From assembly GCA_012295275.1 (NCBI GenBank), contig CM022672.1, positions 7,564,001 to 7,628,000 on the forward strand: a DNA stretch of 64,000 nucleotides, written 5' to 3'. Shown here in pieces: positions 1 through 64,000 of this stretch. Source of the stretch: Chrysomallon squamiferum. Taxonomy: Eukaryota; Animalia; Mollusca. Positions within the stretch are counted from its first letter, which is position 1. Every line of letters begins with the position of its first letter. The notes under the pieces are model-generated. The model was not told where the DNA came from and did no database searches. It saw nothing but the letters and a program-made list of their open reading frames with translations. The position numbers were made by a program, and so were the translations under genes.

Positions 1-957
1 AATACGAATTGTTTTATAGAGTAACAAACATAGTTACTTGAAATTATATGTCTTTATAAGCATCTTCCAGTATTTTTATTTTTCTGTTGATGTCTTCATC
101 AAACGTTTTATACCTTCTTAATAAGAACTTTTTCCTTTTCTGTGTTATTTTTCTGATGTCCCTGAAAGCTCAATTTTATTTCATTTTACTTTAGCTTAAA
201 TTCATGTATATCTGGTTTTATTGAAAATTATGTCATAAAGAGTTATTAAAATATTTGTGGATATGAACGTTGTTACTGTGGCGTTATTAATTTAATGAGA
301 ATGCTGATTAACACGAATAACAAAAACAAAAATATTACTGCTCTTTATTATATTCACAACAGTAGAAAGTATGAAAACTTGACACCATATTTTTGTGAAC
401 CTTTTGTAAAATAATGACAACAATAACAATTACAACAACGACGACGAACAATAATAAATTCTGCGACAATGAGTCGAGAGAATGTTGTTTAATGGTTCTT
501 ACCTTTTGTGTATGGGGGGGTGTCTCTTTTTAAGAAAGTGTTTCTTTATTTTACCGTACGATTAAAATATTTATAATCAAATTATTATCAATATTATAGT
601 TATTTACACAGTGTAAAAATATATATTAAGAAAGAGAGAGAGAGAATTTTTTTTTTTTTTTTTTTTTTTTCAAAAGGATTTCAGTCTTTGTTTCATAAAG
701 CTATAATTCCGCTGAAGGCAAACTAAAGACTGCATAATTTAGTGAAATGTTGGAGAGTGTGCGTGTGTGTGTGTACTAAGATAAGTGAAAAAAAAACACT
801 GGACATTTTTTCATTTGTGATATTATTTCGGAGACATACTGAATTAACTAGTTACGATGTAAGTTAATGGTTAGGTTTCACTGACATTTTTATTCAGCAT
901 TAACTCTCTTGATACGATCACATAATTTAAAATAATTTTTTAATTTTCTTCCTTTTC

Positions 958-960
<3 letters not shown>

Positions 961-1011
<51 letters not shown>
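961..1011. repeat. (TA)n microsatellite
   Basis: Direct reading. Confidence 0.95.
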
Positions 1012-1015
<4 letters not shown>

Positions 1016-1616
1016 TCTATATTCGCAGAATCTTTATTTATATCTATTGTTATTATTATTATTATTATACATCCATTTTATTATTATTATTATTATACAT
1101 ACATACACACACATACACAAAAACACGCATACAAAAAATAGAAGAACCAATGTTGGTCTACAATTCTTAGTAGACAAAGATAACAAAAGTACAAATAAAC
1201 TTTGGAGATAATGTAATTAAATAATCGATTATGTTTTACCGTAGATGAATATGTGGTTATATATAAAATCAATTAGTTACCTGTCTACCATTAACCTCAG
1301 ATGAAAAGACACTGGGCTATCTGTAAAATCGTAAAATCAAGTTTCCCTGAATAACCGTGCTTTTCTGATAACAAGACATCCGATTCATTATAAATGTCAT
1401 TGATTTAAAGACAATAGGATAGGCATCGATAATTACTGGATCAAAGAGTCTTATCTAATTGCAAACTGACGATTTCACATTTACGATTACGCAAATACAA
1501 ATTACTGGTACAAAGCAAGTTGTTGCAGCGGATCACAAACATCTTGACGGAAAATAAAAGGGAGGAAGAAACTGCTTTCGTTTTCCGCATTCCTTTATGA
1601 TAGACGATTATCCATA

Positions 1617-3991
1617 ATGCTTACCAGAAGGGAAAAGCTCCTTTCGCGTTTTCAAGGTACTTTGGTGGGTGCTGTTGTCGGAGACTGTATTGGTGGAGTA
1701 TTTGAGGGTTTAAGGGGCCCAGTGGAACTTGACCGGATTTTAAAGCAGGTCGAAGATCTTGAACAGGGTGGGTGGTGTTGACTACTGTAAGTAAAATGGA
1801 AACAAATACAGTGGTATCTTAACATACGAGTTTAATTCGTTCCGTGACACGAGCTCGTAAATTAAATTTGCTCGTATATCAAATCAATTTTCCCAAATGA
1901 AATTAGTTGAAATACCATTAATCCGTTTCTTCCCCTCAAAAGCCACCCCAATTATTTCTAAAGTGTTTAAATAAGAAAAACGTATGAACAAAAGTCAAGT
2001 ATTGCATAAAAACAAAATAAAAGAGAATGTAAAGAAATGTAAAATCTACAGGGTTAGGGTTTCTCCATCTCTTCATGGACAGAAGTCCTAAGCTTAGAAC
2101 ATTTTTTAAGGCGTTTGGCTGTACATACAGCCTTAGTCGACTCCTCCTGCTTCAGGACGGTACATATCGTAAAAGTATTCCCTCGTACTGTCTAGCCACC
2201 TTGACTACATGCACGTTTTTCTATGAATTCAAGCTTTAATGCAATGGAGATCATCCGCTTCTTCTTCTCAGTACTGTCCTTTGCACTCACTTTCTTAGGA
2301 TCCTTGGAAATTTGGCATATACCGCATACAACGCGAGCACAACACAATAGAGATGCAAGATGCTGGGCGAATGTTGTGTTGTTCGTTGCGCCAACTAGCG
2401 GCGGCGTATCTGAATCTAGCTTGCAACTCAAAGCAAAAAATAGACCGCGCGGCTGATCGTAACTCGGAAAATTCGTAAGATAGAGCATTCGTAACTCGAG
2501 GTACCAGTGTACTTTATTTATATACTTAATATACCTCTATATGTATGTGACAAAACTTTCAGAATTATTATTTTCCTAAAACATCATACATCATTAGATA
2601 GAGCAAAAAAATAATATTAGAATGACACCAAGATCTGTTTGATAATATTGATTCGAAAAAGTTACGAATTTGTATCGGAATAAAATTTGCGGGTGATTTT
2701 CCTTCATAATGATAATCTGCTCAGAAAGTGTGATCCGTTTCTGTCATTTTGCAGTATAAATACTGAATATCTGATATAGCTTCAATCCACTTTACATGTG
2801 TTATATAGCAAAATGAAGCTTTTTATGAGTTCTAAACCTGTATTGTATTTTTAAGCAAGTTGCTAATACTCATAAATTTTAATTATTTAATCGAACTAAT
2901 TAGCTGAAATTTACCGTACGCCAATGTTTGTCAACACGGGTCTGATGTCACGTGACCTGAACTGATTTGTCGTTATGTATCCTCTGAATCTCCGGCTTTT
3001 GCGTACGCATTGAGTGTTTTGTAAAAAAAATATATATATATTATTTATTTATTTATTTATTACGTAATTATTTTATGTTTGATTTTGGTGTTACAGAGTA
3101 TGAATTACTAAAAGATGGAGAGAAACCAGATCTTCTGCCATATACAGATGACACAGCCATGGCTCGGAGAGTTGCTAAATCTCTGGTGGAAAAGAAGAAG
3201 CTGGATCTGAAAGACTTAGCAAAACAGTAAATAAACACAAAATGTTGTCCTCATCAATCAGGAGCTTATATATATCAACATGTTATTATGATTTAAACTG
3301 GACAAGTCCTGTCCAAATTGTAGTCATTAACAAGAATTGTGATCTTTCAAGCAGTTTTCTCAACAATAAACAAATTTATTTTCTTTTGGTATTATTTGAG
3401 TCCGAATGATGTATATATTGTTTTCGAAATCTTTATTTAAAAAATACATTCTGATAACTTCTCTTCAGATTTTGTGAAGACTATTTCAATGAACCTGGCC
3501 GAGGGTATGGTGGAAATGTGGTCAATGTTTTTAAAGCTTTGAGTGAACCTGGTCTTGTTGGTGTGTTGAGGCCAGCTAGGGAACAGTTTGATGGTGAAGG
3601 TTCCTATGGTAACGGAGGCTGTATGAGAATCTCCCCAGCTGCATTGTTTGCTTTTAGTGATAAATTTGAAACGCTGCAGGTTGGCTGGAATAATTTGTAT
3701 GAAACCTTTAAAAAAAGATAATTTTTACAGATACTAAAACGTTTTTTTATAATCATTGTTTGTATTTGTGATGAGATTTCTGAGAAGATATAAACAGATA
3801 AGATGTGTGTGTGCGTGTGTGCAAATGCATGCATGCAAACACATACACACATACATACATACATACAAGGTGTCTCAAAATATATACACACATCCTGCTA
3901 CAATTAATGAGTTGAAAATGTGATGTATTGTTAATAAATCAAAGAGTGCATACATAGTACTGGGACACCATAAGAGAGTGTGTATATTTAT

Positions 3992-4040
<49 letters not shown>

Positions 4041-6172
4041 TATATATATATGTTCTTCTTTTTTTAATTCAGGCTATTTCAATCATTATTTTTTTAACAA
4101 ATCAAAGAGTGTATGTATTTTATTGAGACACATTGTACATATATGTATGTATGCATACATATTTTGTTTTGTTTTCTAATTCAGGATATTTCTGTGAAGA
4201 TAACTCAGATAACACACTCACACCCACAGGCTGTCCAGGGAGCTGTGTTTCAGAGCAGTGCAGTCGACCTTGCCCTTCGACTTGACAACACAAAAAAAGT
4301 CAACACCAGTAAGTTTATTGAAAAACTCAAAAAGCGGATAAAACCACTGGAAAAAGGTTACAAGTCAAAAAAACACAAAAAGTCAAAAAGGTTTGTCAAT
4401 TCATTTGGGAATAACTTTAAATTTATAATACACATGTTATAGCAAACTGATATATATATTATTTAGTAAGGAAGATGTTTGACTACCCAGGTTAATATCC
4501 AGGGCCGGGTTGTAATAAACAGAATACCGTGGTAAGTCCTGTCATGTCATAAATCAAAGTAAATGTTAAAGAAACTTTGCTGCAGCTGTGGATATTAATC
4601 TGAATATACGTAACATTACATTTGAACAAACTCACCAGCTCAGTTAATTTCATAATTACTATACATGACAGAACTTGCCACAGTAGTTAACAAGATGTGA
4701 AATAATTCCATGTAGTTAATGCTGATATACCACAAGTGATGAAAATTTAAAATTATATATATATATTTTTTTTTTTTCTAAGTTTAAAATACATGCTCAT
4801 GCATAGATAAATCTTTTAATGGATACAGGCATTGTGTATATTTTCTGCATGTTAGAAAATAATTATAATGGGTTTTTTTTAATTCTTATATCTAATTAAT
4901 TAAGTACAGTCCATTCAAGTAAAACAGTGGTTTACTCATTTGTGTATGTGATATACATAATACTGATGTTTGTTGATAAATATAAACTTACAGTCTGGAT
5001 ACTTATTGTTCCAAGCTGAAAAAGATTAAAGAATTCCTACGAAGAACAGATGTGACTCCAACAGAAGTTAAGGAAACTCTGGGTAAAACATTTATTAATA
5101 CAAATACTCTGCTTTAACTTTATATATATATATCTAGGTCACCATTTCAAATGAAAATTAAGAAAAGTATTTTTCTATAGACCTGACTCAAAGAAAGCCT
5201 TTATAATGTGAATCACTGATTAAAGAAAAAAAAAAAAAAATGTCTAAATTTGAATTATTTTTATTTTGCTAAAATTCATTTTGCTTTTCATTCTAACCAT
5301 TTATAAAAAAAAAAAAAAAAAAAAAAAAATATTTTCAGATTTAACTACTGTTCTTTTCATTCCCATCAAGAATACCAAGAAAAAATTCACATTTTTAATT
5401 TTACGATATGCAAAGCTGTGAAAAAGAAATACATACACATATGTACATTGTTGATAATTAATTAATTTTTTTTTTTTTTCAGGTAATGATATCTCTGCAT
5501 TAGGGTCAGCACCAACAGCTGTCTACTCATTTCTCAAGGCTCTCAAACCAATCAGTGGAATTGAAGTGAGACTTTCAGCATTTTAATTTTATACTCTGCA
5601 GTTTGCCTGTGTTATCCAGAATTTAATTTTTTGACTTACAGATCAGTTTTATTTTTATTAAAATACATTAATCAGTTATTAAATACACAATTTTTAAAAA
5701 GACATAAATCTATTTTGAATGGGTTGTGAAAAGAATAATTTTTTTTTTAAATTTTAATAATTATAATTATCAATATATTTTCTTTTTTTATTGTTTGTTA
5801 TAGGCTTTTTTTTTTTAATTGTTTATTTATTAAATGTTATTTTATTTTATTTTATTTTTTCATTTCATCTGATCATTATTATTTTGGGAGGGTATGTCTT
5901 AAAAATGCAAATTAATCAAATTAAATTTGTTATTGCTTTTTTGAACATTTATGTTGCAGAACAGGAATGGATTTGAAAGGACTATAATCTATGCCATTCA
6001 CATGGGAGGTGACACTGATACCATAGCAACAATGGCTGGGGCCATTGCAGGAGCTTTCTATGGATTAGAAGCTATTCCAAAATCCTGGCAGGCATGTTGT
6101 GAGGGAACAGAAGATGCCAAGAAATATGCTGAGCAATTATTGGATTTACATGAAACTACTCAAAAACATTAA
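1617..6172 (+). CDS. ADPRS: ADP-ribosylhydrolase ARH3-like, copy 1. Seven exons: 1617-1767, 3097-3226, 3469-3679, 4185-4390, 4994-5082, 5483-5565, 5960-6172
   Basis: Manual splicing at GT-AG with consistent phases gives an open frame. It carries the ARH3-family motifs RFQGTLVGAVVGDCIG..FE, YTDDTAM, RGYG, GSYGNGGCMRISP, ITHSH and GGDTDTIATMAGAIAGA. Confidence 0.92.
1809..2509. mobile_element. Non-autonomous Tc1/mariner (pogo/Tigger-like) element in ARH3 copy 1 intron 1
   Basis: TA|CAGTGGTATCT ... AGGTACCAGTG|TA gives imperfect TIRs with a TA duplication. It is absent from copy 2, and a homolog lies at ~56460-57097. Confidence 0.75.
3993..4050. repeat. (CA)n/(TA)n microsatellite
   Basis: Direct reading. 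Confidence 0.95.
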
Positions 6173-7877
6173 CAGATTATTAATTTTACTTTGATAATTT
6201 CAGGATTGAAAATATAATATATTTAATACTTAGTATAACTGAGTTTTTAGCTTGAAAAGCAGTTAATTTAGCTGTCTTGTATAAAACAAAGACATTAAAT
6301 TCAGTCCTAACTGTTACTAACACTTGGCAGAAAGTTAACATTGACATTTAATGTCATTTAGGCAGCTTGTTTCTTTTCCACTTCCATATGCTTCTTCTGT
6401 ACTGGAATACAACAAATTAAACTATATAATATTCAAAAAAATATTTTTATCAGTACTTACATTTCAGAACAGGTCAGTGTTCAAGTAAGAATTATTTTCA
6501 GTTATTAGGAAACATCTCTTTTATCTTTGACATGTGACAGCACTGCAACTGCTTCACTGACACGAGACACCAGCACAGAGCAATACAGAAAACAAACAGG
6601 AGTAAACACATTATCCACATTATTAAGTTGTTGTTTTAATATTACTGTTTAAGAAACAGTATTCTGTGATACATTTGATGGAAGTTTGTATTGTATAGTT
6701 TGTTGATATATATATTTTTATATATGTTTGTAAATAGTTAACCACTGCCATAGATCTCATAAAATATTATGTATATTATATGCCTCTATGTGTTTTATTT
6801 CAAACATCATTAGGTTCTCACTTTTTACTTTTTTTATAAAGAATATGCCATTGTAATCCAGATTAAAATAATTAACACAGATTTAATCAGATTACAGATT
6901 TTATTAAAAGCTGCAGTACTATATTTTATTTAGATATTACCACTACTTAACAAGATTGTGAATTATTTTAAACAGTATGATATATGTGATAAAATGTGTT
7001 GTTTTTTAAATAAAATCTATATTCATTATATAAGTTTGTTTCACTTGATATTCTGTTACAAAAACAAACAAAACTATATGCATCTTTTAGTTATTTAATA
7101 TCAAAATATTTTAATTTATATTTTTATCTTCACAAATCCTAGTTGTCTGCAATTAGTTTTCATTGTGAAATATGTTCTCTCTTTTTTTTTTTTTTTTTTT
7201 TTTTTTCTTGTTTCTTCTTTTTTCTAAAACAGAAACAGTCTGTGGTTATTTTCATGATATAATCCAGGTTTATCTTCACAGTCTGTGGACAGGGATGTTT
7301 TCTTTCAACAGTGAACTGATACTGTTTTATTCATGCACACACCGCACACGCATACACAAAAACATATACACACACACACACAAGAACACACATTCAAAAA
7401 ACATACACACATAAAAATATCAGAACCAATGTTAGCCTACTACTGTTAGTAGACAAAGTCAACAAAAGTAAAAATAAAATTTGCAGATAATGTTTGTCGA
7501 TAATAGATGATTATGTAGTTAAATAGCTAATTAATTATTTACCTATCTACCATACATCCCAGGTAAAAAGAGAAATGGGCTATGAGTTTGTAGAATCGTA
7601 AAATCAAGAGTTATTTCATCAATAACCATTCTTTTCTGGTAACACTAAATCACACTCATTTAAAGACAATAATATATGCATCGATAATCACTGGATCATA
7701 GAATATTATGTCATTGCAAACTGACGATTTCATTTTGAGTATGCATCCTCGGTAAAAATAAATTACTGGTACAAAGCAAGTTGGTGCTGCGGATCACAAA
7801 TACTTTGACAGAAAATAAAACGGAAGAAGAAACAGCTTTCGTTTTCCACACTCGTTTTTTGTTGACGATTTTCCTTA

Positions 7878-10800
7878 ATGCTTACAAGACGTGCAATGCG
7901 TCTTTTGCGTTTTCAGGGTAGTTTGGTGGGTGCTGTTGTCGGAGACTGTATTGGTGGAGTATTTGAGGTTATTTGGGGCCCGGTGGAACTTGGCCCGATT
8001 TTAAAGCAGGTCGAAGATCTTGAAAAGAGTAGGTGGTGTTGACTACAACAGGGGTTTTCAAACTTTTTGACTTGCGGACCCCTTTATATTTCAGGCTTTA
8101 CCTTAGGGACCCCCTTATAAACGCTTATGAAATTTATAATAAATATTTGCTTAAAATAACATATATAAAATCAAACTGCCCATAAAAAGTATTCGCTGTC
8201 CACGGACCCCCTGTCTTGTACTTGCGGACCACAGTTTGAAAACCCCTGGACTACAACTATTAATGTAGTTATACCATAACACAATAAGTGAAAGTGAAAT
8301 AAATAGTTTGTTATTTACAGCTTTGTTAAACTTAAAGGCATTTTCAATATTCCACAGCATTAGTCAACATTTCTCTAAACATTGTTGAAGTAATTGTATT
8401 TACATTTTAGATGTGACATTCATTTGTTTTTACAAACAAAACAAAAATAAATAAATAAACAGAAATATATACAAATCGACAGACATACATGCACACAGAT
8501 ACATAGATGTAAATATATAACATAAAGATATAAATTTATAGATACAAATACCAATTTTGTACATAAACTACTAGAATACATACTGGACAGAGTGCTTCTA
8601 CAAATATAGATTAATTCATAAACACTAGAACACAAGTATATGCAGAAACTAACCTATGGATATAAACACAATACACAAAGTACACTGCTAATGATTTATA
8701 TGAATGTGATACTAGACACAGTTTTATAATTATTATAACACTATCAAAATAAGTGTAATATTTATGATAGTAATAAAATACATAACTACAAAGTTATGAA
8801 CATAATTATGTTTTGAGATATTCAGAATAGCAGACATTTGTATTTTTTAAATTTTATTATAAAATTTATTATTTATTTCATGTTTGTTTTCACGATTGTA
8901 GAGAATCGGTTAATAAATGAATGGCAAAATACAAATTGTATTACAAATATTTAATTTTTTTATTATATATATATATAAATAAATAAACATATATATATAT
9001 TTATTTATTTTATTTATTTATTTATTACGTAATTATTTTATGTTTGATTTTGGTGTTACAGAGTATGAATTACTAAAAGATGGAAAGAAACCACATCTTC
9101 TGCCATATACAGATGACACAGCCATGGCTCGGAGAGTTGCTAAATCTCTGGTGGAAAAAAAGAAGCTGGATCTGAAAGACTTAGCAAAACAGTAAATAAA
9201 CACAAAATGTTGTCCTCATCATTCAGGAGCTTATATATCAACATGTTATTATGATTTAAACTGGACCAGTCAGGTCCAAATTGTAGTCATTAACAAGAAT
9301 TGTGATCTTTCAAGCAGTTTTCTCAACAATAAACAAATTTATTTTCTTTTGGTATTACTTGAGTCCAAATGATGTATATATTGTTTTCGAAATCTTTATT
9401 TAAAAAATACATTCTGATAACTTCTCTTCAGATTTTGTGAAGACTATTTCAATGAACCTGGCCGAGGGTATGGTGGAAATGTGGTCAATGTTTTTAAAGC
9501 TTTGAGTGAACCTGGTCTTGTTGATGTGTTGAGGCCAGCTAGGGAACAGTTTGATGGTGAAGGTTCCTATGGTAACGGAGGCTGTATGAGAATCTCCCCA
9601 GCTGCATTGTTTGCTTTTAGTGATAAATTTGAAAAGCTGCAGGTTGGCTGGAATAATTTGTATGAAACTTTTAAAAAAAAGATAATTTTTACAAATACTA
9701 AAACGTTTTTGTCTAATTTAAAAAAAAAAAAATTGTCAGTGATGAGATTTCTGATAAGATTATTCATATAAAACAGACAAGCTCTGTGTAAACACACACA
9801 CACACACACACACACACACCCAGGGTGTCTCAATAAAATATATACACACAGCTTGCTACAATTAATAAGTTGAAAATGAATGTATGCAAATACACATTGG
9901 AGTGTATACATTTTACTGAGACACATTGTACATATATGTATGTATGTATACATATTTTGTTTTGTTTTCTAATTCAGGATATTTCTGTGAAGATAACTCA
10001 GATAACACACTCACACCCACAGGCTGTCCAGGGAGCTGTGTTACAGAGCAGTGCAGTCGACCTTGCCCTTCGACTTGACAACAAACAAGAAGTCAACACT
10101 GACAGGTTCATTGACAAACTCATTGAGCGGATAAAACCACTGGAAGAAAGTTACAAGTCAAAAAACCACACAAAGACTTCTAAAAGCAAAAAGTCAAAAA
10201 GGTCTGTTAATTCATTTGGGAATATTTTTGAATTTATAATACACTGATATACATGTTATAGCAAACTTATATATATAATATGTAGTAAGGAATATTTTAT
10301 ATCTTCTTGACTATGTAGGTTAATATCCAGGACTGGGTTGTAATAAACAGAATACCGTGGTAAGTCCTATCATGTCATAAATCAAAGTAAATGTTAAAGA
10401 AACTTTGCTGCTACGTAACATAATATTTGAACAAACTCATCAGCTCAGCTAATAAATAATTAGTAGACACAACAAAACGTACAACAGTAATTAACAAGAT
10501 GTGATAAAATCCTGAATAACAATGATGAAAATTTAAAATTATATATATATATAATTTTAATTTTTATTTTTCATTGTGTTAAAATACAAGCTCTTGCATA
10601 GATAAATCTTTTACTGGATAAATCCATTATTTATGTTTTCACCCATGGTAGAAAATATATATATATATCTAATTAACTACAGTCTATGTAAGTGAAATAG
10701 TAGGATTCAAATTTGTATATGTGATATACATAATACTGGTATTTGCTGATACATATACAATTACAGACTGGATACATACTGTTCCAAACTGGAAAAGATC

Positions 10801-11785
10801 AGAGAATTCCTACAAAGGACAGATGTGACTCCAGCAGAAGTTGAGGAAACTCTGGGTAAAATATTTTATTAACACATGCTTTAAATTTATTTATATAGGT
10901 CAACATTTCATGTGAAAATTAAGAAAAGCATTTTGCTACAGACCCTGCTAAAAAAAACGCTCTGAAAAGAACATGTTTTTTAAACCTTCTCCCCCTTGCC
11001 CGTATAATATGAATCACTGATTAAGGGGGAAAAAAACTTAAATAAAAATATAATTTTCTTTTTTTCAGGTAATGCTATTTAAAAATATTAATAAATATTT
11101 TTGTATTTTCAGGTAATGATATCTCTGCATTAGGGTCAGCACCAACAGCCGTCTACTCATTTCTCAAGGCTCTTAAACCAATCAATGGAATTGAAGTGAG
11201 ACTTTTTTTAATTTTATACTCTCCAGTTTGCCTGTGTTATCCAGAATTTAATTTTTCAACTTACAGATCAGTTTTATTTTTATTAAAATACATTAATCAG
11301 TTATTAAATACACAATTTAAAAAAAGACATAAATCTATTTTGAATGGTTATGAAAAGAATATATATATTTTTTTTTTTTAAACTATAATATCAATATATT
11401 TTCGTTTTTTTATTGTTGATTTATTAAAAATTATTTATTAAATTGTTTTTTTTTTTTTTTTTTTAAATTTGATTGTTTTTTTAATTTTTAATTTTATTTT
11501 GTTATGGGAGGGTCTGTCTTAAGAATGCAAACTAACAAAACTTAGTTGTTTTTTTTCTAATTTATGTTGCAGAACAGGAATGGATTTGAAAGGACTATAA
11601 TCTATGCCATTCACATGGGAGGTGACACTGATACCATAGCAACAATGGCTGGGGCCACTGCGGGAGCTTTCTATGGACTAGAAGCTATTCCAAAATCCTG
11701 GCAGGCGTGTTGCGAGGGAACGGAAGATGCCAAGAAATATGCTGAACAATTACTGGATTTACAGATTCAAACTACTCGAGTCTAA
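7878..11785 (+). CDS. ADPRS: ADP-ribosylhydrolase ARH3-like, copy 2. Seven exons: 7878-8028, 9062-9191, 9432-9642, 9978-10201, 10767-10855, 11113-11195, 11573-11785
   Basis: Exon sizes and phases match copy 1, except exon 4 is 18 nt longer. The TDDT and DTDT metal-binding motifs are intact and I saw no stops or frameshifts. Confidence 0.92.
8049..8248. mobile_element. 200-bp hAT-type MITE in ARH3 copy 2 intron 1
   Basis: TIR CAGGGGTTTTCAAACT at both ends, with a perfect 8-bp TSD GACTACAA (8041-8048 and 8249-8256). Confidence 0.9.
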
Positions 11786-12551
11786 AATTTGAGAATCAAA
11801 AATATTAATAGATGTTTTATCTTACTTTGTTAATTTCAGTGTAAGAAATGTATTATATTTCATACTTAGTATACCTGAGTATTCTTGTTTCAAAAGCAGT
11901 GATTCAGTCCTTACAGTTTAAGACATGATATTCTGTGATTTCATTAAGATCCATTAGATGGGATATTTTTCATATATATTTTTTACTTATGTTTGTATAG
12001 AATTACCATCTACTACACGTCTCATAAAATATATGTATATTATATATATCTATGCTTTTTATTTCAGACATTATTAAAATCTCATCTTTTTCTTTTTTTA
12101 TAAAGAATATGCTTTGTAATCTGGATTAAAATAATTAACTCAGATTTAATCAGATTATATATGTTTTATTTAGATATTACAATTATTTAATAAGATGTAT
12201 ATTAAACACTAGTACGAAATGTGATAATTGTTGTTTTTAAACAAAATGTATATTCATTATACAAGTTTCACTTTCACTTGATATTCTGTATTAAAAAACC
12301 CACAAAAAACAAAATCTAAATGCATCTTTTAGTTACTTGGATCAAAATTTTTAATTTATATTTTTATCTTCACAAATCCTAGTTGTCTACAATTAATTTT
12401 CATTGTGAAATATGTTCTTTTCTTTTTCTTTTTTTTTTCATTTTCTAAAACAGAAACAGTCTGTGGTTATTTTCATGATATAATCCAGGTTCTTGTCACA
12501 GTGTGTGGACAGGGACATTTTCTTTCAACAGTGAACTGATACTGATACTGC

Positions 12552-15500
12552 TTATCTTGTTACAACAGCCAGTTGTTCCCTGTGAACAGAACAAAAAAAA
12601 AATATTTTCAACTAAATCCTTCAAAGTAGGCCAATTAAATTAAAAATAGTAAGAATATTGCTTTTATCGTTTGAAGCATTATTTCCAAGAAGACATTTGA
12701 AAAGTGACATGAAATGAGAATAATAAAGAACTACAATTTGGAAAGACTAAGAATCATGATTTTCAAACTGACCACTTGTGTTGTGCACTGACCTATTTTA
12801 TTTTGTTCATGCCTCACTATTAAATTAAAGAAATTGAAAGTTTATGAAAAGGTTTCTATACAAAATATTTAAGATTGTTTTTACTTTTAACTTGTTTGAT
12901 TTCACTTTGCATGCATGGATATAACTGTTAAGATTTGTACATACTTCTGTCTGTCTGTTAGTACCATCTCGGTCTGTACTTTTTCCCTCAACTGAGGAAC
13001 ACTGACAAACAACAAATCATTCATGATGGTGAGAACAGCCTGAAAATAAGTATAGAGTTTGATTTTAATATTCACTACTATTCAAACAACAGTTTGTTTT
13101 CATTATTATTATTATTTCAAAGATCTTTTGTATTCCAATAAAATGCTTATCATGGAAACTGAAAGCTTCTGGCAAAAACATCACTAAGTGTTATCTTAAT
13201 ATTTTAATTATATTTAAAATATTTTTTAATAGAAAATAACATTAAAACAAAACATTCTAGAATATTTCTCTTGAATAAATATAATGATAACAATGACAGT
13301 CACTTCAATTATGATAATAAATAGTATTTTAATGTACACTTACTATAGCTTTCTCAATGTCTCCTTCCTTTATGCAGTATTCCACTAGTTTCACCAAAGA
13401 TTTCTCACTGAAATAAATCACAATCAATCTTTTATTGTTTGTGTGTGTATTTTTTAAGAACTTGGATCTTTCAATCACAGTTTCTGATAAGAGACTCGAA
13501 CATGATCATAAAAGCAAAATAAGAAGACCGAAAAAAATACCCACAACAAAACAAAACGAAAGGAAGTGATAAACCAGATTTCATTGATATTAATGTTTTC
13601 ATTCTTTTTTAGAGCTGAATTGGAGAAATGTGGTGGTGTTGTTCTTTTTTACTTCACCACAGACTACACAGAATAAAACAAAATAAAACAAAATAAAAAT
13701 GTAAATTAATGTGTTAAAATACAGAAGTCTCCAAATCATCAGTAGAAAAAGAAAAAAAAACTCCTGGAAAACTATAAATATGTACATATTCCTTGTAATA
13801 AATATTTGTCACATAAATACAATGTGTATGTTATGGTAAGAAATATACAACAGTATCATGAATATGTATATATAAAAATGAAAACTAAATAAAATCATTT
13901 GCATATTTTTGCATTTTCTATCCATGAATAGTTATGACAATATTTACATTTTATGCAAATATTCCATTTTTCCTCAAGTGTAATTGTTCTGTTATTTATT
14001 TCATTGGCTAAATTGATTGTTTGTGAAGATATCTGATGTCTCAGTTTTGTTCTCAACTAGAACAATGTTGGTCAAGCATAGTATTATGAAGTATTTTTAC
14101 ACTAAATAATTAGTTAACCTGGTAAGATAGTACAATAAACCTTTACTATATTTTGAACAATACAAACAGGATTAACATAACTTTAAAATCTAGACACTCT
14201 TTTTCTTAGCCCTTCAACATATGCAAATAAACTGTCATCATTTAATATAGTAACAGTACAGGTCACAGAAATTAATAAATCTTTTCCACATTTTCAGAAA
14301 CTCAACTGTAGGTAACATAAATCAAAATATTACGGCTGAAACTGTTCAACATATAAAGAATCAAACTCCTTCTAATCTGTTGTTGTTGTTTTTTTTAAAT
14401 TACAAGTCAAAGATTCTCTCACCTGATTATTCCAGAAAACAGTCGTCCATGTTCCTTGTACTTCAGAAAAATATTCCTGTAATATAAAAATAAAATTTTC
14501 TTTTACAGAAATAAAAATTATATTCCATGGTCAAAAACGAATTAATAAATAAATAAATAAATGTCTGGAAATTTATTTTTAAGAATCTCGTAACAAAAAA
14601 AAACCCACAAGATTTATTTAAATTACTTTTTATAAGCACTTTTCCAAAAACAAGAAAGTTCTACAAAGAGGCATGGAGCTGTAACAGGAATAGCAGGGTG
14701 CATCATAAAGCTGTCCAGCAGGTAGGTGTCAGTTTGAGAAAATTCTTTCATGTACTCATATTGCATGCCACAAACTTTATTACTGTGGTATGTTTACCAT
14801 TTTCTCTGGATACAATTTTGGAAAGGGTTAAAAAAAAAAAGAAGCAAAATGCACAGCTAACAGAGATACTTAGATGAATATCATATTAAAAATTTTTTTA
14901 TATAAAATTTGAAATTGAAGGATATGTAGGTTCAAGTTGTGTAAAAACAAGTATTTCAATGAATCTGTGTAGAAAAAATACAGGTAACAACCATATTAAA
15001 ATATTTTGAATAAATACTGCTGTATTAAAAACTGGACAATTCTTCTATGAATATCTGTAACATATAATATATTTATTCCATTAAAATTTTGTTCCATTAA
15101 AATTATGGATGGAATCAAAACAGGAGGGTTTCAAGATTTAAAATACAAGAGTTACTTACCAGGCAAGGTCAGATTTGTTTGCATTCAAAGCTACAATTAT
15201 AAGATCACCAATAGCATCCCCAGACAATCTGAAATTTTTTTTAATAATCATCATCATATTATGTTAAAAATATTTGAAAGATTTGTTCAGTAAAAGGTGT
15301 TTTTTTTAAATATGAGATAACAAACACTTTTTAAATAAGATTAAATGTTTTTAAGAGCTGTTAACAAATAATCACACCATTATATATCACAAAAATTATC
15401 TAACCCTAAATCCAAATTTCTGTAATTCTGAAGAACTTCAAAGAAAAGATAAATTAAATGAATAAAAATGCATTAATGAGATGCACTTCTTGTGTTATTA

Positions 15501-16895
15501 TCTGAGGCAAATTATTAAAATAGTTACATTTTTGTTTTATTTCTTTCATTTTTTTCTTTTTTATGTATGATGTGAGATCATTTTAAATTCTGTTACAGCC
15601 AAACAAGTATGTATTATGCTTCTAACAAAGTTTTCAAGATAAATATAAAAGTTGCACAAACTTACTCCATTGCATTTCTCCTATCATCATCCTGGTCATC
15701 CTGCCATGTCTTTATAATGTATTCAGCAATTTCTCCAAACTTCTTCTGTAACTGTAACCAAAATGTAACCAAAATCATTATTGCTGCATTTGTTAGTTTA
15801 GTTTTACTGATTTTATTATTTTTTAATGTGTTAGTGAACTTTATTATTTGTTTATTATTTTAATTCACTTTCCTTATTTCTTTTTACTGCATATTATTTT
15901 AATGAATCTAAATTTATTTTATTATTTTGGTTTGATTTTATTATTTCTTTTTAATTCAATTTATTAATTATAATCTATCATTAGATACATTTTATTTCAT
16001 TTCATATTTAGTTTTTTGAAAATTCCGTATAATATTTATTTGCTAACACACGTTGATGTCTGCAACATATCTCTTCAGTTACCTGCTAATTTATTAAAGT
16101 AAAAGATTTTCAAATTACCTCTTCAGGCTGTGGTTTCTTTGCCATCAGTGAAAGCAGGGGTCCAATAACAGCATCCTTTTTTATGTAGTCAAACAAAGTG
16201 AGATCTGTAATTTAATTTTTAAAATAGTTATCTGTAATACCCACACATTTTAAATTAACAATAAAATTAACAATACTACCATTAAAGTCATCTTCAGCAT
16301 GAATGCAAATTAAGACAGGACAGTATTAATTTTTGGAATAAAATGCTGAAAATTTAATTTAATAACTTTGTGTATTTTAGAATTCCCTATTTAAAATGTT
16401 AAAAACAAGATAAAAAATTATCATAATAATTATAAATGGAGTAACACACTGAATATTTAATTAAATAACTTTTTATATTTTAAAATTGGATCCTAAGATT
16501 TAAAACAGATAAAAAAATTATTATAATAATTATAGCTTTAAATAATAACAACATCAATAATAATTAGCAGGAATAAGTTATGCTGTATATTGAGAGAATG
16601 CTGACAGATAGATGAGATAGACAGACATAAATATATAATGAAATGTGTTACCTGACCAAATCTGAGGTAAATGCTCATATCCATCTTGAAGCTCTACAGC
16701 TTTGAGAAGATCAATAAAACCTTTAAAGTTTGGAGTCCAGATCTGAAATTACAAGTCAAAAGAACAAATGTTTTACCAACTTATTGTCTGTTTTATTCTT
16801 TAAACATACAGTTCCTAAATATCTAGCATGTGATTGTGTAATTGACATAATGACAGTTAACGTATACACAGAAAAGCATATACTACAATGTTTGA

Positions 16896-16951
<56 letters not shown>

Positions 16952-19900
16952 TTCAGATGTGGCAGGAATGGGAAATAGCCCACTGAATCTAACAATGAAG
17001 ATGGATCATATTAGCCATGTCGTACCTCAGTAACTACACAAACCAGCAGCCCATTTAAAAAAAAAAATATATATATATACAAAGCTGAATTAGGACTGTA
17101 TTAAGCAATTTTCATGGTGTCTTTATATTTAACTGAATCTGGCTAGATATTTATTGAATTTATTACTATGTACATATATATATATGTATTTATTTTCTTC
17201 AGAGAAGAAATGTTTTTGCCAACAGATCTTTTACATGCGTCCAGACACTGGTCAGAATATATCACTGTTTTTGCAGTATTAGTAAGGAACAGTTCCATGA
17301 GATCACCAACAAGAACTGATATTAAACTGATCTCACTTTAGGTTAGTCCTTTACCTGTCACAAGTAATTACATTTAAATCAATACAGAATCAAACACGCA
17401 AAACAGAAAGTTACTAAACTTACGTGTGGCACAAACTTGTCATAGTACTCCATGATTGTATCCATTGTTTCAAACATACAGATTAGTCGGAAGAAAAATG
17501 AACTGAAATTTAAAAAATTAATAATTATATATAATTTGTAAATAAAATAAGCTGTATTAACTTGAAGAAAACAAAAGGTATCAGATATAATTAAACTAAT
17601 AAATGTGTTTGTAATACACTGGACTGTTATAATTTATTATTAATGATAATGAATGTTTTTAACTTTAATTTCAATGAACAAAAATAATCCTTTTTTTTTT
17701 AACTTATATCAAATACTAGTTATTTTCTAAAATAATAACTATTTTTAACCAAATTGTTTTTAATGAAATGAACTGAAGTACATATACACTAATATAATCT
17801 TACTAATATATTGATTCTCTAAATGCATCTCCTAGCAGGACGATGTTGTTTCCTGTGTTGAGAACATTGTCCAGCTTCATAGCCATGTCCAAGTCGTGAA
17901 AGTTGATAAAACACTGGAGAGAGAAAATGTTTTTATTTAACCACAAATTCAGTATGCATTACAGTTTATAAGATGTGTTTCAGATGAGAAAGCTAGTAAA
18001 CACTGCCTTTGTGCAATCAGATACCATTTCTTTTAATTGATTGTAATGAATATTTAAGGTAAGTTTTTAATGAATTTGAAAGAAAAAAGGTTATTTTACA
18101 ACATATTGAAATATAGAAATAGTTAGGATAATAGGGGTTAAGTTATGTAACATAATTATGTTTATTTTTTAAGATTTTCTTTTTAAGCTTTTTTTTTTTG
18201 TGCTCATGACTTCATTAAGACATAATAATTACCTACCTTTGTCATGGCCATGGAGAAAAAGTCAACTGTAATATAAAATAAATTAAGATGATTTAAATGT
18301 GAAACAATTTTTAAAATCAAGAATGTTATTCCATTTATCACTGATTAGCATCTTTATGCTAAAAATTTGATAAGAAAATATGTTAAATAAATGTTTGATC
18401 TCTTTTCCCACTGATTAAAGAGAAATGATGTTCGTACACAGTGGTTCTAGCAGTACTATAAACACAATGTTTCATTAACTGACTGACACACAAACAAGCA
18501 AACGTGTTTCTACAGATTTACATCCTGAAGAGAAAGATATGTAAATTTATAAATAATACTTACAATCTTCCTTACTCTGAGCTTCAAATTCTTTATTCTG
18601 AAGATGGTCAATAATTTTGTTTAACATTGGAGACTGAATATCTGAAATCACCAAAATGAAAAGAATAAATAAAAGAACGACAATACAGCAGAAAGAAAAT
18701 ATTGGTTCCTGGGTGACAACCAAATGATAAATAGAAAATGAAATAAAAATTTTAAATCTTTCTGAAAATGATTATGTGTGTGTGAGATAATCTTCAAAAT
18801 AAAATGGAGTCTTAGCAGATTAATATAACAAATAAATTCAGTTTGTTTTCACCTACCATCATGATTGTAGAACATGAAGATGATGTGTCGCCAAGTTGTC
18901 AGAGAAGGTTCTGTTAAAACAATTCAAAAAACATTTCAAAATATATATTTAACATCATTAACATGATAAAGTTAATTATTATTTAAATATAATAAACTAG
19001 TATGGTAGCTATGTATTAAATTTTACAATGTAAAATCTTGTAGGTAAGGGGACAAGTACGGCAAAAATAAAAAAATCTTTATTTTTTGTTACAGAAATGA
19101 AACTTGATGGAAATAATCTCCTATTGTTATTATGAAAAACTAGTACTAGTTTATACTTTTAAGACAAATGATTACTTTTATTTTTTGCTTTTTCTAATTT
19201 TATAGTACCCCATTTCATGATGTATACATTTCATTCATTTTTGCCTAGCCTGTCCCTTAAAGATTAAAAACAGATCAACAAATCTTACATCTTATAAAAG
19301 TATTATTTTTAAGCAACATAATTATCACAGAAGTTTTCCATTTGTTCTTGTAACATTACAACTGGGAAAGTCATAAAGCAAAAAGAAATGTTTACCAATT
19401 CCACATTCCTTCATTTCTGCAAGGACCTGACAGGCGAGAGAGGGTGCCATTCTGTAATTTGAAATTCGAGTCAGAGTGAACAGAGCTGAGTTAAATGTTT
19501 CCAGGTTGGGTTCCACACCTTCAGAATTCATGTCTTTCATCAGTTGCTGCAAAACAGTGTAAACATTTTAATAATACCACACTGCAGAGTACAGAGAAAA
19601 AAACCAGCACTATAAATATTTTCAAAGATTAAAATTTTCTAAGTATAATTTATAAACACGAATTGCTTGAAGGGTATATCCGACATTGTACTTAAAATAT
19701 AACTGAAAATTAAAGATTTTTCATTATAAAGAAAAAAAATCTTTAGATTTGAAACAGGATGGAGGTGTGATCAGGATGTGTCCTGAAAGATCAGTTGCTA
19801 TGATGGTTATAAAAAAATTATCTGAAGTGAAATATATATATATTTGTATCTATCTATATCTATCCAGATATCTAATAAACATTTCTTATCAAAAAAATAA

Positions 19901-22900
19901 TATTGGTATTTTAATCCAAGAATTATATTATAGATATAATACCACAGCCTGCTGCCATTTTGTCTCATAACTATCTTGAAAATAAGATGAAATGCTGATC
20001 AGAGCATTGTATGTTGAAATTTCCACTAAAATAAAAAAAATAAAAAATTTGGGAATGTTTCAGAATACAAAAGGGTAGCATAAGAAAACAAAGCTAAACA
20101 TGAAATTCATTTATATTTCATATATACCGGCAGGTTATACAGATAATCTGCAGGTATTTTTATATAACATTCTCTTATAATGTTGAAATACAAGATATAT
20201 CACTTTCAGATTTTAAATACTGCAAGAGAGATCTTCAACCTATGTAATCATGGTAGAATCAAATATTAATTTTATATGAATTGCCTTTTTTATTGCTTCC
20301 ATTTATTATAAATGTATTTATTTGATAATTTAACTACATTTGTTTATATTTTATCAGTTACCTGGTATTCTGTTGTCAACCATATAGTTATAAAGATCAA
20401 ATGCTTTGTCACATTGCAAATACTGAAATAGAAAATAAACAAAATGAGAGTCAAATTAACTTTTAAATCAAATTCTTTAATATTCTGTAATCATTTCTAC
20501 TGTTTTTATTTAAGTTCATAATTTAACTGCATATAAACCATAAAATAATAATAATAATAATAATAATAAAAAACTAGTGAAAAGAAATTAGATTAAAAAA
20601 TTAAAACTTTAGTAAGGTTATATAAAAAATTAAAATCTAGATTAAAGTAAAAAAACCTTTGCTCTTCCTCTGATGATGCTGTTGTAAGCCTTGGCTGGTT
20701 TTTCAGACATGTCATCAAAAACTCTCTCAGCCAGTCCAGTGTCACTGTCAAATCAACACAACACATGTCAAATCACCGACCCTTAACATTAATATACAAT
20801 AACTACCTTTTAATACCTTTCAATAGAATTTATACAAAGAACATTTTTTAAATGAAAATCAGTAATCACATTTCAACATTAAAATAAAATAACTAATTTT
20901 CAAAGACACCAAAAACACAATGAACGTTTTTGAAAATGTACTGTAAAGGATAACATAAATAATGTATTTAATAATAATAATAATAATAATAATCCTGATG
21001 ATAATAAGAAGAAGAGAAAAAACAATATCAAAACAAATTATAGAGTAAAGTGTACATAAATTAAATATTTTAAAACGACCAAATTAAGCACTATTAGATA
21101 CATGAATACACAACATACTCTGGGTTATTAAGTGTACATGTGAAAGGATAAATAATGTATTTTAGTGTGTTATAATGTGGCAGTATACTATGTCTACTTC
21201 TACTAATAATAACAAAAATATAATAATAATAAAAAGAAGAAGAAAAACAAGGTAATAGTAATGATAATAATAATAACCACAAAATAACAACATTAAAATG
21301 TATAAAAACATCATCAAAGTACGACTAACTTCCAAACTTTTTTCATCAGTCTCTTGTCCTCTATTCCGAGTTCTCTGCGGAAAAAAAACTCATCTGTGAG
21401 AAGAGGAGGCTGAGGGTCGACGTTGTTGTATGCACACAACAGATCTAGTAACTTCAGCTGAGTTTCTTGAGAGATGGGAGTTTCTACAAGAAATAAACCC
21501 AATTAGAAAATCATCACTAATATTTATTACCTGTAATTATGATGTATATATATATATATATATATAGACTGAATAAATTAATTAATGCTTTAGGACATGT
21601 TAAAATCTTGATAATAACATTACATGTTAATATATGTGAAATAACGAATCTCTTATCACTGATATTAAAAAAAAAAAGGTTTTGGATTTTAATATACCTA
21701 CAACAAAACAAAGATCAGATTGGGAAATAACCCTACTGACACACAAATGAGATATCCTGACTCATTCTAACTCTAAGGCAAGTAATTATGCATAAATAGT
21801 TTGTATTAGCTGATATTACTAATATTTGTGTATGTGTAACTATAAATATTTAATTATAGAATATTTCACTAAATTATACAGCTTGCATTCAATTTACATT
21901 TTTCATTTTAGAAAATCTAAATTTGAAAATTTTGATCATTTTCATTTTTATTTACTCTTAAGAAATAAAATATTTATATCAATTATTATTATTTATCTTA
22001 CTGTTGAAAAAATATTAAACCAATAGGCAAGTTTTTCTTTCACTGTCATGAAAATATTAAAACTGGATAATTATTCTTTCACTTTTGCTGGAATATTTAA
22101 AATTTTATTCTTCAGCTAAAATGACTAAGTTAAATACATCAAACCAACCATTTTGTTTCATCTTTTGGTAAACTTCGCTAGCATCTGTCACTTTTCTTTT
22201 GCTAATTCTCTCAAGCAAAGCGTTCTCACTGGCATCCTGAAACTTGTACTGCTGTTCACCTGATGTCCTGTATGCCTGCAATCAGATTTAATACTTCAAA
22301 CTTTGTTTTAGTTTTTTAAATCCATTACTTGTTCAATGTCAGCTGAAGAATTTTTATTATTAACAATTACATTTTTTTTTTTTATTATTATTATTTTTTT
22401 TTTTTACTTTAATTAAAAAATACATTTTTAGAGCCTAATGAATTTTTTCACATATTTGAAAAAAAATTAATAAATAAATAATCTTTCAACTATAGTAGGA
22501 ATTATTCAAAAATAATTTGTTAATATGTTTAGGAAAATTTGTAAACATCATCTATAAAATCAGTGATTGAATTTTAAATTCAGAACTTCACCAGTTATTG
22601 AAAATTATCCAAATACATTTCTTTTTTATACACAAATTAATTAATTTTTAATAAATATATTACTTATAATTTTACATACGTCTGTCTAACAATGATAATT
22701 ATTTAGACAACTTTATCATAGACTCACCATGAAGTAAGATAAGTGAATTTGAACAAGTATTTTCATTTCGAGTTTTTATAACAATAATACTGTATATTTA
22801 TATTCTCTTAACATCTTTGGTAACAGATGATGTGAAGTTGGTTTAAGTAATAAAACACAGAAAACAAATCTACATTCTTATAGGTGTATTTTACCTCAAT

Positions 22901-23098
22901 GATAGGTTGTTCAGTTCCTTCAGGAAAAAATTCTGAATAATGTTCAATAATGTAACGTGCTGCTTTCTTCCCTGAGGCTTTGGACAAAGCATAATTCCTC
23001 TACAATTTAAAATAAAAAAAATTGTAAAGTATTAGGTAACATACCTACACACCTAAATACCTACATCATCCATCCATCCATCCATCCATCCATTCATC

Positions 23099-23160
<62 letters not shown>

Positions 23161-23423
23161 AATATAGAAATAAAATAAAATTAAGAAAACATTACATGTT
23201 ATACTGAGCACCAAGAAAACACAGAATTAAAAATAAAATCTTATAATGCATTATGGGGAAAAAATTAAATTAAAAATATCAGTATAACTTTTAAGTTATT
23301 AATTAAGACAAAATAGAATTTATAAAATTTCACCTTCTGAGCTGCAGATGTTGGAATAAGATATGGATCATCAATGTATTTATAGTGAGGTGCGTTGTAG
23401 TCCTGAAATTTAATAAAATACAA

Positions 23424-23468
<45 letters not shown>

Positions 23469-24002
23469 TCAAAAGAAAAATACTTACTACTGCAATAGAA
23501 TGATTGTTTACAATAACCTTTGTTATAATTCCCTTAACTGCCAGAATTATTTTATCTTGTACTTTTCTTTTTTTAATTTTCCTATCTTTTACACACGAAA
23601 CATGGAAAACAGCTGTGTACATACCACAAACATTTAAATAATGTCTGTTGGTTTAAAAAACTAATTTGAGAAATAACAAATTACTTACTGTGCCAACTGT
23701 TGATGCCAATGCCTTCAAGATTGATAATGAATCACTGTTAACAAAATAATATATTGTACTACATATTTTCACCTTTTTTTCAAATATTAATCATTTATGT
23801 GATCCTACATTTATTACTGATTAATATAAAGATTAATTACCAAATAAATACTGCAGAAAATACTTCAAATCCAAAACTTTAAAACAATATAAATGTCTGT
23901 AATACACAGAATAAGGTGTAATCTCCAAAAGTAATTTTTTAAATTATGATTTCTTTTTAAAATAAAAATCTGTTATTCATGTATTGTAATTTTCATTCAT
24001 AA

Positions 24003-24033
<31 letters not shown>

Positions 24034-25714
24034 TTTTAAAAAAAAATAAAAAATAATAATTTAAATTTTAAATGTTTTCAGTTTGCCAGCCTTTGTAAGA
24101 AGTAATATATTAAAAATGAATTGTTACAAAAATCATAAAAATAGATAAAATACCGCTGTTTTCGCCGAGGAATAATGATGGGTTCTGCATCACCTGAAAA
24201 AGTTTTAATTGAATAAAGTTATGAAAATACACACACATACATATACATATATATTTGTTTATTGTCATTTCAAGTTGCTGAATTTATGACTGACAAAAAA
24301 AGCTTACAGTTTAATCTATTGCAATATAACAATCAGTTGATGTTATTAAATATTCTAGATCATAGGTTTTCAACCTGCAAGATCATTCTTGAGCAAGGGG
24401 ATGCTTTAGTTTTTTTCAACTTGACTTGGAAGGCGGGATAAATAAAAAGGTGTAGATAGGTGTGGGACCCATCATAGTGACTTTAGATTCCTTTTGTACT
24501 TTGGTTGATGAAAATTTGGTAACCCTAGATATTACTGAATCAAAATTTTTAACGGGGGTCATCAATCATATTGAGTTGCTCATAAGGAGTCGTGGGGTGA
24601 AAAAGGCTGAAAACCAGGGTTCTAGATGATCATCACCAAGGAAAAAAAATAAAAATAAAAAAATAAAAAATAAAAAAACCACCATCCCTGATATTAGAAT
24701 TACATCAGCAATTTTAATATTTTGTATGTTTTTAAAAAAATATTACACTGAATCTGGATACTTGAAAAAAAATAAGATCTCCAAATTCTAAATGCAGTTA
24801 TCACAAATCTATTATCACCAATATTAACAATGTTAATTATATATGAAGCTAGCTAAAATCTCAAATAATCTTTATATCCAGTTCTGAAATGTAGTTCTTA
24901 CTACATTTTTTTTTTGACACTGTTGATACTGTTTGTAATTTTTTTAACTGAAAAAAACCTATTGTACCTGATACATTGTGCTGTCCACTTTCTGAAGCTT
25001 TCTGAGAAACTGACACTGAAGAATATCTGACAAGACCTCTGATCCAACCCTCTGTTAGAGGTGTCAGATATTTGGTTCTGTAAATTATTATTATTTAAAT
25101 AAAATAAAAAATGTAAACATATATGCAACAACACAAAATATTAATATTAAGTGACTTCTTCATGCATCGAAAGTAAAAATAAAATTTTTAAAAAAAGTTA
25201 TGTTTGAAACCTATTTTGATATAATCTAAATGCCTTATATTGTCTAGGATATATTTCACGATCTGAAAAAGCTTCAAATCTTCAACAAAAATTTAAGAAT
25301 TTTAAATAATCATTTCTTGTTTAGCGTTTAGCTTTTAACTCTTTATTATTTATATCTTATTACTATTAATAATATATTTAAACCTAAAAGCATCTGTGCT
25401 GGGTTTTTAAAGCTTGAGCTTTATTAATTTACAGTACTGATATGTTAAGCTCTGAAACAAAGGGAAATTGAAAGATTGAGGCATTTGCCTGATTTGGCCT
25501 TGAGAACTGACAGCAAACGAACGTAGGACATATTATATGCAAATACCGGATAAATATCTCTAAGATAAATCATACAATTATTATTAATTGAAAATGAAAT
25601 CCAAGTTTATGTAACATGTTTGTACAACTATTCTTAATAGCATAAAAACCTGCAAGGTTTCTGTAATCGTGACGTGAAAACTCTTTTCCAGCAGGAACAA
25701 ATGGAGGCTGCCAT
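12552..25714 (-). CDS. PTCD3: Pentatricopeptide repeat protein PTCD3 / mitoribosomal mS39, about 25 exons. First exons: 25714-25650, 25077-24968, 24193-24154, 23734-23689, 23402-23334, 22999-22895. Last coding exon: 12579-12552
   Basis: The spliced N-terminus reads MAASICSCWKRVF (basic, presequence-like)...IIIPRRKQRDSLSILKALASTVGTDYNAPHYKYIDDPYLIPTS...YALSKASGKKAARYI, which matches the PTCD3 N-terminal signature. PPR-like exons follow (VEISTYNALIS; MKDMNSEGVEPNLETFNSAL; LAEMKECGI). The stop is TAA after KEQLAVVTR. Not every internal boundary was checked. Confidence 0.88.
16904..16948. repeat. (TA)n microsatellite
   Basis: Direct reading. Confidence 0.95.
19045..19260. mobile_element. Possible degenerate MITE in a PTCD3 intron
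   Basis: Imperfect inverted ends aaggggacaagtacggcaaaaat and atttttgcctagcctgtccctt. Confidence 0.35.
24361..24619. mobile_element. hAT (Charlie-like) MITE in a PTCD3 intron
   Basis: 8-bp TSD TTCTAGAT on both sides. Imperfect TIRs CATAGGTTTTCAACCT and CCCTGGTTTTCAGCCT (reverse complement of the right end). Confidence 0.75.
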
Positions 25715-26150
25715 TTTATCTCTATCAGTAGAGGTAATTTCCTCCCTTACACTTATACGCCATTGATTTGAATTCGTCGTCATCATTCCGTAAAGAAAAT
25801 AACATCTACAAAATGTTACGCTTACAGTAAACAAAAACGGATTCAAAAGTAAAAAAGGAGTGTGTTTTTTGTTTCTGTTTTTTTTTTTCTTTCTTTACAC
25901 GTAACAGTTGTGAGTTACGGAATCAAATAGCCATGATGCATTGCAAACTGGGATACTGATAGTTACCAATCGGTGAAAACAAATAAATGTGCGTGTTTTG
26001 TGAAAACACAGAAGACGAAAGCGAAAAGCTGAATATATCTGTGTAATACTAATTACGAGACAAACAAAACTGACGAAGTTTTTACACACACAAATACTAA
26101 AATGTTTTTTTTTAAGCAAATACGTTATTCAAGATCTGAGCGTTGGTCAA
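25715..26150 (-). promoter_or_regulatory. Likely PTCD3 promoter / 5' UTR
   Basis: CpG is locally retained just upstream of the start codon, which has the context AAAATGGCAGCC. The flanking gene bodies look CpG-poor (qualitative). Confidence 0.45.
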
Positions 26151-27453
26151 TTTTATACAACTAACCACACCTGAGACATTTTTTATTTTCTAATTCTAAT
26201 TTATATTGTAGTAGCTCATTCGATAAAATATCAGAAATTGCAATAAATGTTGACAATAACATCATAAACAGTACGTAAACACCTCGTAATAATAATAATA
26301 ATTAATTAATAAATAAGTGAACAAATAACTAAAACACATGATGTACGTAAATTAGTTTATTTCTGCCCTGAGACGTAAACTGGCAAAACTGAATGCAAAG
26401 CGTTACAACATTAACACAGTTAAACACATTTCAAATACACAATTACTGAACTATAATTAAAAATTTGGTGTTTGTACGATTTCCTTTTATTACATGTTGT
26501 TACTTTTCTTTTAAACTCTTAGTTTCGCTCAGCAATTCAAAACAAAAACATTCCTTTTATCCATTAAACATTTATCATTAAAAGAAATGTGATCATCATA
26601 AATATTTTAATTAATATAATATGAAGAATTTCACTAATTAATCTTTGTAATTAACAATAAGACATTAAAGAATATTATAATCATCATAATGATTCTTTCA
26701 TATTTATTTCCTCATGAAATATTAAGTTGCACAGTTTTACATACACTAAAGATCGATTATATAAAGGAAGAATTATATTCAGGAACTGTGTGCCATAATA
26801 GCAGTACACTTTTCAAACTTTTTAAAGTGCTGACCCGTATTTATCAGAAGACAAATTACATAATTATATTTTTCCACAACCGTTGGGTAGGCACTTGGCT
26901 GCTGGAATTTGTGTGCACATCCATCCTCTGATCTGTGTCTCATTTGTAATTTCACTGGTGATGAATGATTTTTAATCAGGAGACATATAATTAAAATCTC
27001 TAATGTATAAACAAGTCTGTGTTGTCCATTCTAATTGTATTCCAGAATGTTCTGAATATACCTACATAATGTAAAACTGGATCCCAGAATAAACATTATA
27101 ATATGCAGTCACTGAAATCAAGTAATCTGTCTGATAATGTATTCTCTACATTCACTTGTGTGACACTGCCTGCAATTTACATTCAAATAATAAATAAATA
27201 AATATATATGGAAAATGAAAGTTTAAAACAGAAACTTTACAACACAGGTACATATGTTTTGACAAATAAGATTATTTTGAAAAAAATGGTTACAACACTA
27301 AAAATGTTTAAAAAACACATATATTTAAATAAATAAAATAAAAGTTTCTGCCAACCAAGCTGTTTAATTGGTTATTAATATTTTTTGTTTTTTTCTTATT
27401 TCACTTGTTTGATTAGGCAGCAAAAAAAAAAGGACTGAATATAAACACTATGA

Positions 27454-27927
27454 CTACATCTGTGGTAAATCTCTTTTATGTTGTCTTTCATGTTCCCATC
27501 GTCTGTTTTTAGATGTGAATTCTTCACCACAGTATCTGCAAGTAATGGTCCCAGTGTGCAGCTGCATGTGAATGGACAGTTCATACTTATCCGAAAAATG
27601 TCGAGGACAGAGACTGCAGTGAAAAAATTCACCTGTGTGTACTCTCATGTGCCTTTTCAGATTGCCCTGGTATTCAGTACGGAAATCGCAGTGTTGACAT
27701 TTGTGCATTTTGACATCACGGAACTGAGAATTCATGAAAGATTGGTAACTCAGTGGTGAAATTGATGATCCTGGCATCTGAAAATCAATTTTTAATGCCA
27801 TGTCATCTGCACCGCTTTCCATTGTTGACCCTTTTTCATCGAGGATGCAGTCTGAGTTCTTGCTAACAGAGCCTGATGCATCTGGTAAAATATCAGAAAC
27901 TTTGCTCTGTCCATCACCCTGTGAATT
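27454..27927 (-). CDS. Gene A terminal exon A2: three C2H2 zinc fingers
   Basis: Phase-0 acceptor ttttcag|AAT. Fingers: CQHC...HMRVH, CSLC...HMQLH, CRYC...HERQH. Has its own stop. Confidence 0.85.
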   Translation of the reverse strand, partial: NSQGDGQSKVSDILPDASGSVSKNSDCILDEKGSTMESGADDMALKIDFQMPGSSISPLSYQSFMNSQFRDVKMHKCQHCDFRTEYQGNLKRHMRVHTGEFFHCSLCPRHFSDKYELSIHMQLHTGTITCRYCGEEFTSKNRRWEHERQHKRDLPQM

Positions 27928-28759
27928 CTGAAAATTACAAAGAATGTCATTACAACAGGCCAAGTAAATGAAAAAATTTATATTACTGTCAGTCAGCCAC
28001 ACTATATAACTATTATTAAAATTGTTGTCTGTAAATACTTATAGTTTTTAAAAAAACCTAATAGTATTAATAAACATTATATTCATTTTATTAAATATTG
28101 CCAAACAAAGAAGAATATTTATTTTAGACTGTACAAGTACCAAACCATTTATCCAGCAAGTTGGGACTGGACATGATCTAGATTTCAGGAAATTCCATTT
28201 TTCTGTCCCAGGGCTTGATGTGTGTTTAAAATAAAATAAACAATGAAATATTTAACACATTAATACACATGTATTTTTCTTGTTAATTCCAGTTTTCAAG
28301 AAGTGGATAAATGGTCCAATACCTTATTTTATGAAATAAGATGTATTTGAATGTGTTCACGTACGTATGTATAAATGTGCCTAATATGCTATTACAAAAA
28401 GACAAAACACCAATATAAAATCAACTGAAAAGAGAAAAGACATAACAATGAGAGATTACTTTGTAATAAGTGCAGTCTCATAAACAATAACTTCAAATTA
28501 ATTAGATGGAATAAGGATATTTACATAACACAAGAAACTAAACAAAAAGGTACAGGAAGGGTAAAGCAGGAAATATCACAAATACTACAGACATCCCTAT
28601 CCTTTTAATTTATGTTTTCCTAAAACAAATCAACATATATTATTATTCTGTAAATTTTGTGAATCTAATTGAAACTTTGTTGAATTTTAAAAAATTATCC
28701 TAATATTTACTATATTCATTTTCGCTTAAACTTGCCTTATCTCCATAAGATTAAATTTG

Positions 28760-29035
28760 CTAACTTTGGTTAAAGTCTGAATGCATCTCGTCGTTGCCTG
28801 CTTTAATATTTAACAAAAATAGCTTTTCTTGTTCCCTTTGTTTCTTTCGTTCTCGATATTTCCTCATTCTTATCTTTGTCTTTTCATTATAGGCCAGTCT
28901 CTGTTCGTAAGTCATGCAAGCTGACCAACCATCTTTGGAAACTCGGCACCGACGTGTGCTCGACATGAAACCACAGCGATTGCCTGCCTGAACAACCCAA
29001 GATGGTTTCGATCTCCGATGTATAAGAGTATTCAT
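28760..29035 (-). CDS. Gene A putative alternative terminal exon A1: basic helical peptide (EQRLAYNEKTKIRMRKYRERKKQREQEK), no zinc finger
   Basis: Phase-0 acceptor ttctgtctttgcag|ATG, with 276 nt open to its own stop. Confidence 0.6.
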   Translation of the reverse strand: MNTLIHRRSKPSWVVQAGNRCGFMSSTRRCRVSKDGWSACMTYEQRLAYNEKTKIRMRKYRERKKQREQEKLFLLNIKAGNDEMHSDFNQS

Positions 29036-30039
29036 CTGCAAAGACAGAAGCAGGCAGACAAGTAAACTATGGCCGGTCTCAAATTGGCTAAGTCAGAAAA
29101 TTAGCCCAGTGGATGTTTAGCGACTGTACAACCAGTATTAAATTATATCACAGTCTTCTCATCTTTGCATCCAGATGACTGAATCTCAGTCCAAAGTAAC
29201 TAAAAATATTTCTTCCTTTCTTTTTCCACTATTTTCAGTATGAGGTATTTCACTGCTGTTAACAGTACCCTGTATTTCAATATGATAAAAATCTTCTGTC
29301 TAAACAACACAAGATGGAATTCTGTTATTTATGTATTTAATAATTTATCCGGGAGTGTTTTTATAATATAAAACAATCTGTTTCATTTATAAGTTATAAC
29401 TAACAATTTTCTTGTTTTTCTCTTTTCTCTGTGGAACAGTGATTATTGTTCCTATTATTTCTAATAATGAAAATTATACATTGTTATAAAGTAGGGAATA
29501 TTATCAAACTGTACACAAGTCATTTGATGTTCCAGTTATTCCTGGAGAAAAGTCACATGACCAGATAAATCAGGCATTTTATTTCAGTTATCTTTCTGTT
29601 AGCATAAATGAGCTGATATTAACACAGTTAGTTATGTAATTTACTTTCTACTGAGGAAAATTAAATCAATATCAAGGACAGAATTTTATGTTTATTAAAT
29701 ATTTTTAACTAAAAATCAGTATGAAAAATTTCAATTTGTGTTTTTTTTGTTGTAAATTCTTCTTGTATGAGCATGCTCAGTTTGAAACAAGTAGACTAAC
29801 ATTTATTTTACCTTTAGAATTTTCCTTTATACATTACACCACTCTTTTCACTAAGACAATGAAAAATCGTAAAAAATTAGGTCTCCTTTTTATCTGGTTT
29901 TCATTCACTTTTTTTATTTTTATCTATTTTTTTTCTTATCTCTGTTAAACAACAAGAACTAAACAATCTAAAAGCAAAGAAGTTTGGAGGGATTTAAAGA
30001 GACAAAAACAAGAATGTTAAAAATTTAAACTAAACATAC

Positions 30040-30338
30040 CTTAAAATCAGTATCCGTAACAGTTTCATCTGACGTGTTCAAAGTACTGTTTGCTTGAAAA
30101 TTATTGACCGACTGTTCAGACGTGTTCCCTGTGTTAGTGGACTGCTGATCACTGCTTTCTTCTGTTGGGATCTGAATACTTGTACCACCACTATCTACAA
30201 ATGTGTCAGTTTCATCTTTTATTACCACAGAGTCTGGTAAAGGCATTGCTATTTTATCTGATAGATCTGCCGTTGCACGGGGCTCTTCACAAAATGACTC
30301 GGCAGCCAGACTCATTACATAGTTTGCATCAACCTTTT
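30040..30338 (-). CDS. Gene A common coding exon 2: acidic/Ser-Thr linker with VIKDE, ending DFK at a phase-0 donor
   Basis: The acceptor ttgttacag|AA completes a GAA codon from the phase-1 donor. The donor is AAG|gtatgt. The structure parallels gene B exon 2. Confidence 0.78.
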
Positions 30339-30578
30339 CTGTAACAATAACAAAAAATTATTAAAATGATGAGAGAAATTAATATATTTTAACAACTTAA
30401 TACCATTCAACAAATTTTATTAAAGATGTAACATCTTTAAGCTAAAATAAAAGAATACAAATATTCATCTACTGTTAACACTGCTCCCTCAAAAAAAAAA
30501 AAAGAAAGCACAACCAGTTTTAAAAAGTTCAGGAAGAAGATAATGTTCTATTAATGTATTTGACAGAAAAATAAAAAC

Positions 30579-31110
30579 CTTTTTTGTTATTTGGAGAACC
30601 AACAAGGGAATCCATTGTGCTTCTTTTAGTCCCTCTACAAGGTGATGCAGTGTGGGTAGGCCATTTTGTACTTTGTTCATGTGATGTCTCAAATTCAGTC
30701 AACTCCTCCAATGATGCAGATGTGATTGTGTGTGTTCTTCCATGTAAGGATGATGAGGGCTGCGAAGAAGTAGATTTTCGGTAGCGGTTTACCATGGTAT
30801 CGACAGATTGCCTCTGTCCCCATCTTGAATTGGACATCTTAGCTGGAGCTATATTCTCAACATCTGTGTTTTTCTCAGGTAGTTTTTTAACTGTTTTGAA
30901 GGCCTTTGTGCAGTAACTTTCACTTATCACTTGACCAGTGCTCTGGACAAACTCACTGAGAACATATCTCTCCTTTTTGATGTTGTCTATTTCCAGAGCC
31001 AGGTATCCACTCAGTTCAACACCTTGCTCAAAGTGGAGATAATCGCGACACAGCTTCTGCATTGCATCAATGAAGGAAACAAAGAACTCAACAGAATACT
31101 GCTTATCCAT
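30579..31110 (-). CDS. Gene A common coding exon 1: conserved unassigned N-terminal domain (MDKQYSVEFF...ESYCTKAFKTV) plus a Ser/Thr-rich linker
   Basis: The exon starts at 31131 after the acceptor tgtttccag, with ATG at 31110 and a phase-1 donor after KKG. The first ~75 aa are clearly homologous to 59482-59260. Confidence 0.8.
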
Positions 31111-33349
31111 TATGCAATTTTCAGCATAAATCTGGAAACAGAAAAGAAACAAGGTCAATAATGTGTGGTCTTAAATGTTAAAACTGCTTAGTCTTCCTTA
31201 ACCTAAACAAATTAAACCAAAAAAAATTAAGTCTTTAAATAAAATGCAAAGAGAAAAATATAAATAATGTGGTTTTACATTAATCTTTTTATTTCTTCTT
31301 ATTATTTTTTTTTTTTTTTTTTTTTGCTGTGTGTCACGTTTTAGATCAGTTTCATAATGAATTATACTAACAGTCACAGTTAGAAGAAAGCTAAAAACGA
31401 AATGTCCACTGGTGTCTATCAGTTCCACAAATATTTTACACAACTCTCCAAACTATATGGTGGCTAATGAAAACTGATATTTAAATTGTTCTATCTGCTA
31501 AAAAAGCGCAAAGTACCATTTTCCTTTTGACATCATAGGATGTCAGTGAAGTGATAATTAAAATATATTATACTGAAATTCACAGAGTATTTACAGATCT
31601 AGATAGAATGAATACAAACTAGAATAGTTTTTAGTAATAACCACAATGATCTTATCCTCTGTTTAATAAAAACCTAACAGTGGACCTGCAATCAGTATAT
31701 CAAAATATATTATAAAACAAAAGCACTCAACTTTAGCATAGGTACACTATGTAGAACTATTTATTATCTAAAATCAAATAAATGAATAAACAAGTTTCAC
31801 ACCCTTTATGGATGATTTAGTTGTTATGATCTATACTCTGTGAAGATAAAAGGGATTGACAACCCAGAATGGTGATACTTTATATTACAGGACCCAATGT
31901 TTAAAGGCTTTGGAGGAACACTGTTCAACTATCTGAATATTGATTCAAGAACCAATGAAACAGCAAAGAGATCCATTATAAAACCATTCTAAAACAATAA
32001 TATGCATTATTAGTAAAAGGATAATGGTCTGTATATAAGCTATTGTGAAGCATTTCATCTAAAAACTGAATGTTGATCTATTGTTAAAAAATTATTTTTA
32101 CATTTTTCTAAATGTCAGTTATTTCTATCTATATAACTGATATGGAAAAAAATAATAATATTTAAATAAATAAATAACCATTATTACAATTATTTTGGCA
32201 GTATAATCAAGTATGATAAAAGTACAATGTGGTTTTTTCCCTTACTGAGACTTCATATACACACATCAGGTAAATACAATCACCTAGATTTAAATTATGT
32301 TACTTTTGTCAAGCATATTTACAAAAATCATTTCTTGACTTAAACAAAAAGACAAATGATAAAATTAAGATTTGTATGAGGTCTGTTTGCAAAAATAAAT
32401 ATAAATAAAATAGCGCAGTATCTTTAAATTTGAGTTCAGTGATCTTGCAGTCAAGTTGTACATTTCATATGCACTAGAAAGGAATAATGCTATTTAAATG
32501 ATTATATTATTAAAATACATTAATTTATAAACTTAATATTATTCAGTGCATGTTGTTTATGTTTTTAATAACTTATTGCTTTTCTGTATTCTGACGTTTA
32601 TCATACATATAATATGAATAGATTCAGAAATGAATGAATTATGTAAATATTTCTTTGCCATAATGCTGGGTGAATGAATGTATATATTCAATAACAATAT
32701 AATAATTTTTTTTAAAAACACAAAAAACCCACTATAGTAGTGAAATTGTGTGTGTGTGTTATTATTTACAAACTGTTTTAATTTCTTTAGGGCAAAAAAA
32801 AAAAGTCTAATTAAAATACCATTTTAAATGGTGTCCAAACTTATAAATATTATTTTGTTGCTATTCTATATGCATACGAACCAAACATTTAGGGATGTCT
32901 AACACTAATGCTATAACATACTAATACTCATAGTCATGATACTGCAATGGCAAAGTCATGTGAAAGTGGGTTGTATTCAATATGGGAGTACACCTTGTAA
33001 ATTGTAATTGATCATTGTTTAGGGTATAGAAGGATTAAATTCCCATTATAATTTTGTTTAAATATTACTAATGCAAACTCAGATCGATGCTGGGTACAAT
33101 AACTAATCTAAATGTATATATCACTACTTGTACAGTAGTAATACTAAGTCTAATAGGCTCCGCTGACGCGCTTGCATAAACATATTGATGATAATTGATA
33201 GTCATACATTGACTGGGAAAGCTCCAGTCTTGTGACGTTTATTAATAATTTCATTTTCAAATAACAAATTCTAAGAGAATCATATGAATTATAAAACAGT
33301 TGGTTCTTAATTAAATGCGACCTATATTACATGTTTATAACTTTATATT

Positions 33350-33895
33350 TCAGGTCAAAATACTGAAATAGTCCGTCGTTTATTTCTCCGACAACCAGTC
33401 CAATGTTTTGACCCTTTGTTTCATTAGTGTCTGAGAACTAATGATTTTCCAGCATCAGTATGCTCATTTTACATTTTTTACTTCATTTTCGTTTATACAG
33501 CTTCTCTGTCGGAACAATTTACAGCCTCACTTTATACAAATATCACAGAAAATCGTAATTTCGCAGAGTGTATTTGAAATTATAATAAATTTAATGAACG
33601 GAAATAACCGATTATGGCCGAATGTTGCCACATAATCATAATATTCTCAAGCCGCTAATTCAGCAGTATTTGTTTATAAGAAATCATTTTAATGTAATAA
33701 CAATATCATAAATAACATAATAAACTTGTAATTATATTCATCAATCTGACCTTTATACCCGAAACAAGTAGATTAAACAAAAACACGATTTCGCTTGTCC
33801 TGGATGATTTAGACTGGTTTCCTTTTGTTTCTCCGCTCATGGATATAGTCTTGATTACCACAGTTATCATATCTCGGATTAACCAATAGTATTGA

Positions 33896-33900
<5 letters not shown>
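33350..33900 (-). promoter_or_regulatory. Candidate promoter / non-coding first exon of gene A
   Basis: CpG-retaining patch upstream of the 31131 acceptor, with a CCAAT near 33883 and a possible donor (AAAG|gtcag) near 33750. Confidence 0.35.
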
Positions 33901-33944
<44 letters not shown>

Positions 33945-35252
33945 CTTAATAAATAATAATAATAAATAAAAATAATGTAAGAAACTTTTTAATAAACCTT
34001 ATTAAAGGATTATAGCAAAGAATGAAATAATGTTTATAACTGTAATCTTGCTGTTTTGGTATATATGTTCATAATGTTGTTAACATAGGTGTTACTGAAT
34101 ATTTATTTTGTTTTGCTGCTAGTGCAAAATTTGTACAATATATAAATAAAGTTCAGTTTAGCTTGTCAAATTTGACTTTCACAACAATGATAAAACTGTA
34201 AGTAAAATGTTCAAAAGAAATTAGAGAAATAAAAATAACGGACTTATGTGAAAATAGCCTGAGATGGCTTTCTTTCCTTCAGCCACAAAAAAAGAAATTT
34301 CCCTTTAAACGGCTTTCAGAAACCTATTGACGCGGGATACTATGTTATAGGCCAAAAAACAACAACAAAAAACAACTAAAAATAAAAAAAAATAATTTTG
34401 ATTTACAAACCACGGAGAGATTCGACATCTTATCACGATTTTTTTTTTTTTTTTATATATATATATATATGATCTAAGACAGAAAAAACAATAAAGCCTC
34501 TGCTAAAGCTGAAAAATACCTAATAATTTGCAAATCTGTTTATCAGTATTTTCCTAAATTAACATATCTTGTAAAGTTATTTTTATTCAGCTAAAATTAT
34601 AAAGGTAATAACTTGGAGATTAATGAAATCACACACACACACACACACGTTTTTACTACAGAGTACAATCAAATTAAATAAATAAATAAATAAATAAATA
34701 AATTGTTTTTCCCTAAACACTTTTCAGTATTGGTCTGGATATTCGTATATCGTATTTTTTTGACGATAATAATAATCAAGTTCATGAAACAAAAACAGTA
34801 AACTCTCTTCGCCATAGAAATACTGGAGAAATCATAATGATTAATCTGCGTTAATATTCTAAAACTGAAAAGAAAATTGCATTCATATTGTATTCTCTTT
34901 AAATATTTATTTATTCACTTTCTGAATTGAGACGTATGAAATTAATACCAGAGCCGAGATTTGAATAAATAAATAAATAAATAAATAATAAGTAATGTGA
35001 ATAAATTCGGATCAGTGTTCTTCAGATTAATGTTACAATATATATATAATATATAAAATGATAACATTAATCTGAAGACAAAATATATATATATAATTTC
35101 ATAATATATAAACAATAAATGTAAAAAAAAAAAAAAAAAAATTAAAAAATCATCTTTCGAGCACAGATCAAGGGTACTTTAGAAAAAAAAAAAAAAAAAA
35201 TTACCCCTCTGTGTTCTAATGTCCGGACACCCCCAAAAACCACTATTTGATA

Positions 35253-35621
35253 TTATTTTATTTGAAAAATTGAAACATAAATATCTACATTAGTGATGAC
35301 CACAGGCTCAGTTATCCCATTATCTGATATTCTGATTACATCAACAAAACGGACAATCATTGTGATTTGCTCAACATGACTTACATCAGATGTGCTATCC
35401 AGAATTATGGAATAGTATTTAGCAGAGTTTACACGAGTTAAAATTTCCTTTTTTACAGCATTTTTTATAAGCTGTATAAGCTCGTTTTGGATATCTTTTC
35501 CAAGATAGTGAACCAGGGTTTCGTGAATCTTAACTCTGTGCATATGTTCATTCATGATAGGATCAAAAAGGTCCAGATATTCTTCAATTTTCAAAAAATT
35601 TCCGTTACCAGGGCAATACAA
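35253..35621 (-). pseudogene. Fragment of a hAT transposase (ZMYM1-like / DUF4371 region)
   Basis: GNGNFL...YLGKDIQNELI...YYSIILDSTSDVSHVEQITMIVRFV is the typical motif around the first catalytic Asp of hAT transposases. It is truncated at both ends. Confidence 0.8.
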
Positions 35622-36559
35622 TTTTTCATCTTTGAACTTCTTTGAAGTTGCATTTAAGTCTATGTAGCTAATTTATTTATATTTGTCTGGTATATGTTTT
35701 TAATCATTTTCGATTATTAGTATTATAATTTTTATATGTTTTAATTTTTTAAATTTATTGTGTGTGTGTAATTGTTTATTAAAGTATTTTTAGACGCTCG
35801 TAGCTATATGTTGTTTATTATGAGTGTATTTTGTGTAACTAATGTTAGTTTATTTATATTGACCTAGATGTCATGTTTTGAGAGGTTGAATGAAATATAT
35901 CCAAAACTGCTTTTGATGAAGAGAAACGACATATAAAACATATTTATTTGATGAGACAATATGATTACAAATACTTCAAATAAATAAAAATGCCAAATTT
36001 TATCCAGTATTAAGCTGATACTGAGTGATTTTCGAAAATTTCCGTAACTTTAAATATTTTGTTGTGCATTCTGCTAATTCAGATAGAAAATACTTCAGCA
36101 CCAAGAGTTCGCAGTCTGATCGTTTTCATTATGAACCAAAACAGAATAACACACACAAAACAGTATAACACTCACTAACGTCAGTCTCAAGCAGATTAAA
36201 TCTCGTATCGGCAAATGAAAACCGTGTATTGCTATTTTCCTGTCAGTAGCTCTGTTTAAAAGTATGCAGAATTTAATCGAATAAATAAATAAATGATCAA
36301 GAGATTTTGCAAAATGATTATATATAACTTGAAATAATCATCTGTCCACCATGTCACGATTCCACTGTAATGGGGTAACGTGGCGGCTGTGTAATATTTA
36401 TATTACTTCTCACTTTGTTACGTGCCCAAACATTTTGTTAATAACTGTTTTGCACTTACTAAATCTCAAGCTTAATAATTTATTTATTTATATATTTTGT
36501 TGTCGTAGCTGACAAAAATGACGTCAGTGGTCGTTGTTCCGTCTGTTTCATAATTAAAA

Positions 36560-37585
36560 TGACCAAACAATGAACTGAGGATGTTGAAGTGTTGGCAGGC
36601 CAAGTCATCAAATTTCAGACATTACAGAAAATTATTATTTTTGTAACTATATGTATTTCCAAGGATGACAATTATTAACGTTTCTAAATTCATTTTTATT
36701 AATATTTTACCAGCATGACTCAAGAACCTACCCCTTCCCAATTATTTAACGAAATGATTAATTTTTCCGTTATCCTCATCTCTCTCTTACACACATGCCA
36801 TACATAATTTAAAAACAAAACACCCCCACCTCAAAAAGAAAAAAACACCCCCAAAAACCCCATAAAAAAAGCAACAGCAAAAAACTCACAGACACCAAAA
36901 ACATTTATTTAACACACTTGGAACTAGAAGTGGTTGGATTTCTGGATTGTGAGATTTTGGATGTAAACTGAATCTTTACTTAAAATATAAAATGAAGAAT
37001 GAAGCTGTATTGAATATATCTATACCAGTTAATATACTTCTAAAGCAGAGTCAGTTTGATCTTTAATAATTCACCTCATATTCTTAAATGCTTGTATAGA
37101 ATATGCTTTTCACTACCAAGCTACATTTCTGCTGGTCTTTTAGACAGTAATAACTTTTTGTGAGAGGATCATCTGCACACACTTAAATTGGCTTCAGAGA
37201 AATTAATAAAATAAAGTATGCCTAATTCAAAAGAAGCCAGTTTCATGAATGGTTATATAACAAAATAAAAAATAAAAATAATTACAATAAATAATAAGAA
37301 GAAGAAGACCTAACAACAACAACAACAACAACAACAATAATAATAATAACTAGCAATGATAATAATTATAAAAATCTTTTTGCATTACGTAATCTTCTGT
37401 AAAACTGTGAACTGAGGATACTGAAGTGCTGTCACTTTGTGTCAACAGAATGCAGACATTACAGTAATATTATTTTTGTAACTGTTCATTTCCAAGGATG
37501 TAGAACTGTGAAAAGCAAAGAGAAAACAACAATTATTAAGTTTCTAAATTTATTTTGTTTACTCTTTACCAGCATATCTTAAAAA
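36560..37585. repeat. Diverged ~170-bp direct repeat pair (36560-36730 and 37405-37585)
   Basis: Shared text: tgaactgaggat..gaagtg, cagacattacag..attatttttgtaact, tttccaaggatg, acaattattaa..tttctaaatt, tttaccagcat. Confidence 0.7.
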
Positions 37586-37674
37586 CATACCACATTCCAC
37601 ATGTCCCTTCTCTACAAATAAAAGGACACCATTCACATTTGCTGCTGTTACAGTACTGTACTAGTATTCATTTA

Positions 37675-38424
37675 CCGTATATACTTGTGTACAAGGCGAC
37701 CTTATGTATAAGTCGATGTGTATTTTAAGACCAAAAATTGCGTCATTTTAGGTATTACTTGTGTATAAGTCGACTGTAGATTCCAGGCACCGTCACTATT
37801 TTTAGACCAGTGTGACAGTGCCATGAAGGCCTACATTGTATGCCTACTGTAACATAACTTGCACATGCTGTAATTTGCACGAACATACCATAATAACGTA
37901 AATGCATGTATTACACGAGCTATAGCCTAAATGTATCATAAATAGTATCTCTTGTTTTCGATTTGTCGGTAGTGGATATTAATGACGATTGCAATATTAT
38001 TTCACCAAATTCTTTACAATTACACAAGTGAGTTTTGTTTATGAAATTAGGACCGATATTTAGTGCAATTTGGCAGAGAAGTCTGCATTCCTAGATCATT
38101 GCAAGATGCCGTAAGGCATAACGCCGTACTGACGGTTTTCTCGCTTTAAAATGTATTTTTATGTCATTAAACGGAAGAATATCATGTTTTACATTCATAT
38201 TTGGTTTTGTTATTTAATTTTTCAAAATTTTTTATACAATAAAATTATATTTTTTAAAACCTGAAAGACCGCGATTATTTTAGATGCATCCCGTAGCAAA
38301 AAATAGTCAAAATGGCGACTGTTCAGCAACAGCTACAAAAGCATTACCTATGTATAAGTCGACCCCCAAAATATTACCTTAATATAGTCTCCCAAAAATT
38401 CGACTTATACACAAGTATATACGG
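37675..38424. mobile_element. Non-autonomous Tc1/mariner-superfamily (Tc2/pogo-like) element
   Basis: TA|CCGTATATACTTGTGTA ... TACACAAGTATATACGG|TA gives TIRs with a TA TSD. Subterminal TGTATAAGTCGA motifs are repeated, and the interior is CpG-rich. Confidence 0.85.
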
Positions 38425-39077
38425 TAATTTAATTTTAGGAAGAGAATTTTCTGTGTAAACAGCATAAACCCAATGAACAGCTGATTACAGAACTTCCACC
38501 ACAACCCACTGCACTATTCTTCTTTCCAAACACTTCCTTAGGTTTAAAAAAAATTATAAAGCAACCAAAAATGTTCTTTATTTTCCAGTTTGTGAAAAGA
38601 AGTGGATAAACAATTCCTTGCTGACTTTAAAAAAACAAACAAATATGGAGTGGAATGCCCATTTCCTCCTGTGTAATTAGCTTTATCCTCTCTCTGGCCT
38701 GCTGGTACAATATGGCTCCAGTTGATACATTCAAAATGTGAAAAAAAAAAAAAAGTTAACAAAACATGTTTTTTCTTATTTTCCTAGGCTTCTAAAGATC
38801 TTGCCATAAGCCAGTATGAAGTTAATACTTGATAATTTCAAGGTGTTTTGAGGAATTTATTGGTGTTAAATAATTTATTTGATGTTGTATGAGTTACAGA
38901 AAGTCTTCTCTAGGGATGTAAGGAAATTTCTCAACATTATGATAACTATTATTTTTTCTGATAAAAGCTTAATAAAATTTCTTTGTTTAATTTACATTTA
39001 CTATCATATCAGTAACAAACAGAAGATGGTGATAATGATGGTTGTAATGATGGGTGAGAGTTTTAAAATAACCATTG

Positions 39078-39413
39078 TCATCTATGGCTTTTTTCATGTA
39101 ACACCAAACCTTTCTGAGAAGAGAAAGTTTTATCACAAACACGACACTCGAGTCCCCCTGCATGTCCTTTAAGGTGAATAAATAGCTGATATCTGTCATA
39201 GAAGTAGCTTGGACACAAGTGGCAGCGATAGAAGTCACCACTGTGTCGACGTTGATGACGTTTCAGATTGCCAGGCTGGTTGGTCTGATAAGCACACAGA
39301 GAACATTTATGCATCTTTATAACAGCTTTTGAACACGGCCGTCTCTTCCTCCACTCTGCACACCCTCCATCAGAATACTCAGATTCATTGTATGTGTCAT
39401 TGTCTGTCCTTTC
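39078..39413 (-). CDS. Gene B alternative terminal exon B7: three C2H2 fingers
   Basis: Phase-0 acceptor tttttcag|GAA, with 33 open codons before MHKCSLC. Fingers begin CSLC, CHLC and CRVC. Has its own stop. Confidence 0.8.
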   Translation of the reverse strand, partial: ERTDNDTYNESEYSDGGCAEWRKRRPCSKAVIKMHKCSLCAYQTNQPGNLKRHQRRHSGDFYRCHLCPSYFYDRYQLFIHLKGHAGGLECRVCDKTFSSQKGLVLHEKSHR

Positions 39414-39831
39414 CTGAAAAACATAAACAGTTTGAAATAATTAATTCTATGTATGATGTAGACAGTGGATGCTTCAGTTTATCTTCTCTGTTAACATACT
39501 GTTGAACAATAGTGTAAAAGGATACTCTCAACAGTCCTCTACACAGATTCTACTTGAACAAAATAATCATCTTGAAAGAATTAATTGTAATTTCCACCTT
39601 GTCAAGAAGACAAGTGTTTTACATGTTTTGTATCTATATCCATCTGTATCTATCTATATCTGTCTATATAAACACACACACACACCTAATATACCACAGC
39701 TAACTTAACCAGTATTAGTTCTTCAAGTCTACTATGACTAAACAATAGAAAACTTGATTAAACTTCGTACACTTCATGATCAATTATTCTTGTACTTGAA
39801 GAATGTTCATTCACCAAGTTATTCATCTAGA

Positions 39832-39865
<34 letters not shown>

Positions 39866-40374
39866 ACTTCAAATCTATCTTGAATCATGTCCATATTGCC
39901 ATTCAAACTATTTAATGGAGTTGATCCGTATTCACATATACACACTCATCCACCTTTCTGTCTTCTACTACCTCTCTGTAATTTTTATCACTACACCAGT
40001 AATCTGTAAAAAGAAAATTTCTTTTTGTGACTTTTATATTGTAATGAAAAGAGAAAAAACAAAAAAACAAACTGAATAATTTTAATGTCAAAAATATTTT
40101 ACACTTTTGTTATTTTGTTTTTGATTACAAAGGATGTACAAAAGATTAATTTAAAATATATATATATATATTTTTTTAAGTGAACATTATTTTGTTAATT
40201 GTTTTTGTTTTTGTAAGAGAGAACACTGTGCATGCACTGTGTTTATGTAATTGTGTGTGTTTACCTGTATCCACATTTTTAAATTTTGATAAATTTCATT
40301 ACAAAAATATATATTGATAGTCATAACAGTTCATTTATATAAATTTGATACTGAATTGACAACACACAAGACAT

Positions 40375-40998
40375 TTATTTGTGCAAGTGTGACTTTTTGT
40401 GCTTGGCTAAACCATCATATGACACAAACAGCTTTCCACAAAATTCACAGGCCAGTTTGGAAAAATGAAGTTTCAGATGTTTCTTCAGCCGATAGGCATC
40501 AGAAAAGTGACAAGGACAGAGGTGGCAGTTAAAAAAGTCACCACTGTGGATTCGCTGATGACGTCTGAGGTTGTGAAAGTAGGATGTGTGGTAAGAACAC
40601 TGACTACACTGGTAACAGTTTTCACTTCTCTGAGAATTAAACTTGACACTGTTACCCGCAGATACATATTTCACATTTGTGGAAGATTTGGTCCCAAACA
40701 GATTTTCATGCATGATATTCTCTTGTGTTTGCGTCATGAAGCCTTCAGAAGTCTGATCAGACACATTGGTTTGTCCAGTCAATTGGCCATGGACATCGTT
40801 GCAACCAGCTATGTCACTAGTAACTCTTTGATGTCCTGTGATTTTGAAGTTAGAACTACCACTTGTATAAAAACCAGGATCTAATCTAGTGACATCATCA
40901 TGGTTCTGCATCTTCCTTTCCTGATCCTGTTGAAACTGCATGGATGATTTCATGTCTTCACTATTCTTGTACACTGATCTTTGATCCCGTACACATTT
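40375..40998 (-). CDS. Gene B alternative terminal exon B6: three C2H2 fingers
   Basis: Phase-0 acceptor ctgctttctag|AAA. Fingers begin CSQC, CHLC and CEFC. The stop overlaps an AATAAA. Confidence 0.8.
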   Translation of the reverse strand, partial: KCVRDQRSVYKNSEDMKSSMQFQQDQERKMQNHDDVTRLDPGFYTSGSSNFKITGHQRVTSDIAGCNDVHGQLTGQTNVSDQTSEGFMTQTQENIMHENLFGTKSSTNVKYVSAGNSVKFNSQRSENCYQCSQCSYHTSYFHNLRRHQRIHSGDFFNCHLCPCHFSDAYRLKKHLKLHFSKLACEFCGKLFVSYDGLAKHKKSHLHK

Positions 40999-41554
40999 CT
41001 AGAAAGCAGAAACAATACATTGACTATTTTGATAGCAAACCATCTGAGAACAACATACAAAATAACTATTATGTAATGTTAAGAAAAATGCTTTTAGTAA
41101 ATTTCGACTGCAGACAATCTCACTGATATTTCTAGGAGACTTTGCCATGCACCATAATCAGAGATTCTGCAGTTTATACCAGTTATCACAATAAAAAAAA
41201 TATATAACTGTACATTTATAATTGTACACTGAGTGTATGTATGTAATGATGGATGGACGGATGTATGTATGTAAGCATGTATAGGTATGTATGAATGTAT
41301 AGATGTATCATTAATAATTAGCTAATTAATAAAAATATGTATATAACAGTGTTTATTATCTTCAATTCATATCAAAACTGTATTTGTCTTCAAACAGGAC
41401 ATAATATTTACACTTGGTCTGTCATGTTGAGTTTAACAACATGTAACAACATGATTGTCATGCATTTACTGTTTCTAACCCACTGCAGGTTTCATTGTAA
41501 TAATAACAGCTTTTAAATGTAAGTAGGCCAATAAGAATCACTGCAACATGTAGT

Positions 41555-41810
41555 CTGTTGAGAGTACATAAAACTATACCATGTCACGAGATACACTGCT
41601 ATGAAGTATTTTGTTGTGAATTCATAAAACCATACCAAACTGTGAGGTACATTGCTATGTTGTGTTATGTTGAGAGTACACTAAACTGTACAGTACCATT
41701 AGATACCCTGATGTGAAGTGTTATACTATACCAAATCATGAAATACACTGGTATGAAATGTTATGTTGAGAGTACACTAAACTGTACCATGCCACAAGAT
41801 ACACTGCTAC
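41555..41810. repeat. Degenerate minisatellite, ~45-50-bp unit
   Basis: Recurring gttgagagtaca(c)taaact.tacca...agatacactg(c)tatgaa. Confidence 0.65.
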
Positions 41811-43054
41811 TTTGACTTATGAAGTGTGAATTTGGGAACAAGTGCCTTAACATCATCTATAAATTTTAATTCATGAGTGCTAATATTTTATTATTAGTTT
41901 GGATACTGGCTTTCTGAATTTCTTCTTTAAAATGTGGTACTACAAAACTGGCATTCATGCACACTGGCACACATGCAGATGCATGCACATATGCACAAAC
42001 ACACACAAATTTTCATCTGGTGATTAATATACATAATGTTTTATGAAACCAATTTATTTATACAACGACAGAATAAAAGATGTTATAACAAAAAAACAAA
42101 ATACAATTGTACTGAAGTTCTTATTTAATACAATAAATATTTCACTTATCAACAACAAAAAAAAAGTAATTAATAAAAAATCAAATTATGATAAAACACA
42201 AACATATTTACATCTCAAAACACTTTTAAAGGACATGTTATCTCAGCATATAAAAAGGAATTGACTGTATCTACATTTATGCTAAAAATCTCAGAATAAA
42301 TTCTGAATAACATTACATATTTTCATTTACCTTCAATAAAGAACAGACAATTGTGAAGTAGTTACAAATGGATAGATACTTGATAGACAATTTGAAATTT
42401 TGTTATCTTAGCAATGGTGCACAAAAAGGTAATACATAAAAAAAAATACAAATAAATAAGAATAAAAATATTTTTAAAAATCTCTAGATATAAAAAAAAA
42501 AATTAACAAATGTAATATTAAAAATCTATAAAAAAATAATTTAAAAAATGTACAAAAATTTCTGAATGAATCACGTATGGGCTATATAAGCTTCCCGGCA
42601 ATTAATTACCAAATGAAAGAAAATGTTTATTTTGTTATTCATACATGTATACAGATTAATGTGTTATATTATGTGACTGATGTTCCTGTTTGACAATTAT
42701 CTTCTGTAATTGTCTAAGATCTACATTTCAGCTTATTTTGTTTTGATTATTTAATAATAAAGCTGAATTTTCCATTTTCATGTTTTTTACAGCATAAGCT
42801 CCATTCACCAAGTAACTGCAAAGCAGTACAAGTGAACACATTTTAAAAAATAACAAACTTGTGAACATTTTCACAAACATTACCGAATTATCTTTGAAAA
42901 TTACTGCACTGATAATTTTGTATAAAAATAAACAAAGATACAAAAAAAAATTCACAAAAGTTAATGGCTACTTATGATTTTATCTTGTTGAACAGCCCTA
43001 GATGTTACTGAATTTTGTGGGTTTTTAAATGTTTTTATTTTAAAATTTTATTTC

Positions 43055-43289
43055 CAATTTGTCACTAAATCTGTTTGATTTTTATGTTATATTCAAACTG
43101 TCAGTGAATCTGTGCCATTTTTATCTCCAAACTGTCAATGGATTTTTGCGTTTTTTTCGTATCTCCAAACTGTCACCAAATTTTTTGTGATTTTTATCTT
43201 ATCTCCAAATTGTCACTGAGTCTTTGTGATTTTTATTTAATCTCTTTGTTGTTATGAAGTCTGTGACTCTCTGTGATGTGATTTTAATC
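43055..43289. repeat. Degenerate ~35-40-bp minisatellite immediately 3' of the exon B5 stop
   Basis: Recurring atctccaaactgtca.tga.t.t.tg.gattttta, about six copies. Confidence 0.65.
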
Positions 43290-43646
43290 TTATGTCCTAC
43301 TCATCATTGCCTCGTGATTTTTCTCATGTCTTTTCAGTGATTCATCAGTGCTGTACTTTTTCCCACAGAATCGACACGTAGGTGTGTTGATGTGAACCTT
43401 CAGATGCTTCATAAGTCTGTGTTTGTCTGAGAAGTGACACCTACACAGGTGACAGTGAAAGAAATCTCCTGTGTGTATTCGTTTGTGTCTTTTCATAGCA
43501 TGCTGGTAAATAGTCTGATAATTACACGAGTCACAGAAGTACATCCTCTTGCCAGACTGTGAAACCATTCTCCTTTTCATAATCCGCATTTCTCGTTCTT
43601 GTCTCCTCCTATAGTTCACCACTTGTAACACACCAACACTGTCATG
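43290..43646 (-). CDS. Gene B alternative terminal exon B5: basic stretch plus three C2H2 fingers
   Basis: Phase-0 acceptor attttttag|CAT. Fingers begin CDSC, CHLC and CRFC. Has its own stop. Confidence 0.8.
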   Translation of the reverse strand, partial: HDSVGVLQVVNYRRRQEREMRIMKRRMVSQSGKRMYFCDSCNYQTIYQHAMKRHKRIHTGDFFHCHLCRCHFSDKHRLMKHLKVHINTPTCRFCGKKYSTDESLKRHEKNHEAMMSRT

Positions 43647-44856
43647 CTAAAAAATAAAATTTGTTCTAAATAAATATACTGAATTTTTTTAATTTTAATT
43701 ATTATTTTTTTTTTTTAAAGTTTTGTAGGTTTTACCGAGTCTGTGGGTATATGAAGGGATTTGGGTGTAGTAGATCAAGATGTATCTTCTAATTTAGTTT
43801 TTTTTTTCTTCTTATTAAAAAAAACTTTTGTTGTGGCTAATTTTCAAGTTATGAATATAACATATTTTTTTCAAATCAGTTTTGTAAAAAAAAAAAAAAA
43901 AAAAAAAGGTTACAAAATGAAGAAGTGAATAACCATTTACATATATATTTATACATTAATTCACAGAACCACTTTAAATTTAATTTTAACACAACATTAT
44001 GCTCTGAGTTGACTAAGTTGTAGGAGAAACAAGTCACATTTTGTGTCCTAGATTACCACTGAGAAACAACTGTTTTTAATAATAATTGGTGTTATTAAAT
44101 GTTAGTCATGTCTACAAAGGAATGTTGAAAACACCTTTCTTTTTATGACCATTAACTGGGTGTTGTGAAAGAGACAAGACAAAGTGATCAAAACACCAGC
44201 AGTTTTTACAAAGCATGTTCTTTTGCTCTCTCTCTCTCTCTTTCTCTTGCAGTCATTCTTTTTCTATTTCTGTCTCTATTATCTCAAACAAACATACACA
44301 GAATTTTTTCAGAGGAAACCTACTATATTTTCCCTATATTTTTTATTTTATATAAAAAGATAATTTAATTAATAAAGTTATTTTATTATTTTCATTCACA
44401 GCCTGTTCTAACAAATTCGACAAACTCAAACTCAATAAAATCATCATTCACACTTCTAGACATATATATTTAGATTTTATGAACCAGTTTCAACAACGAG
44501 GATGATAACATTTTTTTATCTCACAGTACTTCAAACTGAGTCCATTTACTGGGCAAAAATATAAAACATTTAAAAAAAAAAAAAAAACTGAAGAAGAAAA
44601 AAAAGTGAAAGAAAAATTTGACATATCTCAGGTATTAATTTTCAATAAATATTTTATATTTATACAGATATCTTATAAAGTAATTGCATTAATGTCATTC
44701 AGTGAAATATTTAAGAATAACAAACAGCAGACTATCATTCAAATGAGTCCAGAACATCTGAAATGTCTGTTACCAATTCCATAACAGCTAGCTACAGAAA
44801 TCGTGCACTAGTTAAGTTAGGTTAACTGAACCTGTCAAACTAACAGCTCCGCTAGG

Positions 44857-45288
44857 CTATCTAAATCCCATTCTATGTTTGCTCATGTGAGAATTTAGTC
44901 CACTCATAGACTGACACTGTTTAAAACAGATCTTGCACTTCAGTTCCCCAACATGGCCTTTAAGGTGTCCCTGAAGCTCATAATTGTTGATAAAACTTCT
45001 ATGACAGAGGTGACAAGGAAACCGTTCTCCAGTATGCACACGTCTGTGTCGAATGAGATTGTATTTGAGCTTTGTTTGGTAACAACATTCACTACACTTC
45101 AAAATTTCACTGTCCTCAGCTTTCTTTTCACCTGTCCGCTGCTCTTGTCTGATCCAAGAGGGAACCGGTTTTGACCGAGATCCTCTATTTCCCAGCATCC
45201 CTGATTTAGAAACAGTCTGATTATATTTTCTGAAATCTGACACAAGATTCTGTAGCATGTCCATGGCATCGCCTCCCATCATGGAACT
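44857..45288 (-). CDS. Gene B alternative terminal exon B4: three C2H2 fingers
   Basis: Phase-0 acceptor ttgttttgtag|AGT. Fingers begin CSEC, CHLC and CKIC. Has its own stop. Confidence 0.8.
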   Translation of the reverse strand, partial: SSMMGGDAMDMLQNLVSDFRKYNQTVSKSGMLGNRGSRSKPVPSWIRQEQRTGEKKAEDSEILKCSECCYQTKLKYNLIRHRRVHTGERFPCHLCHRSFINNYELQGHLKGHVGELKCKICFKQCQSMSGLNSHMSKHRMGFR

Positions 45289-46256
45289 CTACAAAACAAA
45301 ATGTATTGCTGTTTAGACTTATGAAGCACTGTCTGGTTCCACCATTTCACTGGCCACTCAATTCAGATCACGTTCGACAAACCTGCTACATTAATCAGTG
45401 GTATGTAAACAAAGTTTCTGAATTGATTTCACTGTATGAGAACAAAAAATCAAATGAATTTTATTTTGGAATAATTATGTTTTATATTAAAAAAAAAAAA
45501 AAAAGAAAAAAAGATAAAATTAAAATTAAATTAAATTAAAAAAAAGAAAAGAAAAATTTAGATTTTCCCTGTAAATTATTTTGTCACACACAATTTGTAT
45601 TTTTTTTTTTTTTCTATTTAAATATTTTTATCTCTTGTCACTGAAATAAATTAAAATAAGTGTTAAAGTGTTTTACAAAACCACATTTCATGGCTTGTAT
45701 TTGCTTTGATATGAACCGATTTTTCTATACTACTGGTATGTTGCAACGTATTCTTTATGATATTCAGTTTAAAAAATTATCACAAAAAGAAAACCATTTT
45801 AAACCACAGACTTTTAAAACAAATTTAATACCAAAATTCAAACAATTAATTCAGTCAGAACAGCTGCAGTAGAACTATAATATAGACAACTTTTTTTTTT
45901 TTTAAACCTCTGAAAACTAACAGCTCTTTATTCAGAATATATATTCAGAAGTTCTGCCATCACATACAAAAATAAAATTCAAAAACAAAATATATATTTC
46001 TTTTTAAAACAATCTTTTAGCACAACTCAAATAAACCATGTGTATTCAACAAGCAGTTTTTAAATTAATTTAACATTCAGAACCAAAATATCACCAGAAT
46101 AAAATATACAGGAGATATATTGCTGCAGTCAACATTTAAAAACATTCTCTCTCTTCATTCTGATCATTTGTGCATATCACAATTTAGAAAAGTATTATGT
46201 ATAAACGATATGTTATTTTTTCCAGTTTAATTTTTCCTATAATGTTGTTTTAACTT

Positions 46257-46733
46257 TCAGCTCTTCAGAATGTGATTTTTGCAGTGATGCTTGACGTGAC
46301 AGTCTAGGCCATGTTTAGATGTAAACTGCTTAAAACAGAACTGACACTTCAGTTTTCCTTCATGTCCCTTCAGATGCAGTCTGAGATGATGTGAGTCACA
46401 GAAGTGACAGGGACACAAGTGACACTTGAAAAAGTCACCACTATGAATTCGCTGATGGCGTTTCAGATTCCCCAGCTGTTTGCTCTCATATGCACAATGA
46501 TCACATTTGTAAACTTTCTGAAAGAAATGTAGATCTCCATGATTCTCTGTTTCTTCAGACTGCCTCACAGAACTAGCAACATGACATCCAGAACTACTGA
46601 AAACATTTCTTTTATCACAAGCTTCGTTAGAGCCCAATGTTGATGAAAAGCTCCTGTCCGGAAAGTTGTGTTTTTGAAGAAGAGGACCTAATCCATTCTG
46701 TGCACTCTGATAGACCATGGCAACATTAGTTTG
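46257..46733 (-). CDS. Gene B alternative terminal exon B3: three C2H2 fingers
   Basis: Phase-0 acceptor tttttctag|CAA. Fingers begin CDHC, CHLC and CQFC. Has its own stop. Confidence 0.8.
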   Translation of the reverse strand, partial: QTNVAMVYQSAQNGLGPLLQKHNFPDRSFSSTLGSNEACDKRNVFSSSGCHVASSVRQSEETENHGDLHFFQKVYKCDHCAYESKQLGNLKRHQRIHSGDFFKCHLCPCHFCDSHHLRLHLKGHEGKLKCQFCFKQFTSKHGLDCHVKHHCKNHILKS

Positions 46734-48477
46734 CTAGAAAAATAAATGAACATTTCATTGTAGTCTTTCAAAACTCCAGCTGAAACCAAGTTTGAAGAAT
46801 AAAATGCATGCATTTTCTTTTCAATATGTAGATTCTTTTCTTCTTTGTTTTTCTTTTTTCTTCTTATAGAATATTACTCTTTATTTTTGAAAAAAAAAAA
46901 AAAAATTTTTTACAGAGGTGGGAAGTAAATTTTGTGCCTATAAATTTAATCATCTTTTGTAAGTCATGAACTCAGATCAGCTTTAAAATATTAAGTAATG
47001 TACAAAAAAAAAAAAAAAAAAAAAAGTGTAATTAATAAATAAAAATAAAATAATAAACTTCATTTCTGTCAATATCTTAGTATTTCATATGATAGTTAAA
47101 GCTGAGAATTACGACCTTCCAAAAATAAATAATGTTCAAAGAAACATCATCAGTGATCATTGTTAGTATTAGGACAAAACAAACAGCTTTGTAAAATAAC
47201 TTTATTTTCTGGTCAAATTATTTAATGTTATTTAATAATAATTTGTGTGGGAGTTTTAAGTTTTCAAGTGCATGTCAAATTTAAACTAACATATAGAATC
47301 ACAAAACTGGTGGTAATCACTTATGTATAATACATCTGTCTGTAAAACAGTGATTTATATACATAGTCTGATAACCTATTAATCCTAATAAAATATTAAA
47401 TATTATTATGAAAATATACAACCCACCCACCCCTCCAAAAAAAAAAAAAAAAAGAGAGAGAAAAAAAGTGTTTAGACACATATAGCATATGATGAATATT
47501 CAATACATTTTTATTCCAAGTATGTACATTTATATTCCATTAAAGTATTATCATTGGTGTCATGTATTTTGAATTTATGAACTTTTGAATTTATTAGTTT
47601 AAAAAAAAAAAAAAAAGAAAAATGTATTAATAATACTAATAATAAATAATCAAATAAAAATATTTTGCTTTGATCAGCTGTATTTTAACAAATCATCCAC
47701 TGTTCCATAACACTGAAATGAACACAAATCATTTTTGAAATTTTGATTCATGTAAAAAAAGTTTATGCACTGAGGTTTTTGCACACAACTAATGCATACT
47801 TATTTTCACATATACATCTATTAATCAAAAACAAAAGATATGATGAATTTTGCATTTTATCATAAATATCAAAGGAAATAAAAGGAAATAATAATAAAAC
47901 AAAAGACAAATTATCACTTCTGACCTTTTCAGTAACATAAAAACCCATCACCAATGAAACATTTTCCAAAACAATTAAACCATATATATCTGTCTTGACT
48001 GAAAGTAAGTTCTATTCTTTGTCAACCATGGGTAAGCAAAATACACACACTACTATATGATGCTACTAAATAAATAAATAATTAATAATAATAATAATAT
48101 TAACAGAGATAAATTAAACAGACATAAAAGAAAATAATGCATATTTAAAATATGATATTGCCAACAATTATAAAATTTCAATCATCTAAATTTTTATCAC
48201 ATATTTCAATTAGGCATTAAATTTGAAGTAATATTTATTTGAATATTTTATTTTAATATATTCTTTTATTATTTATTACTTTCTATGATATCGACAGATC
48301 ATTTAATATGTTTTGATTATTTATCTAAACAAGTTCACAGTAATTCTCACATAAATGTGCTGACTAGATCTTGTTTTAAAAGACCTAATTTACTGAAGAA
48401 TAAGGCACCAGACTTCAGAGTATGAAGTAAAACATATTTCTCCACTTTACAAATGAAATGTATAAAATTTTCATTTA

Positions 48478-48876
48478 TTAATCACTGGGAAAATCCTCAA
48501 AGTTCTCATTTGTTAAATTAATGTGACTTTTCAGATGATATTTCAATTGGTAGTTGTCTATGTAGGTTTTATCACAGTGTGGACATTTTAGCCTGTCACC
48601 GGTGTGAATTCGCATGTGTCTTGTCAAATTATAGTTCCTGCTGGCTTCATAACCACAAATGTAACATTTGAAGATTTTACATGCAGAGTAGTGGCCATCT
48701 CCTTTACTAAAGTAGTTAGCAGAGCTGAAAGCTGACTGACTGGCCTCAGACATTACACCTTCAATTCCTTTCTTTCGTAAGCCTAATTCCCTATCTGCAG
48801 TACACTTTGAAAACAACTTGGAGTGAGCAGGCAGTGGGTTACGTTCCACTGGAAGCAGACACTGGGTCTTCTGGCT
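48478..48876 (-). CDS. Gene B alternative terminal exon B2: two C2H2 fingers
   Basis: Phase-0 acceptor attttctag|AGC. Fingers CYICGYEASRNYNLTRHMRIH and CPHCDKTYIDNYQLKYHLKSH. Has its own stop. Confidence 0.8.
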   Translation of the reverse strand, partial: SQKTQCLLPVERNPLPAHSKLFSKCTADRELGLRKKGIEGVMSEASQSAFSSANYFSKGDGHYSACKIFKCYICGYEASRNYNLTRHMRIHTGDRLKCPHCDKTYIDNYQLKYHLKSHINLTNENFEDFPSD

Positions 48877-50032
48877 CTAGAAAATACAAAAGATGCTAGT
48901 GTTCAGGGATCTATAGTTACATGTTAAGTTAAAGGATTGAGAAAAAAAGGGAACTGTTGAGTTCACATTTTCTTTTCATTTTTTGTTTTGTTTTATGTTT
49001 CAGTCTATGTCATGTTAATGTTCATAAGGAAAAAGCCAGCCATTAGATAATTTAAGACAAATGGTGGAAGTCTTAAAGGGACAGTGCTTATTAAAACAAT
49101 GAACAACAAAAACAAAATAAAGTAATGAATGCATGATAAAGATTGCATCCTGAACATTCTAAAAATAAAAATAATTTAAAGTCTTTTGACATCTATGCTT
49201 GTATATATTGATATTTTCCATGTATCCACGAAGGTGACACAGACTTGATATGTGAAAAATAAATTAACAAATGTTATATGTTACAAATCAGAGATCCAAG
49301 CAGACTGTATAAAAGTTTGTACAATCAATTCACTGCACAGTATTCCAGCCACACCCTTCAGTAACTTCTCATTATGATCCATGTTAGTATCCATAAGAAT
49401 ATATTTTATTACATGCAGTAATTTAGTCCTTGTTAGCACCATAACAGCATGATTCAGTGAAAAGCACTGCCTCTGACCTGACTTTTCAAACTCAAATCAA
49501 TTCTCAGTGTTTTGTATTTATATTCTTAATCTTATATATAATACCATTTACTTATATATTTATCATTAACTCTACCCTCTTACATGTATCACAGACTGAA
49601 CTGAAATAATGCTGTTTACAAATATATATAAATGTTTTGAGAGCCCTATGAACCAAATGTTTAACACAAAGATTTTCAAGAGTTTAAAGTTACAGCATTT
49701 CATAACATATATTAAACTATTACTGCTCTTGATGGCAAGTATTCTGTATTTTTAGTTGAAAGACTTGTGCAAAAAATTATTCCAAACAATAATGGCTGTA
49801 TAATTTTTACCAATGCTTTTTATACAAAACTTTCCAATCTACTTTAACCCTAGTTAACATGTGTGGCTCACAGCACTTCTCACTGGCATCATACAGGTTG
49901 AGATTTCAGCCTGCAATACTAACAGCAGTTCCAAAGTGAAAATCATGCCATGCCATTAAGCATCCTGAATACATTGACAGAAGTTTAAAAATGTTTTCTT
50001 TTTTCTTTTTGAAATTGTCTTCTCTCCAGTAA

Positions 50033-50434
50033 TTAATTATTTACTGCAGTCCTGTCAGGAATACAAGTTTGTTGTGAACCTGTCTCTTGAGAAAAGTGCT
50101 CATTCACACACAATGGCAGTGAGACTCGGTTATGACTTTTCATGTGATATTTCAACTTGTAGTTGTCGATGAATGTTTTGTCACAGAAACAACACTTGAA
50201 TCTTTCACCTGTGTGTGTGCGCATGTGTCTGATGAGATTATAGTTTCGTTTTGCTTCATACCCACAAAGATCACACCTGTACACCTTCAAGGTGCAGCAC
50301 TGAAAGAGGGAAGCATTACAGAGGATGGAACTGGTCTGTCCTCGGAACATAGACAGTGGGTCAGGGCTTCGCTGTGAAAGCCAGTCAAAGTCAGAAGTGT
50401 GAGCTTTGTGTTTCACTGTCTTCATCTTCAGAGT
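50033..50434 (-). CDS. Gene B alternative terminal exon B1: two C2H2 fingers
   Basis: Phase-0 acceptor tttttctag|ACT. Fingers CDLCGYEAKRNYNLIRHMRTH and CCFCDKTFIDNYKLKYHMKSH. Has its own stop. Confidence 0.8.
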   Translation of the reverse strand, partial: TLKMKTVKHKAHTSDFDWLSQRSPDPLSMFRGQTSSILCNASLFQCCTLKVYRCDLCGYEAKRNYNLIRHMRTHTGERFKCCFCDKTFIDNYKLKYHMKSHNRVSLPLCVNEHFSQETGSQQTCIPDRTAVNN

Positions 50435-50872
50435 CTAGAAAAAAACAAAAGACTTGGGTTGTTTTATCCATAGCCAAGTATCCTCACTGTGGGTTAATTA
50501 GTTAACAACAGTTCTTTTTATCAGATAGACACTCCTCACTGACAGATTTATGCTGTAAACTGAAAACGCTTTGCTTTTTTTAATATTTTATTTTATATAT
50601 ATATATATATTACAAAACCAGTTAATAACTACTGAAAATATGGAAAACTGGATAACACTAGTTGACTAATATTACTACTACTTTAAATAAAACATGATGC
50701 AAATAGGTAAAATGAGAAAATAATTATTTAATCCAAATATCTTTTTGTTAAATTAAAAACGTGTCTGAGTAATTTTTCTTAATTACTGCAGAGGTTACAA
50801 CCTGTTCTAATAACTGACTTTGAAAGTTTGTCAACAGGAAAATATTAAAACAATTTTTAAGGCAAATTGGAT

Positions 50873-53810
50873 AGTTATGAAAATTTAAATATTTTCATTC
50901 GGTTTGTGTAAATAATTTGCATTTATAACACTGTCAGTGAATGTAATAAAACAGTATTACAGTTTTTTTAAAGATATGTAATGAATTCGCTATGTTAATG
51001 TGCATGTACATTTGCATACATGCTTATCAGTATAAATATTAATATTTTTAAAAGGTATGGTATGTACGTTTTAAAACATTTTCCCATACATTATATTTAT
51101 AATCTCTATATAATGACAAATTTATATTATAAAAATCTCTCATATAAATTTTTGTTTAAAAAAAAAAAAAGCATAATTATATACAAACTATATATCAAGT
51201 CATTAAACTAGAAAAGTGATGTTGATAAGAAACTCTTTACATTTACAGTAATTCTAAAAGAAAATCTTTTTTCGTAATATATTAAACAATTATTAAATCA
51301 TTTATTCAAAGATTACACTTTTTTTACATTGTCTGGAATTCTAAAATCAGCAATATTGTAATTATATATAAACCCATCTATACCTTTACAAAACCATTTA
51401 ATGTCTAAGGTTTTAATTATTAAATAGAATTCTGACAGTACTTAAGGAAATAAACAAAGATGTTATCATTGTGTTATTAATTTCCTCCAGCCTGCAGAAA
51501 GTGAACTGTTTATAAGACTCTACAGGAGAGATTTTCTAAAACAAAATGGTATTAAATTAAAGATATAATCATGATATACTCTTTACATACAAACATTTTA
51601 CAACTGAACAATTTCAATGGTTGAAGTGGTAAGAATGAAACATAGATACCAAAACCTCATACCAAAATAAAATTAGTTCATCCAACTTCAACATGTCCAC
51701 TGAGACTTCACACTATAACTGGATCTGTTATGATCTGTCATCTTTTCATGTTTATCATTTTTCATTTTTGATATTTTATGTTTTAAAAGAGATCATTTTT
51801 TCATTGCTCCTATGGTTTCAACTATGTTTTGGGGTGATTTGGGGCGTTTGGGATTTTTAAATTTTATTTTTATAATTTCAATTTCTTTGACTGCTTACTT
51901 AACAATAGACTCTTACATCATCATGGAGCTTTAGTCTTGCACTGGTACTTCTATCCTTCTTGCACAGTATTCAACCATTCACCAATGCCAAATGGTACAT
52001 GGATATATAGCTTTTTTTAACTCTTCAGTATTGTAAGATTTGATTCCTTATAAAGAAATATTCTTAAATGTTGTAGTGAATTCACTGAAAATATACATCT
52101 GTTGTTGTAGTCAGTGACTATCACCAGCTTCTCTGTCTTGGAAGATAACTTGTCCTGTCCATTACAGAAAAACACTTGCTTTAATTATGTTATTGCTCAG
52201 AATATTGCTGAATGCTGGATTTTTATTCAGAATTTTTTTGTTGTAACTTGTATTATGTAAATCACAATACAATCAAAACTTGCATTAAGAATATTTCTGC
52301 CAATGAATCAGATCAATTGTGTCCACACTGCAAGCAGAACCAGTTATGAAAATTTAAATATTTTCATTCAGTTTGTGTAAATAATTTGCATTTATAACAC
52401 TGTCAGTGAATGTAATAAAACAGTATTACAGTTTTTTTAAAGATATGTAATGAATTCGCTATGTTAATGTGCATGTACATTTGCATACATGCTTATCAGT
52501 ATAAATATTAATATTTTTAAAAGGTATGGTATGTACGTTTTAAAACATTTTCCCATACATTATATTTATAATCTCTATATAATGACAAATTTATATTATA
52601 AAAATCTCTCATATACATTTTTGTTTAAAAAAAAAAAAAGCATAATTATATACAAACTATATATCAAGTCATTAAACTAGAAAAGTGATGTTGATAAGAA
52701 ACTCTTTACATTTACAGTAATTCTAAAAGAAAATCTTTTTTCGTAATATATTAAACAATTATTAAATCATTTATTCAAAGATTACACTTTTTTTACATTG
52801 TCTGGAATTCTAAAATCAGCAATATTGTAATTATATATAAACCCATCTATACCTTTACAAAACCATTTAATGTCTAAGGTTTTAATTATTAAATAGAATT
52901 CTGACAGTACTTAAGGAAATAAACAAAGATGTTATCATTGTGTTATTAATTTCCTCCAGCCTGCAGAAAGTGAACTGTTTATAAGACTCTACAGGAGAGA
53001 TTTTCTAAAACAAAATGGTATTAAATTAAAGATATAATCATGATATACTCTTTACATACAAACATTTTACAACTGAACAATTTCAATGGTTGAAGTGGTA
53101 AGAATGAAACATAGATACCAAAACCTCATACCAAAATAAAATTAGTTCATCCAACTTCAACATGTCCACTGAGACTTCACACTATAACTGGATCTGTTAT
53201 GATCTGTCATCTTTTCATGTTTATCATTTTTCATTTTTGATATTTTATGTTTTAAAAGAGATCATTTTTTCATTGCTCCTATGGTTTCAACTATGTTTTG
53301 GGGTGATTTGGGGCGTTTGGGATTTTTAAATTTTATTTTTATAATTTCAATTTCTTTGACTGCTTACTTAACAATAGACTCTTACATCATCATGGAGCTT
53401 TAGTCTTGCACTGGTACTTCTATCCTTCTTGCACAGTATTCAACCATTCACCAATGCCAAATGGTACATGGATATATAGCTTTTTTTAACTCTTCAGTAT
53501 TGTAAGATTTGATTCCTTATAAAGAAATATTCTTAAATGTTGTAGTGAATTCACTGAAAATATACATCTGTTGTTGTAGTCAGTGACTATCACCAGCTTC
53601 TCTGTCTTGGAAGATAACTTGTCCTGTCCATTACAGAAAAACACTTGCTTTAATTATGTTATTGCTCAGAATATTGCTGAATGCTGGATTTTTATTCAGA
53701 ATTTTTTTGTTGTAACTTGTATTATGTAAATCACAATACAATCAAAACTTGCATTAAGAATATTTCTGCCAATGAATCAGATCAATTGTGTCCACACTGC
53801 AAGCAGAACC
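50873..53810. repeat. Near-identical direct tandem duplication, unit 1469 bp (50873-52341 and 52342-53810)
   Basis: The text is identical at a 1469-bp offset, as are ORFs 51020 and 52489 apart from one residue. I noticed only about two substitutions. Confidence 0.95.
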
Positions 53811-56459
53811 ACCTGCTATTAATATAAAATAATTACAAATATATCCAGGGGTCCAGTTTTGTATTAGCATCAAAATATATTTTATGCCATTTCTTTTTTC
53901 TTTATTTTCCTTTTCTCTCCAATTAGCTTTCTGTTCCTTCATTTTTTTCCAAAGCTTTTCTTTGATTTTTAAAAAATATTTTTTGGTATGATGTTTTCTT
54001 CTTTTCCATCCAATTCTTTTTATCTGTTTTTTATTACATTAAAAAAATCCCTCTTCAGAGATTTTGTATTCTGGCATTTCCAAGCTTCAAGTTTCTCTTC
54101 CAGACAATTTTTATCTCTGCTGCTCTTAATCTTTCATTTTTGAATGTAGTGTGCTTTTGCTTAGACATACGTAATTAGGACAGTTATTTGATAAATATGT
54201 TTTTAATAATGACTATGTGTAGAGGTGAGCTATAGTTAAACACTTGTCATTTTTAGGAAAAGAAATAAAGAACAGGGACACTGAAGTTTAAACAGAGAAT
54301 GTTCTTCTCTTTGTGAAGAAAATGGGCTTTTTTCTGGGGGTTTTGTTCTTTTTTTATGTCACATCTGAAAGTTTCTTTATTTTTCACTGTTCTTTGGTAA
54401 GAAATATAAATCAAATTCTGTAGTAATGAAACATCAGGGCAAAGAAAGTAAGAAAGATTATTATATGTAAACTGTGTGCAAAGATCAGTTGAGATGAAAT
54501 GTGTTACACAAAACAGTAGTCTTGGAGATGTTGCATAATCAACTCTGAAATGCATGTTAGCAAAAAATAAAAATAAAATACAAAATAATAAAAATTTTAT
54601 AAAAAAAATTTTAAACCCTCTTTTTCTCTCTCAGTACAATGCAGGTGAAACCAAAAACAGATGAGAAACTAGCAGACAAAACTGAAATACAGCTTAAAGT
54701 ACATCAAATCAGAATCTGGCATAGCAAACAACTGTGTATTCAAAATTGGCTTCTTTATTTTTTATTTTTGGCAGCATTGATTTCAAAAGTTTACTGAAGT
54801 CCATACAATAACAAAAATAAAAATAAAATAAAAATTTAGAAAAGTAAAATGTTTCACATTACTTCCATAGTTAAAAAGGAAAAAACATTTTTCTTACTAC
54901 CTTCTAAATCTTAGAAATTTACATAGCAAAAGTCATAGTGTAATGCTGTTTTTGAATATTCTTATTTCCACATCAAAATAAATTAAAATGAAACATGTCA
55001 GAAAGATCTACAAACAATGTTTGTTCAAAACAGGTAAACAAAACAACAAGTTTCATTCAACAAATATTTCATCAGTTAAACTGAAGTAAAATCAATAAAA
55101 CATTTTAGTTTTAACATGAACTCATACTGCATGGGGATAAAACAGGGATTATGGGTTCACCATTTAAGTATAAATATATGTATAATTTCTGAATAGTGAC
55201 TACATAATCTTTCACTGTATGTTAGTGCTGATACCACAGACTCAGCAAATATTCCTACAGTATTTAGTAATAGATGATTACTCTATAATACTCAAGTAAT
55301 CAGTTCTGAAATATGTTTACTCTCGCCTATTCATATTGCCCTGTCTTATCAGATTACAATGATATACAAACAATAATTAAATACAGTAAGGCACATAATG
55401 GATACTGCAATCTTACAAAAATAGGTTCACAAATAATTAAAAGAAAATCTAACAATATGTTTAAATAACTGGAAGCAAACTTTTTTCTATATGTTTGTCA
55501 AATAAAAGATTAAACTGAAACACTTAGTTTACTTGTAACATCCAGCACCATTCTTGGTGGAGTTTTTTAATTTTCATTATGATTTTATTCAGAGTGGTCG
55601 GGTTCTCATTATTTTTTCATGTAGGCCAGTACTGGAGAGATGTCTAAAACATCTATTATTTATTGTTCAGAGGTGTTTAGCATAAATGTGCACCAATCAT
55701 TACTCTACTTTTATAACTTAATAATTTGGTTGTGCACTACAAGTAAAATTGAAGCTGTGCAAATGATGAAATATACAATATGGATGACATTACCACTTTT
55801 CAGTTAATTATTCTTCATAAATTCATGTTCCGTTTCAGATCTTTGTCTTCTTTTAAGCAAAACTTTACTTGTCAAGTATGTTTATTTGTAAAGATATTTG
55901 TTAAATTTCTATATGTAAAATGTGGCATCATAAATATATTTTTCAATTTATGAAAAGGATTCATTCCAAGTTACTATATTATTTAACTGTAGGCAATAAT
56001 TTATTATTTTTGTTAAATGTGTTTGTATGTTCTACAGCAAACAAAATAAGGAAATGGCCAGAAAATAATAAAAAGCAAACAAAATAACAGAAACTCTAGT
56101 TTCTTTAAAGTTAATCTGAATGATTTATTGCTATACAAAGTATATAATTAAAAAATTAAGAGGGATAAAACTTCAGCAAGAACAATATTGTTGGATTATC
56201 ACAACCATTTGGAATGGGTTTTTTGTTTGTATGTTGTGGAAGGTGATGTTTTTAAACACTGGGGAAGTTTCACATAGGATTCAGAACTGCCAGATATTTC
56301 AGTTTGCAGATAGTTATACAGAAATTATCTTTTAATAAAATATGTTAACAGTCATTCATTCACTCAGTTCTTGTACAGATTAGAAATATTTTTATAATTT
56401 TTATAATATTTATTTGCTTTGATGATTGTGAAAAATTATTAGTAAATTTTAAATCTTAA

Positions 56460-57097
56460 ATATACCATTAATCCATTCCAGCCCCTGGAAAACCACCCCA
56501 TTTTTTGTAACATGTTCTTAAATAAGAAAAATGTATTTATAAATGACAATTATTGTATAAAAAAAAAAATAAAAAGAATGTAAATAAATAAATTGGTTTT
56601 GTAAAGTGTATTCATCTTGGAGATTAGACAAATATTTTAATGCCTTTGGCTGGAGTTTTAGCCTTTATCAACTCCTGCTTCAGTATGGTACAATTCAGAG
56701 AAGTATTACATTTCTACTGCCTAGCCAAGTCGACTACATGCACACCTCACTTATGTTTTTCTATGATTTCATGCTTTATTTCAATGGATATCATCCATTT
56801 CTCAACACTGTCCTTTGCACTCACTTTCTTATGATCCATGGTTAGAAAAAAGAAATTTGGCAAAATACTGCACAAAAGGCGAGCACAACACAACAGAGAT
56901 GCTTCAACGGTGATAAACACATGATGTAAACGAGTGATATGCAGGATGCTGGGCAGTTGCTGTGTTGTTTGTTGTGCCAACTAGCAGCAGCATATCTTAA
57001 GCTTGGTCATCTCTTGGATTTTGGCTGCAACTCAAAGCAAAAAATCAACTGGGCGAATGTTTGTAACTCAGAAAACTTGTAAGTTGAAGTACCATTG
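56460..57097. mobile_element. Second, 5'-truncated and diverged copy of the same pogo/Tigger-like element
   Basis: It shares blocks with 1910-2509 (ataccattaatcc, ctgtcctttgcactcactttctta, gcaactcaaagcaaaaaat) and ends gtaccattg|ta. Confidence 0.7.
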
Positions 57098-57901
57098 TAT
57101 GTGGAAAAGGAAGTGCAAGTGGACTGAACAAAAATTTACGTATCACTGAGTATGTATGGTAATTAAAATCCAGTGAAATAATTCATATCTGAAACTGTTA
57201 AACATTGAACAAAATATATTTAATTTGATTGCACACCCACTTACCATTAAAATTCTAGCCAGTATCATATATTTATTGTCTTTAAATATGATTATTCAGC
57301 TGAACACTACAAAAATTCCTTTATTCATGACTCTCATCTCTACCATTTCATTTTCAACAATCAAGACATTTTTTCAAATACAAGAACATCTCAACATTTT
57401 TTGCACTGAATCAGTCAGGTAGGTAAGTGAAATATTTACATGCTAATGCATATATGTTGCAGTCACTCTTTTTGACTAAAGCCACAGTGTGAGCCTGTGT
57501 CAGAAAAAGGTAGAAGATGAAGACAGGTAATACATAATCTCATCAGATGATCTTTTACACTTTGAATTTACAGTTTTATTTCTTCTTACATCTGTATTAA
57601 AACAAAATATGTTATCTACAGATTTCTTCAAAGAAAAAAAGTTTGGTTTGTGGACTTCCAATGATCTCTTCACGCTGTGAAGAGAGAATGAATTTTGAAA
57701 TAGCAAGGTCAGTGATAGATGTGGGAAGTAAGTTCACTGTGCTACAAGATAAATAAAGTGAACGATGAGTAAGAATGTAAATGCCTGTAAGAAAATGCTG
57801 TTTACCACTTTCACAATCATGATTATAGTATCTGGCAGCTCTGAACATCACCAGTGACACTATTTTCTATGAAGTCAAGAATCTTTAAAACTAAAAATTA
57901 C

Positions 57902-58290
57902 CTTTAATTCTATGCTGCCACTGTTTTCTTCTCCTTCATGTCTCTGGCCATCAGAAAAAGAAGTATTCAGATGACTCTCCACATTAGCACCAGATGTGTT
58001 CAATGCTGAACAGCTTGTTACAGTAACATTTCCAGTACCATTATCTGGTCCGTCTATAAACATAATGTCATCATCCTCATCATTATCTTCTTCTTTTATA
58101 CTCAAGGGAAGGCGAATTGTTTCTGAATGTGAGCCTTCTGACTCTGTGATACAAGAATTGTTTGAACTTTGTGCATTAGTCTGCACAACATTGGTGCTAA
58201 TGTTGCTAACTGGAGTGAACTCTGAATTTTCCAAATTGGACACACTGGTTGCTGCAGCATATAACACATCAAGATCATTTGCTGTTTTCT
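57902..58290 (-). CDS. Gene B common coding exon 2: acidic linker (SIKEEDNDEDDDIMFID), ending ELK at a phase-0 donor
   Basis: The acceptor ttttaactatag|AG completes GAG. Length 389 nt. The donor is AAG|gtaatt. Confidence 0.8.
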
Positions 58291-58863
58291 CTATAGTTAA
58301 AAACAAAAAGAATAATTGCAATTTAAAATAATTTTTAAATTTATCATTGTGAAGTCATGAAGAAATTACAAGCTCACAACCAGTGACATTTATTCTTAAT
58401 CCCAATTTAAAAAAGAAGCACATAATTACTGAACACATAAAGCAAGGAACTCAACCAAACAATGATCAAATTAAGAAATATTATATAATGAATTATGATT
58501 TGTATTGTTTACTGTGTACATTGTTTGGTTTGGTTTATCTGTATCATATATTTCTATAAACATCATCACTAAAAGTTTGTTAATCGAGATGAAGAACTTT
58601 TGTACTTAAATATACAAACAAAAATAGATGTAAATTTATGAGAATAGTATGCTAACTGAATTATTATTGTGTATTAATATAATTCTGTTACATAACAGAT
58701 TCTTAAAAAAATAAAAATATAAGCATTATTTTATTTTAAAAAATATGGCACTAATCTATTAAATATCAAAAGGCACTATCAGTGGTTTTAATTAGAAGAA
58801 AATAACGTTCCTTTTGATGTAACAATATCAGAATTTTATTTGCTTAATTTTTTTTATAATTAC

Positions 58864-59482
58864 CTTTAATCTGATCTGAATCTGTCACATCATCCTTCAC
58901 ATAATTTGAAACTAAAGATTCATTTCCTAATGCTGAAAAATGTTCAGATGTTGAAAGAACGGATTCTTCTGTTGTACTGTATGTCATTGTCATGGTTGGT
59001 CGAGCCTGGATCTCGTACGGTTGAGCATTTTTAGTAAGTGAAGCTTGAGTAAATGAAGAAGGAATTACCCTCTTGTTCTGAATCAAGTTCCTTTTCCTTC
59101 CAGGAGGTGAAAGATAATGTCGCTGAGGACCAAACCGACGCCGTATACCTATATGAGATGAAATGTCCTGAGAGGGTGGACTGGGAATATTTCTGTCAAA
59201 GTTATTACTGCTTTCTTTAAGGACACTTTCAATAGTTGGTGATTTTCTAGGGTTTCTCTGCACAGTTTTAAAAGCTTTAGTACAATAACTCTCACTAATG
59301 ACATCACCCATACTGGTGATCATCTCACTGAGCACATATCTCTCTTTCTTAAAATTGTCTATCTCCAGGTTGAGGTAGCCACTCAGCTCAATTGCCTGGT
59401 CGAATTCAAGAAACTCTCGACAACATTTCTGTATTGACTCCACTAATGACGTGAAAAACTGCACAGAGTATTGTTTTTCCAT
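58864..59482 (-). CDS. Gene B common coding exon 1: conserved unassigned N-terminal domain (MEKQYSVQFF...ESYCTKAFKTV) plus linker
   Basis: The exon begins at 59512 after tttttcag. An in-frame TAA upstream fixes ATG 59482 as the start. The donor is phase 1 (AAA G|gtaat). Confidence 0.82.
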
Positions 59483-60070
59483 TTTATTTTTTTACTGTGC
59501 TGATTGTGGTAACTGAAAAAAGAAAATTTAATTATGTGTATCTTGATGGTTACAAAATGGCTAAATTCCAATACATTCAATTTTTTTATGCCTAAAATAT
59601 GCTTTCAAATTATGTTCCCAACTTCATTTCACAACACTAAAATGACTGCAACTAAAACTACTTAGTAACAAATACAATCTTATGCCTCTACAGTTAATCA
59701 AGATATTACTGAAATGTAAATAATTTTAGAAAATCTGAAGTCTAATTTTTTTTTTTTTAAATAAAAAATCAACACATTACTGTTAACAGCTGTTGTATCT
59801 AGACAGTTCTGAACTGCAATTGGCATGTACAGCCCACCTAATTTAACTTACAATCAAACATTTTGTTTTCCATCTAATGTTTTAAATATTATTTTGGGTT
59901 ATATATAAACAAATCCAATTTTATATTTGCCTGTATTCTGTCAAATGAATGGTACATGTATAGTGATATCTGGGTCTAAGCCATTTTATATCTGTGAACA
60001 TGTAAAAGGGCAAAAACTATCTACCAATAAATCTGTCAAATTATTTGAATTATATATATATATATATATA

Positions 60071-60222
60071 TATATCATTTAAGATTCCAGGATAAAACAA
60101 ATAACTGGTTACTTTCTTATGAAATCAGTTTAATCCCACTCAGTTTGCTATTTTAACCTTCACAGGATAAAGCTGATATCTAAGACAGTAACCAGTTTTA
60201 TCCTGGAATCTTAAATGATATA
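60071..60222. repeat. Short foldback / MITE-like inverted repeat
   Basis: The arm tatatcatttaagattccaggataaaac...actggttact is mirrored by agtaaccagttttatcctggaatcttaaatgatata. Confidence 0.7.
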
Positions 60223-61259
60223 AAAACCAAATAAAATTAAAATTCTATTATATTTCTAACTAACCACTCTTGCGAGTAGTTGATTCATACATAATGACTT
60301 TAATCAAAACAAAATAGTTCTCCAATAATAATAAAAACAATTTATTTGTAATTTTTTAAATCAAAACTATTTAAAAATATGGTCTTTTAAGATCTAAACT
60401 TGCAATTAAAAACTAAAAAAGTAAATCTCTCTCTCTCTATATATGTATATTACATATTTTATAAGTATAATCAAATAACTTTCAAGTAGTTAAAGCTTCA
60501 AAATCTCAAAATTTATACTTATGTGTATGTGTGTGTATATATATATATATGTAAATAAAAAAAAAAAAAAAAAAAAAAGAAGAAAGAAAGGAAAAGGTGG
60601 TGTTGGTAGCGCTGACTGGTATTTAAGGTAACAGTTTTGAATAATGACATCATAAAACTATTGCACCTTCAGAAGAATTCTCAATCTTAATGAATGTCCA
60701 TTGTGTTTGATATTTATCTTTAACCCATGAAAATAAAAATGTCTCCACATTTTTACAGTGATCTAAACCGATTTTCTGATTCTGTTTCATTACTTATACA
60801 TATAAATCCATTTTATTGGAAAAAATAATTCTCTATATACTTAAAGCCGAAAAGTTAATTAAAAATGGGTTAGTTTCAACTTTCAGAAATTCCATACACT
60901 GATACAGTGATACATACATCTAAAAAGGTTCAGTTAAAATTCGTCGGCTAACACTTTTTATTTGATAATTATTTTATTTCGTTAGCTACTATATATTAAA
61001 ATATTTAATTGTGGCTGAAATCCTGTGGGTCAAACTTACAGAGAGCAGTATTTTTCTGGGTCGGAATTGATCGAAAAATAATTATGAATTTATACGACTA
61101 TATATCAGGGTTAGGGCGTATTAAAAAAATTATTATAATAATTTATTTTGACATTAAAAGAAAAAAGAGACACAAAATCAACAAAATACAGACGCATAAC
61201 TATAAATTAGAGTCTAAAATCAGATGAACATTTTAAAAAGATAGTAAATAAGTAATAGT

Positions 61260-61620
61260 ATAATACCTGTTGACAAACGAGAAATACTCAAAAAGCATAC
61301 GTCATATAATGTACTTATATTTTAAGCATAATGAAAGTAGGCTTGCCTTTTTAAAACTAACATTTATGTGACTTATCAAAGTTAAAAAGGTAACAGCGAT
61401 ACGTACACAGGATGATCGAGAATCAATAAAAACTGTTACATCGTCTACAAATTTACAACCATTTGTCTTTTTCCCATTTTTACGAAATCGACTGGTTATC
61501 GGATTCGATGCGCTTTTTCTGACACGTTCCTTTCGATTATTGGCGTAACTTTTGAGCAGGTGAACACACGCTTCATCGTGTCTGATGTAAACTGTGTGAT
61601 GTGACATGATTAATAATAAT
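61260..61620 (-). promoter_or_regulatory. Candidate promoter / non-coding first exon of gene B
   Basis: CpG-rich patch upstream of the 59512 acceptor, with a possible donor (CAACAG|gtatta) near 61267 and an ATTGG near 61538. Confidence 0.35.
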
Positions 61621-61724
61621 AATAACGTTTACGTTTTTGAAATTATTATTTGAACAGACTGATAATTTAATTATATTATCGGTTTTATCTCTACTACCGC
61701 ATTAAACTGTTGCTTTATTATAAT

Positions 61725-61756
<32 letters not shown>

Positions 61757-62504
61757 GTAGGGTCACAAAAGTTCTGCTAATTACACAATTTGAGCCTACA
61801 GACTGATAAATCATTATCTTAGATAAAAATAAATATTATTTGGCCTGGTAATAAAAGCAACTTCATTAGGCAGGGCAGTAATCAAGATGTTTTAGATAAA
61901 AGTTCCCCGACCTCAGACTAAATCTATAGAGAAAACGATTGTGTATTCATATTAAAGTTTGAGTACTGAATTCACATTTATCTAGAGCAGCGTATATATA
62001 TTATCCACTATCCAGGGTAAAGTTTCTAGCTATAATAAATGGTGTGTAGCAGAAGTTATATTATTTATTTATTTATTTATTTTTACACTCAAAAACGGGC
62101 AATTGCAGCCCACCAGGCACTTTTAAGAAGTTCTTGAAATTATATTTCAGATTTGTTATTATCCTCCTAACAAAATAATTTTCTAGTTTTCTGGAAACAA
62201 ATATTCACTTATAAAATAACATCATTAAAATATGCAATATACACAAAAAAAAAATAAATAAATAAATAAATAAATTTAATAAACCCAGAAAGCAACAACA
62301 ACGCCCCCAATACCCCCAAAAAGACAACTTTTAATAATGACTCGGGGAAAACCGGCAGACATTTAGTGACTGCTCTGCGAAGTAGAATCTTGATCCGACC
62401 TTTTATAACAAAATACCCACCGTTTGATGTTTTACAGAAGCAGTTAATGAAAGCGTGGACGTTATTCAAAGTAAATTGCAGCATGAGCCTCAGGCTTACA
62501 GTCT

Positions 62505-62515
62505 ATTTATTTATT

Positions 62516-62577
<62 letters not shown>

Positions 62578-62932
62578 TTTGAATTTCGCTGTTTGGTCAC
62601 ATGGTCTTGTGGGAGTCATGAAAAATGGAATGATCACAAAAAAAGACAAAACAAAAAACAAAACAAGAAAAAAATAACCCCCAAAAAACACCACAAAAAC
62701 AAAACGAAGTTGTTATCGTTTCTCTATTACATCTTTAGAGAATTAAGTCCCAAATATATAGTTAAAGTATTCAATAAATCCTACAATCCTGTAAACAATT
62801 AAAGAAAGTAGTAGTAATAGTAATAATAATAATAATAATAATGAAAAATGTTAAAGAAATCTTCAAAATCACAGACACATTTTACTAACGTAAGTTAGGA
62901 CAAACTATGTAAAAACTGTCTCATATTTAATG

Positions 62933-63031
<99 letters not shown>

Positions 63032-63141
63032 TTGCATATCTATGTTTATATTCTTTAGAATTTTCTTTTCTTTGTTTGTTTATGCATGTAGGCCAAATGT
63101 CATTATCACTATTTCATAAAATAAATAAATAAATAAATACA

Positions 63142-63190
<49 letters not shown>

Positions 63191-63195
63191 TAAAA

Positions 63196-63230
<35 letters not shown>

Positions 63231-63235
63231 AAATG
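62505..63235. repeat. Cluster of simple repeats: (ATTT)n, (ATT)n, compound (TG)n(AG)n at 62935-63024, (AAAT)n
   Basis: Direct reading. Confidence 0.9.
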
Positions 63236-64000
63236 GCTGTTGTTGTTGTTATATATGTGCTGATGAAACTGGTAATTTTAAAAGTGTTTTTTTGTCAGTT
63301 TTAGTAAGTAAGACGTGATCAAAGTGAGATGCTCTACCTCTCTTCAACTCTGGATGCGCCCTGAAATGTTTCAATTACTAACCTACAAAACTGATCTAGC
63401 TCGCGCTATCAGATCTGAATAAATCACGTTCGCCAACACTTTAAAAATTTGTTATCAAAATTATTGTTAGTCCTGCCATTTATTTCAGCAGTTTTTGTAA
63501 CTAATGTGACGTAGTCTGTCTGGTTTTATTGAACTAGACGTCGTAAACAGTCTAAAACACAACACTCCTATATTTGAAGTCACTAGCTATTACACATTTA
63601 CGGAACTATTTATAAATTTGTTGCTGGGTGTATCCAGTACTGCCAAAGGTTAATCGTCCAATCAAATTTAGTGTTACACTGATCCACTGGCAGTGATAAG
63701 AGAAAACACGCATGAATTAACCAAAATGCATTTAACTTTATTAATCGGATACATTTTAGTTTATTTTAAATAATTAATTAATTTATTCATTTAATTTTTT
63801 CGTGAATTTTTAGAAGTCTTCAAGCCCTTATTTTTGTGATACATGCACGACATAACAACATCCAATTTTAATTTATTTTTTTTTTTTTTTTGATTTTCCA
63901 TGTTACCTAATCATAATTTGCTTTTCATGTTTAGTTTTTAAACATATATTTTGATATATTTCTTTCACTGTTTGTTTTTTTCATTTTTAAATTACTATTG

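Follow-up and report, generated by a model that had tools for sequence, protein, structure and literature searches.

How a single locus can supply several DNA-binding proteins is the question raised by a stretch of the genome of the snail Chrysomallon squamiferum (GCA_012295275.1, contig CM022672.1, 7,564,001-7,628,000, forward strand; these 64,000 nt are the whole stretch analysed and are called the window here), in which seven exons encoding C2H2 zinc fingers lie behind two constant exons. In Drosophila, the gene lola, with a Tramtrack-type BTB domain, is reported to give 20 isoforms, 17 of them with different C-terminal C2H2 fingers (PMC11426971), and a preliminary description of the snail locus had proposed an isoform generator of this kind. 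Here, we describe the anatomy, transcripts, orthologue and relatives of the locus, and find it probable that it is one gene (gene 1), in which a single donor is joined to alternative zinc-finger last exons, likely one per transcript, to yield seven transcription factors.

The two constant exons, the phase-0 donor at 57902 and the seven C2H2 acceptors of the preliminary description were confirmed at every coordinate (Table 1), as was the open phase-0 frame of each finger exon to its own stop (7/7), and this exon anatomy is established. The coding part of the ATG exon (59482-58864) comprises 619 nt and ends in phase 1, and the constant exons together form an open frame of 336 aa up to the shared donor. 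Because the ATG exon begins at an acceptor (59512), gene 1 has a non-coding exon upstream; RNA contigs extend ~30 and 76 letters beyond the content of the ATG exon. The acceptors of exons A-G are all YAG behind a pyrimidine-rich tract, and all seven last exons match Pfam zf-C2H2. As a chance control, positions 38,000-57,800 were searched for a pyrimidine tract with YAG and an open frame of at least 90 aa in any phase, yielding one site on the plus strand and nine on the minus strand, seven of which are exactly the phase-0 acceptors and two of which lie within exons B and D. The frames of the last exons start at the acceptor, since an in-frame stop lies immediately upstream of the exon start in 6/7. 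G+C content is 40-43% in the exons versus 28% in the intron. Poly(A) hexamers occur within 800 nt behind all last exons and are no evidence here, because AATAAA is so frequent at the A+T content of this region (2.3 per kb).

Table 1. Features of genes 1 and 2 in the window, with the Gigantopelta aegis partners of the last exons of gene 1
Feature	Position	Strand	Description	G. aegis partner	Identical aa in core	Tree support
Gene 1, CpG-rich patch	61001..62000	-	Candidate promoter/first non-coding exon region; CpG o/e 1.32			
Gene 1, constant exon with ATG	58864..59512	-	ATG at 59482; phase-1 donor; also encodes start of Ser/Thr-rich linker			
Gene 1, head domain	59482-59258	-	75 aa; within first coding exon			
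Gene 1, last constant exon	57902..58290	-	389 nt; shared phase-0 donor 57902, AAG/GTAATT			
Gene 1, alternative last exon A	50033..50434	-	133 aa, 2 C2H2 fingers, own stop	P0090 (X2)	40/50	
Gene 1, alternative last exon B	48478..48876	-	132 aa, 2 C2H2 fingers, own stop	P0006 (X3)	42/50	
Gene 1, alternative last exon C	46257..46733	-	158 aa, 3 C2H2 fingers, own stop	P0004 (X4)	64/77	100/99
Gene 1, alternative last exon D	44857..45288	-	143 aa, 3 C2H2 fingers, own stop	P0003 (X5)	69/76	97/90
Gene 1, alternative last exon E	43290..43646	-	118 aa, 3 C2H2 fingers, own stop	P0002 (X6)	61/76	
Gene 1, alternative last exon F	40375..40998	-	207 aa, 3 C2H2 fingers, own stop	P0007 (X1)	55/76	100/97
Gene 1, alternative last exon G	39078..39413	-	111 aa, 3 C2H2 fingers, own stop	P0005 (X7)	66/76	100/98
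Gene 2, CpG-rich patch	33001..34000	-	Candidate promoter; CpG o/e 1.14			
Gene 2, first coding exon	30579..31110	-	Head domain as in gene 1 (68% identical over 78 aa); phase-1 donor			
Gene 2, last constant exon	30040..30338	-	Phase-0 donor AAG/GTATGT			
Gene 2, alternative last exon without zinc fingers	28760..29035	-	91 aa, basic			
Gene 2, alternative last exon with zinc fingers	27454..27927	-	157 aa, 3 C2H2 fingers			

RNA contigs were available from four runs (including X1, X3 and X4), all of one study. A contig of run X4 carries the joint 57902-48876 (exon B) with GT..AG ends, at a depth of 2.7 and with 28 letters on the short side, and in run X1 a contig of 1680 nt continues beyond donor 57902 with 30 letters identical to 43617-43646 (exon E). 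Joins from this donor to more than one acceptor, as the preliminary description had it, are established for these two of the seven (48876 and 43646), with a single contig from a single run for each. The two constant exons are joined in RNA as well (a loose end in X4 matches 58866-58895), and the last constant exon lies under contigs in all four runs. Exon coverage alone does not show splicing, because contigs of low depth are found on the intron too, in 12-21 of 30 bins in each run.

Exons B and E could be the only users of this donor, with the other exons being independent small genes or being fed mainly by another upstream exon or the head of a paralogue. Of the five exons whose joins were not seen (A, C, D, F and G), exon A is the one that lies within the stretch examined, and it has no join to 57902 in the contigs of the four runs. 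In runs X3 and X4, contigs matching exon A in its core (50137-50227) have differing flanks that are absent from the window, and a Met occurs within the first 6 codons of exons A, C and D. We nevertheless consider such partial use quite improbable, as all seven exons are partnered by isoforms of a single locus in the vent snail Gigantopelta aegis, where a Thr stands in place of exon A's early Met and the conservation of exon E extends upstream of its first Met, and as no promoter-like CpG patch precedes any of the exons (o/e 0.07-0.44 over the 600 nt before each).

That G. aegis locus, RefSeq LOC121382774, is the orthologue of gene 1, and its isoforms X1-X8 are annotation models, which we take to rest on RNA reads. 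The eight isoforms have 369 aa in common and diverge at the residue matching donor 57902. Seven of the eight tails pair one-to-one with the seven last exons of gene 1 (Table 1), which establishes conservation of the array in a related genome; the eighth (P0001) had no counterpart when the window was searched with all stored tails (best E 2.6). RefSeq keeps all of this as one locus, contrary to the earlier expectation that automated annotation would split the gene into small zinc-finger genes. A tree of the tails gives starred support for five pairs and for a clade of four formed by A, B and their two partners; the best BLAST match of exon B is the partner of exon A (110 vs 105 bits). Between the species, finger cores are 72-91% identical, linkers 19-49%, and the heads share 68/75 aa. 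The base-contact positions of the fingers, which form seven distinct contact signatures, are identical at 70/76. We infer the joins to the other five last exons from this orthologue, and the earlier claim of at least seven transcription factors from one gene stands on RNA for exons B and E and on the orthologue for the rest.

The same comparison bears on a further reading, in which the array would consist of duplicates in decay or of transposon debris and its splicing would be noise only; the contig depth on exons A and B, no greater than that on the intron, would agree with it. With all seven frames intact, fingers kept far better than linkers, contact positions nearly all unchanged between species and an identical finger core in gene 2 (below), this is highly improbable and has already been refuted for the most part.

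Across the 20.4-kb gene body of gene 1 (39078-59512), CpG o/e is 0.23, with 0.51 in the highest kilobase; the array holds no CpG-rich promoter-like patch, in agreement with the earlier remark that the finger exons have no evident promoter of their own. A single promoter near 61-62 kb may drive gene 1, with the acceptors competing in cis for the shared donor and a putative poly(A) site after each exon. Alternatively, the variable exons may be transcribed separately and trans-spliced onto the constant exons, in the way reported for the two closest functional analogues, lola and mod(mdg4) (PMC11426971), and short-read contigs, with no allele phase across the joint, do not separate cis from trans. 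Trans-splicing appears unlikely to us, as cis splicing can account for a 20-kb unit in which the seven exons all follow the constant exons on the same strand, and as the array is free of CpG-rich patches, although weak internal starts would still be compatible with that. In the reading that we prefer, splicing from the shared donor would be in cis, the array would have been enlarged through local exon duplication, with A/B and E/F as sister exons, and the seven ends, each with its own set of base-contact residues, would bind different predicted DNA targets.

Downstream of gene 1, the window contains a second family member with two alternative last exons (gene 2, 31110-27454); it and the gene family had been overlooked in the preliminary description. 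The orthologue of gene 2 is G. aegis LOC121384214 (P0065/P0066), and 179/269 aligned aa of its 277-aa constant part are identical to P0065. The finger core of gene 2 is identical to that of G. aegis isoform X1 (P0065), and its non-finger exon, in which no Pfam family was found at cut-off, matches the tail of isoform X2 (P0066; 52% over 85 aa, E 2e-20). This non-finger exon was the only significant further last exon in the window search with all stored tails.

Gene 1 is not a one-off and belongs, as one of the small members, to a multi-gene family; the single-gene array described earlier holds for the anatomy and falls short in this respect, as well as in the family's DNA-binding ends that are not zinc fingers. 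In G. aegis, 14 of the 19 genes retrieved have alternative ends (2-20 isoforms each), in total 147 proteins and 145 distinct ends, 112 carrying C2H2; Psq, BEN and DUF3504 domains are also encoded by alternative ends, and one locus alternates DUF3504, C2H2 and a tail without family. DUF3504 is present in the paralogues P0063 and P0172 and in 20/21 Haliotis-named matches to the snail head, and none was found by Pfam in the nine last exons or the constant exons of the window. Among distant relatives, 9/10 sets are common over 257-388 aa and then differ in their ends, which encode C2H2, Psq, FLYWCH, Tc5 and piggyBac-type finger domains. "Isoforms" from three Haliotis loci were rejected as sets with a shared head and alternative ends, as their sequences diverge from the very start. 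All named relatives of the head are from gastropods (e.g. Pomacea canaliculata LOC112564035 isoform X26), and the existence of this gastropod family is established; its enlargement may have proceeded through whole-gene duplication. Neither the family nor its head domain was found described in the papers searched, with a mention in a genome-paper supplement possible, and the family is apparently undescribed, though RefSeq already models its isoforms.

By sequence and predicted structure, the head is not a BTB. BTB domains are mainly helical and longer than the ~75-aa head of gene 1, for which a confident structure prediction (pLDDT 87) has a single helix (residues 5-24) and a long beta-hairpin (strands 30-41 and 45-56), and Pfam detects no BTB family in either constant exon (E up to 0.1) or in the 78-aa head (E up to 0.5). 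No Pfam family of any kind passes for the head, and it contains no KRAB, SCAN, ZAD or FiNZ domain, SCAN and ZAD defining lineage-specific accessory-domain ZNF families besides those of KRAB and FiNZ. With the predicted structure, Foldseek against PDB and a search of a viral structure library each gave 0 matches at E up to 0.001, and a VIA fold search of 48,161 chains gave a weak list headed by a pseudopilin (Z 5.0, rmsd 3.0, 66 aligned), a match that reflects a common helix-on-sheet arrangement; no BTB entries are among the matches shown in the fold-search lists, whose weakness speaks neither for nor against any fold. An earlier model from 23 close sequences was discarded (pLDDT 51; best Z 3.9 in the fold search). 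PDB sequence searches returned nothing for the head, the matches obtained in a second search belonging to the low-complexity linker, and ESM Atlas gave no usable match. A homologue search among proteins of 42-137 aa gave none from 59 candidates, and the single locus from a metagenome scan was rejected, as its match, in a bacterial gene of outer-membrane type, is due to chance. We propose that the head may be a protein-interaction module, probably for self-association, with the role that the Tramtrack BTB has in lola.

Like lola, gene 1 combines a constant N-terminal part with one of many alternative 3' exons bearing short C2H2 sets, and the isoforms of both differ in the DNA-binding domain. 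Unlike lola, it has a head of predicted helix-hairpin structure with no Pfam family in place of a BTB, and one snail has at least 14 paralogous genes built in this way. TTK-type BTB domains are reported only from arthropods, from a search that had included Mollusca (PMC11426971), and the Tramtrack group (lola, mod(mdg4), broad, fruitless) is arthropod whereas the family of gene 1 is gastropod. The group is described as usually having one or two C2H2 per isoform (PMC11426971), and gene 1 likewise has 2-3 per exon and the group's constant 5' exons with alternative DNA-binding 3' exons (2/7 RNA joins, 7/7 orthologue pairs). Gene 1 works like lola and mod(mdg4) but is not a member of the Tramtrack group. 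For mod(mdg4), at least 30 isoforms are reported, most with FLYWCH, and tails of the wider TTK-BTB group include C2H2, Psq/HTH and FLYWCH (PMC11426971). The tail kit of the snail family is that of this group (C2H2, Psq HTH and FLYWCH) plus BEN, but the snail relatives also have DUF3504, Tc5/CENP-B and piggyBac-type finger tails, on another head domain. Hexamer formation is a feature of the TTK BTB, while self-association of the snail head is a proposal. The swappable-end design probably originated independently of the arthropod genes, as had been suggested for this lola-like isoform generator, and such an origin fits because the head is not a BTB.

For vertebrate KIAA1958, two isoforms are described whose Crypton-derived DUF3504 domains differ and lie on separate exons (PMC3212892), and the layout of this gene resembles that of the snail family in a shared front and alternative transposon-derived C-terminal domains; it has two ends only, and the genes of the window are without DUF3504. 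KRAB and FiNZ are reported to define lineage-specific accessory-domain ZNF families, FiNZ being a 28-aa acidic domain of cyprinid fish only (bioRxiv 10.1101/2022.11.29.518450). These families, like that of the snails, are expanded and clustered and couple a conserved, lineage-specific N-terminal domain to variable C2H2 fingers, but they diversify chiefly by whole-gene duplication and have long finger arrays, whereas the snail family has 2-3 fingers per end, alternative last exons, and ends that are conserved one-to-one between species.

The design of many factors per gene, as in lola and mod(mdg4), has been documented in a BTB group specific to arthropods (PMC11426971). In snails, an unrelated domain without a name carries this design with almost the same tail kit, which points to convergent regulatory architecture, and the scale is larger: among the proteins retrieved, 14 genes of one species account for at least 145 distinct ends. 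The head defines a new domain family, with structure and partners open to testing, and the 20-kb locus, with seven conserved ends on the same strand, offers a simple system for studying last-exon choice and the need for trans-splicing. More tentatively, gastropods may possess, independently of arthropods, a combinatorial transcription factor system, in which a chromosome-clustered gene family with a candidate helix-hairpin oligomerisation head would draw on up to 25 or more modules per gene (C2H2, Psq, BEN, FLYWCH and transposase-derived, picked by last-exon choice) and form mixed isoform and paralogue complexes, thereby fully duplicating the Tramtrack-BTB system in function, on a new fold. 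The transcription factor repertoire of molluscs is understated by gene counts.

The preliminary description proposed that one constant N-terminus is spliced to seven alternative zinc-finger last exons (A-G) in gene 1, and all of its coordinates were borne out (table at the end). The constant exons form an open 336-aa frame with a phase-0 end at AAG/GTAATT, and each of the seven acceptors leads in phase 0 into an open frame (111-207 aa) with its own stop and a match to Pfam zf-C2H2, for predicted products of 447-543 aa. Neither constant exon matches any Pfam family (E up to 0.1). A control scan of 38,000-57,800 for a pyrimidine tract plus YAG followed by at least 90 open codons in any phase yielded nine sites on the minus strand, seven being the gene 1 acceptors and two lying within exons B and D, and one site on the plus strand. 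No GTRAG donor occurs inside six of the seven last exons. The large intron contains a direct duplication of about 240 nt (53800-53560 and 52340-52100, by eye). Exon 2 encodes IKEE, an acidic run and IMFID (58100-58050, minus strand), kept in the Gigantopelta aegis orthologue and echoed in paralogues; we take IKEE and IMFID to resemble a SUMO site beside a SUMO-interacting motif.

The closest matches of the gene 1 head are proteins of the vent snail G. aegis (91% identical). Isoforms X1-X8 of its RefSeq gene LOC121382774 have 369 aa in common and diverge at the residue equivalent to donor 57902; seven of the eight tails pair with the seven last exons, and nothing in the window matches the eighth, which is basic and lacks fingers. 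A tree over 79 columns of 51 finger cores (eight from the window and 43 belonging to five G. aegis genes, restricted to these genes and to tails with two or three fingers) places C, D, E, F and G each with its own G. aegis partner (support 97/90 to 100/99) and A with its own (91/85), within a 99/97 clade of A, B and both partners. For exon B, BLAST alone scores A's partner (P0090) slightly higher than B's own (P0006), and the contact residues tell the two apart: A and P0090 have DYKY, B and P0006 have DYQY. Between species, finger cores are 72-91% identical and linkers 19-49%; of 76 base-contact positions (-1, 2, 3 and 6 of 19 fingers) 70 are unchanged, and each of the seven exons has a base-contact signature of its own. 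This is how purifying selection looks when it acts on distinct, presumptive DNA-reading surfaces, beside which decay of the last exons is hardly credible. For scale only, PMC7736800 places the two sequenced peltospirid snails 66.3 million years apart.

Constant exons were found in five public runs, four of them recorded as RNA and from one study (X1-X4). RNA contigs of these four were placed on 48400-58399, which holds donor 57902 and acceptors A and B only. One of eight listed joints connects donor 57902 to exon B (run X4; minus strand, GT..AG ends; depth 2.7, short side 28 letters), and the remaining seven fall within intron repeats. A 1680-nt contig of X1 has a loose end at 57902 (one among 24 of 72 loose ends), and its 30 loose letters are exactly 43617-43646, the start of exon E, with no other match in the window. 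A loose end of another RNA contig matches the end of exon 1, an X2 contig extends 200 letters beyond donor 57902, and an X3 contig ends 10 nt before it. Use of more than one acceptor, as proposed, is thus seen in RNA for B and E, two of the seven, and no joint to A was seen in the contigs of the four runs across 48400-58399. Exon cover alone was left out as evidence because the intron, too, has cover from low-depth RNA contigs (in 12-21 of 30 bins). X3 and X4 contigs match about 90 nt of the exon A finger region (50137-50227) at 95% or more, with different flanks absent from the window; either another gene carries a finger piece that is nearly the same, through recent duplication or gene conversion, or a contig is chimeric. 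Very deep, tangled RNA contigs (mean word depth up to 349, many short joints) cover a repeat of the first large intron at 56400-57050, probably a transcribed multi-copy element.

CpG observed/expected is 0.23 over 39078-59512 (no kilobase above 0.51) and 0.07-0.44 in the 600 nt upstream of each acceptor; upstream of gene 1 (61-62 kb) it reaches 1.32 and upstream of gene 2 (33-34 kb) 1.14, and similar CpG-rich patches precede the window's other genes. In invertebrate genomes, CpG-depleted bodies with CpG-rich starts are read as gene-body methylation. The gene 1 pattern fits one candidate promoter and no internal ones, and it is very unlikely that last exons with no observed join are independent small genes. 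Trans-splicing between the constant exons and the variable ones, which would also yield the joins to B and E, is unlikely. We consider it quite probable that transcription of the whole unit starts from one promoter near 61-62 kb, that the shared donor is spliced in cis to a single acceptor and that the RNA ends after that last exon, so that each mRNA would comprise the head, the linker and one finger set. Local exon duplication would have expanded the arrays (A/B and E/F being sister exons) and gene duplication the family; tails group by gene more than with shuffled labels in the finger-core tree.

The preliminary description overlooked gene 2, a paralogue downstream of gene 1 with the same head and, as in gene 1, a phase-1 then a phase-0 intron. 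Its two last exons match both isoforms of G. aegis LOC121384214, with an identical finger core.

The conserved head spans about 75 aa and is followed by a Ser/Thr-rich linker. Its alignment (112 sequences) is good at residues 1-55, with the last strand off by a few residues in distant rows. An AlphaFold2 model (pLDDT 87, pTM 0.68) has a helix (5-24), a long hairpin (30-41/45-56) and two short strands; this predicted helix and hairpin differ from the helical layout of BTB domains. Pfam found no BTB family in the head, and no solved structure stood out in fold searches with the model. From its shape and position, the small, elongated head may self-associate like Tramtrack BTB.

Searching 1.84 billion representatives with a head profile retrieved 257 proteins whose E was 0.001 or less. 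Among the best 150 of these, 10 sets have matching starts, and nine share 257-388 aa before differing in tails with C2H2, Psq, FLYWCH, Tc5 or a piggyBac-type finger. Ten distant matches were looked up, and the six that are named all come from gastropods: Pomacea (isoform X26), Babylonia, Nucella (twice), Batillaria and Lottia. The 152 retrieved G. aegis proteins give lower bounds of at least 19 family genes, at least 14 of them with 2-20 isoforms, together at least 147 proteins with at least 145 distinct ends (at least 112 with C2H2 fingers; others with Psq HTH, BEN or DUF3504). All are recorded on a contig of one and the same length, 91.7 Mb, and so probably share one chromosome. One cluster of family proteins has 25 members. 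A shared-head design throughout the family is disfavoured because 20 of 21 named abalone matches of the head carry DUF3504 and the abalone isoform sets examined lack a common head. One-locus RefSeq 'isoforms' of Haliotis (P0191/P0074/P0178, P0194/P0077/P0076, P0202/P0075) differ throughout their coding sequence, and every one has a separate head and DUF3504; they are tandem genes that may have a common non-coding first exon. Three isoforms of G. aegis LOC121383256 (P0171-P0173) split at residue 367 into DUF3504, C2H2 and an unassigned domain, where paralogue P0039 continues into its DUF3504 region, a hint that a Crypton-derived gene may have gained alternative ends after one of its introns. 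In G. aegis LOC121383032 (P0181-P0220) and in P0055/P0128/P0130 the choice is nested: many isoforms begin a BEN-type tail alike and exchange only its last helix-sized piece. The head also occurs about 95-115 residues into proteins of 1,600-1,770 aa (P0259 from Lottia, P0268, P0297, P0334); P0259 has transposase-type HTH matches and the UniRef name Vertnin.

According to PMC11426971, 17 of the 20 isoforms of lola carry different C2H2 ends and mod(mdg4) has at least 30 isoforms, most of them with FLYWCH, both on a Tramtrack-type BTB, of which none was found outside arthropods, with molluscs among the taxa searched. In KIAA1958 two DUF3504 exons are used as alternatives (PMC3212892), and FiNZ and KRAB are accessory-domain ZNF expansions, splicing being unmentioned in the text searched (bioRxiv 10.1101/2022.11.29.518450). 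The snail genes function by the same constant-front, alternative-end design as lola but differ in the defining domain (no BTB) and in taxon, and the proposed likeness to lola and mod(mdg4) holds for the design, on a non-BTB head and in a gastropod host. No description of the snail family or head domain was found in the main texts and listings searched; RefSeq already lists the isoforms themselves, with misleading names, for example 'zinc finger and BTB domain-containing-like'.

Features of the window, with positions in nucleotides
Feature	Position	Strand	Remarks
Gene 1 constant exons	59482-58864, 58290-57902	minus	shared donor 57902
Gene 1 last exons A-G (acceptors)	50434, 48876, 46733, 45288, 43646, 40998, 39413	minus	in order
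Gene 2	31110-27454	minus	ATG 31110; last exons at 29035 (basic) and 27927 (three fingers)
Fragment between genes 1 and 2	35253-35672	minus	weak DUF4371 match (E 0.003); probable remnant of a hAT-type transposase
Pentatricopeptide-repeat gene exon	19325-19567	minus	after gene 2, same strand; CpG-rich patch at 25-27 kb
ADP-ribosylglycohydrolase gene	1548-6172	plus	followed at 9421-11381 by several exons again, near-identical (a partial or second copy)

The feature is real and conserved: it belongs to a gastropod family of transcription-factor genes in which swappable, putatively DNA-binding last exons are set on an unnamed domain.

Follow-up and report, generated by a model that had tools for sequence, protein, structure and literature searches.

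Two tandem genes that begin with the same domain

The window, the whole 64,000-nucleotide stretch of Chrysomallon squamiferum DNA analysed here, is AT-rich animal DNA (29% G+C). Two genes, designated A and B, lie on its minus strand, and the protein of each begins with the domain under study. The features are listed below, gene B before gene A.

59261..59482, minus strand: 74-residue N-terminal domain of gene B (start 59482)
58864..59512, minus strand: first coding exon of gene B (ATG 59482, 619 coding nt); RNA joins its donor to the next exon
57902..58290, minus strand: second common exon of gene B, a Ser-rich linker with an IKEE motif, ending in the shared phase-0 donor
50033..50434, minus strand: alternative last exon of gene B, two C2H2 fingers; predicted from sequence, its join not among the RNA contigs
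48478..48876, minus strand: alternative last exon of gene B, two C2H2 fingers; joined to donor 57902 by one RNA contig
46257..46733, minus strand: alternative last exon of gene B, three C2H2 fingers; matches the tail of Gigantopelta isoform X4
44857..45288, minus strand: alternative last exon of gene B, three C2H2 fingers; matches the tail of Gigantopelta isoform X5
43290..43646, minus strand: alternative last exon of gene B, three C2H2 fingers; joined to donor 57902 by one RNA contig, and matches the tail of Gigantopelta isoform X6
40375..40998, minus strand: alternative last exon of gene B, three C2H2 fingers; matches the tail of Gigantopelta isoform X1
39078..39413, minus strand: alternative last exon of gene B, three C2H2 fingers; matches the tail of Gigantopelta isoform X7
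33751..33860, minus strand: gene A's own 5' untranslated exon (3' end near 33751 from RNA, 5' limit approximate)
30889..31110, minus strand: 74-residue N-terminal domain of gene A (start 31110)
30579..31133, minus strand: first coding exon of gene A, from RNA
30040..30338, minus strand: second common exon of gene A, from RNA; linker with an IKDE motif and the shared donor
28760..29035, minus strand: alternative last exon 1 of gene A, a basic Arg/Lys-rich stretch; joined in 3 of 4 RNA runs
27454..27927, minus strand: alternative last exon 2 of gene A, C2H2 fingers; joined in 4 of 4 RNA runs

The initial annotation had described a conserved N-terminal domain common to both genes, and the comparison confirms it: over 74 residues, 52 are identical between A and B (alignment score 284). 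The stretches that follow the domain in the two first coding exons score −10, where 200 shuffles give −27 ± 11. Set against the orthologues in Gigantopelta aegis, the gene B domain is identical at 67/74 positions and its linker at 56%, and the gene A domain at 74/74 with a linker at 60%. These comparisons of domain with linker, within the window and with Gigantopelta, point to a real boundary and to a far stronger constraint on the domain than on the linker. The annotated end of similarity after KAFKTV therefore stands insofar as the linkers score like shuffles. The further claim that they become unalignable was too strong, since paralogue linkers keep an [IVL]KxE motif, found in 51 of 75 linkers where shuffles give 8.4 (related rows, hence not independent). 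An in-frame stop four codons upstream of the gene B ATG makes the domain the true N-terminus.

The constant front is spliced to alternative last exons

The common coding exons of gene B (59482-58864 and 58290-57902) comprise 1008 coding bases and end in phase 0. RNA contigs join exon 1 to exon 2; the acceptor at 59512 was called from sequence only. Each of the seven last exons has a polypyrimidine-AG acceptor and a phase-0 reading frame, open over 111-207 codons, with two or three C2H2 fingers, whose sequences differ from exon to exon. The donor at 57902 is joined to the exon at 48876 and to that at 43646, by one RNA contig each from separate runs, which places two of the seven last-exon joins in the RNA of this organism (four runs, all one study). 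The Gigantopelta orthologue of gene B has seven stored isoforms with a common 369-residue front. Six of them have finger tails, each with its best match in a different exon of the window (62-78% identity), and the tail of the seventh has no match within the window.

In gene A, the donor at 30040 is joined to 29035 in three of the four runs and to 27927 in all four, and a single RNA contig connects the domain exon all the way to the finger exon. The alternative joining of a constant front (domain and linker) to different ends is seen directly in this RNA, where every joined intron of both genes has GT-AG ends on the minus strand. Both genes have a cassette layout, with constant front exons followed by last exons of the same phase, seven (phase 0) in gene B and two in gene A. 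The shared domain, the exon anatomy and the RNA joins together argue that A and B are tandem paralogues, each with alternative ends. A further join, seen in two of the four runs, connects 28736, just past the stop of alternative exon 1, to the acceptor at 27927; some gene A transcripts thus hold both ends in series with a stop between them. The basic Arg/Glu/Lys-rich end of gene A at 28760-29035 matches no Pfam family. Basic tails like it also terminate the family proteins P0005, P0163, P0166 and P0172, and may be another unnamed DNA-binding module.

Several other elements were observed in the window. The long intron of gene B contains a near-perfect tandem duplication at 50870-53810 (period 1469 bases, 99% over 300 bases), either a recent duplication or an assembly artefact. 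It also contains a repeat at 56389-57047 with an RNA contig depth far above that of its surroundings and many loose contig ends; the minus strand of this repeat reads like a decayed transposon fragment. Three degenerate copies of a unit of about 80 bases lie between two finger exons at 41573-41806. Between genes B and A, on the minus strand at 35256-35672, a 139-codon frame has a weak, below-cut-off match to DUF4371 (E 0.003), and presumably resembles a hAT-type transposase fragment. On the plus strand, at about 2200-11400, an ADP-ribosylglycohydrolase gene is represented by exons (PF03747 at 9421-9768, E 8e-7); part of it is present twice, near 3440-4440 and 9400-10240, suggesting a local duplication.

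A clustered molluscan family

The family of the domain extends far beyond the two genes of the window. A word-seeded search gave 103 matches among 121 candidates, Gigantopelta and Haliotis among them; an unfiltered phmmer search of 1.84 billion representatives gave 78 matches at E up to 0.001; and a profile of 39 domains matched 417 proteins among 7,994 scored candidates. The 30 phmmer-match proteins that were checked include members from gastropods (Batillaria, Babylonia, Littorina, Nucella, Biomphalaria, Pomacea, Haliotis and Gigantopelta) and bivalves (Solemya velum and Sinanodonta woodiana), together with one false match and one likely contaminant. The 120 of the 417 profile matches that were listed add Aplysia, Physella and Bulinus. 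The domain had been called lineage-specific, which is correct only in a broad sense, as the members identified span at least gastropods and bivalves.

Among the stored proteins, 200 of 204 have the domain, always as a single copy starting within the first 25 residues (200/200), the other four being the false match and its cluster mates. They represent 112 distinct front ends, 22 of which have more than one stored member, some of these being allelic copies and not isoforms. Sets of 19, 12, 10, 8 and 7 stored proteins have a common front of 310-369 residues and different tails, and RefSeq isoform numbers among the profile matches listed reach at least X42 in Pomacea, X30 in Littorina and X13 in Aplysia. 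The genes are clustered: all 24 Gigantopelta front ends are on one contig of 91,665,651 bases, four Haliotis rubra genes are on one 1.0-Mb contig, and six further family proteins are on one of 668 kb. Many paralogous domains have very high identity to each other. A tree built from 75 columns of 103 domains leaves many forks open and separates two subfamilies with support 95/98. The one with a KERYVLSE motif includes the window genes, the Haliotis DUF3504 genes and the bivalves; the other occurs across all gastropod groups sampled, and Gigantopelta and Haliotis hold both.

The C-terminal ends across the family match the Pfam families C2H2, HTH_psq, BEN, HTH_Tnp_Tc5 with CENP-B_N, zf-Tnp_2, Nrf1_DNA-bind, other HTH families and DUF3504, with several of the matches below the Pfam cut-off and many tails without any family. 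Judged from these matches, the recognisable ends are predicted to be known or likely DNA-binding domains only. A single Gigantopelta gene, LOC121383526, combines ends of the C2H2, psq and BEN types. In the second subfamily, isoform X4 of Haliotis rubra LOC124287837 (P0170) has an alternative end of the Nrf1/EWG type (PF10491, E 3e-8). DUF3504 ends occur in many Haliotis members, some from Gigantopelta and Pomacea, and both bivalve members; neither window gene has one. In these searches many of the Haliotis and both of the bivalve DUF3504 members yielded no more than one or two forms, and hence the domain can occur without an exon array. Two or more different tails were found among the stored proteins for 12 of the 24 Gigantopelta front ends.

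A small, predicted alpha-beta domain without a Pfam match

AlphaFold predicts one helix, amphipathic in character, followed by a three-stranded meander. In the gene B model the helix spans residues 5-24 and the strands 30-41 and 45-56, with a third near 61-68; the model is of moderate quality (mean pLDDT 75, with residues 61-75 at 45-51). The two predicted models have one helix and two or three strands, in agreement with the helix-then-strands pattern that had been read from the sequence. Hydrophobic residues occupy positions 9, 10, 13, 17, 21 and 25 of the helix and 31, 33, 37, 39, 41, 49, 51 and 55 of the strands in 89/89 distinct rows, with a run of three at 49-51. For one helix and three strands, we infer that this is a large non-polar surface. 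Residues of surface type are also held in both subfamilies (D42 and E53 invariant; Q18, E32 and K46 near-invariant). The net charge ranges from −6 to +1 (median −2, 89 rows), an acidic character unlike that of a DNA-binding domain.

The domain has no significant match in Pfam or among PDB sequences, and the lack of a recognisable family, as well as of the hallmarks of BTB, KRAB, SCAN and ZAD, was borne out by the profile searches, the cysteine counts and the predicted fold. ZAD has four invariant zinc-binding cysteines, whereas here only one, C21, is invariant (89/89 rows; C67 is found in 53/88) and there is no Pfam match. SCAN and KRAB are all-helical; neither is matched in Pfam and the predicted models are beta-rich. 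The BTB core has about 110 residues in five helices and a small sheet, compared with 74 residues, one helix and two or three strands here. None of the 39 aligned members matched the BTB families of Pfam at E up to 10 (HMMER filters drop most matches above 0.1). The N-terminal FxLRWN motif of the TTK-type BTB (PMC11426971) is absent from the family alignment and its column counts. The literature searched, mostly open-access and comprising main texts (some members may be listed in supplements under DUF3504 or C2H2 genes), gave no description of the domain or of such arrays in molluscs, and the available part of a survey of transposon-derived factors in molluscs makes no mention of this front end (PMC10027918). 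The domain is real, expressed and strongly conserved, and apparently unnamed.

A probable self-assembly module

Our analysis favours, as probable, the reading that the domain is a self-assembly module (dimer or oligomer) that joins the alternative DNA-binding ends of mollusc genes. By this mechanism, the domain, which a low-complexity linker connects to the predicted DNA-binding domains of the alternative last exons, would pair through its helix and an edge strand, and pairing would bury the many conserved hydrophobic residues of so small a domain. Isoforms and paralogues may then come together, combining ends of two or three fingers each into complexes of higher or mixed DNA specificity, as isoforms of one gene carry the identical domain and paralogues close variants of it. 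The [IVL]KxE motif of the linker, which is the SUMO consensus, would be a putative SUMO site that recruits co-repressors. The assembly role is drawn by analogy of gene layout: the N-terminal BTB, ZAD, SCAN and KRAB domains of C2H2 proteins serve in oligomerisation or partner recruitment (PMC12774644).

The DUF3504 members, mostly in one or two forms, count against cassette logic as the purpose of the domain. The very high identity of the paralogues would be equally expected from mixing and from a single shared binding partner, and an N-terminal effector domain can recruit its cofactor as a monomer, as KRAB does. A monomeric docking site for a single conserved cofactor (a co-repressor or chromatin complex), in the manner of KRAB for TRIM28, is an alternative, if an unlikely one. 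The surface-type residues held in both subfamilies, the acidic net charge, the small size and the near identity of many paralogues agree with docking; yet the domain is predicted to fold alone, with its large conserved hydrophobic set, unlike KRAB, which is largely unstructured until bound. Docking and self-assembly are compatible with each other.

It is improbable that the domain is a remote member of a described fold family (a cut-down BTB, a Roadblock/longin or another alpha-beta meander) that sequence searches were too weak to detect. Least credible, and very doubtful, is that the domain itself contacts DNA or RNA as a second such module: subfamily 1 keeps a K-K-x-R turn, and some nucleic-acid-binding folds do consist of a helix and a beta-meander, but the median net charge is −2, R48 is replaced by D in 30 of the 89 rows, and the proteins already have dedicated DNA-binding ends.

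Returning to self-assembly, a broader proposal can be offered tentatively. Molluscs may have independently built a combinatorial transcription-factor system on an undescribed oligomeric fold. It would consist of at least two dozen clustered genes, many with up to about 40 alternative DNA-binding exons, in part captured from transposons (Crypton DUF3504, Tc5/CENP-B, psq and a piggyBac-type finger); the shared domain would let the gene products mix. If true, the domain would fill in molluscs the place of TTK-BTB in arthropods and of KRAB/SCAN in tetrapods. BTB, ZAD, SCAN and KRAB define the large regulator families particular to arthropod and vertebrate lineages, and the literature searched yielded no mollusc-specific N-terminal effector domain. 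Automatic names such as 'ZBTB17-like', 'ZSCAN5A-like' and 'myoneurin-like' mislead and conceal the family, which in one snail alone comprises many isoforms and at least 24 front ends. As a 75-residue profile finds this family, it becomes possible to test whether the lola design arose by convergence, whether mollusc neurons use it (there are Aplysia members) and how DNA-binding exons were captured from transposons.

Comparison with known systems

The mollusc family resembles the ZAD, SCAN and KRAB families in its small N-terminal domain, its lineage-expanded clustered genes and its variable linker before zinc fingers. It differs from them in that it has no Pfam match, has one invariant Cys against the four of ZAD, and is beta-rich, whereas SCAN and KRAB are all-helical. 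Those families mostly have long finger arrays in separate genes, not alternative short ends. As in the DUF3504 genes (KIAA1958, QRICH1, ZMYM2-4 and WOC), many mollusc members end in DUF3504, but their N-terminal domain falls outside the DUF3504 and QRICH1 Pfam models. DUF3504 derives from the Crypton recombinase and, in human KIAA1958, is encoded by two alternative last exons (PMC3212892), a paper whose available part holds no description of the mollusc front end.

The equivalence of position that had been proposed with BTB in lola, ahead of a set of alternative last exons, is upheld by the RNA joins, the exon phases and the RefSeq isoform sets. The likeness to Drosophila lola and mod(mdg4) is in the single constant N-terminal domain and linker followed by many alternative DNA-binding ends; BEN ends also occur in genes of this type. 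lola and mod(mdg4) use trans-splicing; the exons of the window are all on one strand and in order, so that cis-splicing suffices. lola has 20 isoforms, 17 of them with different C2H2 ends, and mod(mdg4) at least 30, and C2H2 and psq are among their end types (PMC11426971); both types also occur in the mollusc family. The TTK-type BTB domains of both genes form hexamers and, according to the part of that study available, are not found outside arthropods, molluscs included (PMC11426971). The gene B ends, with just two or three fingers each, are like those of multimerising TTK-type factors. The differences are that the mollusc constant domain is not a BTB by sequence or predicted topology, and that molluscs have many paralogous genes, each with an array. 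The locus is best read as the molluscan equivalent of the lola/mod(mdg4) design, in which BTB is replaced by another, unnamed domain whose assembly role the architecture suggests.
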